From the IMG/VR virus record IMGVR_UViG_2529292751_000006, positions 32,001 through 96,000 of that record: a stretch of 64,000 nucleotides of DNA; one strand, given 5' to 3'. This DNA is from a virus (Duplodnaviria; Caudoviricetes). The position numbers and the translations under genes were made by a program. This document shows positions 1 to 64,000 of this stretch, one piece after another (the stretch's first letter is position 1; the number at the start of each line of letters is the position of its first letter). Under the pieces are notes generated by a model that saw nothing but the letters and a program-made list of their open reading frames with translations, had not been told where the DNA came from and made no database searches.

Positions 1-1435
1 TATTAAGAGGAATTTGACCATTGAACGGGATATAAGTTCTCTCCCTTTTCCACTGGTTAATACCTCGAAATAACTTAGGATTTTCAAGCTCATCAAACGT
101 TTCTTGTGTTGAGCCTGTTTGTGTATTGAGAATTTGTTCTGAAATTATGCCATCACCATTATCTTTCATAAGTCGAAACACCTGCATGCCGTTAATGACC
201 TCTCTTGTTGGTTCGCATTTGCTCGTTTCGATTTGTTTAGTCTCTTTTGTATTAAGAGTTACTACCTTAGCGAATTTTGGTTGTGTATCGTCTGAAGATG
301 ATACTGGATGCCAAATTAGTTCTTCCAAACTCTTTGCGGGATCATGTAAAGCAATCTCATACTTTAGCTCTGTATTAAAAGGAACATCCTCTTTTGTCAT
401 AATAGATACCTGCTGAATTGTATCTTTGAATGGAATCGGATTTGTATATAAAACCCCTTCACTCAGGTAGTCTTTCTTATACATACCAATTGTCTTTGCT
501 CCAAAATAGTAATTATAAAAGTCGCCAGACCTTTCATCATAGTCACTTTTTTCAAATACAAACTTTACACCCTGTGCATTAATTTTCTGGAAGCTCCATA
601 TTTTAATACCAGTAATTTTATCTGTTTGCGCCTGCTGATAAATAGGTGAGAAAGCTACACCATCATTTGTATATTCCAGTTTGATATTAATCGGCTTTCC
701 GTGATGTGGAATATATTCAATATAATTTAGTTCTTCTACTTCATCAAACATGACAGTCAGCTCAGCTCGCATAACATTACTTGCACTTAGCTCTTTTGTT
801 TTAACAACATGCCACCAAGCTGTATTAATATTATCATCAAATGCATGTGTAATGCTTTCCAATGCTTCATTTTTCTGTGATGGCTGTAGTGTTTGAAAAT
901 ATGCTTTACTTGGGTCAATAATAATTCTTTTTCCTTTTCCGATATTCTCAGATAATGTTACTTCTTTATTCTGGATGTCTACAAATATAGTGCTATTTGC
1001 CTTATTTACATCACTAGCATTCTCAAAACTAACCACATAGCTTTCAAAGTACTTATAATCACTGTTGTTAGAGACTAATAGCAATTCATCTATAGACTTA
1101 GAGATATTAGCCAGTTCATGACTTAATTTATTTCTCTCTGTTTCTATTAAGTTGAAATCAGTCATAATTTGTGTCGTTTGATTAATAGTGGCATCATAGG
1201 CATCTGTTATATCTTGATGAATCTGCGACACATGATTATTATACTTATCAGCATCTGATTTTTCTTTTCGAAATACCTTCACTGGATTAAAAGATGGTGT
1301 TCCAGGTCTATGTTCTCGCAACCATTGTGCAAACTGGTGTGTAATAGTTTCAAAAGCAGGATATCTGCCACGAAACAGATATCCTTTTATAATTTCTTCT
1401 ACTTTTCTTGTGATTTGTATCTTTTTTATACTCAT
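1..1435 (-). CDS. Virion structural/baseplate-associated protein with galactose-binding-like domain, paralog of the next two upstream genes; 3' end lies beyond the window
   Basis: Not in the ORF track. Manual translation from ATG at 1435 (SD AAGGTG) gives MSIKKIQITRKVEEIIKGYLFRGRYP... and stays open for 478 codons to the window edge. Motifs HAFDDNINTAWW, YYFGAKTIGMY and LKYEIA...WHPVS match the 821-aa and 1867-aa neighbours. Confidence 0.85.
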   Translation of the reverse strand, partial: MSIKKIQITRKVEEIIKGYLFRGRYPAFETITHQFAQWLREHRPGTPSFNPVKVFRKEKSDADKYNNHVSQIHQDITDAYDATINQTTQIMTDFNLIETERNKLSHELANISKSIDELLLVSNNSDYKYFESYVVSFENASDVNKANSTIFVDIQNKEVTLSENIGKGKRIIIDPSKAYFQTLQPSQKNEALESITHAFDDNINTAWWHVVKTKELSASNVMRAELTVMFDEVEELNYIEYIPHHGKPINIKLEYTNDGVAFSPIYQQAQTDKITGIKIWSFQKINAQGVKFVFEKSDYDERSGDFYNYYFGAKTIGMYKKDYLSEGVLYTNPIPFKDTIQQVSIMTKEDVPFNTELKYEIALHDPAKSLEELIWHPVSSSDDTQPKFAKVVTLNTKETKQIETSKCEPTREVINGMQVFRLMKDNGDGIISEQILNTQTGSTQETFDELENPKLFRGINQWKRERTYIPFNGQIPLN

Positions 1436-1449
1436 GTAATCACCTTTTC

Positions 1450-4400
1450 TTAGTCTGGTCTTCTGCAATCTGTATAGTTTACTGATATATTACTCTCTAC
1501 ACGATCACCGTTTGTATTATAAACTGTTGCCTTTGTTAATTGGAAAACATCCTCAATATATATTTCTCGTCTTGTTATTGCGCCACCTTTTTTAAACCAA
1601 ATATCAAACGCCCATTCTGGAGAAGCTTCAAAATTAAGACCACCAGTTTCTTTTATGATTTCATAAAACACATAATTATAATTAGTAGGATAATGTGTAT
1701 TATGCCAATACTGTATACTCGTGATTATATTATTGTCCTTTAAAGTCGGAATGATATTTGCCGGTCTTGTAGACATTGGATACATATCTAATGAAGTATA
1801 AACAATGGCATGCTTTACCGCATCGTGTCGGTATTTATTATTGAATGTAAATAGACCAAAATTAGGGTCAGTAAATTGATCCCATTCGACTTTAAACTCT
1901 TTCTTACTAAGACCTTTAAGTCTCTCGAAAGACATTACCTTAGATAGGTTTATTTCATTCACAGGTGTAAATTCTTGATAGAAGGCAGGTTTTCCATCAG
2001 GATCTAGACCTGTAGAGATTATAGCCACTCTAGCGTCCACTTTAGCATCTATTAAATTTCGAATAAGAATTTGTACATTTTGTTTTATATTATGAAAATA
2101 TAGACCATCCATTTCTTCAAAAGCACAAATAGAAAGTACTATATCAATTTTCCCTATTTCATTAGCTGCTGCATGCTCGATTGGATTTCTAGGAACAACT
2201 TTATGTTTAGCCATAGGAATTTTTGGGCTTATTTCCTCTATATTTTTCTCTCCTGTAAATTCATACTCTTTTTTGTAATCTTCTGTTTCTACAACTAATT
2301 TTTTAATCTTATGGAAATCATCTCTCATAATATATTTATAAAAATTAATAAATGAGCTGCCAAAGCAATTCTTACCACGAGCATGCTTCTTATCGTCACT
2401 AGTACTGATAGGATATGCATTCGTAAATCTAAGCGGCCCTGTTGTACAGTCATTCCCTATGAATGAAAATGAATCGGTTTTAACTTCGCCATTCTCATCT
2501 ATAGCCCCAAATTTAACTACTACCACATTATGTATACCAATTAAATTTGTATTAATAGGAATTATTTTCGTTACATACCTTTGATTATTGACTTTTTCTA
2601 CTTCATTAAGAATCTCTTTGCCGTTAACACTAACAACAGAAAAGACATTAACAATATTATTAATACTTTTTATGTTGACTGTTATTGTATGAAGAGGATT
2701 TTCAACAATATTCCCTTGATTCGCACATAAAGAGTATGGAATATTTAAGAAATCAAGTTTTATATTATCCGACTTTCCTTCTATATTGACATCTACAGGC
2801 GTTTCTTTTTTACAATTAACAGCTATTAGCTTGAGTTCTTTTGTAGAACTAATACCACTTTCATTTGTCGCAGTTACACTAATCGAGATAGTATCACCAG
2901 GATCAAGCAAAGTCGTATCTAATGAAAGACTATGTGAAAATTCTTTTTTATTCTGCAGTGTTATTACTTCAGGGTCTTTTATAAGTTTACCATTTATTTT
3001 TAAAGAACAACTAAATGACTTGATACCTAAAGTGTCTGCTATATATATATTTAAATTTTCAAATAAGCTATCTTTAATATTAGGACTTTCCTCTTGTGTT
3101 AGATACTTATTTCCGCATAAATCCTTGGGAGCATCTTTAAATTGTATTTCAGGACCATTAGAAGAAATACCAGTTTCAATAAGGTTTTGAGATGGACATA
3201 TCGATTTCATAAAATCTTCATCCAGTCGATATACAATGACATCCTCTTTCCCACCGACATATGGTGCTTTACTGTAATCCACAGTACCATTATGGAGCCA
3301 TAACAGATTATCTACTGATTTCAAAGCCCCTATTGAATGCTCAGGATAGCTCACCCCAGCTGATTTATATTGAATTCCTTGCGACCATCTAGTTTGTTCT
3401 ACGCCCGTCCTATCTCTGTAGAGTACACCTAATGCTGTTATTAGAATGTTATCTTTCCCAGTGCCACTGATAATTTGAATTGCAGGGCTCTTAAAGAATT
3501 TTTCCCATCCAATTTTCACGACAACTTCTCCGTTTTTAGTGGTAAACCTATAATTGTATGCATAAGCGCTTAGGGATATTTTCCTTACTTCAAGCTTATT
3601 CGTTGCATCGTTGTAATACTGAACTAAAATATGAGTTACTAGATTACATGAATAAATATTTCCAGATGGCTGATAAGTAAATGCATCAGGGTTAAAATCA
3701 CTCATTGTATCACAAGCATGATCAATCCAATCATTCTCAAAAACCGGTATTACATAACTCCCTTTTTCACCTAGACTTGGAGCGGAAGAAAAGTCACCTT
3801 GGATTGTTTGAGGGAACCAATCTGCATCTTTCTTATCATCTCCTACTAGGATTTTTTCTATATTTGAAACTTGCCCATGTGTCTTTCCTATACCTACTGG
3901 CCAAATAACATGGGGATCATCATAATAATCCGAATAAAGTAAACTAATAGCATGAATTTGAAAAGCTTGTTTTGATTCATCATTTCCTGCTGCTAACATT
4001 AGTATAGGGCTACTAAATTGTTTACTCCATCCAATAGCAAGTTTTGCTCCCACCCCATTATCTAAAAATGTTAAAGGCAGCGTAGACCCTGGAACATGTA
4101 GCATTTTAATCTCATGAGAGCCATTGTCGTTATAAAGATAATAATAAAGTGTAATGTCCTCTAATTTATAGCAATCTCGAACTCTTTTTTTACCTTCATG
4201 ATTTGTATCTGGTCTACGACAGTCTTCCACTACAAATGAAAAGCTTTTATTAATAGATAAGTTTTGAGTATCATATGCAGTTATACTAACTGTTACAGAG
4301 TCACCTTTTTTAATGCCTAAATCAGTAAGTTTTTGATAAGGAACTTTTACGTATATACTGGACTCACTAATGCCCATGATGCTAATCGCAGGCATCTCTT

Positions 4401-7053
4401 GTATAGAAACTGGTTGTTTCTTTTTGTTTTTACATCCACATCCTTCTTGTTCTTCAAAAGCATCTAACCAATCCCCAAAATCCTCTATTTCCATAATATT
4501 TGCTTTTGGATTATTAGTAGTCATTGCTTGTAATACCGTTTCTTCCGGTTCAAATAATATGCCATTTATAGTATAGCTAATGCTACGTATTGAAGATGAG
4601 GACTGAACACTTCCATAAAAGATAAGCTGATCATTTTCACATAACGTTATTGGATATTTATCTAAAACAATCGACATACCTTTTGCTTTATCCTGTTCAA
4701 CTGGCTTATCTTCTTCTGGCATATTATCACAAGTTACAACTTCAAATATGTATACATCAAATGCCATTCCTTTTTGATCATATATTCTCACTGAAACGGT
4801 TGTAGTTCCTTTAGGAAGCATAAGGGCTGGTATTGTAAATTCAAAATTGGACTCTGCTCCTGAAATGCTTTTGGTTTCTTTCTTCTTTGGTCCTATATAT
4901 AGTTCAGCTTTTGATAAACTATTATTACTTATTGCTTTGCATTTCAATATTAAATCTTTATCATCGCACCATTGAGTTGGTTTACTAAGAATACTAACCT
5001 TTAGATTTGATGGTTCAATAGTTTCAGTAATTGGATCATCGGGAGTTTCTTTATAGATAATGTCAGGAGCTATTGTATTAGCTTTCTTATAGCTTTTTTC
5101 ACTCTCGTAACTATTTGAAACAGTGCTTATGGTTTGTAGATTAAAATTATATCCTGTTAGTATAGGACTGGCTTGTAAAAATGAATTTGCTGATTGCGGA
5201 GCAGAAGCATAGTCTTTTAGCATAAATCCCTCTACTGTATAATCATTTGGTCTACGTCCTAGAACCTTTAGTCGTAAGCTGTAGACAGGATATTCTGATT
5301 CTAAATAAGCAGCTTTTTGATCTAATTTTTGTTTAGAACTTTCTACTGTTCTTACTGTATATATCTTTGGTGGTTGTTCATCAGAAAGTACTTGATTCTG
5401 CAACGGTGTTATAGGATGCCATGTGGTACCATCATCAATAGATATAAAATACTTTAACCATTCATAAGATAGTTCAGGATTCTCAGAGAACATTTGTGGG
5501 ATATTCTGATTTACGTTTAAAGATATCTTATCTAGCGCCTTATCAAAGAAAAACGGGAATGTAACTAATTCTCCTTCTTCTTCATATTCACATGACCATA
5601 TCTCTATATCTCTAATTCCTATGCACCATCTGAAGCCTTCAAATTTTTCTACACCCATATCTATTGTATCTAAGTCAATACTATTCATAAGGCGATTTAT
5701 TGTTTCGCCAATACTTGTAGCTTTAATATTCGTTTCACCCAATAGAGGATAGTTCGCTTCTACACTACTCTCATTTACTCTTACTTCAATACCTAAATCT
5801 TCAAGAGAAATCAATGGGCCTTCTACACGAGGTGCATATGTATATTTTTTAGTAGCCATATCCATTGCATATTCAGACTTATCTTCTGATTGTGTTTTCT
5901 TCTCATAAAAGATATGACCGATATCTGTAATGTATTTATGAGGTTGTTCAAATAAAATAGATATTACTTTTGCTTTTACTGGCGCAAAATGAAACTGATA
6001 TTGATTATCCTTTTTATTTTTAGGTAGAACTGACTTCGGTTGATTCTTACCATCAGACACTAAAATATTTTTAACAATAGCTGTCTTCGCTCCATAGTTT
6101 GAAGGAGTATACATATTCAAATTAATTTCATTAATAACTTTTTCTTCTTTTAATATAATCTGCATATGTAGTTTTAAGCTGCCGTTATCCGCATCCTCAG
6201 CCCATTGTATGGTTTGATTGCCGTGCACTTGGTAATTCCATCCTAAGTTCTTTGCCACACGCACCTTATCATGCTCTCGAACATTTACTTTTTCATATTC
6301 AAACCATGTATTAGGTGAACCATCTAAGACTGCTGAATAGTCACTGTGATTGTTTTCTTCTCCTAAGAAAGTAGGAATATAGTTCTTATTTGTTAGAATA
6401 TCATCCGTAACACTATGTATTTCTGTATTGTTACCTGGAAATCCATTTGATTCAGTGCCAATAATAAATTTATCTTGCTTACGATTACCAGCAATAATAG
6501 TAACGCTAGAATCTAGAGCGACATTTTCTCTACTCTTTTGAGGTAATGTTACAGCCCCATTCACTATTTCTAAGGGCTTTCCTACGATACGGCTATAGTC
6601 TATCTTCTCTTTATTTAAAAAGTCATCTCTGCCGAATTTAATATCATCTTCACTTTTCTCTGCATAGATTTCTAAATCTCTCATTTTATCAAAAATATTT
6701 TCATATTGATTATTAAGAATTTCATGCTGTACAGTATTGTGATTAAAATCTGTATATAATGACCGCCCTATGATATCCATCTCTTGAAACAATAGCTCAA
6801 GATCTTGTTTGATTTCCATCATCATTTGATTAAAATCTTCGCTCCAAGGAGGACCACCTTCTGGAGCAAAACGAGGCACCATATTTGGTTTCCCTACAGA
6901 AGTAAAGAATTCTTGAAATGAATTAAATACAGATGCAATGAGCTTTGGCTCTGACTGAATAGAGTTATCATCAAATTTTTGCTTTGCTCGTTCAAACAAT
7001 TGTCGAGCTTGCAGATATAGCATCTGAGAGTTATTTTTAATTGGCTTACTCAT
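1450..7053 (-). CDS. Large structural/adhesin protein (about 1867 aa): N-terminal coiled-coil and galactose-binding-like region, Asp-box, Cys-bounded Ig-like repeats, C-terminal vWA-like domain
   Basis: Start moved to ATG 7053 (MSKPIK; AGGAGG at 7060-7065). Motifs AVLDGSPNTW, SIDDGTTW, repeated P-x-x-[LW]-C...C units, KIDIVLSI...ARVAIIS...AVKHAIVYT...KETGG. Confidence 0.75.
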   Translation of the reverse strand: MSKPIKNNSQMLYLQARQLFERAKQKFDDNSIQSEPKLIASVFNSFQEFFTSVGKPNMVPRFAPEGGPPWSEDFNQMMMEIKQDLELLFQEMDIIGRSLYTDFNHNTVQHEILNNQYENIFDKMRDLEIYAEKSEDDIKFGRDDFLNKEKIDYSRIVGKPLEIVNGAVTLPQKSRENVALDSSVTIIAGNRKQDKFIIGTESNGFPGNNTEIHSVTDDILTNKNYIPTFLGEENNHSDYSAVLDGSPNTWFEYEKVNVREHDKVRVAKNLGWNYQVHGNQTIQWAEDADNGSLKLHMQIILKEEKVINEINLNMYTPSNYGAKTAIVKNILVSDGKNQPKSVLPKNKKDNQYQFHFAPVKAKVISILFEQPHKYITDIGHIFYEKKTQSEDKSEYAMDMATKKYTYAPRVEGPLISLEDLGIEVRVNESSVEANYPLLGETNIKATSIGETINRLMNSIDLDTIDMGVEKFEGFRWCIGIRDIEIWSCEYEEEGELVTFPFFFDKALDKISLNVNQNIPQMFSENPELSYEWLKYFISIDDGTTWHPITPLQNQVLSDEQPPKIYTVRTVESSKQKLDQKAAYLESEYPVYSLRLKVLGRRPNDYTVEGFMLKDYASAPQSANSFLQASPILTGYNFNLQTISTVSNSYESEKSYKKANTIAPDIIYKETPDDPITETIEPSNLKVSILSKPTQWCDDKDLILKCKAISNNSLSKAELYIGPKKKETKSISGAESNFEFTIPALMLPKGTTTVSVRIYDQKGMAFDVYIFEVVTCDNMPEEDKPVEQDKAKGMSIVLDKYPITLCENDQLIFYGSVQSSSSIRSISYTINGILFEPEETVLQAMTTNNPKANIMEIEDFGDWLDAFEEQEGCGCKNKKKQPVSIQEMPAISIMGISESSIYVKVPYQKLTDLGIKKGDSVTVSITAYDTQNLSINKSFSFVVEDCRRPDTNHEGKKRVRDCYKLEDITLYYYLYNDNGSHEIKMLHVPGSTLPLTFLDNGVGAKLAIGWSKQFSSPILMLAAGNDESKQAFQIHAISLLYSDYYDDPHVIWPVGIGKTHGQVSNIEKILVGDDKKDADWFPQTIQGDFSSAPSLGEKGSYVIPVFENDWIDHACDTMSDFNPDAFTYQPSGNIYSCNLVTHILVQYYNDATNKLEVRKISLSAYAYNYRFTTKNGEVVVKIGWEKFFKSPAIQIISGTGKDNILITALGVLYRDRTGVEQTRWSQGIQYKSAGVSYPEHSIGALKSVDNLLWLHNGTVDYSKAPYVGGKEDVIVYRLDEDFMKSICPSQNLIETGISSNGPEIQFKDAPKDLCGNKYLTQEESPNIKDSLFENLNIYIADTLGIKSFSCSLKINGKLIKDPEVITLQNKKEFSHSLSLDTTLLDPGDTISISVTATNESGISSTKELKLIAVNCKKETPVDVNIEGKSDNIKLDFLNIPYSLCANQGNIVENPLHTITVNIKSINNIVNVFSVVSVNGKEILNEVEKVNNQRYVTKIIPINTNLIGIHNVVVVKFGAIDENGEVKTDSFSFIGNDCTTGPLRFTNAYPISTSDDKKHARGKNCFGSSFINFYKYIMRDDFHKIKKLVVETEDYKKEYEFTGEKNIEEISPKIPMAKHKVVPRNPIEHAAANEIGKIDIVLSICAFEEMDGLYFHNIKQNVQILIRNLIDAKVDARVAIISTGLDPDGKPAFYQEFTPVNEINLSKVMSFERLKGLSKKEFKVEWDQFTDPNFGLFTFNNKYRHDAVKHAIVYTSLDMYPMSTRPANIIPTLKDNNIITSIQYWHNTHYPTNYNYVFYEIIKETGGLNFEASPEWAFDIWFKKGGAITRREIYIEDVFQLTKATVYNTNGDRVESNISVNYTDCRRPD

Positions 7054-7054
7054 G

Positions 7055-9520
7055 TTAAACCTCCTGATCGTATGATTGGCACTTAATACTGTAACTGTAT
7101 AAAGCTGGCGTAACTGATTCATCTTCCATGCTATTTCGACGCAGGATTGCTTTTAATCTAATGTCAGTTGTCACATAGTAATAATCAACAGTAATACTTT
7201 CAATTTTTGCTCCATCAATAGGTTTACCGAAAACTATTGTTTTCCCTATTTGTGCAAATGTTTTCCCTTCGTTTTCAGTGAGTCTTTCCGTGTCATATGT
7301 GTTTGTAGCATGGTTTGTTATGTTTTTAAATTCTTCGCCATTCACACGAACAATTATAGGAAACTCAGGTGTTTTATTTTCATTTTGATTATAATGATTT
7401 TCCTTTTCGTTATATTTAAAAAGGGAATTTCTAAATAAATAAGGACTATGCTTCAGCTCAATTGCATTATTGAAATCCGCTGACTCAAAACTTTCTCCTG
7501 TATCTCCATTTACATCTATATACTGAGTGGGTGTAATGTTATTTTCATAATCTAATACAACTACATACGCTTCATCTACTGGCTTATAATCGACAGTATA
7601 AATACTAGATGCAGAGTAATACTTACTAAAGATTCCTATCTTCTTCCCATCGTTTGAAATAATGTATGTCTGCGGATCCATGGGTACGCCATTTCTTCTT
7701 AACACAACTGTTTTATTTGATACGATTGGAAATCTAAAACTATATTGAATCAAAGAGTGTCCCTTAAATTCAGGATAATCTCCTTGTATCATATCTCCAG
7801 ACAACAATTCGCCATATACGTACTTTTTATCATTTGGCAAAATAGGAATCCAATCCGATGCATTAGGATTTTTCTTGTACGTTATATAGTATTCTATATC
7901 TGTAATTTGAGCTGTATTTATGCTCCCAAGCTCTTTTGTAATTGGATCAGCTACCGCATTATCTATTTCAATATGATGATGCTTTTCAACCGTGCTTAAT
8001 CCTATCTTATTTGCGTTACTAGATAAGGGAAGTGGTTCAGTTACCATTATTGAATGGTTTTTATACTTACGCCCAAAGATAGATATATTGTATGCACCAT
8101 ATAGATATGAAATCTTATTAACTGCTTTCCAACTCTTCTTTAATTCCTCATCATTATTAATAGCATTATCTTTATCTTTGGATAATGCTTGCAACTTCAA
8201 GAGCATTGGATTTTTATAATCACCCATACGTATAGTTTCCATTGCACGTTTAGCACTTTCTAGAATGCCACTTTCATTGACACTAAGAGCCCATTCTTTT
8301 AATTTTTCTAAATAAACGGACCATCCAGTAATCTCGTTCTTTTTATCAAATTCCGCAATGGTTTCATTAGGATTTTTATAGTCAGGTATCAATTGTTCTG
8401 AAGATGATAATTTTCTCCATAGCTGCATGTTTTGTGCTTCATCTTTGTTAACGATAAAATTCTCACTTACATAGTTTTCTTGTCGTAGTAATATTTTAAT
8501 TTTGGATACATCAACAGATGGAAACTGAAATGTCATAAGATTTACTGACTTTTTGTTTCGCTGCATAGGGTTGATATGATTCGGAGAAATTAACTCATAC
8601 ATTTTTCCGTTCATATCTTCTGTTTCATAACCATAGATGCTGACAATCTCTAATGGATATGCGCAAAATGGTTCAAAGTGAATATCTGAAACAGTAGTAA
8701 CGCCATTCAAAGTTATCTCTAACTCACATATAGCTCCATCCTTGGGAATCTCTTCATAGTCATTTTTCCATAAGTCATTGATATTCTGTTTAATCGGTTG
8801 ATCCACCAAAATACTTTCTGCCCAATAAGTATTTAGTGAGCCATCTATTGCTTGGTCAATTGTATGATTAGGATTTTCACTAGGATACCCTGTTCTATTC
8901 AGTACGTTTATATGAGCAAGTTTACGACCATAATTTGTTCTTAACTGGTCAATGGTTTCTACTCCAGCTAATTGCAAAGCATCACCAACATTTTCAGCAA
9001 TAAATGTAGAGTCTAAATATTTATCAAAACGATCTTTTCTTAAACTTTGTAATACTGTTTCATTGGTTTCTATATATTCAGGTGCCTTAAATTGCTCATG
9101 GATTCCATCAACAAAGCCATCCGTATTTTTCATAATTAATTTATAGCGATTTACTTTTGTCTGCAATGCATAGACATTTTTTCGAATGCTTGCTAATAGT
9201 GACTTAGATAGCAGTTTATTATCAGCAATAAGTCGATCAATGGTTGAAGAAGCTTCAAACAATGTAGCTAAGTCAAATGCGATTTCTTCCATATTTGCAT
9301 TGTATGCTTTGGAATTTGTTTGCTTAGACTGAGTCCTTGCCTTGAAAGTAGGACCATTGCTTTTACCATCAAGTTCTGATAATAACTTTTCAAGTTCCGC
9401 TTGCAACTCATAATTTGTTTTGATTTTTCCTTCTTTTTGTTGAAGCTCTAATAGCTCAATTAGTTTTTTTCGTTGAGTAGTAGGCATAGTAATTAAAAAA
9501 TCATCTAGAAACTTACTCAT
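7055..9520 (-). CDS. Virion structural protein (821 aa), paralog of the flanking downstream genes, with galactose-binding/discoidin-like domain
   Basis: Long ORF with SD AAGGGA. Motifs AIDGSLNTYW, CELEITL, YLYGAYNISI, IEYYI...WIPILP are shared with the two downstream ORFs. Confidence 0.75.
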   Translation of the reverse strand: MSKFLDDFLITMPTTQRKKLIELLELQQKEGKIKTNYELQAELEKLLSELDGKSNGPTFKARTQSKQTNSKAYNANMEEIAFDLATLFEASSTIDRLIADNKLLSKSLLASIRKNVYALQTKVNRYKLIMKNTDGFVDGIHEQFKAPEYIETNETVLQSLRKDRFDKYLDSTFIAENVGDALQLAGVETIDQLRTNYGRKLAHINVLNRTGYPSENPNHTIDQAIDGSLNTYWAESILVDQPIKQNINDLWKNDYEEIPKDGAICELEITLNGVTTVSDIHFEPFCAYPLEIVSIYGYETEDMNGKMYELISPNHINPMQRNKKSVNLMTFQFPSVDVSKIKILLRQENYVSENFIVNKDEAQNMQLWRKLSSSEQLIPDYKNPNETIAEFDKKNEITGWSVYLEKLKEWALSVNESGILESAKRAMETIRMGDYKNPMLLKLQALSKDKDNAINNDEELKKSWKAVNKISYLYGAYNISIFGRKYKNHSIMVTEPLPLSSNANKIGLSTVEKHHHIEIDNAVADPITKELGSINTAQITDIEYYITYKKNPNASDWIPILPNDKKYVYGELLSGDMIQGDYPEFKGHSLIQYSFRFPIVSNKTVVLRRNGVPMDPQTYIISNDGKKIGIFSKYYSASSIYTVDYKPVDEAYVVVLDYENNITPTQYIDVNGDTGESFESADFNNAIELKHSPYLFRNSLFKYNEKENHYNQNENKTPEFPIIVRVNGEEFKNITNHATNTYDTERLTENEGKTFAQIGKTIVFGKPIDGAKIESITVDYYYVTTDIRLKAILRRNSMEDESVTPALYSYSIKCQSYDQEV

Positions 9521-9550
9521 ATACTACATCCCTTCTTTAGTTTATAAAGT

Positions 9551-9573
9551 AAACAAGACAGCCGCAGCTGTCT
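9551..9573 (-). terminator. Putative intrinsic terminator
   Basis: Minus strand AGACAGC-TGCG-GCTGTCT (7-bp stem) then TGTTT, overlapping the stop of the 355-aa ORF. Confidence 0.5.
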
Positions 9574-10639
9574 ATTTACTCACAATACCTTGTTTCCCAT
9601 CAAATGGAACATAGGCTTTTTTTGTTTCGTCCCATTTCTCTACGACAAAGTGACTTAAATAAGGATGATCAGCATAAGAAAAAGTAACATTAGCCATTCC
9701 ATCTTTTACTTGTACTTGTAGCCCCTTAGGAGTAATGCCCTCCTTAACTACATCTTGATGATTTCTCATAATAGAGAAGTCTGCTGTCCAGTTGGCGCCT
9801 TTCATTGACTGCATATCTTCTTGTACAGACTTTACGCTGTCCTCTAAATCAAATAAGATTTGCGTGATCTTACTATTTTTTTGAACCATTTGCTGTAAGA
9901 AGATATATAAGAAGTCTTCAGGTATATCTTTGAATTGCATTTTGACAGGAAAGTACAATACCCAGTCTGTATGAGCTACTGCACTTAAAGATACAACCCC
10001 TTTTTCTGTAATTGTACCTGTAACAAAACGGTTGTATTCATCACGGGCTGGCATTCCACTTGAAGTCAGTACACTAACATCGCCATCAATAAATTTTATA
10101 CCATTTGGTTGGATCACAGTGAAGCTCTCAGCTTCTATATCTACATTATATTTATGTGGAACAAATAACTCTTTATTAATTCTCTCCACATTAGCAAGTG
10201 CCATTTCTTGAAGTTGTCTTAATCTATAATCTAACTTTAACCCCTCTTCAACATTTACATCCACAGAGGCTACAGCATTATTTAACTCCTCAAAGAGCAC
10301 TCCTTTTGTTAACTCACCACCACCGCTATTTCCACTGTTATTCCCAGTGTTTGAAGCGATTTTAGAAACCTCATCTTTCAATTGTCTTAATGTATCTTCT
10401 AATCGCTTGCCTCGGCCAGCAGTACTCTCGAAACAAGCTGTTGATATTTCAGTTAGTGCTTCATCTGCACGAACAAGAGCAGTTAAGGCATTATTAGATG
10501 TGGTATCAAACTTTGATGATAGGTTTAAGATTTTATATTTTTCTCGCTCCCAATCACTCAGACTTTGATTCATCTCACCGATTTTTTCCTCCAGCAAGTT
10601 CACAAATGCGATTAAATCTTTGGAATTATGTATAGGCAT
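9572..10639 (-). CDS. Hypothetical structural protein (355 aa) with N-terminal coiled coil and Gly/Asn linker
   Basis: ORF with SD GGGAGG, heptad-like N-terminus and SNTGNNSGNSGGG linker. Confidence 0.7.
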   Translation of the reverse strand: MPIHNSKDLIAFVNLLEEKIGEMNQSLSDWEREKYKILNLSSKFDTTSNNALTALVRADEALTEISTACFESTAGRGKRLEDTLRQLKDEVSKIASNTGNNSGNSGGGELTKGVLFEELNNAVASVDVNVEEGLKLDYRLRQLQEMALANVERINKELFVPHKYNVDIEAESFTVIQPNGIKFIDGDVSVLTSSGMPARDEYNRFVTGTITEKGVVSLSAVAHTDWVLYFPVKMQFKDIPEDFLYIFLQQMVQKNSKITQILFDLEDSVKSVQEDMQSMKGANWTADFSIMRNHQDVVKEGITPKGLQVQVKDGMANVTFSYADHPYLSHFVVEKWDETKKAYVPFDGKQGIVSK

Positions 10640-10668
10640 TTCTAATACCTCCCTTTCATTATCTTATC

Positions 10669-10684
10669 ATGAAATGCATTACAT
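10669..10684. promoter_or_regulatory. Near-perfect 16-bp palindrome ATGAAATGCATTACAT, putative operator
   Basis: 15/16 identical to the perfect palindrome at 61474..61489; both copies are intergenic and upstream of an SD. Confidence 0.5.
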
Positions 10685-10690
10685 CCACTA

Positions 10691-13600
10691 CTAAATTTCA
10701 TGAATTTCTGTTGTATCTTCTAATAGCGATGGCGATACATTCAATTTCACATAATCGATTAGAATAGATCCTTTTCTTACATCTTTCGATTTATTTAATA
10801 TAATACTCATTTTGTGCACATTGGCTTGCAATTTTATAGGCTGCTTATAAACCATCCATTGAGATTGGTTTATTGGTACCAATGGAATTTCTTCCTTTTT
10901 ACCATTATCATATATTATTTCTATTCTGCCCAAGCTACGTTTTGTGGCTGTTTGCTCTTTGATTGCTTTTATCTCTAAACCATATTGTTTTGAAGATATT
11001 AAATGCCCAGGCAAAGTAATACCATATTCAGCTTCATTACTTATTCGTAATGCATAGTTATCGCCAGTCCCTAAGAATGTATTAATAACCTCATAGTCAC
11101 CTTTACTTATAGAACTGTCATAATAACCAATATGTTGATTATATAGAAACTCATGATTCGGAAGGATATTAAAGTTATCTTCCTGCTCACTTTCGTTATA
11201 AAATTCAATTATAGGAAGTGTTCCATATGATTTATGCTTTGCAACAGCTTGTTGTATTTCAGACTCACTAAATCCGTTTGGATTATCGTTTGACCTTAAA
11301 ATGCTTCTTGGTAGTCTGATAATGATAACTCCATTCTCCTGATAAGCTTCTCCATCAAAGTACCCAATATCCCAATGATATAATGATTCTTTATTTACTT
11401 GCTTAATAATTTCTCTTGATAAGGACTCGTCTAGTCCCCCACCTTTTGTTCTTGTATCAAGAATGGTTATGTTATCTTTTGATGTACTATTAGACTGTAG
11501 CATTACTTTTCCTAATCGAAGTAAAGTCGGGTTATATTTCTGGTCTTTTGGATTAAACCAAAACTCTTCATCTGTATGGAAAAGGACCTTTTTTCGGACG
11601 GATCCCGCTACAAGTTTACCATGCAAGCTAGGGTTAGCTAAGTCAACTAATCTAACTGCAGAAGGGCATATATACACATGAATTTGTTTTACTAGCAATT
11701 CAAGATTGCTAGTGCCTTCTTTCTTTACTTTAAATGGTTCTGTATCGCTTTCGATAGGAATCCATCGATGGAAACCATTTTCAGCTACTGCGTGACGATG
11801 GCCTGGTGTTGGATTTAAATCTAAATGGAAAAATGATTCATTCTTTTCAAAGCCCCGATATGTATACCATTCTTCTTTGTATGCATATTTTATATATACT
11901 TCATCTTGCTCCCCTATACGATCTAATAAATAAACAATTCCCTTCACTGCATCTACATCAGCTACTCGGAGATTCCGCTTATTATTCCCTCTAATTGAAT
12001 AGACTTCTAAATAACTAGTATTTTTTGGTGAGCTTAATATTATAGGAGCATATCTTGTTTGTATAGAATACTCATTTAATATCATAGGCTTTTCTTTATC
12101 CGTTAGCATAGTAGCGTTATTATAGAATTCCTGATTCGTATATTCTGGAAGGCTGAATTCTAAATCAACTTCCACGATATCATTTGGCGATTTAACCATT
12201 CCTAGTAACTGTGGATACGCAACGTATATTTCAGGTGGCTTTTCTAATGAATTTAGCTCATGATATGGCAAACGCAATCGTTTTAAAAACCTCCCACTTT
12301 TGATTCGAACATACCAATTCTCTTTCTCTATATTTTGCTGTTCAATTCTAGGCTTTTCAATTTCGATTTTCCTTTGCTCTTCTACTTTAATAGCAAATAA
12401 AGGGACTGCTGATAATTGTTGAAAAGTAGTCCACGCTACTACATCAACATGAATGGAAGGATTTATTTCACCTTTATCAGTTAATACGCTCTTTAATCGA
12501 AGGCGATTAACACCTATTTGATCTTGAAATTGATCCACCGGTAATCGAATAAATCCATTCTTAGTACATCTAAACCTGTAGTTAACTCGGTACTCTGCAT
12601 TCTCTACGGAAGCAGTTCCATCAGCGGATATACCGTTTACTTTTCCACGTTCAATTCGCAAACAGATTTCATCTAATGGTATATCCTTGGGTATCTCAAG
12701 GAATTGATAAACTCCTATATCACCAAATATCTCTATAATACTTTTAAGACCATCTGATTTTAATATTTCATTATCCTCTAACGTATAGGGTTTCCCTATT
12801 ACTCGTATCGGAGGAACTGTTGGAATAACCTTTAGTCTGTTTGGCTGCTCTAATTGAATAGAAACATTCTCTCCAGTTAATAGAACTGGTTCATTCCATA
12901 CGAAGTCTTTTACTGTCGATGGTATCTGCTCAGTAGGAAGAACACTTGGAACAGTGGAAATAGTATAGTGCCCATCTGCATGATATTCTATAAAGCCTGT
13001 TCCTTTTATTGTTAGGCCATTTTGTTTAGTTGTCCACTTGGACCTGACTATATTTCCGGTAATAGGATCATTAGAACGTCCATACACAAAGTGTGTTCTA
13101 GGGTCTATGCTAATAGTAAATTCGCCATCTGATTTTCCGTAATATGTGAAGACCTCATAGGTTGCCTCACCTAATTGTTTAGCCTTACTTTTAATTGATG
13201 CAGCCATCAAGTCTTCCACAGCATAATTAGAAAGTTTTTTATCTTTCGTATCTGTTAATAAGATATCTTTTTTCTCTGTACAAATCGTATCCACAATTAC
13301 GTCAGCCATTTTGAAATCATACCATAATGTATTTCTCTGAGAAGCAGAAAAAATACCATATGAGCCTTTTTGATGCGTGTTATCTTTTGCTTGGCAAACT
13401 AATTGTCCCAGTTCGTCTGATTCAGGATTATCAGAAATAAAAATACGGAACCAGTCACCAGTTACAACTACTGTTAATTTATAATCCTTTCCATGCTCCC
13501 AGCCTTTACTAGCATACGATTCAGCGGTATTTGTTATATCCTTAAATGAACAGTTGGTTTTATCTGTAGGATACCTACTTCCACTATTCCATGAATCTTG

Positions 13601-15667
13601 ATTCGGAGATGGTGGTAAAGCGCTTGGTAAAGCTTTTAGAATTCGCTTGTGATTCCTTCCAAATCCACTACTTAAATAAGCTTCTCTACTATTAGTTGTG
13701 TTCCACGTATTATTATTAACTGGACTAAAGGTTTTCATAGTAAAGCCGTATTCGTCAAGAATAACACGATCACATGGTTGTATTTTACCAGCAACATCTT
13801 TCCCATGTTCTTTCGTATAGGTTTTCTCTGCTGTTGATTTTTCATCTTTTTCCCAAACAAACATGTAATAGTTTTGTGCATCTTGTACTCGGAACATAAG
13901 TCCAATAGAATCATCATCAATAGAATCATCCATTTTTACTTTTACAGAAAATTGATAATCTGTTTTCTCCATCAGATTAATGGTTTTACCGTTAATCATT
14001 TCATTCCTTTGATAGAATCCACAAACATCATTTTGGTTCTCTAAATACTGAATTACATTCTTTTTCATAGATGCAATATAAGAATACTGCCACTTACTTA
14101 AATCATTAGAAATACCTATCGTAGACCATTTATTTTTATCTAGCACATCTAATACTTTCGTTTCTCTTTCTTTTTTAAATGCAACATCTGCACATACTTG
14201 CCAGTTTGTCTTATAATCCATCTTCTTTTCAGTAAAGCCTTGCCCGTTTGCTTCCCATGTAAATGCCCATTTTGTTTTTTGGCGCTCAGGGATAATCGTA
14301 CAACGATGAGGGATTGGTTCATTTTTAATCTTCACATTATCTTGAAGTGCATTTTTCCATGGTTTCACATTCAATTGTTTTACTTTTGCTTCCGCAGCGT
14401 GTGACATAACTTCATTGATCTGACTTTCAACTTCATTATTATCTACAATGGTTGTTATGTTATATAGAAGATTCCCTTTTCCATCTTCGATGAAGTATTT
14501 CGTATCCATCGGAACACTTGGTGTCCCCATTGGTAAAGATAGCTCAATCATATCTTTTGCATTTATTTTTCCGCCATCTAGAGATAATCCGATGTTCTTC
14601 CATTCGCCAGTGTATTCTTCTTTTTCATTTGTAAGCAATGCGTCGTAATTCATTACCCAATCCGTGATATGCCCAACACTTACTTGCATTTCTTTTCCAT
14701 CGTCATTTTTATATTTTGCAACAATTCGATGTGAAAAGATTTTAGGTGTTCGAGGATCGGATTCAGATCTTTGAGCAACAATTACTTTATGACCTTCCCC
14801 ATTACTATGAGGGACTACTGCAAAGATTTCTTTATCTGGAGCATCTATGGATGCTTGGCGAACCTCTTCTTCAGTTTTTTGGTCAAATGCACTTATGCCA
14901 TTGATAATTCGTAGCTTGCCACCTTCAAGCATTTGTCTGGATAGTTTATCTACTTGAACTTCATTATTTTTATCTGTATAAAACTCTATACTTTTTTCTA
15001 CAGCTTGTATGCTAGAATCTTTGACAATCTTATCTATGTGATTATAACGGATTTTAATTGTATTATTTTTGTCTGTATTCTTATGAAGATAGACCTGAAT
15101 ACTATAAATTCTTGGGTTTTCTTTATGTGGTAGTACATAGATATCATACTTGTAAGAATCATCTAGCAGGTTTCCATTCTCATCTGTTAATTCTATTTGC
15201 TGCCCTGTATATTTTTCTTTTTTAAACACACCATTTTCATTTGCGATGGCAGTTTTACTATCATAATGAAAATCTATTTCAAACTTATAATAAAGAGCAC
15301 TTTCAATCCTATATTCATTCTTTTTGAATTTCCGAGTAACATTAATCTTATTACTTGGAAAGACTCCTTTAGGTGGACGAGGTTTTATTTCATCTTCATT
15401 AACAATATCAACGTATTCCAATTCCCCTGCTTCATTTGCAACCACAATGGATTCTAGTTGATCTTTTGTGATTACATTATCAGCTGTATATGAAGTATCA
15501 ATCAGTGATAAGTTCTCTTCAATTTGTACTTTGGGTACATGAATATAAGCTAAATTAACATCACCTTCCGGTACCTCTTTTCCTAAGCGCATCGAATAGG
15601 TATTATTAGAGAGCTTGCTCTTATAATCTTGCAAATCTAATCCCTGTCTTTCTCTTTCAAGAGACAT
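10691..15667 (-). CDS. Large fibre/adhesin protein (about 1658 aa) with thrombospondin C-terminal-like lectin domain and C-terminal CBM-like domain
   Basis: Start moved to ATG 15667 (MSLERE; AGGAGG at 15675-15680). DDDSIGLMFRVQDAQNYYMFVWEK resembles TSP_[24 protein letters not shown]. The C-terminal NILPNHEF...YALRIS...IDYVKL is CBM4/9-like. Confidence 0.75.
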   Translation of the reverse strand: MSLERERQGLDLQDYKSKLSNNTYSMRLGKEVPEGDVNLAYIHVPKVQIEENLSLIDTSYTADNVITKDQLESIVVANEAGELEYVDIVNEDEIKPRPPKGVFPSNKINVTRKFKKNEYRIESALYYKFEIDFHYDSKTAIANENGVFKKEKYTGQQIELTDENGNLLDDSYKYDIYVLPHKENPRIYSIQVYLHKNTDKNNTIKIRYNHIDKIVKDSSIQAVEKSIEFYTDKNNEVQVDKLSRQMLEGGKLRIINGISAFDQKTEEEVRQASIDAPDKEIFAVVPHSNGEGHKVIVAQRSESDPRTPKIFSHRIVAKYKNDDGKEMQVSVGHITDWVMNYDALLTNEKEEYTGEWKNIGLSLDGGKINAKDMIELSLPMGTPSVPMDTKYFIEDGKGNLLYNITTIVDNNEVESQINEVMSHAAEAKVKQLNVKPWKNALQDNVKIKNEPIPHRCTIIPERQKTKWAFTWEANGQGFTEKKMDYKTNWQVCADVAFKKERETKVLDVLDKNKWSTIGISNDLSKWQYSYIASMKKNVIQYLENQNDVCGFYQRNEMINGKTINLMEKTDYQFSVKVKMDDSIDDDSIGLMFRVQDAQNYYMFVWEKDEKSTAEKTYTKEHGKDVAGKIQPCDRVILDEYGFTMKTFSPVNNNTWNTTNSREAYLSSGFGRNHKRILKALPSALPPSPNQDSWNSGSRYPTDKTNCSFKDITNTAESYASKGWEHGKDYKLTVVVTGDWFRIFISDNPESDELGQLVCQAKDNTHQKGSYGIFSASQRNTLWYDFKMADVIVDTICTEKKDILLTDTKDKKLSNYAVEDLMAASIKSKAKQLGEATYEVFTYYGKSDGEFTISIDPRTHFVYGRSNDPITGNIVRSKWTTKQNGLTIKGTGFIEYHADGHYTISTVPSVLPTEQIPSTVKDFVWNEPVLLTGENVSIQLEQPNRLKVIPTVPPIRVIGKPYTLEDNEILKSDGLKSIIEIFGDIGVYQFLEIPKDIPLDEICLRIERGKVNGISADGTASVENAEYRVNYRFRCTKNGFIRLPVDQFQDQIGVNRLRLKSVLTDKGEINPSIHVDVVAWTTFQQLSAVPLFAIKVEEQRKIEIEKPRIEQQNIEKENWYVRIKSGRFLKRLRLPYHELNSLEKPPEIYVAYPQLLGMVKSPNDIVEVDLEFSLPEYTNQEFYNNATMLTDKEKPMILNEYSIQTRYAPIILSSPKNTSYLEVYSIRGNNKRNLRVADVDAVKGIVYLLDRIGEQDEVYIKYAYKEEWYTYRGFEKNESFFHLDLNPTPGHRHAVAENGFHRWIPIESDTEPFKVKKEGTSNLELLVKQIHVYICPSAVRLVDLANPSLHGKLVAGSVRKKVLFHTDEEFWFNPKDQKYNPTLLRLGKVMLQSNSTSKDNITILDTRTKGGGLDESLSREIIKQVNKESLYHWDIGYFDGEAYQENGVIIIRLPRSILRSNDNPNGFSESEIQQAVAKHKSYGTLPIIEFYNESEQEDNFNILPNHEFLYNQHIGYYDSSISKGDYEVINTFLGTGDNYALRISNEAEYGITLPGHLISSKQYGLEIKAIKEQTATKRSLGRIEIIYDNGKKEEIPLVPINQSQWMVYKQPIKLQANVHKMSIILNKSKDVRKGSILIDYVKLNVSPSLLEDTTEIHEI

Positions 15668-15708
15668 GAAAGAACCTCCTTTTATATGAGAAAAAGCCAA
15701 AGGGGAAA

Positions 15709-18700
15709 TTATCCCCCTATGACTTTTATATATACATAGCTTGCTGCTTGCTCAAAGCCCATATCATATGAGACTTTAATCATAACTTCACCATGCTTTT
15801 CTTTTAATCCACTTAATATGAACTCAGCTTGTCCAAAATCATTTGTTATGACTTCTTTCTTACGTGCATTCCCATGTGTATCCCTATATTCAATATTTAT
15901 TTTCTTATCTTTCATAACAGGAGTCCAACTAGAATCTCTTAATGTCATTTTAATAGTCGAATAATCGTCTACACCTGATAAGATAGCCAACTTAGGAGCA
16001 ACCACATCAATATAGAATCTTTCTTTTTTATTTTCAGCGTAATAGTTTAATAACAACTCTTTTCGCAGATCATTGCATTCTATACGGTATATACTAATCA
16101 AACCCTTTGGTGGAATTGGTGTATCGTAGATGTACACCTCACCTGCTTCATTAGTAATAAACTCCGCATCTATTGGCTTATCGTCCCGATAAATTTTCAC
16201 TATTTTATTCGGACAAGGATTATTGTATTTGTCTAAAATACTAACAGTTACAAGAACTTTTTCCTTCCCTGAATTAGAGATTGTTTTGTCTGATAAGTGA
16301 GCTTGTATTACTTTTGCATCCTGCTCTCCTGCTTCAGATAGATACAAGAATCCAGTGTGATTATGAGTTAATAAAGGATTTAAAGCAATCTCTTTCGCAC
16401 GATAGAAAGGTGTCTCTTTTGCTGACTCATAAATGACTTTCATATTTTTCATGTTATTTTCTTCATAGTTATTGTGTAAAATAATTCGAGCTGAATCGGT
16501 TTCTAAGTCTGCATTTATATCAAGGATATAGCTGTATAACAAAATGTAATGCACTTCTATTATATCAGTTACATTAATTTCTTTCATAAATTCAATAGCT
16601 GAAACTTCTTCATGAAAAATCAAATCATTTGCTTCAACAAGACTTCCATTTAGATAAACCTTTAACGTTTCTTTATCGATACCTTTGTAGTTCAAATAAT
16701 ATTTGGCATATCCATTTCCATGAAATACTTCTTTATTTTCTAACGTTAAATTCCAGTTATCATCATAGAATGTTACTTTCCTCAAGGTATTATCCTGATT
16801 ATCCTGCACGATGACTGGACACCCTTGCTGTGGCCTTGGTTGAATCATAATGCTATTGTTTTTATCTGGAGTCACTATATATTCTTTTTTCTCTGCATAC
16901 AAGTAATGCTCCCTTTCTTGATGATAATAATATCCATTGTGTATAAGTGGATGCCAAGGCAGCGGTCTAGCCTTTTTCACTTGAGCAAATAGTTTATAGC
17001 CCAGATAAGGTGTTAAGTATTTAGGATGGATGCGTTCAAAATCTTTACCCGGCCTAGACCAGTGTAAACGAATAACCGCTTGTCCTACATTATCAAAGAA
17101 ATTCGCTCTAATTGGATACCACTTACCGCCCTCCATATATACAGAAGCTTCATAAGAAGGGAAGAAGTCTTCAGCTGAAGTAATATGCCATTCATTGATA
17201 AGTAATTTATCAGCAATCCATAATCTAAATCCGTCGTTTACTTGCGCTTTAAAACGATAATATCCTGTTTGTGGAGCATAAATATATCCATTCCAGCTTA
17301 CAGTAAATCCGTCATTTGGATCTGACTCTGTTGGTGGCTGAAGTACCGGAATCGTTGGCTCATTCTTAAAAGGATATTTATTTTGATTCGGATCAGGGAT
17401 AGGTGGATTTTGTCCCCTTACTGTTGCAAATAATTTTGATTGACCATATGCAGTCATCTTAGGTTTTTCAGATGGCTTCCATTGTGCAATCCTACACATT
17501 AAGTTAACCCATATCTTCATTTCATTATCACTTAATTGCTGTCTAAAACGCCCATCGCATTGATATGTACTATCTCCAGCTTCTGAATAATACACATTAT
17601 CAACATAGCTTAACCATGGTCGATTTTCATGAGCAAACTTATATATAGGTATCCCATTTAAACACTGGTTCCAGTGACTGACACTTACGTCAATTGTTCC
17701 TGTAAGCGGGTACGGATAACTGAATGACGGGTCAATCAACGTAATTTTATCACCACGTGTATATGGCTCGGCATTAGCCTTCTTAAACCCAAACTCTTCA
17801 AGTAATTTAATTGTATTTTTAATATTACCAGATATCGTATCATGACTAAATATGATTACTTTATTAGATGATGCTTTAAACTTACGTACAAAATCAATCA
17901 TATCATCTGAAAAATCTGTACCTGCATTACAATCCGCAGGAGTAAATGTAAGCACATCAAAATCCTCGACTTTATATTTATTCCAGTTTTGGTACACGTC
18001 TTGCACTATCTCGATGCTTTTTGATATATCAAAGTTGCCATATCTTTTAACAGCTTCTTGGATAGATGTATGGCCGAGAGGATTTATTTCTAGAACAGAT
18101 GGAGACAATTCTAAAACTCTAATCTTTTGAAATTCCTTAAAGTAAACTTCGTAATCACTTGCATCATTTCTTATAAAGTATTCTGTAGATACAACAAAAC
18201 GTGGTTCTAATTTTACTGACTGACAGAAGCTCAAATATTCTTTTTCGAACTTTTCTTTCATGATTTCTTCATCTAATTCAAGTTCATAGAAAGCTTCTTC
18301 TCCTTCAATTAGCTTGCGCTTTTTAGTGAATTGAAGATGTTTTCTAAATCCAGGGCGCTCTTTTGGCGTTACTCTCTTATAAGTCTGCAACCAAAAATTC
18401 CAAAAATACGTGTCTGGATTTGAATACGTAATTGGCCCCCATGCACCTGATTTATAAGTGTCTTCTTTATCAATAGCCTCAAGTTTTAATTTACCGTCAA
18501 CATAAACCTGAAACTTATTTCCGATTACACTAACTTTCACATCATGAGTATAAAACTTACGATTAGGAATCGGCTTATTATCTGAGCCATCTGGATCCCA
18601 CCATTCTGGGTCATGTACTAAGCGTACTTTACTAAAATTCAAGTGTCCTTTTCCTACTTGATCTGGATTTTTACAAGTTAACTTATAAATAGCCATACCA

Positions 18701-21700
18701 TTGACTCCTGCCCCGCCTGAATCCCATTCAAAGGAATAGCCTGAGCATGTTTGAGGATCAAATCTAAATACACATCCATAAAGGTCATCATCCCATAATG
18801 TTCTGGATTCTACTTTAAATGAAAAAGCATAATCTTTTAATTCCACATGTTTTGGGTTATACCAACCAGAATAATATCCTTGGTTAATTAAATTGATTAC
18901 TTTATCATATCCTTCTTCAGGTGGTCCATGCCAGTCACCAGGTCCATCAATATGATTTCCCTTCGTATCAAATACCTTATCAGGATGTTGATCCCATTGC
19001 TTCCACTCACCTGTGAAATTTGATATATCAATTGCATTTCCGACTGGATACACGACTTCCATATCTACATCAACATCAAATTGAATATCTTCAGGTAAGA
19101 ACATAGACATAGCGCTAAAGGTTTCATCTGCATGGAGTTTCTTAGGTGAACGATATCCCCAGTTAAAACATAAAGAACCTTCATAGAATGGATCATTGTA
19201 ATTTGGATTTTCTTTCTTCACTGGAATATCCTCTTGAAAATCTAATTGAGTGTATTTTTTCTCTCCTAGATAATTACGTTTAGTAGGATCATGAAGCTCA
19301 TCTATATGATATGACTGAAAATGAACCCAATCATATAAATTTAATATATCCTTATTAATTGTAAGAGTATGGTCTTTTATTTCATACTTTTTACTATCTA
19401 ATAGAATCCCATTCAAATAGATTTCTTTATAGCTACCCAGCTCGTTAATCTGAAACACACTATGTATAGACCCTGTTGCATATCTGATACTAATCGTACC
19501 AGGACGTATTCCGCTGCCATGTAATATTACAACATCATCTTCTAATGTCCATCCATTATTCTTATCTTGTGTGATAAGGGTATTGCCTACTTTTACATGA
19601 AGTATTTTAAATGCCCCACTTGCTTGAACTGGAATTTCAATTTTATCCATGTAGGATTTAATTTCATAGGATTGTGTCCATTCTTGATAATCACCTTGTA
19701 CTTGCCATTTTTGTTCATAGGCTTGTGAAGTTAATGGGAATCTGTAGTATGAGCCAAATAAGCCATCTTCTTTTCCTTTCTTCTCTTCAATCCAAACCTT
19801 TATAAACTCATTATTACTTGTTACTTCAATTCGCTCTATGAATGTGTTGTCAGGGTCATAGTCTTTTGCGACATTAGAATCATAAGGATTCAGTTCTAAT
19901 GGATTTTCTACAACGGTAATGTCACTCATATTAGCTTGTAAAGTTTCTTTCGATTCGACCCAATTAGAGTACCAATCTGTATACCAGTTGTATGCATCAG
20001 TATGATTTGAAAAGAAATCTAACTTTGTTCCCTTTGGATTCAATTTATATTTCACCCTAGGATCATTAGGAAATTCTTTGTCATATATATCAATAAACGG
20101 ACCTTTTAATGTCTCCATATCTAGATTATCAGGGAAGAATACAACTTCTGTAGATACATTAACCATATCAGCTTTTCCTGATCCATCTCCAAAGAACGGT
20201 CTTTTTCCGTTTACTTTTCCATATCCAATATACTTACCAGAAGACCAAGGAACCCAGCGTGGATTCTCTTTACAATGGATAACAATATTATCATTCTCAT
20301 TAGATGTTAATACAATTGGCATGCCAGATTTCCCCTCTTGTGCAAGAGATTCTGGTCGTTTATCTGCTGATTCTGTTGTTAATGTTGGGTTGCTTTCATA
20401 CCACATTACAACATCAGCGCTATTTGAAAAAGCATCCAATAAAAAGTGAACAACTTCGAAAGTATCAGGCATCTTATCTTCTTTATCAATAGGGTGATAG
20501 AAATGCTCAGGGCATGGTGGAATATGAGAAATCAAATCCTTATCACTTGTTATAATGCCAGAGTTTTTTATATCTGCTGGGAAAATAGCTTTATACCATT
20601 CTGTTGTTTTTGCAATGACTTTTGTCCCTACTGGAATCCTGTCGAAATCATCTCTGTTTGCCCATTTTACTTTATCGTACTTAGGGTTTATTGTAGCTTC
20701 AATTGGTGTCATTTTATAATATGTCCACTTGTTCGGTTTAAAGGAAGCTAATGGATTAAATGTTACCCATCCGTTATATGCAAACACTTTTTCTTCAAAA
20801 GTCTTCTTTAATTTTTCGATTGGGAACGTGCAACTCCACATGACTAATCTAATTCCATCAAAATCAAAATCATCCCAACATTCATCAATAATTTCATCAG
20901 GTGGTTTTACTACTGGATCATCAATCCTACATCCACCATCTGATTCTTCTGGCTCCACATCTGGCGGAACAGGTTTAGGCTTCTTAACTGGCTTAACTAA
21001 TTCGTATTTTTCTTTTTTATTAATGTAGTCCTCTCGATTAAAGAATTCATTATAATCATCTCTAAATACTTTTTTGATGTCATCAAACACTACTAGAGCT
21101 GTATTGAAATCTCTATGATCAGGGGTGACTTCTACTATTCCACATCGCACATAACATTTTGCATATTTTTTGCCTGCATCAGGTGGATTGTTATTCCGTG
21201 CGATAATCTGTCCTGTTCTCCCGGTAATAATTAGCGTTCCAGTTTTAGGATTTACTACCTGTCCATTTATGTCATCCATAATAAATTCTGGTAGATTCAT
21301 ATTTTCCCTAACATAATCCTGTGCATTATTCGCAAGGATTTGATCACCTATCCCATTGAACTCAAAATATTCACTATAGTTCTGAGGGAATCTGCCGCTA
21401 TGATCTTTCCAAGTAGTGTAATCTTTAGCGTGTACTGTGATTGGACCATTTCTACCTGCGACATCTATCGTTCCATTTTCAGCAACTCTTGTGTATCCGT
21501 TTATATAAAAGATATCGACATCGCCATACCTTACATTGGCTGCGTCACACTTTCGTCTGAATCCAACATCATTATCTACATACCATGCTGCTACATCTGC
21601 TATCCTTTTATTTGGTTCATCAGTTGTATGCCATCCGGATTCAGGGATACGTCCTTCAATAATCTTGTATTCCGTAACTTTAACACCATGGAATTCACAA

Positions 21701-22887
21701 GACTGGGATACGTTAAACATACCAAAGCTTCCATGTCCCCAATCTGTATTAAAATCATAGCATTTTATATAAGAAGCTCCTGGATGCTGCCTAACAAAAA
21801 TTTGAACATTGCTACCATTGGTTTTGATTTTAATACCATGCATATTAAACATAGTCCAACCAAATCCATTGCTTAAATCATCAACATAAACACGATGCAT
21901 AACACCATTTGTCACTTTATAAATACGCTTATGTCGTGTACCCCATCCTCTATTATTACAAAATTGTCCCCAGTTATTTGTATCACTGTTAACAGACCGG
22001 TCTACAAATTCCGTTTCATCATTATAAACGTCAATTCCATCTAAGTTATCAGCTGCTCTTGAAGATCCTGCTATTCTCTCCTCTGCTTCCCAAAGCATCA
22101 TATAGAAATTACTTGGATCTTTTGCTTGAAATATAAGCCCAACTACATCATCATCCCAAGCTGGTGCAGAATAAAATCCCCCTGTATTAGGATTGTATCT
22201 TCTAGTTCTGCCAAATTGACCTACCCCATTATTGAGAATAGCTCTAAAATCAAATTCTGTCTCATAAGCGTTCCAAGACATCATATTTCTTGCGATTACA
22301 CCAGAAAAGAATGGGCGGTTTAATCCATCCAGTACATAACTCCCATCACCAGATAAATGCCAAGATGTTTTGTTATCGTTATATCCAATATAAACGCCTT
22401 TATCAGATGTAAATAAATCTTTTACATCTCCATAGTCTTCTAACTTATACATGCCTTTCCAATCAACTGCATATTCAGCTGTTCGCTTATCTCGAATACC
22501 TGTATGACCTTTCCAGTTAAACGAATACTGCATGTTTAATCGCCAAACTTCAGCTTCAAAACAAGCCTTTGCTTCCCATAGCCTTTTTACTGGTAGTTCT
22601 TTTGTTTCTTCGATTTCATAAGCAAGAGTCTTTTCAGGATGTGCATTTACTTCAAACTGATACGGTTTTTCATTATATTTTTCTAACAGTCTTCCGTCAT
22701 AGCTAATTCCATATTCAAAAGGAATTTCTGGGTAAATCATTGTCTCGTGTTTTTTCTTTCCACGCAAACGAGCAGCATATTGAAAATCTTCTACAACATC
22801 TTCTTTCTGAGGGCTTTTTGTAAATAGATCATCATTATCTCCAATACCTGAATGTATGGCATTTCTCTTATGTTTTGCTTTTGACAC
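15709..22887 (-). CDS. Giant multidomain adhesin/fibre (2392 aa): two TSP_C-like lectin domains, a GATase-like (DUF5057-like) domain, PA14 domain, C-terminal Ig-like domains
   Basis: GTG start with SD AGGGGG. Motifs WDDDVVGLIFQAKDPSNFYMMLWE, WDDDLYGCVFRFD, IRVLELSP...FDVLTF...IIFSHD, and PA14 FTVSWNGYIYAPQTGYYRF..VNDGFRLWI...GGKWYPIRANFFDNVGQAVIRLHWSRPG. Confidence 0.8.
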   Translation of the reverse strand: MSKAKHKRNAIHSGIGDNDDLFTKSPQKEDVVEDFQYAARLRGKKKHETMIYPEIPFEYGISYDGRLLEKYNEKPYQFEVNAHPEKTLAYEIEETKELPVKRLWEAKACFEAEVWRLNMQYSFNWKGHTGIRDKRTAEYAVDWKGMYKLEDYGDVKDLFTSDKGVYIGYNDNKTSWHLSGDGSYVLDGLNRPFFSGVIARNMMSWNAYETEFDFRAILNNGVGQFGRTRRYNPNTGGFYSAPAWDDDVVGLIFQAKDPSNFYMMLWEAEERIAGSSRAADNLDGIDVYNDETEFVDRSVNSDTNNWGQFCNNRGWGTRHKRIYKVTNGVMHRVYVDDLSNGFGWTMFNMHGIKIKTNGSNVQIFVRQHPGASYIKCYDFNTDWGHGSFGMFNVSQSCEFHGVKVTEYKIIEGRIPESGWHTTDEPNKRIADVAAWYVDNDVGFRRKCDAANVRYGDVDIFYINGYTRVAENGTIDVAGRNGPITVHAKDYTTWKDHSGRFPQNYSEYFEFNGIGDQILANNAQDYVRENMNLPEFIMDDINGQVVNPKTGTLIITGRTGQIIARNNNPPDAGKKYAKCYVRCGIVEVTPDHRDFNTALVVFDDIKKVFRDDYNEFFNREDYINKKEKYELVKPVKKPKPVPPDVEPEESDGGCRIDDPVVKPPDEIIDECWDDFDFDGIRLVMWSCTFPIEKLKKTFEEKVFAYNGWVTFNPLASFKPNKWTYYKMTPIEATINPKYDKVKWANRDDFDRIPVGTKVIAKTTEWYKAIFPADIKNSGIITSDKDLISHIPPCPEHFYHPIDKEDKMPDTFEVVHFLLDAFSNSADVVMWYESNPTLTTESADKRPESLAQEGKSGMPIVLTSNENDNIVIHCKENPRWVPWSSGKYIGYGKVNGKRPFFGDGSGKADMVNVSTEVVFFPDNLDMETLKGPFIDIYDKEFPNDPRVKYKLNPKGTKLDFFSNHTDAYNWYTDWYSNWVESKETLQANMSDITVVENPLELNPYDSNVAKDYDPDNTFIERIEVTSNNEFIKVWIEEKKGKEDGLFGSYYRFPLTSQAYEQKWQVQGDYQEWTQSYEIKSYMDKIEIPVQASGAFKILHVKVGNTLITQDKNNGWTLEDDVVILHGSGIRPGTISIRYATGSIHSVFQINELGSYKEIYLNGILLDSKKYEIKDHTLTINKDILNLYDWVHFQSYHIDELHDPTKRNYLGEKKYTQLDFQEDIPVKKENPNYNDPFYEGSLCFNWGYRSPKKLHADETFSAMSMFLPEDIQFDVDVDMEVVYPVGNAIDISNFTGEWKQWDQHPDKVFDTKGNHIDGPGDWHGPPEEGYDKVINLINQGYYSGWYNPKHVELKDYAFSFKVESRTLWDDDLYGCVFRFDPQTCSGYSFEWDSGGAGVNGMAIYKLTCKNPDQVGKGHLNFSKVRLVHDPEWWDPDGSDNKPIPNRKFYTHDVKVSVIGNKFQVYVDGKLKLEAIDKEDTYKSGAWGPITYSNPDTYFWNFWLQTYKRVTPKERPGFRKHLQFTKKRKLIEGEEAFYELELDEEIMKEKFEKEYLSFCQSVKLEPRFVVSTEYFIRNDASDYEVYFKEFQKIRVLELSPSVLEINPLGHTSIQEAVKRYGNFDISKSIEIVQDVYQNWNKYKVEDFDVLTFTPADCNAGTDFSDDMIDFVRKFKASSNKVIIFSHDTISGNIKNTIKLLEEFGFKKANAEPYTRGDKITLIDPSFSYPYPLTGTIDVSVSHWNQCLNGIPIYKFAHENRPWLSYVDNVYYSEAGDSTYQCDGRFRQQLSDNEMKIWVNLMCRIAQWKPSEKPKMTAYGQSKLFATVRGQNPPIPDPNQNKYPFKNEPTIPVLQPPTESDPNDGFTVSWNGYIYAPQTGYYRFKAQVNDGFRLWIADKLLINEWHITSAEDFFPSYEASVYMEGGKWYPIRANFFDNVGQAVIRLHWSRPGKDFERIHPKYLTPYLGYKLFAQVKKARPLPWHPLIHNGYYYHQEREHYLYAEKKEYIVTPDKNNSIMIQPRPQQGCPVIVQDNQDNTLRKVTFYDDNWNLTLENKEVFHGNGYAKYYLNYKGIDKETLKVYLNGSLVEANDLIFHEEVSAIEFMKEINVTDIIEVHYILLYSYILDINADLETDSARIILHNNYEENNMKNMKVIYESAKETPFYRAKEIALNPLLTHNHTGFLYLSEAGEQDAKVIQAHLSDKTISNSGKEKVLVTVSILDKYNNPCPNKIVKIYRDDKPIDAEFITNEAGEVYIYDTPIPPKGLISIYRIECNDLRKELLLNYYAENKKERFYIDVVAPKLAILSGVDDYSTIKMTLRDSSWTPVMKDKKINIEYRDTHGNARKKEVITNDFGQAEFILSGLKEKHGEVMIKVSYDMGFEQAASYVYIKVIGG

Positions 22888-22900
22888 TCCTAAACCCCCT

Positions 22901-24349
22901 TTATATATTAGAGTCCAATTGGTAATCTTTCCATATGTCGATATTAGAATCCCAAATGTTTGGTATGTATCCTAATCCTGTCAATTGTTTATCAATTGTA
23001 TCCCAATAACCTTCATCCCATTTGAAATGATCCCACATAACTGGAGCAACTGTATTTATATATTCAACCCAATTTAATAAGGTTGGTGTCGCTTGACCAT
23101 CTGATTCAAATAATATCTTGTGAAACTCTTCATCATTTTTATCATATAGCTGGTATTTTTTTATTCCATAGATAAAGCTTATCTCATGTTCTTTGCCAGT
23201 ATTTAAAGCGTAAATTCTTATGTTTGAGTATTCATCCATTTGAAATTGATTTGGTTGAAGTGATTGATTATCTATACGTAATGTACGAGTATCTATATAT
23301 TTACCAGATTTATTTTTTAACAAGAAATCTTTAGAATCATCTTTCCATATTAATTTCTTATTGGAACGATCTTTTCTTTGTATGAGATTCAATTCTCTTG
23401 CGATTCCATTTGTTAATCCTATATCATGCGAACCTGCTGGATATCTAAATACATCTAAGATTCTTTCCTTAAAGTCTGCATTTTTTTCTAGATGCATCCT
23501 TTGAACACCTAGCAGTAAGCCGAATTCATCAAAGGTATTCCAAATATGATAATCAATAGGCTTTATAACAACTTCTGTATTATTATCACCCTGAATGATT
23601 TGTAAAAGAATATCACCATATTTTTGTACTGCATACAGATTCATCTCCCTGTAGTCGATGATACCACCTTGATTTCGGTCATTATAGAAAAACTCTTTTA
23701 ATGTTTCAAGAACAGGAATTTCGATATGATTATTCTTTGTGAATAACTTTATAGTATCACTCGGCTTAATGTTTGGAATCTTATACAACTGCACCCAATC
23801 TAGCGTGTGTATATCGGCCGTACTGATATACTTTTGCTCTTGAACCCAATCTAAATAATCTTTTATATCCTCTAATTCCATTCCGAAAAAATTCAAAAAC
23901 TGCTGTCCTGTACTTTTAGAATCTTGTCTAATTTTACTCCATAAAGGATATTCATCAGCAAGTCTTTGTGTAAATGTAGAGTGCCAATAATGATTCACAA
24001 AAACACAATATGATCCAGTTGATTGTAATGAGATATTAATTGTTTTTCCCATCTTATCAATGCTGTGTTTTATTGTGTGCCATTCTTTTTTCTTTTCATC
24101 ATACTTACAGACCTTACAGTATCTAACTTGTGCTCTTGTAAGTCGGTTTGCATATTTTATATTCATATTAATAGATTGAAGAGTAGTTTCAGAGCTTAAA
24201 TGAAACTGTAAATAAGTTGGTTGATAGTCATTATACATAGATTGATTTATAGCTAGATTGCTATAGTTATATTCTCTATTATATTTCTGTACCCAACTTA
24301 AAGGCTCTGTACTTTCAATCCAGACATCTTCATGTTGAATTGTATACAT
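22901..24349 (-). CDS. Putative baseplate wedge (gpI/gp7-like) or fibre-attachment protein
   Basis: FDEFGLLLGVQRMHLEKNADFKERILDVF resembles the LD.xG..xG..R...E.D..YR.RI helical motif of baseplate wedge proteins. SD AGGAGG. Confidence 0.55.
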   Translation of the reverse strand: MYTIQHEDVWIESTEPLSWVQKYNREYNYSNLAINQSMYNDYQPTYLQFHLSSETTLQSINMNIKYANRLTRAQVRYCKVCKYDEKKKEWHTIKHSIDKMGKTINISLQSTGSYCVFVNHYWHSTFTQRLADEYPLWSKIRQDSKSTGQQFLNFFGMELEDIKDYLDWVQEQKYISTADIHTLDWVQLYKIPNIKPSDTIKLFTKNNHIEIPVLETLKEFFYNDRNQGGIIDYREMNLYAVQKYGDILLQIIQGDNNTEVVIKPIDYHIWNTFDEFGLLLGVQRMHLEKNADFKERILDVFRYPAGSHDIGLTNGIARELNLIQRKDRSNKKLIWKDDSKDFLLKNKSGKYIDTRTLRIDNQSLQPNQFQMDEYSNIRIYALNTGKEHEISFIYGIKKYQLYDKNDEEFHKILFESDGQATPTLLNWVEYINTVAPVMWDHFKWDEGYWDTIDKQLTGLGYIPNIWDSNIDIWKDYQLDSNI

Positions 24350-24400
24350 AAAGAATATCCTCCTTTACTGAAAGGCATTACAGACCTTAAACATAAGAAC

Positions 24401-24410
24401 AGTATAACAT
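24401..24410 (-). promoter_or_regulatory. Possible extended -10 promoter (TGtTATACT)
   Basis: Minus strand ATGTTATACT directly after the terminator and about 50 nt upstream of the 482-aa gene. Confidence 0.3.
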
Positions 24411-24448
24411 AAAAAAAGGACACACCATATATAGGTATATCCTTTTTT
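24411..24448 (-). terminator. Intrinsic terminator
   Basis: Minus strand AGGATATACC-TATATAT-GGTGTGTCCT pairs fully with G-U wobbles on this strand only, followed by a U-run, just after the FN3 gene stop. Confidence 0.75.
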
Positions 24449-24451
24449 CTA

Positions 24452-25075
24452 TTAAAGAGTATTATCGTAAGACGTGATAACGTAATAGTATTTTGTACTA
24501 TTTTCAATAGTTGAATCTTCAAATGTTGCTTCAGTTGTACCAGCTGTGCCGATTTTTGTATATTCTGTTCCATCTTTTGTAGAACGATAAATATTATAAC
24601 CTGCAAGGTTTTCATTAAGTTCTGCATCAGATTCATTTTTGATTGATTGCCAATCAAGTCGAATCTTACCATCAAACCCTGTAGCTGTAAGGCCTGTTGG
24701 AACAGAAGGAATTGTTTTCACTTCTAATTCCGCTGATTTTTCACCTTCTTGTGGTAATGCTTCATCATCAAATGCAGCAACAGCATAAATATAAGTTGCA
24801 CCATCTTTCATACCAGTATCAGTGTATGTAGTTGTTGAAGCATTAACAGAGCCAACTAATGCAAACGTTCCACCTGATGTTTTCTTTCTAAAGATGCGAT
24901 AACCTTGTAAATCATCAATTACAGTATCATCAGCATTCTTTGTAACAGCAGACCAAGTTAGATTTACTTTACCTTGGTTTACAGTATAAGCTAATCCTGT
25001 TGCTTTACCTGGAGCAACACTATCACCAGCTGTAGCAAAGGCTTGAACAGAATATAAGGATTCTAAAGCACTCAT
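24452..25075 (-). CDS. Tandem fibronectin type III domain protein (decoration/fibre accessory)
   Basis: Two FN3 repeats: VNLTW...GYRIFR...YTDT...TYIYAVAAFD and IRLDW...GYNIYRS...FEDS...YYYVITSYD. Start ATG 25075 with SD GAGGTG. Confidence 0.85.
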   Translation of the reverse strand: MSALESLYSVQAFATAGDSVAPGKATGLAYTVNQGKVNLTWSAVTKNADDTVIDDLQGYRIFRKKTSGGTFALVGSVNASTTTYTDTGMKDGATYIYAVAAFDDEALPQEGEKSAELEVKTIPSVPTGLTATGFDGKIRLDWQSIKNESDAELNENLAGYNIYRSTKDGTEYTKIGTAGTTEATFEDSTIENSTKYYYVITSYDNTL

Positions 25076-25107
25076 TACTTTCACCTCTTATTTGTATTTT
25101 ATATATG

Positions 25108-25605
25108 TTAAGCTACATTTTCATAGCTAAACAGTTTTGTTAAGTATGGTGATGCCGCCAATTGTCCAGGAGTTACATCTCCATCTTCACAATTCGGAAC
25201 AAGATCAATTCCAATATCGTTATAAATGTTATCAACAATTTCTGAGCAAACAACTTTATTTGCTTCTTCAAAAACCGTAGAAGTATGAAACACCTTTTGC
25301 AATGCAAATGAAATAATATGTCTCCAATCATAACCTTTATTAAGTTTTGCTCTTCGAATTGCTTGTTTAATAATTTTTATTCTTTGCTCACCAGTAAGTC
25401 CCTTTGTATAACGATAAATATCGTATACTTCATGTTTCATAGGGCGTATAGCTAGGTCTTTATTAATATCAATTTCTAATATTAAATCCGCTGCCACTAT
25501 CAGCCCAACATGTGTATAATCTGAGCCTGTAACCCACCTTATTAATCTAGAGATAATAGGTGTATTGCCTTTCACTAAAACAATATCTCCTGTTTGTAGC
25601 TTCAC
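25108..25605 (-). CDS. Permuted papain-like NlpC/P60 amidase (YiiX/YaeF, C92-like)
   Basis: GDIVLV...ISRLIRWVTGSDYTHVGL (His first)...GYDW...VCSEIV (Cys second)...VTPGQL, the permuted catalytic order. Confidence 0.85.
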   Translation of the reverse strand: MKLQTGDIVLVKGNTPIISRLIRWVTGSDYTHVGLIVAADLILEIDINKDLAIRPMKHEVYDIYRYTKGLTGEQRIKIIKQAIRRAKLNKGYDWRHIISFALQKVFHTSTVFEEANKVVCSEIVDNIYNDIGIDLVPNCEDGDVTPGQLAASPYLTKLFSYENVA

Positions 25606-25683
25606 AGAATAACCTCCCTCCTGCGATTCTAATAAATTATATACTGATTAAACTCTACATACAAAATGCATAGGAAGCCATTG

Positions 25684-26130
25684 TCAGACAGTTCCCATGA
25701 TATTTTGCTTCCTAGCTATATGTTCTTTTCTATTTTCTAATATTTCTTTCGCTTTTGCTTCTGCATATCCCATATAGTCAAATAACCAATCAGATTTAGC
25801 AAGGGATGTATCTGTGATTTGATGCATACTTGCTATATGTTCTAAATTCTGTTCGATTTCTTTCTCATCCACTGAGAGACTCAAACCATTTACTTTTTTA
25901 TTCATTATTCGCATAAAGCCAAACAAAACAAACTCTAGTGTGGATGATCCTATGTTAGGATTTATTTTTTCTGAAGCCATATTGAATAATATCTGATTTA
26001 CTTTTATTTGTTCTTCTTCAGATAGATTATTAAAGTTTTCTGCATTAATTTCTCCTGACAGAATCCTAGATTCTAGCGTCTCTTCTTTTCTTACATCATC
26101 TGATACAAATGAAATACGTTCTCTAACCAT
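25684..26130 (-). CDS. Hypothetical helical protein (148 aa), possible fibre-assembly chaperone
   Basis: ORF with SD AGGAGA, directly downstream of the fibre gene cluster. Confidence 0.6.
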   Translation of the reverse strand: MVRERISFVSDDVRKEETLESRILSGEINAENFNNLSEEEQIKVNQILFNMASEKINPNIGSSTLEFVLFGFMRIMNKKVNGLSLSVDEKEIEQNLEHIASMHQITDTSLAKSDWLFDYMGYAEAKAKEILENRKEHIARKQNIMGTV

Positions 26131-26149
26131 ACTTAATCTCTCCTTTGTT

Positions 26150-27241
26150 TTATGCCCATGTTAATGAGTAGTTCTCTAGTTCCACATTAGCTGGCAATTC
26201 TATCTTCAATTTTAATTTCTTTCCTTTTGGGTGAGCTTTATCATCAAATATGAAAAGCTCCTCAGGTAAAATCGCTATCCAAGTTTCACCGTTATCACGA
26301 GAAATATAATAATTTATGTTCTTGGTGCTTTCAGGGATTTCTGCGCCCATCATTTCTATTTCGGCAATATTCGGTAAGGTATGCTCTCCAGAAATTTCAG
26401 TAATCAATAATCTATAATATTTAAAAGCACTTCTATTTTCAAGAATATACTCCTTCTTTTCTCTTTTATTAAATTTGGTGCCTTCAACCAAATGAAGATC
26501 GCTATATTCCTTTCCGTTAATACTCCCTTGGAATTTCCAGCTAACTGGATGAAAGCTATCAGAGTTCGCTTCACCTTTAATAGTATACTTGCCAATTACA
26601 GTTAATCCTGTGAATTTATAACCAATCCAGCTTGGATCAGGTCCGTAAACAAAATTAGCGCCCCATATTGAATCAACATTCCCATCAAAAGCCTCATATG
26701 CAGAAGTATGAGGTTTTTCTCCTTGATTTGTATTACTAGCAAACGCTTCTCCAGAAGGAGTTATATTGGAAGTCATTTTTGGGATTAAGTTCTTATCTGA
26801 AGATGCAGAGGCTTCTTTTACATTAGCGATTAAAATAAGCTTAGAAGGAATACTCTCCAACTCTTCAGTAGTTGTTTCAATAACACATTCTTCAGTTGCT
26901 ATTAATGACCCTTGCTCAGGATTATGAATATAACCTTTACTCTTTTCTGCATCAATTCCACTTACATCTAATAGATCATCAAACATCATATTTTGCATAT
27001 TGTATTTTAGAGTTTTAGCAATGCTATTTAATTTAACATGTGCCTTCATAATGTTTACCGCATCATGAACAATAAGCTTATTTGCTCTTAATGACAAACC
27101 TTCTAAGTATTTTTCTAAACTATCAATACGCTCTTTTACGTTTATAAATTTACCTTCTACACCAGAAGATAATGTTTGATTACGTAAGCTGGATTCTGCA
27201 TCTTTTGTTTTATTCGCAATACCATAACTAATAGTATCCAT
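26150..27241 (-). CDS. Fibre/adhesin subunit with discoidin (F5/8 type C-like) domain and Asp-box
   Basis: AFDGNVDSIW...WIGYKF...PVSWKFQGS...KYYRLLIT...IAEIEM; YISRDNGETW; N-terminal MDTISY family motif. Confidence 0.8.
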   Translation of the reverse strand: MDTISYGIANKTKDAESSLRNQTLSSGVEGKFINVKERIDSLEKYLEGLSLRANKLIVHDAVNIMKAHVKLNSIAKTLKYNMQNMMFDDLLDVSGIDAEKSKGYIHNPEQGSLIATEECVIETTTEELESIPSKLILIANVKEASASSDKNLIPKMTSNITPSGEAFASNTNQGEKPHTSAYEAFDGNVDSIWGANFVYGPDPSWIGYKFTGLTVIGKYTIKGEANSDSFHPVSWKFQGSINGKEYSDLHLVEGTKFNKREKKEYILENRSAFKYYRLLITEISGEHTLPNIAEIEMMGAEIPESTKNINYYISRDNGETWIAILPEELFIFDDKAHPKGKKLKLKIELPANVELENYSLTWA

Positions 27242-27256
27242 TTAGCACCATCCTTT

Positions 27257-28675
27257 CTATAGCCATGAGTATGAAATTGCATGAAGCTCTTTTCTGTTTT
27301 TTAGAACGACCTTAACAAGTAATTCTTTACCCTCTGGGAGTTTATCTAAACTAACAAGCTTATCTTTCTCAATCCTCATCCATGAATCATTATTACGAGA
27401 TACATAATATTCTAGACTATCTTCTACATTATCTTCAGTAACTGATGACAATAAAAACAGTGTAGGAATAGTCTCTATAGACTCAACGGTTGTAATCAAT
27501 ATAGCTGCCTGTGTCTTGTCCTTTGGCGTTACTTTATGATTTTGCTGATCATGAATAACATTCTTTGAATTTATCAAATCAATGCCAGTGCTATCACCAA
27601 AATCATCTATAATCATATCTTTCATGTTATAACGCTTTTTATCCAAAAGTGAATTTACTCTTAAATTATGTTTATTGAGATTTATATGGATATTCGTTTC
27701 TAAGTCTGATACACGATTAGGCAATGGACGATTCTGATAAGAGATTGCCACATTATTAAACTTATAGGCTTTATCAAGAACAGTGACTTGTATTTGTAAG
27801 TCCTTTGAAAACTTACTTACTATTTCAAAACTATCTCCTACATCAATAAAATCATCTGTTGTTTTTACAGACACTTTTACTTTGTCTCTTGGTAATTCTG
27901 CTGCTACATCATTATCAAAGTAAAACTCCAATTCATCAATATTAACAGGAAAGACTTCGCCCTCTTGGAGCCCATTTGTTTCTGAAACCCAAAGTACATA
28001 GGCCCTGTATTCTGAATTGTTTTTAAAAGAGTACTCTCTTTCTTCATACTCACCCCAGTTCACTTGATTTACTTGTTTATCAAGGTCAATCCATTCATTA
28101 GTACCTAACGGTAGCCCTCTAAATATCCAGCTCTTTGGTGATTGATTTACATACTGCGGATTATTTCGAGCTCTGATTTTATACTTATTTACAACTTTTG
28201 TTATAGTTGCCCACTCATACATAATATAATGTGGAAGAGCTGCATTCTCAGCTGATTGCCATCCTCTTCCTTCGTTTCTCATCCCATCAAATGCTTTAGC
28301 AGGATTATAGTTGTCACCAACGCTTCTAGATGAACTCGCACTAACAATTCCACCTTTTGCTAGGTTTTCGCTTTTTGACATTAATGATCCTGTAACTTTT
28401 AATGCTTCTAACTCCAATGCATCTTCTCCTAAATGAATTATATTAGAAGTCCAAACACCATTAGTGATGCTACCTTCTTGAGCTGAAACAACCTTAATTT
28501 TATCAATCAATCCTTGTCGCTTCTTTTCTAATTCATCTATACGAGCTTTAACATTAGCAAAGGTCCCTTTTACATCTTTGTCTCCATTTTTGTAGTCACC
28601 TGTACCTAGACGCTTATTCAGTGAATCTAGATTCTTCCTTCCTTGCATTGCTTTAGAATAACTTACAATATCCAT
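27257..28675 (-). CDS. Fibre/adhesin subunit with discoidin (F5/8 type C-like) domain
   Basis: NLAKGG...AFDG...W...PKSWIFRG...WIDLD...YRAYVLWV...IDELEF; N-terminal MDIVSY; C-terminal AISYSW. Confidence 0.8.
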   Translation of the reverse strand: MDIVSYSKAMQGRKNLDSLNKRLGTGDYKNGDKDVKGTFANVKARIDELEKKRQGLIDKIKVVSAQEGSITNGVWTSNIIHLGEDALELEALKVTGSLMSKSENLAKGGIVSASSSRSVGDNYNPAKAFDGMRNEGRGWQSAENAALPHYIMYEWATITKVVNKYKIRARNNPQYVNQSPKSWIFRGLPLGTNEWIDLDKQVNQVNWGEYEEREYSFKNNSEYRAYVLWVSETNGLQEGEVFPVNIDELEFYFDNDVAAELPRDKVKVSVKTTDDFIDVGDSFEIVSKFSKDLQIQVTVLDKAYKFNNVAISYQNRPLPNRVSDLETNIHINLNKHNLRVNSLLDKKRYNMKDMIIDDFGDSTGIDLINSKNVIHDQQNHKVTPKDKTQAAILITTVESIETIPTLFLLSSVTEDNVEDSLEYYVSRNNDSWMRIEKDKLVSLDKLPEGKELLVKVVLKNRKELHAISYSWL

Positions 28676-28696
28676 TGTTTCACTCCTTTCTTTTTG

Positions 28697-29755
28697 TTAA
28701 GCCCAAGCATAAGAGATTGCTGTTAAGGTTGCTGAATCTGTTGGCAAATTAATGCGGATTTTAAGTTGTTTACCAGATTGTGTTGAGATATCTATTACAT
28801 CCCCTGATTGAAAGGCATTCCAAGTACTTCCGTTATCTAAAGAATATTGGAATGTGCATTCTTGATGATCTGCTGTTATGACAAGTGTTTTGCGATATAC
28901 TGGTAACTCTTCTGTATCCGTCTCTATCATACCAGTTCCACGATATAATTTATCTTCTGAATTATAGAGATAATGCTGTGAAATGCTTGCTGCAAATTGC
29001 TTTTCAGTTTCTGTATAAGCTAGTATCTTAGAATTACTCGGGAGTGCTTTCCATTGTTCCTCTGTAATGCTATTTAATGAAAACATACCATGGTCTTTAA
29101 ACATTTCGTATGTGACTGGTGCTGTGCCTACATCTTCCCATATGCTATTAATTTTTTTGATTATATTTTCAGATTGAATGAGAAACATTTGGATATTAGG
29201 TATTTTCACGTCATTATATAATCCGACTGGATCATTTGATACATCTGCGAATTTAGAATCAATATTATTAATCTTGAACCCTGTTATTCCAAGTTCAGTA
29301 AATCTGACTTCGCTACTTCCTGACCCAATACTAATTCCCCCGTTATCTTTAAAGTAATAGCGAATACCATTACAAAATATCCAACAGTCAATAGGACCAT
29401 AAATCATTCTAACTTTGTCCTCATTGTTGTTTTCTACTCGTTTCCATTGATTTGTATCTGTATCACGGTATTCGACATAGGTAATAAAATCCTCCTTCCC
29501 AAGACCCTCATCAGGCCATCCATATGGTTTGATTTTTGTAATAAGAACAGGAAAATCAAACTCAATTCCCATCCAAGCAGAAGTGGCTTCTCTTGCAAAC
29601 CAAAAAGAACGATCAGAAGTACTTTTGTTCCCATCATTTAATGAAGACGGATTATAACTGCTGCTTGTAACCCATGGTGGTGATGATTTTGCTACGCCTA
29701 TTGTTTGCAAATTATCATCATATATTTCCTTGTCATTAAAATCAATACGTGACAT
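28697..29755 (-). CDS. Fibre/adhesin subunit: galactose-binding-like head, docking module, Asp-box tail
   Basis: LNDG...FW...WMGIEFD head; FLIQSENIIKK..W...FKDHGM module; YSLDNGSTW; C-terminal AISYAWA. Confidence 0.7.
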   Translation of the reverse strand: MSRIDFNDKEIYDDNLQTIGVAKSSPPWVTSSSYNPSSLNDGNKSTSDRSFWFAREATSAWMGIEFDFPVLITKIKPYGWPDEGLGKEDFITYVEYRDTDTNQWKRVENNNEDKVRMIYGPIDCWIFCNGIRYYFKDNGGISIGSGSSEVRFTELGITGFKINNIDSKFADVSNDPVGLYNDVKIPNIQMFLIQSENIIKKINSIWEDVGTAPVTYEMFKDHGMFSLNSITEEQWKALPSNSKILAYTETEKQFAASISQHYLYNSEDKLYRGTGMIETDTEELPVYRKTLVITADHQECTFQYSLDNGSTWNAFQSGDVIDISTQSGKQLKIRINLPTDSATLTAISYAWA

Positions 29756-30598
29756 TTATTTCACCTCTACTTTCTTTATATTTGTTATGGATGCAAGATT
29801 TAATTCAGACACCTTACCTGATCCTAATTTTACTGTATTAGAAAACGTAACTTCTCGCTTTTCTTCTCCTGCACCTGAAGAAGAAATAATTTTCATATTA
29901 TCCGTTTCAAACGTATCTATTACCATGTCATGCATTTTATATTTTTCTGATTTAAGTAATGCATTACTTTTGAAATTGAGTTTTGCCATATTAATTGCAT
30001 TAATTCGTTCTAGCTCTTTTAAACGCCCTTCAATCGTTAAGCTATTTGTTTCAATTTTAATGCTATGTAATTTGGGTGAGTTGCTTACAACTGGCACTGT
30101 CTCATATGATAATTTATCAATTAATAACGTATCTGTAACTGCATTTAAATCTAAATAATATGCTAAACGTAACTTCATTTCAGATAAAAAGGGCTTCCAT
30201 GCTACCTGTGTAATGCCATTAAATGTAGCAATATCCATACCTTTTGACTTTACATCATCTAGGTCATTTATATCAACAGAACTCCAAGATAATCCATTAA
30301 ATGCTTTCCATGTTGTGCCACTGTCATTAGACGCAATAATCTTGAGGACACTTTCATTTTGTACAGTTCCCGTTAATGTAAAGGATTTAATAGGCTTCTC
30401 AAATATCATATCTGTTTCTTGCAGAATTAATTGTTGCTTTGGTATAGCAGTTACATTTACAGACGCACTATTAATGCTTGTATCTTTCGTGAGAACTAGT
30501 ATTTTAATATTATCTGATTCTAATTGATTCCATGCTGATTCAGGTATTACACTTAAATCTGTCATACCATGTTGCTTAAATTCATCTACTGTGGGCAT
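29756..30598 (-). CDS. Fibre adaptor subunit with Asp-box
   Basis: Second ATG (30598) is correctly spaced from GGAGG (30606-30610). MPTVDEFKQHGM N-terminus; SNDSGTTW; KYKMHDMVID motif shared with the 363-aa and 472-aa proteins. Confidence 0.75.
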   Translation of the reverse strand: MPTVDEFKQHGMTDLSVIPESAWNQLESDNIKILVLTKDTSINSASVNVTAIPKQQLILQETDMIFEKPIKSFTLTGTVQNESVLKIIASNDSGTTWKAFNGLSWSSVDINDLDDVKSKGMDIATFNGITQVAWKPFLSEMKLRLAYYLDLNAVTDTLLIDKLSYETVPVVSNSPKLHSIKIETNSLTIEGRLKELERINAINMAKLNFKSNALLKSEKYKMHDMVIDTFETDNMKIISSSGAGEEKREVTFSNTVKLGSGKVSELNLASITNIKKVEVK

Positions 30599-30610
30599 AT
30601 TCATTCCTCC

Positions 30611-32374
30611 TTATATGGTTTGCCATGTGTTATTTTTATATGTTTTTATTATATCACCCTCTTGAATAAGTAATAATTGTTTTCGTACAGTAAATACTGC
30701 ACTTTCTTGATATGCAGATGCGGATGATTTATCATCTACTGCTCGTACTCTTATTCTAGCATTTGTAATATTCAATCCATCGGGAAGCTTATATTCTATT
30801 GATACATCCGTTATCTTTGCAACAATTGACACCCAAGAAGAACCGTTGTAGAAATCTACATCGTATGTAATTGCATCCCCCTCTGGATCCGTAGATGCAT
30901 CCCATGATACTGTAATGGTTTCACCTGTTAGGTATACACTATTTGTGCTTGCTGTTACTTTTAGATTTGTTGGCACTGTCGGTGGCATACTTCCTAATTC
31001 AACAAGTTGAATTTTAACATATCCATCACCAGATTTTCCTGTTGTTGCAGATGTGTTTTCCCCAGATATATAGGAACCACCACCGCCACCTCCATATCCA
31101 TCATTGTAACCGCCGCCACCTCCAGAGTAGCCACCACCGCCGCCGCCAGGATAATTACCATTACCACCACCACCGCCAAATCCACCTACACTTGCGTCAG
31201 AACGTGCATAACCACCCAGTCCACCATTAATAAAAGCTTGTCCACCTTGTACAATGCTATTTTTTCCATCCGCTTTCCCCCAGCTTACAACTGTCTGTGT
31301 TGCATATTCAACAGATTGTCCCTCACTATAAAAGCCACCACCGGATCCAGCAGGATAACGTCCAGAAGGAACTGATTTCCCTCCTTGTCCTGATGAACCT
31401 CCATACGGAGTCGTCGAACCGTAAGATGATGACCCAGAAGTAGATGTACTTCCATCTCTTCCGTATCCATTAGTATTATCATTAGAACCGCCACCACCAC
31501 CACCGCCGACAATCAATGGTATAGTCGATGATAAAACACTCCCTTTGGCTACGAAACTGCCACCACCGCCACCACCACCTTGCGGATAGCCCATGCCTTG
31601 CTGTCCTACTAATACTTGAATTACGTCACCTTGTTTTAGTTCAATTTTCCCACTAGCAATTGCACCATATCCACCCCTTGCAGTAAGGCTTGAATTTGAT
31701 GTTTTCCCACCTTGTGCGCCTGCTGCTGTAATCTGATATTTCCCACTCATAGGAACTATCCATTTCATAATTGTCCCTGAACGACCAGTAGACGTTGGGT
31801 TGAAATGAAGAGTATCATTTAATGCTAGTGCTTCTGGGTATTTAGTTACACCAGAATTTAAAGTATTAACTGTATGTGTTGTCATGATTTCCTCCACTTT
31901 GTAAGAGTAATAAGCCGAGAACATTGTTCCTGTTCTTCCCCAGTATACCGTTGCATTTGCAGGAACTACTACACGGATTGCTTCTCTTGTATCTAGTCTG
32001 CTGAAATATCGCTTTTCATTCAAGGTTCTTCCATCGTTATATGCAATTCCGACAATCGTCTTACAGTCTTGGAATCCACCTATTTGTGAGTCCCCATTCT
32101 CTAAGAGAAGAGAAAGCGGTTCGCCAGTATTATTTGTCAATCGAATAACATCCGGACTGCCCGGTGTAGTCCTAAATTCATTGGCAGGAACATATGTCGG
32201 TTCACTAGAATCGTTATAAGCAATTAATGCACCGCCTGTTGATATCTTCTGATATAATGGCTTCCCATCTCCATTCCTGTCGCCTGCTGTCCAGTGTCCA
32301 AACTTATCTGGACCTTTTTCTAAATCCTTAAAATAGAAAGTTTGATTAACAGGAATGCTTGATATGTTGCCCAT
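30611..32374 (-). CDS. Glycine-rich (polyglycine II-type) adhesin with FN3 domain and C-terminal docking motif; extra N-terminal domain
   Basis: WIVPMSGKYQITAAGAQGG...LVGQQG...GGGGGS...GGFGGGGG...GGGGGYSGG...GGGSY (ALK/LTK-like Gly-rich fold); WDASTDPEGDAITY FN3; LLIQEGDIIKTYKNNTW. Confidence 0.85.
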   Translation of the reverse strand: MGNISSIPVNQTFYFKDLEKGPDKFGHWTAGDRNGDGKPLYQKISTGGALIAYNDSSEPTYVPANEFRTTPGSPDVIRLTNNTGEPLSLLLENGDSQIGGFQDCKTIVGIAYNDGRTLNEKRYFSRLDTREAIRVVVPANATVYWGRTGTMFSAYYSYKVEEIMTTHTVNTLNSGVTKYPEALALNDTLHFNPTSTGRSGTIMKWIVPMSGKYQITAAGAQGGKTSNSSLTARGGYGAIASGKIELKQGDVIQVLVGQQGMGYPQGGGGGGGSFVAKGSVLSSTIPLIVGGGGGGGSNDNTNGYGRDGSTSTSGSSSYGSTTPYGGSSGQGGKSVPSGRYPAGSGGGFYSEGQSVEYATQTVVSWGKADGKNSIVQGGQAFINGGLGGYARSDASVGGFGGGGGNGNYPGGGGGGYSGGGGGYNDGYGGGGGGSYISGENTSATTGKSGDGYVKIQLVELGSMPPTVPTNLKVTASTNSVYLTGETITVSWDASTDPEGDAITYDVDFYNGSSWVSIVAKITDVSIEYKLPDGLNITNARIRVRAVDDKSSASAYQESAVFTVRKQLLLIQEGDIIKTYKNNTWQTI

Positions 32375-32388
32375 TTTATAACCTCCCT

Positions 32389-33669
32389 TTAAATAGATTC
32401 CCAGTTTCCATTTTTATAAGCCTTGCTTACATCTCCATCTTTAATTATATACAACTGCTTGGCTATCGTGAATACGTTACTTGATACATAATCAGATGCA
32501 TTATTTTCACCATCCATTGCTCGCACTCTAATCTGTGCTTTATCTGTTGCAATTGATGGAAGGATGCAGTCATACTTTGTGTCTGTAATTTTTGCTGAAA
32601 TATTTGACCATGCAGAGCCATTATAAAATTCAACCTCATATGTGATAGCACTTCCATCTGGGTCAGTTGATGCATCCCATGATACAGAAACTATTTCTCC
32701 TGACATGTATATATTATTTACACTTGATGTTACTTTTAGATTTGTCGGTACTGTTGGAGGAAGACCTTCAAGTTTTATTAATTGAATCGTGACATAACCA
32801 TTTGATGAATTATATCCTGCTGATGCAAATTCTGTAACTCTGTCAGGGCTTGCGTATGAACCGCCGCCACCTCCTCCTTCATTGTTACTTTTTCCACCTG
32901 ATCCACCAGAATATCCACCGCCACCTCCTCCTCCAAAATAACCGTTACCAGCACCGCCGCCAAATCCACCTTCGCCACCTGCACTCTGTGCAGATGCAAC
33001 TCCATATCCTCCTGTTCCACCTCTGCGAAAAGCTTTACCACCTTGAGTGTAACTGCTTGTAGGAGAAGATACAGTTTCCCAGCTTACTATTTTACCATCT
33101 GACCCATATGAAACAGTGTGCCCATCTGTATAGAATCCGCCGCCACCACCGCCAGGGCAAGATCCACAAGGTATAGAGTTTCCACCATTACCGTTAATAC
33201 CGCCAATTGGTTCGGATTGTCCAGGTGAAGTTCCTCCTGAATTAGATATTGTTCCAACTCCTGCGCTCGTAGTATAACCAGCGCCGCCACCACCACCAGC
33301 AATCATAATTGGAACTGAAGATGACAGGGACCCAAGTGCAGTGAAACTACCGCCACCGCCAGCTCCTCCATTATCATAAGAGCCGCCAGCATGACCTACT
33401 AGCACCTGAACAACTTCCCCTTTCTTTAAGGTTACTGTTCCAGTAGTAGCTATACCTTGACCACCAGAAAATCCTTTCTTAACAGCAGTTCCACCTACTG
33501 CACCTGCTACTGTAAATTTATACTTGCCAGCAGTCGGAACAGTCCATGCCATAATTACTCCATTACGACCATAATCCGTTCTATTAAATTGAAGAATATC
33601 ATTTACCAAAAGTGATGCAGGGTATTTTACTACTGCACTTCCAGCAGTGTTTACTGTATAAGTTGCCAT
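32389..33669 (-). CDS. Glycine-rich adhesin with FN3 and C-terminal docking motif (paralog)
   Basis: WTVPTAGKYKFTVAGAVGG...GGFGGG...GGGGYSGG; WDASTDPDG; LYIIKDGDVSKAYKNGNW. Confidence 0.85.
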   Translation of the reverse strand: MATYTVNTAGSAVVKYPASLLVNDILQFNRTDYGRNGVIMAWTVPTAGKYKFTVAGAVGGTAVKKGFSGGQGIATTGTVTLKKGEVVQVLVGHAGGSYDNGGAGGGGSFTALGSLSSSVPIMIAGGGGGAGYTTSAGVGTISNSGGTSPGQSEPIGGINGNGGNSIPCGSCPGGGGGGFYTDGHTVSYGSDGKIVSWETVSSPTSSYTQGGKAFRRGGTGGYGVASAQSAGGEGGFGGGAGNGYFGGGGGGGYSGGSGGKSNNEGGGGGGSYASPDRVTEFASAGYNSSNGYVTIQLIKLEGLPPTVPTNLKVTSSVNNIYMSGEIVSVSWDASTDPDGSAITYEVEFYNGSAWSNISAKITDTKYDCILPSIATDKAQIRVRAMDGENNASDYVSSNVFTIAKQLYIIKDGDVSKAYKNGNWESI

Positions 33670-34904
33670 ACTATCTTCTCCTTTCTAAATAACTGTCCAT
33701 ACTCCATCTTTATATGTTTTCACATTATCTCCGTCTCGCACTAATGCAAGTTGAGCGGCAACTGTAAACACATTACTCATTGTGTATGGAGATGCATCAT
33801 TTTCATTATCAAATGCTCGAACTCTAAATTGTGCATTGCTTGTATTACAAATTGGAAGTATACCGTCGTATGTTGAACCTGTAATATCTTTTGCAATGCT
33901 TACCCATGTAGAACCATTATAGAAATCTATTTCATATCTAATAGCATTTCCTTCAGGGTCTGTTGATGCAGTCCATTCCAATGATATTGTTTCATTGGAT
34001 AGATTCATACTATTAGAGACTGGCTGTTTTACAAGTGATGGATCTGTTGGTGGTTCATTTGCAGAGCCAATAAATGTAATTTGAACTAGACCATGACCTG
34101 ATTTGTAACCTCTTGTATTTGTTTGATTTTCTCCTATATTATAAGAACCGGCTCCAGCTGAAATAGGGGACCCCATATTACCTGCGCCGTGACCACCAGT
34201 ATATCCGCCACCACCGCCACCGCCAGAGTAGCCTCCTCCTCCTCCTCCGCCAAATCCACCATGACAATCGTTATATCCTTTTCCTCCAAGTCCTCCTGAA
34301 AGAAAACGAATACCGGCAGAGCCATAACTTTCACCATATTGGGTATCATTAAAGCCATTTGTATTAAATCCTGCCCCACCTGCTCCTCCTGTCCCTCCTC
34401 CATGACTCGCCCCATTGCCTTCACCTTTTGATGGCTTTCCTCCAGGAACTTCACTTGCCAGTTTTGAAATTTCTCCAGGATATCCGTCTAAATCCCTCCA
34501 AGTATAAGTGTATCCACCACCACCACCTGCAATTAAAAGTGGTAGATTTTCTTTTGCTATAAATGTTCCACCACCACCTCCTCCAATTTTATATGTAGAC
34601 TCACTATAAATTCCTCGATGCCCAATAAGAATACTGAGAACTTGATTTTTTCGCAAGATAAAGTCACCTGACATTAATGCTCCTTTACCTCCATTAGCAC
34701 CACCACCTTGAGCACCCATTGCTACAATTCGATATACACCATCATTAGGAATTGTCCATTTTAATATCGCTCCTGATTGCCCAGTACTAGTGTTGTAAAT
34801 ATTCATTACATCTCCACGCTTTAAGCTTGCTGGAAATGTTGCTGTGGCACTGCCTGACTGATTCACTGTATAAGTTGTCATGCTATCTTCTCTTTTCTAA
34901 ATAA
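33653..34904. repeat. 40-bp direct repeat (37/40 identical) at 33653..33692 and 34865..34904 spanning stop, SD and start of adjacent adhesin genes
   Basis: actgtataagttgccatactatcttctcctttctaaataa versus actgtataagttgtcatgctatcttctcttttctaaataa. Confidence 0.8.
33685..34881 (-). CDS. Glycine-rich adhesin with FN3 and C-terminal docking motif (paralog)
   Basis: WTIPNDGVYRIVAMGAQGG...GGFGGGGGGG...GGGGYTGG; WTASTDPEG; LALVRDGDNVKTYKDGVW. Confidence 0.85.
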   Translation of the reverse strand: MTTYTVNQSGSATATFPASLKRGDVMNIYNTSTGQSGAILKWTIPNDGVYRIVAMGAQGGGANGGKGALMSGDFILRKNQVLSILIGHRGIYSESTYKIGGGGGGTFIAKENLPLLIAGGGGGYTYTWRDLDGYPGEISKLASEVPGGKPSKGEGNGASHGGGTGGAGGAGFNTNGFNDTQYGESYGSAGIRFLSGGLGGKGYNDCHGGFGGGGGGGYSGGGGGGGYTGGHGAGNMGSPISAGAGSYNIGENQTNTRGYKSGHGLVQITFIGSANEPPTDPSLVKQPVSNSMNLSNETISLEWTASTDPEGNAIRYEIDFYNGSTWVSIAKDITGSTYDGILPICNTSNAQFRVRAFDNENDASPYTMSNVFTVAAQLALVRDGDNVKTYKDGVWTVI

Positions 34905-36243
34905 TTTTCCATATGCCATCTTTAAATGACTTCACTATGCTGCCGTCTTGCACTAATAAAAGACGAGTTGAGATGGTGAACGTATTACTTACTGTATAAT
35001 CTGATTTCCCTCCTTTATCATCACCAGCTCTCACACGAAACTGTGCTTTGTCTGTATCTAACTTTGGAAGAATAGCAGAGTAAGAATTTGCTGTTACATT
35101 TGACGCTACTGGACTCCAAATAGAACCATTATATAATTCTATCTCATATGAAATTGTATCCCCATCTGGGTCAGTAGATTCATCCCATTGAATCTCCACT
35201 GTTTCGCCAGAAAAATTTACACTATTGGTAGAAGGATGTTTTTTAAAAGATAACGGGTTTGAAGGAATTTCATTAATTTCTAATGAATAATACCCTGCTA
35301 TACTCGCTATATTATATTCGGGTTCACCAATACGAATAATATCCCCAGTTTTTATTTCAATAATAACTGCTTTCATACCACCGCCAGAAGGAGAATATGA
35401 TTTAATAACATTGTTTACTGATAAGAAGGCTTCTATCCCTAAATATGCCGAAGAAGGTCTTCCTCCAAAAATAAACATGTAGCGGCCACTCGGGTGATTC
35501 CATACTTTCTCTATATAAGATCCAGTGCTATTCTTCATTCCATTAACAACTGTAGGGCTAGAAGTATCTCCATAAAATGTAATGCAAGATTGAGCCGAAT
35601 CCCATTCCCCTAAAACTTGCTCATTTAATCCTGTATACTTTGACTTACCATTCATTACAAGGCATTGATTAAAAGTCGTAGACTTTTTCCAACCATCTGC
35701 GCTTAATTGAGTATCCGCATTTCCACTATAAGTTGGATAACTTAATCCGAATCTAATATCAGTTCCTTTGACAGTACCTAATGTATAATCAAACTTCCAC
35801 TCAGGAAACTGACCTGCAGATTTACCATACTTTCGACTAGCTGCTGCAATTATTAGATGCTCATTTGATAATCCATTAAATCGTTCCATACTTCCATGTG
35901 TGCCGTAATCAGTATTAGAAGTGTCTTGTGTTATAGTAGTGAGACTCAGTCTGTATGTTTTTCCTGAATACATTTTTACATCTTGAAAGTCTTTCCATAT
36001 GTTAGAGCTAACAGTTTTACGATTGTTATCTGTAATTGCCTTATCTTCCATACTTGAAATATCATAAATAACTTGTCCCGTTGACTCGTCACTAATTCTA
36101 AGGCGATAAATAATAGGGCCATCCCCACCGTTATACGTTTGAACATAGACCTTATTCATGATGATATTTATTTTAGGTGTCACCAATACATCGTAAGCGG
36201 CACCCCAGTTACCTTCTGGTCTAGGTACTAATAATGAAGGCAT
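34897..36243 (-). CDS. Adhesin with unrelated beta-rich head but the same FN3 and docking C-terminus
   Basis: No Gly-rich domain. C-terminal WDESTDPDGDTISYEIELYNGSIW...LLLVQDGSIVKSFKDGIW is homologous to the three downstream genes. Confidence 0.8.
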   Translation of the reverse strand: MPSLLVPRPEGNWGAAYDVLVTPKINIIMNKVYVQTYNGGDGPIIYRLRISDESTGQVIYDISSMEDKAITDNNRKTVSSNIWKDFQDVKMYSGKTYRLSLTTITQDTSNTDYGTHGSMERFNGLSNEHLIIAAASRKYGKSAGQFPEWKFDYTLGTVKGTDIRFGLSYPTYSGNADTQLSADGWKKSTTFNQCLVMNGKSKYTGLNEQVLGEWDSAQSCITFYGDTSSPTVVNGMKNSTGSYIEKVWNHPSGRYMFIFGGRPSSAYLGIEAFLSVNNVIKSYSPSGGGMKAVIIEIKTGDIIRIGEPEYNIASIAGYYSLEINEIPSNPLSFKKHPSTNSVNFSGETVEIQWDESTDPDGDTISYEIELYNGSIWSPVASNVTANSYSAILPKLDTDKAQFRVRAGDDKGGKSDYTVSNTFTISTRLLLVQDGSIVKSFKDGIWKII

Positions 36244-36262
36244 TTGTATTTTCTCCTTTCAT

Positions 36263-36294
36263 GAAGAAAAGCGACCATTCAAAGAATGAATCGC
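36263..36294 (-). terminator. Putative intrinsic terminator
   Basis: Minus strand GCGATTCATTC-TTT-GAATGGTCGC (one bulge, one G-U) followed by TTTTCTTC. Confidence 0.55.
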
Positions 36295-37344
36295 CTATAC
36301 TACTTCTATTTTTGTAATGGATTTATATTTTGTTCGGTCAATTGGTATTTCAAATAACACTCCATCTGTGTAATTATCATTCTTAGTACCATCTATTTTA
36401 TGAATGGCATTTACTTTTACGTCAGAGCCTACAGACGATAAAAATTCATTTAATACTAGTTTTGTTTCTGGATTTGCCTGGTCAAATTCAAATACCTTCT
36501 TCTCTCCCATTTCCGTGCCGCCATCAATGATTGCACGGAACTTCAAGAATCTTTTCTGTGGAAGTTTACTTGAATTAAATAGTGTATATGGACTAAATGT
36601 AATGCCATCATCTGATTCAGCGTATTCAACATCTACAGATCCTCCAAGCTTAAATGAAAGGTAGTTTGTATATCCAGATAAAGTTTGAAGTCCATAACGC
36701 TTATTCGAACCATTTTCCCAAGTGTTGATATAAAAAGGCATAGAGGTTGCTTTAGTGTCACTTGAATTTAATCCATATCCACTAAAATAGAATTCTATCT
36801 TATTTCTTTTAATGCGAATAGCAACAGGAAATCTGTTAGCTGAATTATTGTATTGTCCATAATATATCCAAATCAATGTAACATTTTCATCAGAATAATA
36901 TCTGCTATCAAATATTTTAGTATCGGATCCATTAGAACCTTCAAAATCAAATGATATAACAGGATAAAAGCTGCCATTCACGTAAGAGCGAGAAAAACCA
37001 GAATCGTAAAAAGTATTACTAAAGCTAGTAATTTCTTTATTGAAAAATTGTATACTACCTTCTGTGCTGATACCAATCCATTTAGTAAAAGGAAAATCCT
37101 TTGAAACCAAAGGTGTATGCATAATTAAATTCCCAATACTATCGTCACCCCATGCTGTGCCAAATTTTGCATAAGCCGGGTTAGTTGTGGTACCAAACAA
37201 ACCTAATGATATGTTTTCTTCATTAGCCCATTCAGCCATTTTATTATACGCAGATGTAGATTCTAAATCCGTACTTAATTCATAAGTGCCGCTCATGACT
37301 TTAGTACCTTTACTTGTCTCATATGAAAAAGGTATACTTACCAA
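36295..37344 (-). CDS. Fibre-associated beta-rich protein with Asp-box-like motif
   Basis: TTG start with SD GGAGGTG; YAESDDGITF; C-terminal KSITKIEVV resembles TNIKKVEVK of the adaptor. Confidence 0.7.
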   Translation of the reverse strand: MVSIPFSYETSKGTKVMSGTYELSTDLESTSAYNKMAEWANEENISLGLFGTTTNPAYAKFGTAWGDDSIGNLIMHTPLVSKDFPFTKWIGISTEGSIQFFNKEITSFSNTFYDSGFSRSYVNGSFYPVISFDFEGSNGSDTKIFDSRYYSDENVTLIWIYYGQYNNSANRFPVAIRIKRNKIEFYFSGYGLNSSDTKATSMPFYINTWENGSNKRYGLQTLSGYTNYLSFKLGGSVDVEYAESDDGITFSPYTLFNSSKLPQKRFLKFRAIIDGGTEMGEKKVFEFDQANPETKLVLNEFLSSVGSDVKVNAIHKIDGTKNDNYTDGVLFEIPIDRTKYKSITKIEVV

Positions 37345-37357
37345 ATGTCACACCTCC

Positions 37358-37699
37358 TTAATAATTCCTTTGAATTTTTACATCTAATATCTTTTGCATA
37401 CCGCTTCCTAAGTCTACTACTTCGGACTCCCATACTCCTGAGCCTACAAATGCTTGTGGCCCAATTTGACGGAGTTGAATACCATTATCTTTAAACTCTG
37501 CATCATTAAACTGACCTTTATTTAAATCTACTTCATATACTTCTTTTACTTGTAGGTTTGATGCTTGTGCTTCTATCCAATCTAACCTTTCATCAACAGA
37601 GTTAAATCGACATTCCGCTCCCTCTCCTACCACCATCTCATTGAGCTGCTTAATATCCTGAAAGACTTTACTTGCTTTACTGAAAGAAATAATCTCCAT
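37358..37699 (-). CDS. Short fibre N-terminal module (MDIISY family)
   Basis: MEIISFSKA...FNSVDERLD...GVWESEVVDLG matches the 472-aa protein MDIVSYSKA...FANVKARID...GVWTSNIIHLG. Confidence 0.75.
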   Translation of the reverse strand: MEIISFSKASKVFQDIKQLNEMVVGEGAECRFNSVDERLDWIEAQASNLQVKEVYEVDLNKGQFNDAEFKDNGIQLRQIGPQAFVGSGVWESEVVDLGSGMQKILDVKIQRNY

Positions 37700-37710
37700 C
37701 TTATTCCCTC

Positions 37711-38487
37711 CTATAGTACAATCACTGTAATAGATGTACCAACAGATTCATTTTTACTTGTATCTACTGCTTTAAGTGTAAATATATGTTCTCCATTTGA
37801 AATACCGTTCAATACAATAGATGCACGTTTTGTAGAATCTATTGGAGTTTTAATATTATCAATATAAATATTAATCTTATCTAAGTCAGCATCTGTAGGG
37901 TTTACCCACTCCAGATTTACAACTCCTTGAGATGGAGAACTGCCAACTAGTCCTTTTATATCTGCAGGTGCCGTTACGTCCACTTCTGTTTGAGTTTTAA
38001 TGCCTGTGATATTCCCTTTGGTATCATAAGAGTAAGTCTTCGTTACAGCGACCTTTTGCCCTTTATTATTTGCAAATGTTTGAACTGATTTGCTTAATTC
38101 ACCTGCCGCCAAGTTTCTGTAAGAATACTCTACTATCATTTCTTTATCGCCTGTTGTAGTGTGGCGAATGATATTTCCGTATTGCTCATCATACTCGAAT
38201 TTTTCATCATAGTTCCCAGAGTCTGTAGTGCCTTTCAAGATTGCAGCTTCTAAATCTCGTTTCAAGTTTTCAATACGCTGGATTGTTAATATCCCACTGT
38301 TTTCATACCCACGGATTAAATCATCCACAACAGCTTTTGTATTATCATCAAATAAATCACTATTGATATGCGTAAATCGATCAAACACAGTATCATAGAC
38401 ACCCATTAATTTAATAATGTCATCAATAATTTCTATTAAGCTATCTTCTAAATCATACTTTTGTATTTTTGTTGACGTTTTATTCAA
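37711..38487 (-). CDS. Structural protein with C-terminal FN3 domain
   Basis: DVTAPADIKGL...NLEWVNPTDADLDKINIY...FTLKAVDTSKNES; YD-like KTYSYDTKGNI; TTG start with SD GAGGAGG. Confidence 0.75.
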   Translation of the reverse strand: MNKTSTKIQKYDLEDSLIEIIDDIIKLMGVYDTVFDRFTHINSDLFDDNTKAVVDDLIRGYENSGILTIQRIENLKRDLEAAILKGTTDSGNYDEKFEYDEQYGNIIRHTTTGDKEMIVEYSYRNLAAGELSKSVQTFANNKGQKVAVTKTYSYDTKGNITGIKTQTEVDVTAPADIKGLVGSSPSQGVVNLEWVNPTDADLDKINIYIDNIKTPIDSTKRASIVLNGISNGEHIFTLKAVDTSKNESVGTSITVIVL

Positions 38488-38565
38488 AATTTTTCCTCCT
38501 CATCTACTATAGAGTTCATATTTTATGATAGCATATGCATCTGTTCAAGTCGTTTAAGGTTTAGT

Positions 38566-39435
38566 CTAAATAGCTTTTATGTTTTGAGGTATGATTCGTT
38601 CATCTTCTAGAATCTTATGATTTGTTAAAAGAACCGGCTCATTGTTTAGGTATAGTTTTAATATCTCGAAATCAACTATTTTGTCGTTTATATTCATGAT
38701 TTCTTGCACTAAATCATTATATATAAAACTCTGCCCCATCTCGAATTTACCAAAGTGTTCTTGCAACTTATTTTGTGTTTCAAAAGATATATATGATTTT
38801 TGTTGAGCACTTGTCGATTCATGAAAAGCCAGTTGTGCTGTTATATCTATCGGAATTTCAATCGGCGTAATAATATTAGGACGATTGCCAAACGCTTTTA
38901 CTTTTAATATCTGTTCTTCTACATTATGAATCACTTCTTCTTTCTCATATCCATACTCAGGTATCACAATGAAACTAAAGCTTCCTGTTCCGTGAGTATA
39001 TTCTTTACCTATTACATCTCTTACTCCATTTACTGTTAAACAAGCTAATCTTAATGCAGTATGGTTTGCAGTAGCTGATGCAGGGACAATTTGTATTAAT
39101 TCAGCACGATACATATCATCATCAATTAACTTCTCTGTTAACACTCCGTCTGACCCACGAACTTGATGAATTCTTCTTTTATAACTGAATAATCCTCCAA
39201 TTAAATCTAAATGCTCATTCACAGCTTTACTAATAACACCTTGATCTAATACATCTTGAGCAAAATCATATAGCGCTACTCTTTTGGGGTCGTCACCTGG
39301 TCCAATCTCCGGAGCAATCGCTTCTGTGATAGAACGTGCAATGCTTCCTGCTGAAAAATTTGTAATAGGTGTATTCTCAGATATAGAAACACAAGCATCT
39401 CTTATAATCTCTTGCGCACTACGTTTTAATAACAT
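38566..39435 (-). CDS. Baseplate J/gp6-like wedge protein (short form)
   Basis: ITNFSAGSIARSITEAIA.E...HLDLIG; YRAEL...ALRLACLTVNGVRDV...GTGSF; F.MGQSFIYNDLVQEIMNI; adjacent to the gp25-like gene. Confidence 0.8.
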   Translation of the reverse strand: MLLKRSAQEIIRDACVSISENTPITNFSAGSIARSITEAIAPEIGPGDDPKRVALYDFAQDVLDQGVISKAVNEHLDLIGGLFSYKRRIHQVRGSDGVLTEKLIDDDMYRAELIQIVPASATANHTALRLACLTVNGVRDVIGKEYTHGTGSFSFIVIPEYGYEKEEVIHNVEEQILKVKAFGNRPNIITPIEIPIDITAQLAFHESTSAQQKSYISFETQNKLQEHFGKFEMGQSFIYNDLVQEIMNINDKIVDFEILKLYLNNEPVLLTNHKILEDERIIPQNIKAI

Positions 39436-39447
39436 AATGAAAACCTC

Positions 39448-39849
39448 CTATAATTCTAGTGGCTGCTTAACAACTACTTTTCCTTTTTTATCTGTGCTTA
39501 AAATGGCAAAGAACTCTATTGCTTCTATACTAGTAGGAACAGCTCTAACATCTATATCTGCAACCTGAAATCGACCATCGGCTGTTAATGTTTGATAAAT
39601 TTGCTCCACACCTCTCAAGCCTGTTTCTCTAGTGTTTGGCTCTCCTTCTAGTAATTCTAAATCAGCACCTATCCATTTATGAGATCGCCATTCTCCTTTT
39701 TGAGAATGCATTCGATTCGTAATGTCTTGTCTAGGAGATTCATATTGTTCTGTAAGTGCAAAATCACCCGACTCATCAACCATGTAATCTCCTTCGATTT
39801 CATTCTTAGTATCGTAAAAACGAATATCAGATTCATTATAATTTCTCAT
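39448..39849 (-). CDS. Baseplate wedge gp25/GpW-like (sheath initiator) protein
   Basis: GDFALT....RQDITNRM.SQKGEW..H..IGADLELLEG fits the gp25/XkdS pattern; canonical position before J. Confidence 0.75.
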   Translation of the reverse strand: MRNYNESDIRFYDTKNEIEGDYMVDESGDFALTEQYESPRQDITNRMHSQKGEWRSHKWIGADLELLEGEPNTRETGLRGVEQIYQTLTADGRFQVADIDVRAVPTSIEAIEFFAILSTDKKGKVVVKQPLEL

Positions 39850-39851
39850 CT

Positions 39852-40208
39852 CTAATTCTCGCTTTCGATTTTATTGTTAGACTGTAATAAATCGTGTACG
39901 TCTTTCAGCTCATCTTTCAAATACGGGTTTGCTTTCATATCGGTATGCTTTTGAATGTTTTGTGTAAAAACATGCACACTTGGAGCAAACACCATAAGCG
40001 CTTGCTTTTTTCTACTAAAACGAAACCCTAATCCGTAATCAGCATACCCTTCTAAATCCCCATTTTCTCTAGCTAATAGACCAGCACCACTAATAGAGTT
40101 AATTACACCCATATCATTTTCTTTTGCCTCTGTTGCTGTTTCCGTGAGAAAATCAATATCTTCTGTTGCTCTTAGATCTAAATCTGTTAGCTTTTGTTTC
40201 CAACTCAC
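39852..40208 (-). CDS. Small baseplate/spike-associated protein
   Basis: Translationally coupled (4-nt overlap) to the OB-fold gene; beta-strand-like GAGLLARENGDLEGY. Confidence 0.6.
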   Translation of the reverse strand: MSWKQKLTDLDLRATEDIDFLTETATEAKENDMGVINSISGAGLLARENGDLEGYADYGLGFRFSRKKQALMVFAPSVHVFTQNIQKHTDMKANPYLKDELKDVHDLLQSNNKIESEN

Positions 40209-40660
40209 ATTAAACCTCCTCCTGGTAATAAGTCATCAAAAAAGCCAGCAACACGTATTTTTAAATTGTTCCAAAATAGTTCTAATTGGTCTGGCTCTCT
40301 ATAATACGCTGTAGCTATTGGCATACTAGGATCACCATTAATAAATTGAATCCATACTCGGTCGTTCTTTACAAATCCTTTATCAATAACCCCTTGTGAA
40401 TAAACAAAACAAGGGACAGCACACAGGCGTTGAACCTTATTTCCCTGTAAGACATCTACATCTACTGTATGTCGCTCCCATATTTCTATTTTTCCACCTT
40501 TATGTCTACTGCAATTACAAATACCTCCTTCTGTTTTAGTGCCTGTATTAGGATGATAATCACTTACTTTCCCTATAAGACCATAAGAGCGTCGTTCTGA
40601 CGCTCTATCTGCTCCTTCATCTTGTAAATCTTTTCTTATTTGGTTTGTTTCTACACCCAC
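40205..40660 (-). CDS. Baseplate spike gp5/gpV-like OB-fold protein
   Basis: IGKVSDY...TVDVDV...VPC...DRVWIQFINGDPSMPIA fits the gp5/gpV OB motif (D.V.V.F..GD...P.I); GTG start with SD AAGGGGG. Confidence 0.7.
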   Translation of the reverse strand: MGVETNQIRKDLQDEGADRASERRSYGLIGKVSDYHPNTGTKTEGGICNCSRHKGGKIEIWERHTVDVDVLQGNKVQRLCAVPCFVYSQGVIDKGFVKNDRVWIQFINGDPSMPIATAYYREPDQLELFWNNLKIRVAGFFDDLLPGGGLM

Positions 40661-40675
40661 AAGAAATTCCCCCTT

Positions 40676-43600
40676 TTACTTTTTGCACAGTGGATATGAA
40701 CAATGTAAATGATTCCAGTGTCCTTTCGGATCGTATTGCATTGCACTTTCTCCATATTTACCATTCATTTCTTGAATAATATCCCAATCACCAAACACTA
40801 ATCCTCTAAATCCAGCCTTTAAGCAACACTCTGCAAGCTTTCTAGCCTTTTCTTTATCAGTTCCATTTGGAAACCTCATTTTCCCATTAATAACTTTCAT
40901 TGTGTTTGGCGTATCAAGATCAGCAGCCCAACCAGTGCCGTGCCATTGATTATCACCCGGTCGCCATCCACTTGTGATATTAAAGCTATCTCCAGTAGCA
41001 GCTTTGTATAATTTAGCAACTTCGATAAGCAATTCACCTGTTGCTTTACGAACTTTACTTGTACCACCACCGCCTACAATTGTTAAGCCAAAATTACGCC
41101 CAGATAAATTATGTAAGTCAATGACATCTGGAGCACCACCACTTCCTAAGTGATATTTACTCTTTCCTTCTTTCCCTGTAACTAATGGACATGAACTTGC
41201 GCCACCAGATCCTTCACCAACAGCTCCACCACCTTTACATGCACCAGCAGGTAAATTGCCATCATAGTAACGTAAAACTCGTTCTACGTATTTCGAATCA
41301 CCATATCCTGGTGGAATTCTTGAGATTCTACCAACTTTTTTAACCATAGATTCTGAGAAGCTATAGGCTAATTCATACGTATATTTCCCACCTCGGCTTA
41401 TACAGTAATCAATAAATCCGCCGCCAAAATTGTATGATTGTAGAACAAGCTTAATGTCGCCTTTTGCTCTAGCTAACTGATTCTTGAAATGCGTTACACC
41501 TTGCTTGATACTTGCATCTACATTTTTTATATATCCAATTGGTTTACCCATGGACTCAGAAGACTGCATAACGTCAGGAAGCTTATGATAGTTTCCTCCT
41601 GATTCTTGCATTGTTAATGCTTTTAGTATTTCAGCGTATGATCCAATTCCTTGTACTTTTGCTTCAGCTTCAATTTTAGGGCCGATTACATCAAAGTATT
41701 TCGAAAGACCTTTTGCTTTGCCATCTGTCGGCACATCCCCTTCAGGAATACAAGTACCATCATCTTTGTTGCCAAAGAAGGATGTAACTTTGTCCCACAG
41801 ATCTTTAAACCAACCGGTAATTTTGTTTTTTATTTTATTCTTCCAATCTTCCCAAGTTGTTTTTTCTTCTTCATATGTTGCTTTGGTTTCTCTTTTCCCT
41901 AATAATTCTAATCTCTTATTGATTTGCTCTAAAGCTGCTTTACGATCTTTATCATAAAGCTCAGTAAGTTTTTCAAAAGCAGGTACTTGTTTTCTAAATG
42001 TATTATAAAAGCTACTTGCCATTTTGTTTAGATCAATAGGCTGTTCTGTAGGGCCATCTGATTTCATGCCCATTTGATCTTGAAGGTCATCATTTCTAAA
42101 TTGCCAAGCATCCACACCAATAAACCCTAGAAGGAATGCAGAAACATCATTTGTCATAAGCTGTTTCCAAATGTCAGGCGCATCTCCAATGACAGAACCC
42201 TTGTGTCCATTTATACCTGCTGTATACTCTAATCCGCTTTTATGCAGTGGGGATATTAAACATGCTTGTCTCATGAATAGCCATCTTTCAATAAATTCCC
42301 CTATTGTTGAAGAAATAATATGGACTCCTAATGCCTCTATAGCTAATCCTAACCAACCGACTGGGCCCGCCATTATGTGAGCACCTGTCCAAAGAGCAGT
42401 TACAACACCACGTCCACCCTTTAATACTTTACCTATAGACTTAGAACCTTTCGCAATCAGAGTGCTTCCTTTAGCTTTCATCTTTACATTTTTAAAACTA
42501 TTATAGCCAAACTCTTTAGAATTCTGGAATATATTCTTTAGATTGTTTGAACCTTCTTCTCCTGTTAACTTAGCAAGTTGTTCAAGCAATCCATTCTTAG
42601 ACCACCTTGCAATATCTTTGGAAGATACACCACCTTTTCTTAACTCATCGGCGGCGGCTATTTCTTTTCCATTTGGAGCCTTACCACCAGTTACTCGGTC
42701 TTGAAATTTTTGACCTAGTTTGCTCGTATTAAATCGCTCTTTCATCTTATCAAAACGATTTTTTGTAGAGGACCATAGAGCATTCATAATTGGTAAATGT
42801 CCTGCGTATTTAGAAGTTCTTAGTTTTTTGCGTAATGTATGTGCAATCAATGCGCTTCCTGCCAGTGCTTGTGCGCTTGCAAGCAATGTCATGGCACGGC
42901 GGTCTGTATTTACAACTACGACATCTGGCTTAATTAAAGTAATATAGCCTTGTTCATGATTCATAATTTGAGTCACTTCTTTTATTTCTGCTGGTCCAGC
43001 CATAGAATTAAACTCATCGTTAATCCACATTTGATCAAATGGCTTTACAGACGGATCGCCCATAACAGTTAAATAACCATCATACATATCTTTTACATAA
43101 TCTCTTAAACCTGCTGCTGTTATTTTTATAGCAACACCTTCATCGTAATACCACTTCGGAAGTTTATTTAACAATCCACCAATTAGAGGGATGTTTTGTA
43201 CCATGCGAATACCTTGTGCATTCATTGTAGTATCAATGTTTACAACTCTTTGTTTTTCAGGCCAAATATTTGTATCTACAAATACTGGAGAAGTAGTATC
43301 CATTTCCCCTTCATTCATATATACACCAACAGCTACGGTATACATATTGTCTTCAGTAGTTTCTATTGAATTATCAATAATACTTGTTGCACTATCATAA
43401 ACATGAAATTGTCTAAATGGTTTTAAGGCAGTTCCTTTTACTTCCTCACCATCAACAGTATAATCATAATGCAATGGGAAGTATGGTTTTCCTGAAAATA
43501 TAGTATTTCTAAAGCCAAATGGGTGAACCGCAACAATATGATCATCACCGACAGCTGCGCATATATTTAATACATCCCATACGGTCTTATCGAATAAGCC

Positions 43601-46600
43601 AATATTAATACCTGGCTCATCTGCTTGCCCGATGCCAAACGCATCCTTAATTTTATTCCACCAGCCATCATGTTCTTCATTTGTTAATCCAGTAGTTTGA
43701 TAGATATTCATATTGATTTCACCAACTGTTCGGCTATCTTTTCCAAACGTTGCTCCACCAATAAATCCACCGGCGACACCTCCAATAGCTGCGCCAATTG
43801 GTCCCCCAATTAGAAATCCTCCAGAAGCTCCTACTGCTGCTCCGCCAAAGAATCCTCCGAGTTCACCCCATCCTTGCGGAGCTTGCTGATGTCCAAAATG
43901 CATAATACCTAAACTATGATTTTGAAATTCATCATTAGATAAACCTGCCCAAAGGTTAGCAAAAAATCCTTTTGAATCAGTTAATAACTCATCTACAATT
44001 TCTGTTGGCTCTTGCTTAGAAAATAAAAATCCGCCTTCAGTGGTTTCATTCACATCTGCTCTAATTTTATTTGTTAATTCAATACCATCATCTTGCGCAA
44101 TCACTGTAATAGAAACCCCATTATTTTGAATAGAAGTTATTGTTCCATTCATAATCGTAGGCATACTCATAGGGTTTGAACCATATCCCATTCTGAAATG
44201 AATACGTGTACCTGTGCGTAGCATAATACTTTTATAATAATTTGCATTCCTATGACGAGAACGCTCTGCTTCTTTCGCTACAGCACCAGGCATAGTTAGC
44301 ATTTTAAAGACTTCACCCATACCGGTGTTTGTTAAATCCATTGCTTTTTCAGAATCATCTAACGTACCGTATATATTGCACATCTCTATCGCTAATGTAC
44401 TAGAAGCTTCTTTTCTACTGTTTGTATAAGTAATATCCATAACAGCTTGATAGTTAAAGAACTGATCTGACATTTTAACAGACCCCATATATTTCCCTTC
44501 ATCAATAAATGTAAGGAAGAATGTAGGAAATGCTCTTACTAACCTTCCACGCATATCATATTTCACCATGTCGTGTAACATGCCTGTATGTATTCGGTTA
44601 TCGTCTTTGAAGTCACTTTCTTTCATGTTTTGTTCTGGTTTTTTTGCATTTGGACCTGTGGTTTTAAAATCTTTCACAGGCAAGCCTTTTGTTTTTTCTT
44701 TAATTGTTTGATCAGACCATTCTTGATTATTAGAAGATGAATTCAACACTTTATTAATAATATCGATAACTTCTCTAGGTGGTCGTTTATTATCTTTTAA
44801 TAAATCAACATATTCTCGATCATAACCAAGATATAACATAATCACTCCAGCAAAGCGTACCTTTTGTTGGTCCCAACCATTATTGGCATTCAATCCAAAG
44901 CAAGCATATACATTTTCTTCGTTATACACTTTCTTATCACTGGCATTTGACTTGGCAAGCATTTGATTTAGTTCAGTGTAATATTGAGACATCTTACGTA
45001 CACCTTGTTCAACATTATATTCAATATTTTTACCAAGTAAATTTACATTAGAACCATACATCTTTCTGACTTTCATTATCCCAATGTATTCTCCATCTAT
45101 AGAGCCATCGTTATTTACATAGTATTTAAAGTTTTTATTCATCATAGTAGGAGAACTTGTTTTGCTATTTACTACTTTATCTTGCTTTGTATTTGTTCCT
45201 ACATCATAGAATTGTTTTAATTCAGAATCTAGAGCCTTAGCAAATGCAACTGTAAAGTTTTGATTAATATTAAACTGTTGTGATTTTTCCCTAATAAGAG
45301 CTTCTGCTTGAGCTACAGAAAGTTTACTTTTATCAACAAGTTCTTCTGGAATAGCGCTATAACTAACTTTATTCTTACCTACTGCATCTTCATATTCTTT
45401 CCTGCTATTCTTTAACTCTTCAGATGTAATGTCATTTACTTTCTCAATATTACCACCATTAATGCTTGCTTCTCCGCCTTTACCATCCCTTAATACTGTT
45501 TGATAATTTTGTTGTGCTGCATTAACCAAGTCCTCAAAGAATAACGTCCCTTTTTTATATGTAATAAAAAAGTCAGGATCTACAAACACACCGTTATTAT
45601 AATTTTCTACTTTAAAGCCAGCTTCTTCAACTTCTCCATAAGTAGGGAGCTCTAAATCAGGATATACTTCAGCTGCTGCAAAGAACTTACGTACAGCTTC
45701 TTCATAAACAGCTTGCTTTTCTGCATCCGCTTGAACGTTAGAACCTCCAAGGAATGATTTCAGTCCAGTCCATGCTTCTTTTGCTGCGGGTCGATCAGCA
45801 ACGAATTGAGCCCATCTATTTAGTGGATTATCACCTATTCCATCCTCAAACATAGTAGCTGGGTTTAAGCTTGTCAGAAGACTCAAGATCCCTTGGTTTT
45901 CATATTGATTTATATCCCACTTTGCAGTTTCAGATAACCACTTCACTTCATTCATTTTACGTTCTGCTCGATTGTATGCAATCATTGTCAAAGTGACCTC
46001 AAATACACCTGGCATTCCTTGCACAGTATTTGTTTGCATGTCTTCGATTGTTATATTTTTTATGCCAAATAATCTTGCGAGTTGACTATCAAACTCAAGG
46101 AAACCATTTGCCATTTCTTTGTGATATGTGCGAATCAGATAAGATGATCTTCTTATTAACGATTCTAAGCTTGCAATAGATTCCATGTCATGAGTAGTAA
46201 ACCTTGCCATGATTATTGTATCTTGAGAACCCATATACTGATGGGTAGGAGATTCATCATGTTGTAATTGAGCGGCAGTAATTGTGTTTTCAAACCCTAT
46301 AGATAAATCTGTTAGCGTTAAATTGGGTATATCCCATTCTTCATAGCCTACATCATATTCAAACATAGCTTTTTCATAAGTAGCATCTAAATCTTTATTG
46401 AATTGCTCCTCTAGCCCCTCTGCACCCCAAAAATCTTCTTTCTTTCCTTCGATATATTTCTTAATCATCTTTTTCTTATCAGAATTCCACTTTTTCATAT
46501 AAACCAAATCATCTTCAGCAGCTATTCTAAATTTAAAATTATTATCTAGCTCTTTATATAATGGCTCATAATAAGAGCGGAATGATTTTGCATTCTGAGG

Positions 46601-47095
46601 ATTTAGGTTTCTTTGATAATGCCATCTAAATAATGGCCAATCAAACATCTCATCGTATGTTCTATCCTCATCATCCGCAATATATGAATAAGGCTCAAAT
46701 GAATATAATTGTATTTGAGCTTGTAAAGTTTGCGGGAATCCTGGTGTTGTTTGAACTGTTACTCCAGATACAGTAACAGCATCAATCTTATGAATATCGT
46801 TTAAGTAAGTATTCTCTATCGGTAAAAATGGACACTTTTTTATTTGAGACAGTAAAGGTCTAAGCTCTTCATTCATATTATCTTTATCAGGGAAAAACAG
46901 AGTGACTTCAATCACTCTGTCAAAATACCCCGATTCTTTAGGTAAGCTATTTCTAGCACGTAGAATCTTTACACGTTCATTCTTCATTTGACGATGTATA
47001 CTAATTGCGGTAGGTGGTACAAAGAATGCTGTATCCCCTATACGCAAATGATGTTCAAGTAAGCTCCCATAAGGAGTTCTCTGCGCAACTGGCAT
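40676..47095 (-). CDS. Baseplate hub (gp27/gpD-like) and tail-associated lysin fusion with CwlT-like lysozyme and C-terminal M15-type Zn peptidase
   Basis: Hub motifs GTRIHFRMGYG...NGTIT...IAQDDG and MGDPSVKPFD...IKEVTQ...GYIT. Lysozyme-like ALTMQESGG...DVMQSSES...QSYNFGGGFI...YGDSKYVERVLRYY. M15 ITSGWR...WHGTGWAADL...HWNHLH. Confidence 0.85.
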   Translation of the reverse strand: MPVAQRTPYGSLLEHHLRIGDTAFFVPPTAISIHRQMKNERVKILRARNSLPKESGYFDRVIEVTLFFPDKDNMNEELRPLLSQIKKCPFLPIENTYLNDIHKIDAVTVSGVTVQTTPGFPQTLQAQIQLYSFEPYSYIADDEDRTYDEMFDWPLFRWHYQRNLNPQNAKSFRSYYEPLYKELDNNFKFRIAAEDDLVYMKKWNSDKKKMIKKYIEGKKEDFWGAEGLEEQFNKDLDATYEKAMFEYDVGYEEWDIPNLTLTDLSIGFENTITAAQLQHDESPTHQYMGSQDTIIMARFTTHDMESIASLESLIRRSSYLIRTYHKEMANGFLEFDSQLARLFGIKNITIEDMQTNTVQGMPGVFEVTLTMIAYNRAERKMNEVKWLSETAKWDINQYENQGILSLLTSLNPATMFEDGIGDNPLNRWAQFVADRPAAKEAWTGLKSFLGGSNVQADAEKQAVYEEAVRKFFAAAEVYPDLELPTYGEVEEAGFKVENYNNGVFVDPDFFITYKKGTLFFEDLVNAAQQNYQTVLRDGKGGEASINGGNIEKVNDITSEELKNSRKEYEDAVGKNKVSYSAIPEELVDKSKLSVAQAEALIREKSQQFNINQNFTVAFAKALDSELKQFYDVGTNTKQDKVVNSKTSSPTMMNKNFKYYVNNDGSIDGEYIGIMKVRKMYGSNVNLLGKNIEYNVEQGVRKMSQYYTELNQMLAKSNASDKKVYNEENVYACFGLNANNGWDQQKVRFAGVIMLYLGYDREYVDLLKDNKRPPREVIDIINKVLNSSSNNQEWSDQTIKEKTKGLPVKDFKTTGPNAKKPEQNMKESDFKDDNRIHTGMLHDMVKYDMRGRLVRAFPTFFLTFIDEGKYMGSVKMSDQFFNYQAVMDITYTNSRKEASSTLAIEMCNIYGTLDDSEKAMDLTNTGMGEVFKMLTMPGAVAKEAERSRHRNANYYKSIMLRTGTRIHFRMGYGSNPMSMPTIMNGTITSIQNNGVSITVIAQDDGIELTNKIRADVNETTEGGFLFSKQEPTEIVDELLTDSKGFFANLWAGLSNDEFQNHSLGIMHFGHQQAPQGWGELGGFFGGAAVGASGGFLIGGPIGAAIGGVAGGFIGGATFGKDSRTVGEINMNIYQTTGLTNEEHDGWWNKIKDAFGIGQADEPGINIGLFDKTVWDVLNICAAVGDDHIVAVHPFGFRNTIFSGKPYFPLHYDYTVDGEEVKGTALKPFRQFHVYDSATSIIDNSIETTEDNMYTVAVGVYMNEGEMDTTSPVFVDTNIWPEKQRVVNIDTTMNAQGIRMVQNIPLIGGLLNKLPKWYYDEGVAIKITAAGLRDYVKDMYDGYLTVMGDPSVKPFDQMWINDEFNSMAGPAEIKEVTQIMNHEQGYITLIKPDVVVVNTDRRAMTLLASAQALAGSALIAHTLRKKLRTSKYAGHLPIMNALWSSTKNRFDKMKERFNTSKLGQKFQDRVTGGKAPNGKEIAAADELRKGGVSSKDIARWSKNGLLEQLAKLTGEEGSNNLKNIFQNSKEFGYNSFKNVKMKAKGSTLIAKGSKSIGKVLKGGRGVVTALWTGAHIMAGPVGWLGLAIEALGVHIISSTIGEFIERWLFMRQACLISPLHKSGLEYTAGINGHKGSVIGDAPDIWKQLMTNDVSAFLLGFIGVDAWQFRNDDLQDQMGMKSDGPTEQPIDLNKMASSFYNTFRKQVPAFEKLTELYDKDRKAALEQINKRLELLGKRETKATYEEEKTTWEDWKNKIKNKITGWFKDLWDKVTSFFGNKDDGTCIPEGDVPTDGKAKGLSKYFDVIGPKIEAEAKVQGIGSYAEILKALTMQESGGNYHKLPDVMQSSESMGKPIGYIKNVDASIKQGVTHFKNQLARAKGDIKLVLQSYNFGGGFIDYCISRGGKYTYELAYSFSESMVKKVGRISRIPPGYGDSKYVERVLRYYDGNLPAGACKGGGAVGEGSGGASSCPLVTGKEGKSKYHLGSGGAPDVIDLHNLSGRNFGLTIVGGGGTSKVRKATGELLIEVAKLYKAATGDSFNITSGWRPGDNQWHGTGWAADLDTPNTMKVINGKMRFPNGTDKEKARKLAECCLKAGFRGLVFGDWDIIQEMNGKYGESAMQYDPKGHWNHLHCSYPLCKK

Positions 47096-47106
47096 AATCG
47101 TTCCTC

Positions 47107-50100
47107 CTAAACATTTTGTTGTACTTTATCTCTATACCAAATACGATTTAATTTTTGTGTATTATCATTATGATTCACTGTGATTCGTGTTGGTCCAGCG
47201 CTCATGCCTGTGTCCCTCATGCCTTGTGCAACCATATGAGACATTTGTTCTTTGTCCATGTTATTTCCGGATGCTTGAATACTAATAGATGCATTTTGAC
47301 TTGAATAACTGTCATTTGGCATTGCTATTGCTGGCACAGGTTCCTGTTTTCTTGATCCAGAATCTTTTACCTTTGAATCATCGTAATGCATTACAGGTTT
47401 TTCGCTACTAAGAATATTGTACGATGTTATGCCACCTAGAGCAAGTGCACCGCCCATGAACATTGCCTTTTTGGGACTCATGTTTTTTACTTTATCTAGT
47501 AAGCCACTAGCCTTCTCAGAAGCTTGTGTTACAGCACCTGAAACCCCTTCACTAGCTGCGTTTCGCATCTTATTGACAAAGGATTTCTTATTTTCATTTC
47601 TTTGTTGCATTGGAGTTCGATTTAACTCTGAAACATCTGTCATACCTGCTTGAGCACCATCTGGTAGTTCTATATTTTGATGCTTATAAAACATACCAAG
47701 CCCAGAATTAGAAGTAATCAATTCATCGGATGCTACATTGCCATGCATAATATCTAAAAGCTTTTGAATACCCATATCAGAAGATAAACCTGTACTAGTA
47801 CCTAATTTAAATCCATCAGATCGCAATCCTTTTTTCAGATTATTTAAAGCCATTGGAAGTTCTTCTGACACTTCATTTAAAAAGAAATCTTTGGCGAATT
47901 TGCCATCAAAGTAATCCTGATCAATGGATTTCGCTAAATTCCAGTTACTATTATAAATTGCATCTATCATTTCTAGTCCAGCTGGCTTTGCTCCGTGCTT
48001 TGCATCAATTAACTTTTGCTCTAAGCCACGACCAAATTCTTTTATCTTTTCATTAGCAGGTACATTATGACTAAACTCTTGATCTGCAACCTGTCGAAGG
48101 AATAAGTTTAAGTTAGATGCTCGTCCGATTGTCATTTTACCAATCTTGGAAGCTGTTTCTTCAGATGTATTAACAAGAGGCTTTCCAATATGCCCTGTGC
48201 CATCATCAGCTACACTTTGTAAACTCGGGCCGCTATATCGTCGCTCAGACAATGGATCATTAAGTCTTTCTCTTTCAGATACTAGTCTTTCGTTTTCTTT
48301 TCTTTCATGCTCACTCCATCTTCTTTCAAATTCAGTTTCTACCCGATTATGCGCCTGTTCCCATTCTTTTTGTACAGCTTTATCATCTATAACTGCAATA
48401 TGAGAATAGTCACCATCAGAGTCTGCATTCTGTAGCATAGAAGAAAATGAGGTTGTATGAATTTCACCAGGTTTTACATCATCACTCATAATTAGTTTTG
48501 TAAATTGCATAGCTCCATCATGGAATGTTGGATAACGAACGTTAGCAGTATACATATGCTTACCTGCTTCTAACCTTTCTTCTAATCCCATTCTTTGAGC
48601 CATGTCTTTTGAAATTGCAGTATATTGCCCTTCGCCATAGGTTTCTTGCAATTTCATTGTTGTATTTAAATCCATTAATTTAAACAAACCAGATGCAGAA
48701 GTGCTCATATTTGCTTTATACACTCCATCAAATAACATACCTTTGGAGGAAGTTAATTCTTTAAAAGAATGATCTACATATCGACTTACTGCCCCTTGTA
48801 GTTGACCATGAAATTGTTTCGCTTCTTCTATTGATGTAGCTTTTGTAACAGCATCCGCTTTTTTATAAATATTTGCGATATGATTTTGTAATTCTCGCAA
48901 ATGCACATCACCATTAGTAGCATCTAGATTTGTAAACGGAATAAATATCTTATCAATCTCTTTAGGTGTATTTTTACCATTAAGGTTAACCGTGATTTTC
49001 TGATTTTGACCATCATTACGCTTAACAGAAGGAAGCTCTAGCCAATATCCATGTTTATTTTTCAGTTCTGGACTTCCATATTTTTCAGCTAAACTTTCTA
49101 CTTTATTTTGACTAAATACCGTACCTCCATATAAAGCTTTATCTTTATATTGTTCTGGTAAGGAGTCAAATTCATTTGCTGATATCCCTTTGAATGATAG
49201 TTGGTCTTCTTTTCCAAGCTGACCTAAAGAGTGAATTAAATTTTGGGATTCAGTTAATTTACCTTCATTTTTCATCATCTCTTGATAGACATGCTCAAAT
49301 GTTTTTTCCATCCCTCGACCTTTTAAAACGCCCATTTCTCGATGGCCCCACTTAACACCATCATATGAACCGTGAATCGGTTGATTATGTTCATCAAATC
49401 CTAATACTGCTCTGCCAGAAGAATCTGTAGCTTTGCTGTAGTTCTCTACTTTTGACATGATTCCTTCTAAAATACCAATTCGAACACCTTCACGATTATG
49501 TAATCCGTATCGATTATTCTGCATACTAGTTACATTTTCAACATTAAATCCTTTTGATTGTAAATCTGAAAAGACCTTCTCAAAAGCATTTGTTTCTATT
49601 TTTGAATTTGAGCTATTATCAATAAATGCATTAATTCGGTCATCCCAAGCAAGACCGATATTTCCACTTTCAATAATATTGATTGCATTTTTTCGTTGGT
49701 TATTTTTCTTCATACCACCAACGTAATCTGATAATATTCGTGCTTCCCCTGACATCAACATACCAAAGTCCTTATGTTTTGCGACATCTGGATTAACAAT
49801 TGCTACAATATCTTTAGCACCTGCTACAGCTTCAATAAGTCTTCTATCCGCATTTGTGTCGGTCATCTTTTCCCCAGATAACATAAGTTTAAAAGCATTT
49901 GTCTTATGCTGAAGAATAATATCTTTATTACCTTGAATTCCATCAACAATCTTAGTATCATGAGTCCCTTCATAGCGAATAGCTTCTCTGTATCCATTGT
50001 CATGTATGCGATAACCTAATGTATCCCCAGGCTTTACTGTTTGATTTAACTCAGCACCTTGAAAATCCTCATGCCATTCAAATTGCTTACCTTTTTCAAA

Positions 50101-53100
50101 GCGCTTCTCTCCATTTACTTTTAATATCTCTGCAACATCGTCAGCCAATATTCCTTGTTGCTCATATAAGCGTGGAAGTTTTAAATAGTTAATTGAGCCA
50201 TCTGTGGTTATATATCCTAGCTCTTTTAATAGATTATTTCCTTGCTTATTTTCAAACATCTCATGAATACGACCCATGAAGTCCTCTTGTGTCATATAAG
50301 CAGTTTTCATATTGATGCTTACCTTATTTGTGTTGTTTAGATTATACTCGTATTCTCTTTGCCTTGGGGTTAGTAAAAGTCTTCTGCGATCTATTCCTTC
50401 ATATTTCCCTGATGCAAGATGCCCTTCTAGTTCTTTATCAATTAAATGAGCATTCATCGCTTGTACAGAGTTACCTCGGCCATGATTGAAGAAATGACCA
50501 TATGGTGTCACTTCACGGATATCTTGTAAAGACAATATCCCTTTTTCTACATGTGAATCTTTTAATCCAGAAGTATATAAATTTACCCCGAGTTTTTCTT
50601 GTGACCATTGTGGCATAAGCTGTAGCATTTCATAGGTTTTAGCCATTTTAATATCATCAAAGGATACGCCTGAACGGAGGACTTTCTCTCCTCTAGCATT
50701 TGTAGTAAAGACATCTTCATAGAAATCCTTATCATTTAATTTTATTAGATTCTTACCATTTTGATATCCATTATGATAAAGGTCTTCAATCATAGCATTT
50801 GCCATTTTCACGTGTGATTGCTTTAAGTTATCTGATTGGTTATTTGCAAAAACATACGTATCATTTGCACCTAAGTCCATGCTTCTTGAAATACCTGACA
50901 TACTTTCAGTTTCATTTCTTAGTGTTCGCCTAGCTCTTTTATTGGCTTCTTCATAATTGCCATCATTAGCCGCATCCATAATGTGAGACATTTTTTTAGC
51001 ATAGCCTTGAGCAATTTTTTCAGCACTAGATATCATTTTGACATTCTTTCCATCCAATACTGCATAACTATGAGCGTTTAATGTTAATCCATCTATCTTA
51101 TGAGTGCCATTGTCACTAATCAATGGCATTGTAAGTTCTAGTGCATTTGTCGGCTTAACCCCACGATGCAATTGATTTTGTACGCTTGTACTATAAGTAT
51201 TATCATATACAAATAGTTTCATTACTTCGTTTGGATCCATAGCCATAGTAATACTCTTTGTTGGGTCGTTCTTTTTTACACTAGCAATAATAGTCTCTAA
51301 TGCTTGCAAATTATTTGGGCGCAATCTAGAAAATCTCTCTCTATCAAGTATTTCTATAGATTTTGCAAGTTGCTCGCTTAACTCTAATTTCTTCCCCTTT
51401 ATAGCTTTGTCATGAAATGATAGGACTACATTTTCAGTATCCTGAATTGCTTGTTTAATAATTTCATTGTTTTCTAATAAGCTGAGCTTCTTTATATTTT
51501 CATTTCCGTTCATTGAGGGAACTGTCATTTCTTGTTCATATTTTCCATAGTTTCGTTTACGCATATCTATTGCCATTTCACCGGCAGTCGCCCACGGAGA
51601 ACCAGAACCCGTAATCAATTTTCTGTAAGTACCGCTTTGCTTTGTGTCTATTTTCCCTTGAGACTCCAAGTTATTTACTAAGTTAACTAACCGTTCTTTA
51701 ATTAAAGCTTGTCTATTATCGCCTTCCCCTACTCCTCTTTTTGCATATCCGTAAATATTGCTACGTGCTGAATCTATAGTTTCAAAATTAATAGAGCGAC
51801 TATCATTTACTTCAGCATCATAGAACGATAATTTATGCATTTCAAAATCTTTCAGTTTCCTAGCTTCTTCTGGTGACTCTACCCTATTAGAAATCAATTG
51901 TTGATAGGTCATTAAAGCTCGATCTCTTTTTTGATTTATTCCTCTTAATGCTGCCTGTCTTTCCTTCATATTTGTCTTATTTGCTGCACGTTGAATATCT
52001 GAAGAAAATGCTTCATCAATTTTTTTTACGGTTTCATCCAAGTATGGTAGTTCATCTATTAATCTCTTATGCATTTTAAAGAAAGCATCTTTTTCCGATT
52101 CATTGAATACATATTGCTTTTTCTCATCATCCCATAAACTATGAAAATCCATTTTTTTCATAAGATTATCTGTTGTAACAGTTCGTGATATTTCCTTCTT
52201 AGCTTGATTTCTGCTATAACCCTGCTGAATCAATGCTTCTATTTTTTCAGAGCGATTCTTTCCTGATCCTTCTAAATACTCTTGCATAATTTTTGCGTTC
52301 TCAAGCATTCGTTTTAAACCAGAAAAACCTTTTGTTCCTCTTTCTGATGTTTCACCATTAATAATATTTAATCCTTTTCCTGCTCCGTCTAAGCTGAAGA
52401 AACTATCATATTTTCTTCGTGCACGATCAGACGTGATATGATGCTTAATTTCTCTCTGCTTTTCGGCATTAATATTATCCCACGCATAAAATCGACTTTG
52501 AACAAAGTCTTGTAGTTCAGAAAAAGCATTCTCCCCTTTTCTTACAATATAGGAGTATTCATTTTTTTCTGGCTCGAAAAATCGAAAAGCTAATTTCTTC
52601 TCATTCTCATCACTCATATCATGCACACCTGCAAACTGATAGAAGGATTTCGAATTAATTACTGTCTTATTGAATCCATTTGATTTGTTAACAATGTTTC
52701 CTTCTTCATCAAACCCAACTTTAAATGATTCATCGCCATCTCGGTATGCCTGTACACCACCTGATGTAAATAAAACTTGTCCATTTCTCAATTCTGCATC
52801 ATTCCATGTCATCTTTGTTTCATGGAATTTAAATCCTTGTCCTGGTAGAGCGTGAGCAGACTCGAATTCATTCAAAATGTGCTTTCTAGATTTTGCAATT
52901 AATTCAGCTGTAGAATCTGTATCTACCGTGGCATTGTGAGCCGAATCCTGTGTATCGCTTCCCAATACATGTCGATATGCTGCTAATTTATCTTTTCCAT
53001 ATGGATTTAATTCAGGATTATATTCTGGATTCATCTGCTTTTTTAATTCGTTCGAATCCATATAGGCTGTTCGAATTACGTTAAGATAATCTAAATGCTT

Positions 53101-54024
53101 AACGTCTTTTGGTATTTCTAAATTTAATTTTTGAGCATATGCCTCCATAACTGGCATATCAAATGTATTACCATTGTAACTAACAAAGTATTTTTCTTTA
53201 TTATCATTCATTATTTTAATAATGGCTTGCATTGCTTCTTTAGGAGAATGACCTACTTTAGTCATATTAAATAATCCACTTTCCATATAAGGCATATACT
53301 GATCCATATGCTTTACAACCTTAGTGTGGTCAACTTGATCCCTATAATCAAATACAGATGTGATTATAGAGTGATGTTTAATTTCTCCGTTTGCATATGA
53401 GAATGGGACATCATCTCCCATTGCATAAGAAGAATAACGCATTAAATCTACTAGTGATCGTTTTTCCCATTCGCTTAAAGAATTATAGATATATTTATCG
53501 TGTTTGATTCCTTTTATCTTATCCTGAAGGTAATCTATTACATCATTATTTTGATGGACAATACCATTGAATCCGGTCCCTTTGATTAGATCACCATTTT
53601 TATCATACTCATTAAGAGAAATTTCCGATATACCATAAGGCTTTATACGATCTTGACTATCACCATATGTTTCAATATCAAATACATAATGATTAGATGT
53701 TTTCGCAAAGGATTGGAATTGCTCTAAATTCTCTTGCCCTCTACTTAATGATGTAGCATGAAAGAGCTGCATAACTCTTCGCCCGTCATATAATACAGGC
53801 TCTTTCTTCCGGATTAACTCCTCTATTTCTTCTCTCATTGAGCTCTTATCACGATTCAATATAGCAACGTGATTTGCTATTCTCTTTTCATACTTACGAT
53901 CAACATTATGAGTTGAATATAACGCATTACTGGTAGCAACAACTTTAAAATCCTTTTGTTTTGGGAGAGCAACACTTGCCCTTAAATCTGCGGGCAAGCT
54001 TGCATCGAATTGATTCACATCCAT
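47107..54024 (-). CDS. Putative single-chain two-barrel (beta plus beta-prime-like) virion RNA polymerase with N-terminal DEDDh 3'-5' exonuclease domain
   Basis: FDIET / YNGNTFD / HNATVD (ExoI-III). Then colinear GVKWGHREM, LQGAVSRYVD, LTSSKGMLF, RYPTFH (48520..48537) and NADSDGD (48409..48429). Hydrophobic segment near the C-terminus. Confidence 0.75.
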   Translation of the reverse strand: MDVNQFDASLPADLRASVALPKQKDFKVVATSNALYSTHNVDRKYEKRIANHVAILNRDKSSMREEIEELIRKKEPVLYDGRRVMQLFHATSLSRGQENLEQFQSFAKTSNHYVFDIETYGDSQDRIKPYGISEISLNEYDKNGDLIKGTGFNGIVHQNNDVIDYLQDKIKGIKHDKYIYNSLSEWEKRSLVDLMRYSSYAMGDDVPFSYANGEIKHHSIITSVFDYRDQVDHTKVVKHMDQYMPYMESGLFNMTKVGHSPKEAMQAIIKIMNDNKEKYFVSYNGNTFDMPVMEAYAQKLNLEIPKDVKHLDYLNVIRTAYMDSNELKKQMNPEYNPELNPYGKDKLAAYRHVLGSDTQDSAHNATVDTDSTAELIAKSRKHILNEFESAHALPGQGFKFHETKMTWNDAELRNGQVLFTSGGVQAYRDGDESFKVGFDEEGNIVNKSNGFNKTVINSKSFYQFAGVHDMSDENEKKLAFRFFEPEKNEYSYIVRKGENAFSELQDFVQSRFYAWDNINAEKQREIKHHITSDRARRKYDSFFSLDGAGKGLNIINGETSERGTKGFSGLKRMLENAKIMQEYLEGSGKNRSEKIEALIQQGYSRNQAKKEISRTVTTDNLMKKMDFHSLWDDEKKQYVFNESEKDAFFKMHKRLIDELPYLDETVKKIDEAFSSDIQRAANKTNMKERQAALRGINQKRDRALMTYQQLISNRVESPEEARKLKDFEMHKLSFYDAEVNDSRSINFETIDSARSNIYGYAKRGVGEGDNRQALIKERLVNLVNNLESQGKIDTKQSGTYRKLITGSGSPWATAGEMAIDMRKRNYGKYEQEMTVPSMNGNENIKKLSLLENNEIIKQAIQDTENVVLSFHDKAIKGKKLELSEQLAKSIEILDRERFSRLRPNNLQALETIIASVKKNDPTKSITMAMDPNEVMKLFVYDNTYSTSVQNQLHRGVKPTNALELTMPLISDNGTHKIDGLTLNAHSYAVLDGKNVKMISSAEKIAQGYAKKMSHIMDAANDGNYEEANKRARRTLRNETESMSGISRSMDLGANDTYVFANNQSDNLKQSHVKMANAMIEDLYHNGYQNGKNLIKLNDKDFYEDVFTTNARGEKVLRSGVSFDDIKMAKTYEMLQLMPQWSQEKLGVNLYTSGLKDSHVEKGILSLQDIREVTPYGHFFNHGRGNSVQAMNAHLIDKELEGHLASGKYEGIDRRRLLLTPRQREYEYNLNNTNKVSINMKTAYMTQEDFMGRIHEMFENKQGNNLLKELGYITTDGSINYLKLPRLYEQQGILADDVAEILKVNGEKRFEKGKQFEWHEDFQGAELNQTVKPGDTLGYRIHDNGYREAIRYEGTHDTKIVDGIQGNKDIILQHKTNAFKLMLSGEKMTDTNADRRLIEAVAGAKDIVAIVNPDVAKHKDFGMLMSGEARILSDYVGGMKKNNQRKNAINIIESGNIGLAWDDRINAFIDNSSNSKIETNAFEKVFSDLQSKGFNVENVTSMQNNRYGLHNREGVRIGILEGIMSKVENYSKATDSSGRAVLGFDEHNQPIHGSYDGVKWGHREMGVLKGRGMEKTFEHVYQEMMKNEGKLTESQNLIHSLGQLGKEDQLSFKGISANEFDSLPEQYKDKALYGGTVFSQNKVESLAEKYGSPELKNKHGYWLELPSVKRNDGQNQKITVNLNGKNTPKEIDKIFIPFTNLDATNGDVHLRELQNHIANIYKKADAVTKATSIEEAKQFHGQLQGAVSRYVDHSFKELTSSKGMLFDGVYKANMSTSASGLFKLMDLNTTMKLQETYGEGQYTAISKDMAQRMGLEERLEAGKHMYTANVRYPTFHDGAMQFTKLIMSDDVKPGEIHTTSFSSMLQNADSDGDYSHIAVIDDKAVQKEWEQAHNRVETEFERRWSEHERKENERLVSERERLNDPLSERRYSGPSLQSVADDGTGHIGKPLVNTSEETASKIGKMTIGRASNLNLFLRQVADQEFSHNVPANEKIKEFGRGLEQKLIDAKHGAKPAGLEMIDAIYNSNWNLAKSIDQDYFDGKFAKDFFLNEVSEELPMALNNLKKGLRSDGFKLGTSTGLSSDMGIQKLLDIMHGNVASDELITSNSGLGMFYKHQNIELPDGAQAGMTDVSELNRTPMQQRNENKKSFVNKMRNAASEGVSGAVTQASEKASGLLDKVKNMSPKKAMFMGGALALGGITSYNILSSEKPVMHYDDSKVKDSGSRKQEPVPAIAMPNDSYSSQNASISIQASGNNMDKEQMSHMVAQGMRDTGMSAGPTRITVNHNDNTQKLNRIWYRDKVQQNV

Positions 54025-54038
54025 AAAAACACATCCTT

Positions 54039-57000
54039 CTACACATAACGATTTGTATATTTTTTTAAGTGATTTTCTATTTCATCTCTTCTATCCTCGT
54101 TGTAAGAAAGGTCTACATATGTTTCTGAACCATTGGAAGGAGAAACATTAACTTGTACATTTCTTAAACCAGATCCTTGTAAAATATTCACGAGGTTTTG
54201 CTTTAAGATATTAAATCCTTGGAAATTAGATGTTGCCGCCTCTCCAGATATAGTATTCGATCCATCTTCATGTAAATCTGGTACATAACGGGAGGCTTCT
54301 ATACTATCGTCCCAAAAATTAAAATCACTTTTATCTATTCCAGCTTCTTCAACTGTTTTTACTTTAATATCATTTAAATCATACTCAGGACGCCATCCTT
54401 CCCAAGTCCAATCTGGAATATCATATTTTTGCATATAGTATTCTAATGGTTTCTGTTCCTCTACTCCATATCCCCAAATCGCTTTATAAATGCGCTTTTG
54501 ATTTTCAGGAATCAATCTTAGTATCTCTTCTTGTTCTTTTGAATTTGCTTCTGCAAAGTCTGTGAAAAACCATTTATCTTTATAAGGGAATGCTTTCATG
54601 ACTTGCATACGGTCACCTAAAGGATCAATACCATACAAAGTAGTATCACGTTCTTCTTTATACTGAAGCGCTTGTAAAAAGGCATCTGGTAAATACATTT
54701 CATTTTTATTTTCTGATATTGTTTCTAACTCTGCATTTATTTCTTTTCTTTTGTCTTCCCAACCTGTTGGTTGCTCTAAATATAGTTGCTTTTTCTCTTC
54801 CTCTAGCTCTTTTCTTTTTTGCTTTGTTAAGTTTTTTTGATCATCAATTACTTGAACAATATCCTCTACATCATATCCAGTTTGATGAGCTATTTCTTCT
54901 CTCGCATTTTGATATAACCCTTCATATTTGAGATATTTTAGGACATCAAAATACTCATTAATATCATTCTCCATACGTCTTCGCTCAGGTATCCATTTCT
55001 CCCCATGCTCTTTTTCATAGTTTTTATAAAACATATTTGACCCTAAACCAAATAGTCCTCCTGCAATAGACATAAGCTTTGTTGGTCGGCCGCCTTTCAG
55101 AAACAAACGCCCAAGAACAAGCCCTGTTGTTGCTCCAGCTGTCATTGACCATAATGGACTTTCAAACCTACCTAGTCCTTGTAGCGTAGGGGCAATATAA
55201 TCATTCAACATGAAATTATCCCATGTCGCCCAGTCTTTTCCGTATATTTGATCACGTTCGTATTCTTCTGCAGCTGTACGAACTTGTAAAAACTTAGTAT
55301 TTAGAGGTGTACTGGCATGGGCTATTGTCTCCCAACGTTCCCCTCGCTTAATTTCTTGAGGTGTAAATCTTGCATGAACACCTGTAGCTGAAAAGTCGTT
55401 CTGATTTTCTACCATTTCACCACGTCTGATAATATCCATATTAATATTACCTATCTCATTGAATATGACAGCTCTCATTGTTCCGTATGTATCTTTTGAA
55501 ATGCGCTGTGTAGGGTCTTCGGAAATACCTATTTCAACCTTATCACCTATCTTGAAGTATTGCTGCAATACACCTGTAGCTTTTTTTCTATATTCCATAC
55601 CAGCCATGCGAATTGGTTGATCGCCATACTCTTTTGTTAGAAATGTATAATCATCTAAAAACTTAGTCACGGTAACTTCATCTGTGACGATATCATTTCC
55701 TTTAAATCGATATGGGGTAAATTCAAATTTCTTTTTTCGTTTTGAAACTTGTTTTCGAATTTGAGTAGCTTCTTTTCGTAAATCTCCCTCTTCTAAGTTA
55801 TCCATAAGATACTGACTCCAAAATTTATACTCATCGGACCATGGGGCGACATCAGACAAGATTTTAAACTTATCAAAAGAACCATATGTACCCGTTTCAT
55901 CTGAATGCAATTCATTTAAAGATTCATAAGCTTCACCAGGCAGACGATATTCTCCATTAGGAAGTTTACTATAAGGGTCACCCACTTGAAAGTTAATAAA
56001 GTAATCCGAGCCGGGCATCCAATCAGGCATTGTGTTACGTATAGGATTATATGTATCTAATTGACCGCTATCTCTTCTAATAAAACGACGACCAATCTCA
56101 GATAAACTTCCACCTAATGATCCTAGTTCTGATTCCCAAAAACGATTAGATGCATTATAAGCTGTATCAGCCATCTGTATAACGGTTTTCCCTCCATATG
56201 GATCACGGCCAAGCATCTCATCATTGGCAAGCCACTTATATACACCCAATGGCTCTGACCAGTTTTCTATTGCTTCTTGCGTTAGCCAACTAGCTGATCT
56301 TGGATCCTCTATATTCTGCATTTTACGATACATAATATCCTGCTTATAAGCATACTCTTCATCCATCATTGCTCTTGGCTTTGTACTAACTTGAATATTA
56401 TAACTTGGATTTGCAACAGATAAAGCGACTCCGTTCATCTCACTTCCCTTAGGAGCATCTGTACTGGCGATTTCAAACATCTTATTCATAGGAATGTTTT
56501 CTTTAGCAATATTCGCTGGAACATACATTGCTTGTCCTGTATCTGTATCTTGTGCAACATAAGCTCCTGTGGGACTCCCTTTTTCATCTAGCTCATCACT
56601 TACAAAATATTTGGCAGCATAGTCTTGTCCCATAGCATGGTACGCTTGCTTTTCTTGTTCTATATTAAATAGAGCTTCATTGTTAATATCCGATGAAGCT
56701 GCTTCAATTGAGGCTCCGCCATACTGATCTGTTGTTGCTAATACGTCATTTTTAACTCGTCCGGCAGGCGATACCACAGTACGAATAGGAGATTCAGGTC
56801 TGCTTCCTAATTTACTTGTTTCATTATCATAGATAAGAGTAGGACTCCCCCAATATTCAGGATGCATATCTTGAGTAGGTTTTACTAGCTTGCCTATTGT
56901 TGCGTTACCAATATCACCAAGAACCATTGTGTTAGGATTAAACAATTGTCCTGTTAACATATAAGGGCGGTCAGAATAATGTTTCTTTTCCCACCAATAC

Positions 57001-60000
57001 GGATCACGAGTTCCTAATACAAAAGACAGTCCACCTAATGGATTCTCTAATGTAGGCAGTAAACTATTACTCCAGTATTCTTCACCTGTTGCGTTAGTAT
57101 TCGTCCATTCATAATCACTGTGTGCTTTACGGAAACTGTTTGGAGCAAACTCCATAATACGATCCCCACGATATGCGGATTTAGAACCCATAAACCACCA
57201 TCTAGATTTGCGAACTTCCTCTACACCATTATAGATATCATCTAATGTTTCATCATAATCCATTGTGTCTTCTTCACGAATTGATGCTTTCCCTAAGAAA
57301 GGAGCAAATACATTATTCACAACATCACCTAATCCAATCGGACCAACACCAGGCATATGTATACTAGGCATAGCTGCCCAATGGTCTATCCCCGGCTTTA
57401 ACATTCTTTCACGTTTGATATTATATATATCTTCCGGTGTTCTTGATGCTGCTCTATCTAAGCGATCATTCGCTTTATAGTTTTCCCATCGTTCATCTAA
57501 TCCCTCACCAGTCCATTGGTCTGTTTTCCAGTCTGCATATTTTACCGCTTCAACTCCTGCATACATAGGAAAGATACGCTTCCACATCAAATTATTAAAT
57601 ATTTGAAAAGAGCTACCCATAGATTTGTCTGAAAATCCTAATCCCGCATTTCCAAGGGAGTCTTGTAAACGAAACATCGGATAATAAGTACCAAATAAGC
57701 CAAAAGTCGTAACGTCCTCCATATTACTACGACCAGTAAACGGGCTAACTTGTGACCAAATATCTCCCACTGACTGAGCTCTTTCCTTAGTACTTGAATT
57801 TAAGCCAAAGATTGTGCTTAAATGATTCGTCATTCCAGATTTATTTATTGCTACATATTCATCTTCTACTTGGTTAATAGGGCGTGACTCTGAATACCTC
57901 TCCCATACTGGATTTGTTTTGCGATACATTTCACGCATACTATCCTGAAAATCCTTGTTATCTTGGAATAAGCGACTTGTACGATTTAATACAGCGTTAG
58001 TATTTTTTTGAACGTCAAACATCTGAGAGCGAAATACACTATAATTCAATAAAAACTCTGCGTTCTGTAGATCATCTTTTAGTATTTTCCCATTATCATA
58101 CAGCCCTTTTAATTCACTACGAAAATCCTCTGCTAAATCAGTATATGGCTTCATCTCTGGACGTCGCATTAATCTCTCTCTCATAAGATACATGCTTGTT
58201 TGTTGATGGATAACATCATATCCAGTTTGCAATTGCGTATGATGACCTAGTATAGGATTACTCTCACCGATAGGTGTCTTTTTATTAAGAATCTTATCTG
58301 GATTTCTTTCAAATTGCTTATATAAATTAACTAGTTCTGTATGAGCTGTTGTGCTGCTATTTACTTCTTTTTCACCTATACGACGAAACAACTTTACGAT
58401 ATCATCTTCTTCTGAAAAGTTAATATTCTTATCTTTTATAAAATCCCTAACATCTGAAGGTAAGTCATCTTTCAGTTGATTTAAGACCCTTGGATTAAAG
58501 CCTTTTGTATTTAATTTGAAGTACTTATTCATTTGATATAAAGATGCAGCATCTTCGAATCCATCTGTAAAAAGATTTTTAATTCGATTTCGATCCCAAT
58601 CTTTGTTCAAAAACTTAGTAAATACACTAAATCCTTGATTATAAAATGAATCTGTATCTTGTCTCCCTACATCAAAAAAGCTAGCAATAGGATTTCTAGG
58701 AGTTTCATTATCTGTCATTATGCCAGAAATATGTCTTTGCATTTTTCCTAATGTACCAAATTGAGAGGATGTGAGATACATGTCTCGCTTTGGATTTAAA
58801 ATATTTAGTGCCGTACTATTATTAATAGCATCATAATCATATAGACTTACAAATTTACCATTTACATAGACAACTTCTTGATTCAACGCTTCTGTTGCTT
58901 CTATCCCTCTATGTCCATTTAAGCTAGATTGAATACTTCCACGTTGGAATATCTTAAAACTTGCCTGTTCTTTTGCAGTTTTTATATTCATAATGTCCCT
59001 TAAATGAGCTAGTCCACCAGGTAGCGTATTTGCCCACCATTCTGCCTGATTTCGCTTCATATTACTAAAAACTTTATAGTCCATCAAGCTTTCGACTTCA
59101 CCATTCTTTGTAACAAGATATAAATTCTCATCAAAAACCGTCTCTTTAAAACTCTTATTATATTGAAGCACATCATCTATTTGAGCCTTTAAATTTGCAT
59201 TCATTTTAACTTTCCCAGCATCATGTAAGCCTAATACATCTCCAACTGTTGCTTGTTTATGACCAATGACTGCACGTTTAAGGGGATTATCTTTTTTTGT
59301 AATGTCTTGCATTTGTTGAGCAGTAAACTCACGAAGCTTTTGCTGCATTCCTTCTACTAATCTTTTTGCATCAGTACTTGTTTGAATGAAATCATGTCGT
59401 TGATATTTTTCTCTGGTTTGTTTCAATACTCCCCATATTTCTGAATGATCTACGCCTTTTCCATGGTTCTTTAATAATAATTTTAATTGCTCATCTGAAC
59501 CAAAATCGAGCATCCCTAGTTTCCCTTTAGATAAAGCCTTATCCAATTCATCCATTAATGGTTGATTGCCTTTAAAAAGATGATGCTTTCTCATATCATC
59601 CATAACTGCGGCAAATCGAAACCCTTCTTGTATATGAAATGGGACTTCACCTTTATAATTACCAGGACCATCGATACGACCAATCAAATTATCCTTATGT
59701 CGTAAGTATCGTTCTATATCCATTTCACGACTGTTAATAACATTAGCTTGCTTCTTTTTTTGTTCACTTAAAATTTCTTTTCTTCTTTTAACAAAATTAC
59801 TTTTCATTACTTTCATTCGATCAACGGTTAGTTTATCTTCACCTACAACTAATCGTCCTTGATTATCTAACGTTTCTTTTGCAGCACGATAGACTGCTTT
59901 TCCTTCTGTATTAAGGAATTGACCAATTTTACGAAATGCACCTGTTCTGTGTCCTACTGTTAATGCGCCTAGTGTTGCAGCAACCCCTATTCCAAGCTTT

Positions 60001-64000: not shown

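Follow-up and report, generated by a model that had tools for sequence, protein, structure and literature searches.

A split head-adaptor gene and a shared C-terminal hairpin in a putative receptor-binding module of a Bacillus cereus-group phage

Gene organization of the locus

The window, i.e. the whole stretch of 64,000 nucleotides that was analysed, contains four tandem genes, called heads 1 to 4 here, as well as the genes of an adaptor and of a 352-aa protein (Table 1). All four head genes announced in the preliminary description are present as minus-strand ORFs, and their products finish with an FN3 fold and a 21-residue beta-meander that runs directly into the stop codon. The N-termini differ among the four proteins, and the conserved part is C-terminal; their last residues are ...LLLVQDGSIVKSFKDGIWKII, ...LALVRDGDNVKTYKDGVWTVI, ...LYIIKDGDVSKAYKNGNWESI and ...LLLIQEGDIIKTYKNNTWQTI, respectively. 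The best explanation of the locus is a receptor-binding module that belongs to a large phage or plasmid-prophage of the Bacillus cereus group. A megablast search with the region yielded no match in the phage collection.

Table 1. Features of the head-adaptor locus (positions in the window)
Feature	Positions	Strand	Description
Head 1	34897..36243	minus	448 aa; N-terminal head matching no known family, FN3 fold, terminal hairpin; stop TAG
Hairpin of head 1	34900..34962	minus	Three-stranded meander in the AF2 model
Head 2	33685..34881	minus	398 aa; Gly-rich (ALK/LTK-GRD-like) head, FN3, terminal hairpin; stop TAG
Hairpin of head 2	33688..33750	minus	Identified by pattern and ORF
Head 3	32389..33669	minus	426 aa; Gly-rich head, FN3, terminal hairpin; stop TAA
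Hairpin of head 3	32392..32454	minus	Identified by pattern and ORF
Head 4	30611..32374	minus	587 aa; N-terminal extension of ~163 aa, Gly-rich head, FN3, adaptor-type hairpin; stop TAA, adaptor in the same frame
Hairpin of head 4 (LLLIQEGDIIKTYKNNTWQTI)	30614..30676	minus	At DNA level similar to the in-chain hairpin of fused alleles and unlike those of orthologous free heads
Junction TAA-GGA-GGA-ATG-AAT-ATG	30596..30613	minus	Stop, AAGGAGG Shine-Dalgarno overlapping the stop, two in-frame ATGs
Adaptor	29756..30604	minus	282 aa from the first ATG, 280 aa from MPTVDEF
Proposed acceptor	30491..30598	minus	Adaptor residues 3-38: helices and strand KILVLT; directly after the hairpin in fused relatives
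352-aa protein	28697..29755	minus	Different N-terminal head, then own degenerate hairpin and acceptor in one chain

Three of the heads had been described as glycine-rich. The 398-, 426- and 587-aa proteins indeed match phrog_22713, a family with a Gly-rich head, FN3 and hairpin, over its full length (positions 1-401; E-values between 1e-126 and 1e-150, with 2.8e-148 for head 2 and 9.2e-126 for head 3), and the match of head 1 is limited to profile positions 278-401, corresponding to its residues 324-448. In Pfam, PF12810, the ALK/LTK glycine-rich domain, exceeds its gathering cut-off of 24.5 bits in the 587-aa head (27.9 bits) and stays below it in the 398-aa head (20.6 bits), and the 426-aa head has no Pfam match at E<=0.01. 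Searches against the PDB aligned ~70 residues of head 4 with ALK/LTK chains (E 4e-4 to 2e-3). The FN3 assignment was recovered from structure and not from Pfam, whose fn3 domain was not called at E<=0.01. The AF2 model of head 1 residues 325-448 has a mean pLDDT of 93 and a pTM of 0.80, with values of 92-97 for the FN3 part. It gave 49 Foldseek matches in the PDB at E<=0.001; those listed are mostly FN3 domains, and the top ones, all FN3, span ~100 of the 124 columns.

The terminal hairpin

Among the window's open segments of 150 aa or more, an end-anchored hairpin pattern matched exactly four times, in the four heads. In the terminal motif first proposed for these proteins, the first L is actually L, A, Y and L in the four sequences; the conserved L sits one residue upstream. 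A strict version of the pattern, applied to all six frames of the 120,785-bp genome, found the hairpin only in head genes (two of the four), and a strict pattern for the 'GM' motif in the same six frames found only the 282-aa and 352-aa proteins. The hairpin of head 1 was modelled as three strands (E106-109, E112-117 and E120-123; pLDDT 83-84). It is thus predicted to be ordered on FN3 by itself, and it may not be a dangling element.

We compared 28 distinct free hairpins with 22 in-chain hairpins of equal spacing, i.e. those located within the chain of adaptor homologues. Both sets fit the consensus L-[IV]-x-D-G-x-x-x-K-x-[YF]-x4-W-x-x-[IV]. In two sets of database relatives of the free heads, 19/19 and 19/20 proteins end in W-x-x-[IVL], with or without a final Q, and the sole exception is annotated as partial. 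The hairpin is under purifying conservation. The relative L012 has a free head of 223 aa without FN3 that precedes the adaptor, which makes the hairpin the only element common to all free heads.

The adaptor and the 352-aa protein

The adaptor starts with a helix-helix-strand remnant, which is followed by an Asp-box-containing beta-sandwich, a long helix and a tail at the C-terminus. It aligns with positions 290-571 of the 571-position phrog_5811 profile (E 4.7e-155), the N-terminal half of which is missing from it. At E<=1e-3 it has 538 relatives. In the phage collection, tblastn with the adaptor found distant matches only, and the search of viral contigs returned nothing. Among PDB sequences, the adaptor profile matched only Asp-box sialidases, at E>=0.11. 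The idea of an internal duplication in the N-domain comes solely from secondary structure, and the two putative repeats did not match each other significantly in BLASTP (E 0.087).

The 352-aa protein had been described as carrying the head end and the adaptor start fused in one chain, and the stretch quoted in support is present. An HMM of the adaptor N-domain matches its residues 213-331 (E 5e-11), and it aligns with positions 265-402 of phrog_5811.

Split and fused forms among homologues

We analysed 104 aligned adaptor homologues. In 99 of them at least a W-x-x-[IV]-type strand is found in the same chain, directly upstream of the helices. The full hairpin was recognized by regular expression in 54 proteins, and five start at the helices like the adaptor of the window. 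The remaining 45, assigned by reading, have a strand of the type Trp or other aromatic-x-x-[IVL]; it is KKIL in P0019. Three homologues (P0034, P0094 and P0141) have no head and begin with the hairpin. Together with the in-chain strand in 99/104 proteins, they indicate that the hairpin belongs with the adaptor side. In P0019, a 74%-identical adaptor, a discoidin head is joined to the helices without a full hairpin; thus, the first two strands of the hairpin are not essential for an adaptor to exist.

Both the split and the fused forms are common. A length of 280 aa was found in 12 of the 15 proteins of the P0018 cluster, and one of 546 aa in nine of the 13 proteins of the P0001 cluster. Many B. 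cereus-group genomes have an annotated 280-aa adaptor. Distant split adaptors with the same start point also occur (P0023, 36% identity; P0050, 29%); their genomic contexts were not found in the viral contigs, the phage collection or the genome contigs. Genes that are fused in certain genomes and separate in others classically point to interacting partners ('Rosetta stone' reasoning), and on this ground we count the toggling between split and fused forms as support for an interaction between head and adaptor. The proposal that the end of the heads and the start of the adaptor are parts of a normally continuous chain is supported by the 99 homologues, by close relatives fused at the very codon of the junction, by the spacing and key residues common to free and in-chain hairpins and by a confident model of a fused protein. 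In the homologues, the hairpin and adaptor fragments are contiguous in one fold.

The junction between head 4 and the adaptor

The adaptor continues the reading frame of head 4, as reported; the junction reads ATA TAA GGA GGA ATG AAT ATG CCC, with the stop codon at 30613..30611. The second ATG, at position 30598 and 7 nt after AAGGAGG, is the likely start of the adaptor (MPTVDEF), and it is also the start of pG9842_140 in RefSeq. The genome has only 18 AAGGAGG sites; 11 are located ahead of ORFs of 60 aa or more, and none lies within a longer in-frame ORF. On these counts, AAGGAGG followed by ATG is a genuine ribosome-binding-site signature. A canonical site with ATG is present in the linker of all the close B. 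cereus-group relatives compared.

The junction codon itself varies. It is TAA in the window, in L010/pG9842_140 and in contigs X5 and X10 from other studies, and TAG, with an extra in-frame AAC, in L012. Sense alleles are found at exactly this codon in fused close relatives, namely GAA (Glu) in L001 and L002 and CAA (Gln) in L011. Contig X7 has 451 other letters in place of the 41 nt surrounding the junction. As TAA occurs in three independent contigs, the split does not stem from an assembly error. On the basis of these alleles, head 4 and the adaptor are the products of a genuine fission of one gene, with fused alleles as its alternative state, and the split, its position and its recurrence are all documented at the sequence level.

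The in-frame arrangement had also suggested stop readthrough. According to this explanation, the functional product would be a fused head-adaptor protein of 870 aa made at low level through TAA, spanning ...TWQTI-X-GGMNMPTVDEFK, and the split form would be a defect, possibly a transient nonsense allele. The single stop between two in-frame genes, the sense alleles and the 3-nt insertion of L012, which keeps the frame, are in line with it, but a single frame-keeping indel has a one-in-three chance anyway. A stop is kept, as TAA or TAG depending on the strain, in the window, L010, L012 and two further contigs, the short adaptors are widely annotated, and a perfect Shine-Dalgarno sequence and ATG follow. 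TAA is moreover the strongest bacterial stop, and heads 1-3 precede other head genes rather than the adaptor. Finally, none of 22 relatives of the FN3-hairpin end (322-1028 aa long) continues into an adaptor. Readthrough thus appears highly improbable.

Head 4 is a chimaera with a breakpoint between ...CTT and ATTCAAGA: the FN3 end corresponds to free heads found in relatives, and the hairpin to the fused gene. In addition, the same adaptor is preceded by different heads in the window, L010, L011, L012 and L001. Both observations would fit free heads that form a reservoir of recombination cassettes swapping into the adaptor-linked position, with only the adaptor-adjacent head used on the virion. 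However, the free heads are all intact ORFs of a single co-oriented operon, and each has a Shine-Dalgarno sequence and ATG of its own. Furthermore, the FN3 domains of the free heads differ by ~50% while their hairpins are conserved at the protein level, which fits expressed proteins under selection and not silent DNA. We regard a mere reservoir as improbable.

Structure models and covariation

In the AF2 model of P0209, a natural fused relative, the mean pLDDT values per 10 residues across the hairpin, linker and helices are 78, 95, 89, 93, 93, 94 and 91. The acceptor elements are predicted as H35-41, H51-54 and E62-67, with pLDDT of 91-94. The model confidence and the secondary structure suggest that the hairpin may pack on the helices. 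The fused model has no Foldseek match in the PDB at E<=0.001. The best hit of a wide VIA-align search (Z 5.6) covers residues 81-204 only, a generic beta-sandwich, and barely touches the N-terminal domain. In the covariation analysis, a mutual-information scan, four of the ten top pairs join hairpin strand 2 to helix 1, but hairpin-acceptor pairs represent ~43% of all pairs in any case, and they are not enriched.

A model for head attachment

We propose that the ancestral fibre was one chain that led from a variable head through a three-stranded beta-meander, two helices with a strand and a beta-sandwich to a long helix and a tail at the C-terminus. In this lineage, the break falls precisely at the boundary of hairpin and helices and has left a stop codon and a canonical ribosome-binding site with ATG inside the linker. 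The outcome is one headless adaptor and several separately translated heads that have only the hairpin in common. A head would attach non-covalently, its C-terminal hairpin being laid on the N-terminal helix-helix-strand remnant of the adaptor, and docking would rebuild the small domain of the fused relatives by fragment complementation. Several heads would then have the same kind of site in common or compete for it, which would generate virions with more than one receptor specificity. We give this combination of fission and hairpin docking of several heads on a shared adaptor site a probability of about 0.5. Within it, we infer the physical docking of the head hairpin on the adaptor, and likewise the use by heads 1-3 of the same acceptor as head 4.

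The genome of Bacillus thuringiensis lyx16 bears on the last point. It codes for nine free heads, and the adaptor N-domain is found only in two fused adaptors and in two proteins with their own hairpin, with no further copy at E<=0.01 in the whole genome (5.4 Mb). As all its adaptors carry an in-chain hairpin, the free heads need no separately encoded orphan acceptor, which cuts against a strict model in which every head uses a single orphan acceptor. Lyx16 could still be compatible with a shared acceptor if translation also began internally, at the ribosome-binding site that is retained, and fused alleles made a short adaptor as well, as we infer.

The lyx16 data are in line with another explanation, fission without shared docking, in which the split between head 4 and the adaptor would be tolerated or neutral, and heads 1-3 and the free heads of relatives would attach elsewhere on the baseplate or fibre network via FN3 and hairpin. 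The FN3-hairpin unit modelled as ordered alone also points in this direction, as does the fact that the adaptor-adjacent hairpins (DGDIIKTY...) form a sequence class apart from those of the other free heads. Against it, no alternative acceptor was found, the hairpin alone is common to all free heads, including one without FN3, and the conserved positions of the free hairpins are those of the in-chain hairpins, which are adjacent to the helices in ~100 homologues. We consider this explanation possible, if rather unlikely. A bolder form of the docking model, a universal socket operating by fragment complementation, is put forward with similar reserve and as tentative. In that form, a 21-residue C-terminal meander taken from the first domain of the adaptor would have been copied onto many unrelated heads, any of which would snap onto the adaptor with reversed (C-terminal) polarity, fused alleles would also yield headless adaptor from an internal ribosome-binding site, and every virion would show a mixed, combinatorial set of heads.

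Comparison with known systems

Having several receptor-binding proteins on one adaptor is a known route to a wider phage host range. In SP6/K1-5/K1E-like podophages (with a gp37 adaptor) and in the CBA120/G7C-like branched TSP complex, receptor-binding proteins encoded side by side reportedly share one virion. As in those systems, the anchor here is separated from the receptor-binding part, and alternatives are encoded side by side, which would widen or switch specificity. The conserved docking module of K1-5/CBA120-type systems is N-terminal and a whole domain. In contrast, the conserved element here is C-terminal, has ~21 residues and was apparently cut from the first domain of the adaptor itself. 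The conserved N-terminal anchor that defines the branched CBA120/K1-5 systems is absent from the four heads, which may still work in a similar way, and no sequence or Pfam similarity to SP6/K1-5/CBA120 anchors was seen for the proteins of the window.

The gp38 adhesin of the T2/S16 type is a separate glycine-rich (polyglycine-II) protein, the N-terminal domain of which docks on the C-terminus of gp37, with one gp38 per fibre. The heads of the window resemble it in being encoded separately, in the glycine-rich nature of three of them and in their proposed non-covalent docking at a distal fibre end. They differ from it in that there are several alternatives, that docking is proposed to be C-terminal and that they match the ALK/LTK glycine-rich domain weakly. 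In chaperone-usher pili, a pilin lacks one Ig strand, which is provided by the N-terminal extension of another subunit (donor-strand complementation). The likeness is that an incomplete fold would be completed by one or several beta-strands of another chain; here, however, the donated element would be a three-stranded meander and the recipient a helix-helix-strand remnant, and there is no homology.

If the proposed docking is confirmed, it would explain the presence of three to six heads per fibre cluster in this lineage, shuffled by recombination at the hairpin, and it would reveal in the hairpin a minimal natural 'plug' by which proteins can be joined to virions. The alleles that occur in nature at this single codon (TAA, TAG, GAA and CAA) are a ready-made experiment on the need for a covalent link. 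The abstracts retrieved in our literature search contain no description of so small a C-terminal docking tag split from an adaptor domain. The excerpt on phage 0305phi8-36 (PMC2147016) deals with paralogous virion-anchor domains, not with the present type of head/adaptor system.

The fused phrog_5811 fibres, with discoidin, LamG or Gly-rich heads, share the adaptor domains, the hairpin and the position of the linker with the proteins of the window but are single chains. Free heads terminated by a hairpin were not found in five distant loci (L005, L008 and L013-L015). Fused phrog_5811 fibres occur in prophages of Bacillus, Paenibacillus, Priestia, Alicyclobacillus and Oceanobacillus, as well as in phage contigs of ~200 kb.

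Genomic setting

The virus record, of which the window covers bases 32001-96000, is 120,785 bp long, with a G+C content of 34.9%, and every gene of its fibre region lies on the minus strand. The gene products are, in order, proteins of 258, 113 and 349 residues, heads 1 to 4 (448, 398, 426 and 587 residues), the adaptor (282 residues) and proteins of 352, 472 and 363 residues, the last of which contains a discoidin (F5/8 type C) domain. The region is flanked by a 2139-residue protein and further very large ORFs. In the Bacillus plasmid pG9842_140, the ortholog of the 2139-residue protein is annotated as 'lysozyme family protein' and is followed by a baseplate J/gp47 family protein; thus, the locus is a tail/baseplate receptor-binding cluster. 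Six very large ORFs on the same strand surround it (1890, 1669, 2392, 2139, 2305 and 2030 residues).

In plasmid p1 of B. thuringiensis lyx16 and in pG9842_140, both 140-145-kb plasmid-prophages, the whole cluster is tandemly duplicated (258 aa, 112 aa, 349-like, heads, adaptor, 352-like, 472-like and 363-like). The head sets differ between the two copies; the window has one copy.

Coordinates of the features discussed (window positions unless stated otherwise)
Feature	Position	Residues or detail
Adaptor, with shared helical segment	29756-30604	~172-235
472-residue protein, with shared helical segment	27257-28675	~295-413
363-residue protein, with shared helical segment	26150-27241	N-terminal, ~60-140
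349-residue protein, with C-terminal strand	36295-37344	
C-terminal strand of the adaptor	29756-29830	
Proteins with shared N-terminal motif	27257-28675, 26150-27241, 37358-37699	
Largely in-frame gene series	26150-37344	349- to 363-residue genes
Very large ORFs	1450-22887, 40676-60131	six
Segment replaced in metagenome run X7	30597-30639	41 nt
Shortened adaptor gene, Gxmzu777-1 plasmid pd	10090-10530 (relative's locus)	~140 adaptor residues

The heads end in a common hairpin

The observation of the preliminary description was confirmed: the four heads end in W-x-x-I immediately before the stop codon, and an end-anchored pattern search of the window returned exactly these four. The three Gly-rich heads match the full length of the phrog_22713 profile; the likeness of the 448-residue head is confined to its last ~125 residues. 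The AlphaFold2 model of this segment (mean pLDDT 93) shows a three-stranded meander with pLDDT 83-84, hereafter the hairpin, behind an FN3 sandwich. Foldseek found 49 PDB matches to the model at E<=0.001, the best being FN3 domains over ~100 of 124 columns. Database relatives with an FN3 and hairpin end terminate in W-x-x-[IVL], optionally followed by Q, in 19/19 proteins of one set and 19/20 of another, the sole exception being an entry annotated as partial. None of 22 such relatives, of 322-1028 residues, continues into an adaptor.

A plasmid of strain L1 encodes a 223-residue free head, i.e. a hairpin-terminated head with its own stop, that is devoid of FN3, so the one element that all free heads share is the hairpin. 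Head 4 is chimeric at the DNA level, since its FN3 end aligns with the lyx16 free heads and the sequence from ATTCAAGA onward with the fused gene's hairpin. Recombination at the FN3/hairpin boundary therefore exchanges heads.

The hairpin belongs to the first domain of the adaptor

The adaptor corresponds to the C-terminal half of the proteins of its family, matching positions 290-571 of phrog_5811. A full HMMER scan of 1.84 billion representatives gave 538 relatives at E<=0.001; of the 150 listed, nearly all are longer proteins in which the matching part is internal. Their upstream heads are diverse, including discoidin, LamG, RCC1-like and Gly-rich ones. Among 104 aligned relatives, 54 have a full hairpin by regular expression, and 45 others, read by eye, have a strand of the type Trp or other aromatic, x-x-[IVL] just before the helices (a KKIL strand in homologue P0019). 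Only five start at the helices: the window adaptor, P0018, P0023, P0050 and P0115. The 28 distinct free hairpins are conserved at the same positions as the 22 in-chain hairpins that have identical spacing. Three homologues begin with the hairpin without any head, which indicates that it belongs to the first domain of the adaptor rather than to the head.

We modelled the hairpin and adaptor of a naturally fused relative as one segment (311 residues, 106-row alignment). The mean pLDDT is 83.6, and the successive 10-residue blocks covering the hairpin, the linker, two helices and the next strand average 78, 95, 89, 93, 93, 94 and 91. The predicted elements are strands 6-11, 14-19 and 22-25, helices 35-41 and 51-54, strand 62-67, a beta-sandwich and a long helix (220-247). 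PDB matches cover only residues 81-204, a generic sandwich (Z<=5.6), so the first ~70 residues appear to form a small domain of their own (three strands, two helices, one strand), from which the window adaptor lacks everything but the helices and the final strand. The hairpin would presumably pack on the helices; a covariation scan between the two gave no informative signal. The comparative data give good support for the idea that the C-terminus of the heads and the beginning of the adaptor are two halves of one structural unit.

Split and fused alleles

At the window junction, ATA-TAA-GGA-GGA-ATG-AAT-ATG-CCC, head 4 and the adaptor are in frame. AAGGAGG overlaps the head 4 stop and lies 7 nt upstream of the second ATG (MPTVDEF), the RefSeq start of the pG9842_140 ortholog. 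Stop readthrough, invoked in the preliminary description as an alternative for the last head, would join the two proteins across this in-frame stop, but is unlikely.

The same codon is stop or sense in relatives. In lyx16 plasmid p1, whose adaptor is 91-92% identical to that of the window, each of two fibre clusters has free heads and then one fused gene, which encodes a Gly-rich head and the hairpin and continues with Glu and Gly-Gly-Met-Asn-Met-Pro-Thr-Val (junction DNA, GAA-GGA-GG[GA]-ATG-AAT-ATG). Plasmid pd of B. thuringiensis Gxmzu777-1 has CAA (Gln), with a hairpin identical to that of the split form of pG9842_140; the latter has TAA as in the window, preceded by a 425-residue head. The L1 plasmid has TAG and an extra in-frame AAC behind the 223-residue head. 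Two further runs, belonging to different studies, have contigs that cover 30611-30613 without any difference, and the probable source run agrees there at a depth of 154. Split and fused forms are both common, with 280 residues in 12/15 members of one protein cluster and 546 in 9/13 of the other. Hence, the head 4 stop is genuine, stable and recurrent; evidently, the covalent link is optional. Given this toggling between fusion and fission, it is likely that head 4 and the adaptor still associate.

At five more distant loci (Alicyclobacillus, Paenibacillus and three IMG/VR contigs), the proteins are all fused and hairpin-terminated genes are absent; the free-head arrangement thus seems to have arisen within the B. 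cereus-group lineage. However, two distant adaptors, with 36% and 29% identity, begin at the same point as that of the window.

In a contig of metagenome run X7, 451 other letters stand in place of the 41 nt from the end of the hairpin across the stop to the beginning of the adaptor; this may be a further variant of the junction or the insertion of a small head. The CAA-fused adaptor gene of Gxmzu777-1 ends early, next to unrelated sporulation genes, and this prophage copy seems rearranged or decaying. From the 349- to the 363-residue gene, the reading frame is kept at 7/8 successive junctions, several separated by a single stop (e.g. WKII*KREDSMTTY, VWTVI*KGEDSMATY). Shared ancestry of duplicated spacers explains part of this, and not all head-head junctions of the lyx16 relative are in frame.

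A putative common socket

It is plausible that all heads share one putative socket. Against this simple model, lyx16 has nine free heads, yet across its whole genome (5.4 Mb) the adaptor N-domain is confined to four proteins: the two fused adaptors and two others that contain a hairpin themselves. Either the binding site of the free heads is elsewhere, or a head-less adaptor is also made from the fused genes. The latter is a plausible inference, because the fused reading frames retain AAGGAGG plus ATG. Sites of this kind are otherwise infrequent in the phage and restricted to gene starts: 11 of its 18 AAGGAGG sites precede ORFs of at least 60 residues, and none lies inside a longer in-frame ORF. 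The P0019 adaptor (74% identical), with a discoidin head and without a full hairpin, also counts against the simple model.

Adaptor-based systems with multiple receptor-binding proteins are known. The arrangement described here differs from them in its reversed polarity and in having, as the putative docking element, a piece of a domain of the adaptor itself; we found no description of such an arrangement in the literature searched.

Motifs shared by neighbouring proteins

A helical segment, ...LTIEGRLKELERINAINMAKLNFKSNALL..KY.MHDMVIDTF..., is common to the adaptor and the 472- and 363-residue proteins and shows as cross-matches among phrog_5811, phrog_38477 and phrog_31511. All three proteins could oligomerise or attach through this helix, possibly as a hetero-oligomer. 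By eye, the C-terminal strands of the 349-residue protein (...YKSITKIEVV) and the adaptor (...ASITNIKKVEVK) are similar, as are those of relatives (...SITKIEVV, ...LKKVEVV), and may represent a second C-terminal docking element. Finally, three proteins carry a similar N-terminal motif (MDIVSYSKAM.., MDTISYGIANK.. and MEIISFSKASK..).

What the first reader, a model, noticed from the sequence alone, without database searches (positions are those of the whole stretch)
47107..54024. Single-chain beta plus beta-prime-like RNA polymerase encoded inside the tail module at the tape-measure position
Seen in sequence: the 2305-aa ORF has, in order, YEQQGILADD (about 50137-50166), VKPGDTLG, FKLMLSGEK..AIVNP (about 49790-49896), GVKWGHREMG (about 49330-49359), LQGAVSRYVD (about 48772-48801), LTSSKGMLF..., RYPTFH (R1830) and NADSDGD (N1866). 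Established knowledge: these line up colinearly with cellular RNAP beta motifs (FEDSIL, GDILVGK, GDK..GNKG/DIVLNP, GQRFGEME) followed by beta-prime motifs (LQEAVDALLD, KGKQGRFR, NRAPTLH, NADFDGD). The R-x-P to DxDGD spacing is 36 residues, similar to cellular enzymes. Precedents for phage two-barrel single-chain RNAPs are SPbeta YonO, crAss-like phi14:2 gp66 and the tape-measure-fused RNAP of Thermus P23-45. Inference: lying between the tail chaperones/tape measure and the baseplate hub, with a C-terminal hydrophobic segment, this is likely a virion-packaged, tail-injected RNAP of a large Bacillus-type phage or element. The beta-side matches are weaker than the beta-prime ones.
Basis: partly seen in the sequence, partly recalled or inferred. 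Interest (0 to 1): 0.95.

Follow-up and report, generated by a model that had tools for sequence, protein, structure and literature searches.

The report
Tail-module giant protein carrying RNA polymerase
A 2305-residue protein encoded among the tail genes of a large Bacillus phage contains a complete one-chain copy of the cell-type RNA polymerase core plus a nuclease domain, so the phage probably injects its own transcription enzyme through its tail.

Summary

AlphaFold models built on alignments of homologs match RNA polymerase (RNAP) subunits:
- Residues 1000-1587 match the second-largest subunit (beta/Rpb2): VIA Z 16.5, 419 aligned; Foldseek E 1.5e-7.
- Residues about 1601-2131 match the largest subunit (beta'/Rpb1): Z 13.5, 406 aligned; Foldseek E 8e-8.
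- QDE-1, a single-chain two-barrel enzyme, aligns across both halves (Z 10.4).

R1830-x-P1832 and D1868-x-D-G-D1872 are present in 56 of 56 family members, and the beta-side K1379 and K1386 in 55 and 56 of 56.

The gene lies between the tail chaperonins plus a gp145-like giant and the baseplate hub. This is the slot annotated "tape measure" in phage 0305phi8-36, with which it shares only the C-terminal ~130 residues.

Pfam and PHROGs detect no polymerase family, and I found no paper that reports one in this gene. Packaging into the virion and ejection are inferred, not shown.

Verdict: a new variant of a known kind, closest in concept to the tape-measure-fused virion RNAP of Thermus phage P23-45.

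The parts
47107..54024 (-). Whole ORF, 2305 aa (about 261 kDa): exonuclease, conserved middle region, beta-like module, beta'-like module, C-terminal tail-slot module
   Evidence: A GAAGGA ribosome-binding-like site lies 9 nt upstream, and the ORF starts 14 nt after the stop of the upstream giant gene.
52870..53727 (-). DEDDh 3'-5' exonuclease domain (residues about 100-385): ExoI D116-x-E118, ExoII N284..F288-D289, ExoIII H363-x4-D368
   Evidence: Pfam on the 400-aa piece: RNase_H_2 28.0 bits (cut-off 22) and RNase_T 27.1 bits (cut-off 24); DNA_pol_B_exo1/exo2 below cut-off. A family profile against PDB hits the family-B DNA polymerase exonuclease region, E 6e-4. The catalytic residues are present in 55 of 56 members; the exception lacks the N-terminus.
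51028..52869 (-). Conserved middle region (residues 386-999), fold not determined
   Evidence: No Pfam hit at E<=10 and no usable ESM Atlas hit. Mean column identity is 0.41, with 8 columns >=95% conserved. By position it may correspond to the N-terminal lobes of beta (inference).
49264..51027 (-). Beta/Rpb2-like module (residues 1000-1587), including the beta-type barrel
   Evidence: Model mde03bb5598d5: pLDDT 83.6, pTM 0.78. Foldseek PDB E 1.5e-7 to the Pol I second-largest subunit. VIA: 5n5y_B Z 16.5, rmsd 4.7, 419 aligned; E. coli beta 6vyx_AA Z 16.2, 449 aligned, chain residues 455-1298. AR9 nvRNAP 7s00_C Z 15.2 and phiKZ nvRNAP 7ogp_C Z 14.0.
49867..49890 (-). Beta-side lysine pair K1379 ... 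E1385-K1386 (FKLMLSGEK)
   Evidence: K1379 in 55 of 56 members; E1385, K1386 and T1388 in 56 of 56. Their equivalence to Rpb2 K979/K987 rests on motif order only and is an inference.
47632..49224 (-). Beta'/Rpb1-like module (residues about 1601-2131)
   Evidence: Model m3c58404f7407. Foldseek PDB: 6rrd_A 8.2e-8, E. coli beta' 7ypb_D 1.0e-7, AR9 7s01_d 2.5e-7. VIA wide: 7ob9_A Z 13.5, 406 aligned; Sulfolobus RpoA' Z 13.0; M. tuberculosis beta' 6edt_D Z 11.7, 422 aligned; P23-45 gp96 Z 8.6, 194 aligned.
48349..48711 (-). Beta'-type double-psi beta-barrel (residues about 1772-1892)
   Evidence: Isolated DPBB domains align here: designed DPBB 7dww_A Z 10.2, rmsd 2.0, 84 aligned; CDC48 N-domains Z about 10.
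48409..48537 (-). Catalytic signature R1830-Y-P1832 ... N-A-D1868-S-D1870-G-D1872
   Evidence: R, P, D, D, G and D are each present in 56 of 56 members. N1866 varies (N 24, K 13, R 10, A 4, E 3 of 56).
47983..48165 (-). Candidate bridge helix (residues 1954-1983) and trigger-loop-like helix-loop-helix (1988-2024; K2009-H2010-G2011)
   Evidence: Long helices H367-396 and H401-420, a loop, then H428-437 in model 2. G1967 and K2009 in 56 of 56 members, Q2003 in 54, H2010 in 52. The beta' alignments run through this region. The assignment of these elements is an inference.
47410..47469 (-). Glycine-rich hydrophobic segment (residues 2186-2205)
   Evidence: Sequence. Low pLDDT. No 19-residue window reaches a Kyte-Doolittle mean of 1.5. 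The segment also aligns with those of 0305phi8-36 gp146 and WH1 gp095.
47110..47244 (-). Conserved C-terminal module (residues 2261-2305; ..NDNTQKLNRIWYRDKV..)
   Evidence: This is the most conserved block, with mean column identity 0.56. D2287 is present in 55 of 56 members, N2288 and W2296 in 52. It is the only part alignable to 0305phi8-36 gp146, the annotated 'tape measure' found in virions by mass spectrometry: hhalign E 0.009, 122 columns. Similar C-termini occur in WH1 gp095 and KLEB27-3 gp034.
54039..60131 (-). Upstream giant gene (2030 aa), homolog of 0305phi8-36 gp145 (a virion protein by mass spectrometry) and WH1 gp096
   Evidence: BLASTP: 35% identity over 641 residues, E 4e-102, to ORF145; E 1e-131 to WH1 gp096. 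No Pfam or PHROG hit.
40676..47095 (-). Downstream giant gene (2139 aa): baseplate hub homolog with a tape-measure-like stretch and a lysozyme-like domain
   Evidence: BLASTP to the 0305phi8-36 ORF147 hub, E 2e-62. phrog_167 (tape measure) at residues 1035-1540, E 7e-10. Pfam Lysozyme_like at 1806-1921, E 2e-33.
60135..61459 (-). Two tail chaperonin genes (261 aa and 160 aa)
   Evidence: BLASTP to 0305phi8-36 ORF143/144 and WH1 gp097/098, E 1e-9 to 1e-26.
61529..63973 (-). Tail tube protein and two paralogs
   Evidence: BLASTP to 0305phi8-36 ORF140/141/142 and WH1 gp099-101.

Best explanation
The ORF encodes a multi-domain giant protein of the tail module of a 0305phi8-36/BtI1-like jumbo myophage (or prophage) of the Bacillus cereus group.

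Shown by computation:
- Residues about 1000-2131 form a complete single-chain two-barrel RNA polymerase core. A beta/Rpb2-like module is followed by a beta'/Rpb1-like module, with the metal-binding DxDGD loop, the upstream RxP and a beta-side lysine pair strictly conserved.
- Residues about 100-385 form a DEDDh 3'-5' exonuclease with an intact catalytic set.
- The last ~130 residues (a glycine-rich hydrophobic segment plus a conserved C-terminus) are shared with the proteins in the same slot of related phages, including 0305phi8-36 gp146, which is found in virions.

Inferred:
- The C-terminal module, with the two tail chaperonins, puts the protein into the tail lumen next to the hub, probably in an extended or partly unfolded state.
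- On sheath contraction it is expelled through the hub, whose lysozyme-like domain opens the wall, ahead of or together with the DNA.
- It then refolds at or in the cytoplasm and transcribes the first phage genes without the host polymerase.
- In some relatives it probably hands over to a separate YonO-type polymerase encoded on the same contig, as in Thermus phage P23-45.
- The exonuclease most likely acts on the 3' ends of the entering DNA or of RNA. Its substrate is unknown.
For: Fold:
- Model of residues 1000-2100: pLDDT 83.6, pTM 0.78.
- All 50 rows listed by Foldseek against the PDB are RNAP subunits, best E 1.5e-7.
- VIA Z 16.5 with 419 aligned residues to Pol I A135, and Z 16.2 with 449 aligned to E. 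coli beta residues 455-1298.
- Model of residues 1588-2305: Foldseek E 8e-8 to Pol I A190 and 1e-7 to E. coli beta'.
- VIA wide search of 48,161 chains: the top 9 rows are RNAP largest subunits, Z 10.9-13.5.
- Single-chain enzymes align across both halves: QDE-1 Z 10.4 (417 aligned, model residues 47-1094) and P74 gp62 Z 9.0. The two barrels therefore sit in the canonical arrangement.

Conservation:
- R1830, P1832, D1868, D1870, G1871, D1872, E1385, K1386 and E1288 are present in 56 of 56 members, and K1379 in 55 of 56.
- Exonuclease residues D116, E118, N284, D289, H363 and D368 are present in 55 of 56.

Context:
- The order tube, chaperonins, gp145-like giant, this ORF, hub is shown by BLASTP.
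- The same three-giant array occurs in WH1, KLEB27-3, and Oceanobacillus and Alicyclobacillus contigs.
- WH1 gp095 is annotated 'virion structural protein' and KLEB27-3 gp034 'structural protein'. WH1 gp095 is a full-length homolog by hhalign (E 4e-39, 2000 columns); KLEB27-3 gp034 matched only residues 96-549 by tblastn (E 5e-6). Both have RYPT..ADxDGD.
- The C-terminal module aligns with 0305phi8-36 gp146, a virion protein by mass spectrometry.
- A PF05183 YonO-like gene lies on the same contig in 2 of 2 genome-borne relatives examined.

Precedent: the tape-measure-fused virion RNAP of P23-45 transcribes pre-early genes, including that of a second RNAP (PMC10770324, passages read).
Against: - There is no direct evidence that this protein is in virions or is ejected. 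The 'structural protein' labels on its homologs carry no stated basis. The similarity to gp146 is weak (BLASTP E 0.056, hhalign E 0.009, probability 4.5%) and confined to about 130 residues.
- A folded RNAP core would not fit a tail-tube lumen (my estimate from general knowledge), so storage requires unfolding, which is unproven.
- No RNAP family of Pfam matches any piece at E<=10, and PHROGs matched only an exonuclease family at E<=0.001. PF05183 did not match the record at E<=1. The polymerase assignment therefore rests on predicted structure plus motifs.
- The Asn of msRNAP 'NADFDGD' is not conserved: N in 24 of 56 members.
- The equivalent of the invariant Rpb2 D837 could not be mapped residue by residue.
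- No polymerase activity, template preference or promoter is known.
- The record is only about 61% complete, so the rest of the transcription programme of this phage is unseen. In the 120 kb held, no sigma factor (PF04542) or second RNAP was found.
- WH1 lacks a PF05183 gene, so the two-polymerase scheme is not universal.
Confidence: 0.7

Rival explanations
1. It is an active two-barrel RNA polymerase but is not packaged. It is made late with the tail genes and acts only inside the infected cell, for example as a late or accessory transcriptase. Its place in the tail operon would then be a historical accident.
For: No proteomic evidence exists for this family. The homology to the virion protein gp146 is weak and short. 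A large globular enzyme is hard to fit into a tail tube.
Against: The position between the chaperonins and the hub is conserved in 5 of 5 family loci examined: the window, WH1, KLEB27-3, Oceanobacillus and Alicyclobacillus. ME3, which is not a sequence-level homolog (hhalign E 0.31), also has an RxP..DxDxD protein in this slot. The C-terminal module shared with slot-mates is the most conserved block. Genes are spaced 11-14 nt apart in one operon. An enzyme made late would be of little use for late transcription unless it is carried to the next cell. P23-45, crAss-like and N4-like phages all package such enzymes (PMC10770324, passage).
Confidence: 0.13
2. The two-barrel core is not a DNA-dependent RNA polymerase. 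It is a polymerase of another specificity that works with the fused 3'-5' exonuclease as a proofreader: a DNA polymerase or primase in the manner of archaeal PolD, or an RNA-dependent polymerase like QDE-1/RDR.
For: The N-terminal domain resembles proofreading exonucleases of family-B DNA polymerases and DnaQ/RNase T. No other RNAP I know of carries such a domain (recalled). The ribose-sensing Asn of NADFDGD is variable. QDE-1 and plant RDR2 appear among the structural matches (Z 10.4 and 8.2).
Against: The best structural matches, by a clear margin, are DNA-dependent RNAP subunits of cells, poxviruses, ASFV, AR9 and phiKZ (Z 13-16.5). The phage encodes its own Pol III alpha, DnaB-type helicase and primase.
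Confidence: 0.08
3. It is primarily the tail tape measure, and the polymerase-like region is an inactive structural relic.
For: The positional equivalent in 0305phi8-36 was assigned as tape measure. Hardies et al. 2007 treated the BtI1/BwK1 gene in this slot as a fast-diverging tape measure (PMC2147016, passage). The length (2305 aa) is similar.
Against: All catalytic residues of both enzyme domains are invariant or nearly so across 56 members that go down to about 20% identity. The models are mixed alpha/beta globular folds rather than a long helical rod. The only tape-measure PHROG hit is in the next ORF.
Confidence: 0.04

Closest known systems
Thermus phage P23-45 gp96: virion two-barrel RNAP fused to the tail tape measure protein (Chaban et al. 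2024, PMC10770324; PDB 8h2m/8h2n)
   Same: Both are single-chain two-barrel RNAPs with DxDGD inside a giant tail-module protein that also carries a hydrophobic segment. A second, stand-alone RNAP is encoded elsewhere in the genome: gp64 in P23-45, and a YonO-like PF05183 gene on the same contig in 2 of 2 genome-borne relatives here. The fold match is real (Z 8.6 over 194 residues; Z 6.5 over 313).
   Different: No sequence similarity was detected. Here the structure is much closer to multisubunit RNAP subunits (Z 13-16.5). The polymerase sits in the C-terminal two thirds rather than at the N-terminus. A DEDDh exonuclease is fused. The peptidoglycan-degrading and tape-measure-like sequences lie in the next gene. 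The phage is a contractile-tailed jumbo phage of Bacillales rather than a Thermus siphophage. Activity and packaging are untested here.
Multisubunit RNAP beta and beta' (cellular; also the split versions of jumbo phages AR9 and phiKZ)
   Same: These are the best structural matches for both halves. About 420-450 residues of beta (E. coli 455-1298) and about 400 residues of beta' align. The motif order agrees: RxP, DxDGD, lysine pair, bridge-helix-like and trigger-loop-like elements.
   Different: Both halves are fused in one chain in the order beta then beta'. No Pfam RNAP family matches at E<=10. Identity in the structural alignments is 10-15%. The Asn of NADFDGD is not conserved. No alpha or omega counterparts or sigma factor were seen in the record. 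Large parts of beta' (clamp, jaw) are probably reduced.
YonO of SPbeta and 0305phi8-36 gp99 (PF05183-type single-chain RNAPs; Forrest et al. 2017, PMC5467207; Hardies et al. 2007, PMC2147016)
   Same: They are single-chain two-barrel RNAPs of Bacillus phages with DxDGD.
   Different: This is a different family. PF05183 does not match this record at E<=1, and hhalign of this family against gp99 gives E 0.52. YonO-type genes are about 800-1200 aa, lie in early or replication regions, and co-occur with this gene on the same contig in relatives.
crAss-like phage phi14:2 gp66 virion RNAP (PDB 6vr4)
   Same: It is a virion-packaged giant single-chain two-barrel RNAP flanked by other giant virion proteins.
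   Different: The structural match is weak (Z 6.7). It belongs to a podovirus-like virion, has a DFDxD motif, and has no exonuclease.
0305phi8-36 gp146 'hypothetical tape measure protein' and the BtI1/BwK1 gene in the same slot (Hardies et al. 2007, PMC2147016)
   Same: Same gene slot, similar length, and a shared C-terminal module. The paper reports that only the last 60 residues aligned between gp146 and the BtI1/BwK1 gene, as found here for the window's protein.
   Different: gp146 has no DxDxD motif anywhere and no detectable similarity to the enzyme domains. The paper does not mention a polymerase or an exonuclease in the BtI1/BwK1 gene (passages read).

Membership tests
Two-barrel (double-psi beta-barrel) RNA polymerase superfamily | Beta'-type DPBB carrying the DxDxD metal-binding loop | tested here: met
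   The DPBB lies at residues about 1772-1892: designed and natural DPBB domains align with Z about 10 and rmsd about 2. D1868, D1870 and D1872 are present in 56 of 56 members.
Two-barrel (double-psi beta-barrel) RNA polymerase superfamily | Second, beta-type barrel with two conserved basic residues, packed against the first | tested here: met
   Residues 1000-1587 align to beta/Rpb2 including the barrel (Z 15.6-16.5). K1379 is present in 55 of 56 members and K1386 in 56 of 56. QDE-1 aligns across both halves (Z 10.4). The residue-level equivalence of the lysines is inferred from motif order.
Two-barrel (double-psi beta-barrel) RNA polymerase superfamily | Invariant Arg-x-Pro upstream of DxDxD (Rpb1 R446/P448, as listed in PMC2919709) | tested here: met
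   R1830 and P1832 are present in 56 of 56 members, with R1830 38 residues before the first Asp, D1868. The list of invariants was read in a passage of PMC2919709.
Two-barrel (double-psi beta-barrel) RNA polymerase superfamily | Invariant acidic residue of the beta-type subunit (Rpb2 D837) | tested here: inconclusive
   E1288 (YEQQG) and E1385 are both present in 56 of 56 members. No residue-level structural alignment was available to decide which, if either, is the equivalent.
Two-barrel (double-psi beta-barrel) RNA polymerase superfamily | Template-dependent NTP polymerisation | not testable with these tools
   This needs a biochemical assay.
Multisubunit RNAP beta / beta' sequence families (Pfam RNA_pol_Rpb2_*, RNA_pol_Rpb1_*) | Match to the curated Pfam models | tested here: not met
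   No RNAP family was reported for the whole protein at E<=0.01 or for six pieces at E<=10.
Multisubunit RNAP beta / beta' sequence families (Pfam RNA_pol_Rpb2_*, RNA_pol_Rpb1_*) | Conserved Asn of NADFDGD (recalled as the ribose-contacting residue) | tested here: not met
   Position 1866 is N in 24, K in 13, R in 10, A in 4 and E in 3 of 56 members. The window's own protein has N.
YonO / RdRP family (Pfam PF05183) | Match to PF05183 | tested here: not met
   There is no match in the whole 120-kb record at E<=1. The same search finds 0305phi8-36 gp99 (E 1e-20) and the co-resident genes of the relatives.
Tape-measure-fused virion RNAP (P23-45 gp96 type) | RNAP domain in one polypeptide with tape-measure features, in the tail gene slot after the chaperones | tested here: inconclusive
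   The slot and a hydrophobic segment plus a conserved C-terminus are present. There is no tape-measure PHROG or Pfam hit in this ORF; phrog_167 hits the next ORF. There is no metallopeptidase domain.
Tape-measure-fused virion RNAP (P23-45 gp96 type) | Presence in virions and transcription of pre-early genes | not testable with these tools
   The only support is annotation labels on homologs and mass-spectrometry detection of the non-homologous slot-mate gp146.
DEDDh (DnaQ-like) 3'-5' exonuclease superfamily | ExoI DxE, ExoII (N)xxxD and ExoIII HxxxxD motifs, and a match to family models | tested here: met
   D116/E118, N284/D289 and H363/D368 are present in 55 of 56 members. RNase_T scores 27.1 bits (cut-off 24) and RNase_H_2 28.0 bits (cut-off 22) on the N-terminal piece. 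The motif names are recalled.
Tail tape measure protein | Sequence or profile similarity to known tape measures; a long helical rod; length that sets tail length | tested here: inconclusive
   No tape-measure family hit. The modelled 1300 residues are globular alpha/beta. Residues 1-999 were not modelled, and the tail length is unknown.

The most novel reading that the evidence does not exclude
The protein is an ejected, membrane-anchored 'entry machine'. The C-terminal module holds it at the channel made during tail contraction. The DEDDh exonuclease trims the leading 3' end of the incoming linear genome to expose a single-stranded template. The cell-type RNAP core starts there without any sigma factor and helps pull the ~200-kb genome into the cell as it transcribes. 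This would be a polymerase-nuclease coupling unknown for any RNAP. A bolder variant, also not excluded, is that the exonuclease proofreads the polymerase's own product.
Probability: 0.15. Interest if true: 0.9.

Novelty: new variant of a known kind. Interest (0 to 1): 0.75.

Why it matters
A virion RNA polymerase housed in a tail-lumen or tape-measure-slot protein has been shown experimentally only for Thermus siphophage P23-45 and its relatives (2024). This finding places a much more cell-like, fused beta-beta' enzyme in the same slot of an unrelated, ancient lineage of contractile-tailed jumbo phages of Bacillales.

- The family has at least 56 members. They are labelled in databases as 'RNase H-like domain protein', 'hypothetical' or 'structural protein'.
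- The 2007 comparative-genomics paper on this lineage read the slot as a fast-evolving tape measure (PMC2147016).
- Structure-level hits suggest the arrangement is widespread. An Acinetobacter phage ME3 protein whose size fits the same-slot ORF ME3_36, and an uncultured-phage 'minor tail protein', both match the model, and ME3_36 carries an RxP..DxDxD motif.

If the enzyme is active, it gives an experimentally tractable system, because cultivable Bacillus phages carry it. That system could address how a ~130-kDa polymerase core is stored in and delivered through a tail, how a minimal fused beta-beta' enzyme initiates without sigma, and what a DEDDh exonuclease does on a transcription enzyme. 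It also bears on the evolutionary link between single-chain and multisubunit RNAPs.

Tried and rejected
Searches that gave nothing or little:
- Megablast of the ORF against 50,697 phage records found no match.
- tblastn of the protein found 3 records, covering only residues 94-551 at 21-24% identity. tblastn of homolog P0013 found none.
- phmmer and a family-profile search against PDB sequences found only the family-B polymerase exonuclease region.
- Pfam and PHROGs found no RNAP family.
- ESM Atlas gave no usable hit for residues 400-1000.
- Our-findings look-ups by place and by sequence returned nothing.

hhalign of the family against other proteins (except where stated):
- 0305phi8-36 gp145, E 0.13.
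- 0305phi8-36 gp99, E 0.52.
- WH1 gp096, E 0.16.
- WH1 gp094, E 0.42.
- ME3_36, E 0.31.
None of these is related at sequence level.

Ideas rejected:
1. That the tail-slot RNAP and a YonO-type RNAP are mutually exclusive. This was suggested because WH1 lacks PF05183 while 0305phi8-36 has it. It fails because both genes sit on one contig in the Oceanobacillus and Alicyclobacillus relatives.
2. That the 0305phi8-36 enzyme flagged by Iyer et al. 2021 (ABS83659.1) is the homolog of this ORF. It is gp99, a different gene near the right genome end.

Absences that show little:
- Archaeal PolD did not appear among the 50 rows listed in either wide structure search. This does not exclude a relationship.
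- Prevalence: 1 of 246 species genomes in the taxonomic family of the Oceanobacillus host matched. A pattern scan of genome contigs gave 2 loci.

- A MAFFT --auto run timed out and was redone with FFT-NS-2.
- Size or format slips.
- The per-member Pfam scan of the whole alignment was not repeated on a subset.

Full report
1. THE OBSERVATION

The window is AT-rich (about 34% GC), and all long ORFs are on the minus strand. ORF 54024..47107 is open for 2305 codons. The ORF starts 14 nt after the stop of a 2030-aa ORF and ends 11 nt before a 2139-aa ORF, with ribosome-binding-like sequences upstream of each start. The three giants are therefore packed as one operon.

2. THE GENOMIC SETTING

The window is part of a 120,785-base IMG/VR 'provirus' record, estimated 61% complete. 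Pfam and PHROG scans and BLASTP against annotated phages give the following order, read in the direction of transcription:
- terminase, capsid and a 973-aa ORF with no Pfam hit (sheath-sized)
- three tail-tube paralogs
- two tail chaperonins
- giant 1 (2030 aa, 35% identical to 0305phi8-36 gp145)
- giant 2 (this ORF)
- giant 3 (2139 aa; homolog of the 0305phi8-36 gp147 hub, with a tape-measure-like stretch and a lysozyme-like domain)
- baseplate gpJ-like proteins and fibre or adhesin proteins
- primase, DnaB-type helicase, ribonucleotide reductase and Pol III alpha

This is the plan of Bacillus thuringiensis jumbo myophage 0305phi8-36. There the gene in the giant-2 slot, ORF146, is annotated 'hypothetical tape measure protein' and was found in virions by mass spectrometry.

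Hardies et al. 2007 (PMC2147016, passages read) noted that the BtI1/BwK1 prophage-like relatives have a gene of similar length in that slot. Only its last 60 residues align with gp146, and the authors took it to be a rapidly diverging tape measure. I see the same here. BLASTP and hhalign of this family against gp146 align only the C-terminal ~120-130 residues, comprising the hydrophobic segment and the C-terminal motif (E 0.056 and 0.009). gp146 has no DxDxD anywhere.

3. THE FAMILY

- A word-indexed search found 28 homologs of 2226-2647 aa at 30-93% identity. Many are on contigs of 205-225 kb, and sources name them from the Bacillus cereus group, Priestia, B. subtilis, B. licheniformis, B. 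atrophaeus and B. velezensis. The labels are 'ribonuclease H-like domain-containing protein' or 'hypothetical'.
- An exhaustive HMMER search of 1.84 billion cluster representatives with residues 1000-2100 found 40 proteins at E<=0.001. Of these, 29 had E<=1e-30, and all 29 are 1873-2729 aa long. The remaining hits are short fragments or weaker giants. The polymerase module is therefore not seen as a stand-alone gene at this sensitivity.
- Isolated phages carry distant members. vB_BceM_WH1 gp095 (2515 aa, 'virion structural protein') aligns over 2000 columns (hhalign E 4e-39). KLEB27-3 gp034 (2434 aa, 'structural protein') lies in the same slot.
- Loci in Oceanobacillus profundus and Alicyclobacillus shizuokensis assemblies, on contigs of about 195-198 kb, show the same chaperonin plus three-giant array.
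- The element is sporadic: 1 of 246 species genomes in the Oceanobacillus host's taxonomic family matched.

4. THE FOLD

Model 1 (residues 1000-2100, 29-sequence alignment) has mean pLDDT 83.6 and pTM 0.78.
- Foldseek against the PDB counted 500 matches with E<=0.001, and all 50 listed rows are RNAP chains. The best are second-largest subunits of Pol I, Pol III, vaccinia and ASFV (E 1.5e-7, about 486 columns).
- VIA-align places residues 1000-1587 on beta/Rpb2: Pol I 5n5y_B Z 16.5, rmsd 4.7, 419 aligned; E. coli beta 6vyx_AA Z 16.2, 449 aligned, chain residues 455-1298.

Model 2 (residues 1588-2305, 49-sequence alignment) has pLDDT 73.4. It is high up to about residue 2120 and low beyond.
- Foldseek lists only largest subunits: Pol I 6rrd_A 8.2e-8, E. 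coli beta' 7ypb_D 1.0e-7, AR9 nvRNAP 7s01_d 2.5e-7.
- A Foldseek-independent scan of 48,161 representative chains puts RNAP largest subunits in ranks 1-9: 7ob9_A Z 13.5 with 406 aligned, Sulfolobus RpoA' Z 13.0, M. tuberculosis beta' Z 11.7 with 422 aligned.
- Below these come isolated double-psi barrels aligned to residues about 1772-1892 (Z about 10, rmsd about 2), then P23-45 gp96 (Z 8.6) and P74 gp62 (Z 7.4).

The same wide scan on model 1 shows AR9 and phiKZ non-virion RNAP beta-type subunits at Z 15.2 and 14.0. Single-chain enzymes align across both halves at once: QDE-1 Z 10.4 (417 aligned, model residues 47-1094), P74 gp62 Z 9.0, maize RDR2 Z 8.2, crAss phi14:2 gp66 Z 6.7 and P23-45 gp96 Z 6.5. 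The two barrels are therefore predicted in the canonical mutual arrangement. The protein resembles multisubunit-type enzymes more than the known single-chain phage enzymes.

These are predicted structures. No template was used, and the matches are far above the background the tool describes.

5. RESIDUES

In a 56-sequence alignment (the window's protein, 47 database homologs P0002-P0049 less one, four weak giants P0056-P0059, the two genome loci and WH1 gp095; FFT-NS-2):
- R1830, P1832, D1868, D1870, G1871 and D1872 are present in 56 of 56.
- A regular expression finds R-x-P ... D-x-D-G-D in 56 of 56.
- On the beta side, K1379 is present in 55 of 56. E1385, K1386, T1388 and E1288 are present in 56 of 56, and R1562 in 55 of 56.

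These fit seven of the eight residues that Ruprich-Robert and Thuriaux list as invariant in all two-barrel RNAPs (PMC2919709, passage). The eighth, Rpb2 D837, could not be mapped without a residue-level superposition.

A long helix (1954-1983) and a helix-loop-helix with K2009-H2010-G2011 (present in 56, 52 and 50 of 56) follow the barrel, where the bridge helix and trigger loop lie in beta'. This assignment is inferred.

Against strict membership in the beta' family, the Asn of NADFDGD is N in only 24 of 56 members. No Pfam RNAP model matches any piece at E<=10.

6. THE EXONUCLEASE

Residues about 100-385 match RNase_T (27.1 bits, cut-off 24) and RNase_H_2 (28.0 bits, cut-off 22). They match the family-B polymerase exonuclease models more weakly. 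The family profile hits the ExoII region of archaeal family-B polymerases in the PDB (E 6e-4). D116, E118, N284, D289, H363 and D368 are present in 55 of 56 members; the exception is a 1873-aa protein that lacks the N-terminus.

Both enzyme domains are thus under purifying selection. I know of no RNAP with a fused DEDDh exonuclease. This rests on recall and on six literature searches that turned up none.

7. THE REST OF THE PROTEIN

Since the beta alignments begin at about Rpb2 residue 400, this region may hold counterparts of the beta lobes. That is speculation.
- Residues 2132-2260 are poorly conserved and of low confidence, except the glycine-rich hydrophobic segment at 2186-2205.
- The last 45 residues are the most conserved block and are shared with slot-mates in WH1, KLEB27-3 and 0305phi8-36.

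8. HOW IT PROBABLY WORKS

The domain content, the conservation and the gene slot are shown. The following steps are inferred:
- The C-terminal module, with the two chaperonins, incorporates the protein into the tail next to the hub.
- It is expelled on contraction.
- The polymerase transcribes early genes independently of host RNAP.

The inference rests on four things:
- the strict conservation of the slot in 5 of 5 family loci examined;
- the shared C-terminal module;
- the 'structural protein' labels on two homologs, whose basis is unknown;
- the P23-45 precedent, where the tape-measure-fused RNAP transcribes pre-early genes including the gene of a second RNAP (PMC10770324, passages).

In 2 of 2 genome-borne relatives a PF05183 YonO-type gene with GGADNDGD lies on the same contig as the giant, which fits a two-polymerase cascade. 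WH1 lacks one but has a sigma-70-type gene. The window's record shows neither in its 120 kb, but it is incomplete.

Whether this protein also measures tail length is open. The only tape-measure-like profile hit is in giant 3, and the modelled parts are globular.

9. WIDER PATTERN (leads only)

Against predicted viral structures, the best matches to model 1 are:
- a 'minor tail protein' of an uncultured siphovirus, E 1.3e-17 over 1226 columns;
- an unnamed entry, E 8e-17;
- a protein of Acinetobacter phage ME3, E 5.5e-9.

ME3 is a 0305phi8-36-like phage. Its 1603-aa ORF ME3_36 occupies the giant-2 slot and has REP..GGDHDQD. That the BFVD entry is ME3_36 is inferred from its length.

Microcystis phage MaMV-DC ORF65L (1677 aa) has RTP..GDADGD but does not lie in an evident tail module.

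Earlier notes of this scan describe DxDGD giants in the tape-measure slot of several other phages. They are unchecked AI notes. They agree with this reading but do not support it independently.

10. LITERATURE

- Iyer et al. 2021 (PMC7824862, passages) credit 0305phi8-36 with a YonO-like RNAP. That is gp99 (ABS83659.1), a different gene.
- Six full-text searches found no paper reporting a polymerase in this Bacillus tail giant.
- The supplementary tables of PMC10770324 held as text do not list the WH1, KLEB27-3, ME3, MaMV-DC or 0305phi8-36 genome accessions. Long files may have been cut when stored. Its alignment files were searched for names only.

11. VERDICT

This is a previously unannotated family of single-chain, multisubunit-like two-barrel RNAPs, fused to a DEDDh exonuclease and to a tail-slot module, in jumbo myophages of Bacillales. 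It is a new variant of the kind established by P23-45 gp96.

My confidence by claim:
- two-barrel polymerase fold with an intact active site: about 0.95;
- an active polymerase: about 0.85;
- virion packaging and ejection: about 0.7.

Noticed in passing
L015 (G002:C7:153992-158386) and L016 (G001:C61:83566-87405): Relatives in Alicyclobacillus and Oceanobacillus carry a second, YonO-type RNAP gene on the same ~195-kb contig as the tail-slot RNAP. It matches PF05183 above cut-off, in ORFs of 1134 and 1155 aa with GGADNDGD. This suggests a two-polymerase programme.
   Followed up: partly
L017:33172-37983 (Acinetobacter phage vB_AbaM_ME3, ME3_36): ME3 is a 0305phi8-36-like jumbo phage of a Gram-negative host. 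Its 1603-aa 'hypothetical protein' sits in the same slot (chaperonin, gp145-like protein, this gene, hub) and has REP...GGDHDQD. A BFVD entry of matching size hits the RNAP model at E 5.5e-9. There is no sequence-level similarity to the Bacillus family (hhalign E 0.31).
   Followed up: partly
L019:225-5258 (Microcystis phage MaMV-DC ORF65L): This 1677-aa hypothetical protein has RTP...NEGDADGD and a BFVD structure match to the RNAP model (E 2.7e-6, 803 columns). It does not lie in an obvious tail module.
   Followed up: partly
L003:40624-48237 (0305phi8-36 ORF146): The annotated tape measure of 0305phi8-36 shares only the C-terminal ~130 residues with the window's protein and has no DxDxD motif. 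The slot therefore seems to hold exchangeable cargo on a constant C-terminal module.
   Followed up: partly
window 40676-47095 (-): The 2139-aa hub homolog combines a tape-measure-like stretch (phrog_167, residues 1035-1540, with a glycine-rich hydrophobic segment at 1086), a Lysozyme_like domain (1806-1921) and a C-terminal H..D...HxH-like string. The string resembles an M15-type peptidase by eye only; Pfam did not report it.
   Followed up: partly
window 15709-22887 (-): A 2392-aa virion protein with PA14/GLEYA (residues 1851-1949) and Ig-like domains is likely a carbohydrate-binding fibre or adhesin.
   Followed up: no
window 30611-36243 (-): Four tandem paralogs (587, 426, 398 and 448 aa) of phrog_22713 carry Hoc-like Ig domains. 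They lie in a stretch of raised GC (0.39-0.41, against about 0.34 elsewhere).
   Followed up: no
window 25108-25605 (-): A 165-aa ORF among the fibre genes matches Peptidase_C92 (permuted papain-like amidase) and a PHROG labelled enoyl-CoA hydratase-like.
   Followed up: no
window 54039-60131 (-): The 2030-aa gp145-like giant has no Pfam or PHROG hit. It has an N-terminal glycine-rich hydrophobic segment (residues 42-60) and a conserved C-terminal ..WEGWR..DIKVK.. region shared with 0305phi8-36 gp145, WH1 gp096 and ME3_35. Its function is unknown.
   Followed up: partly
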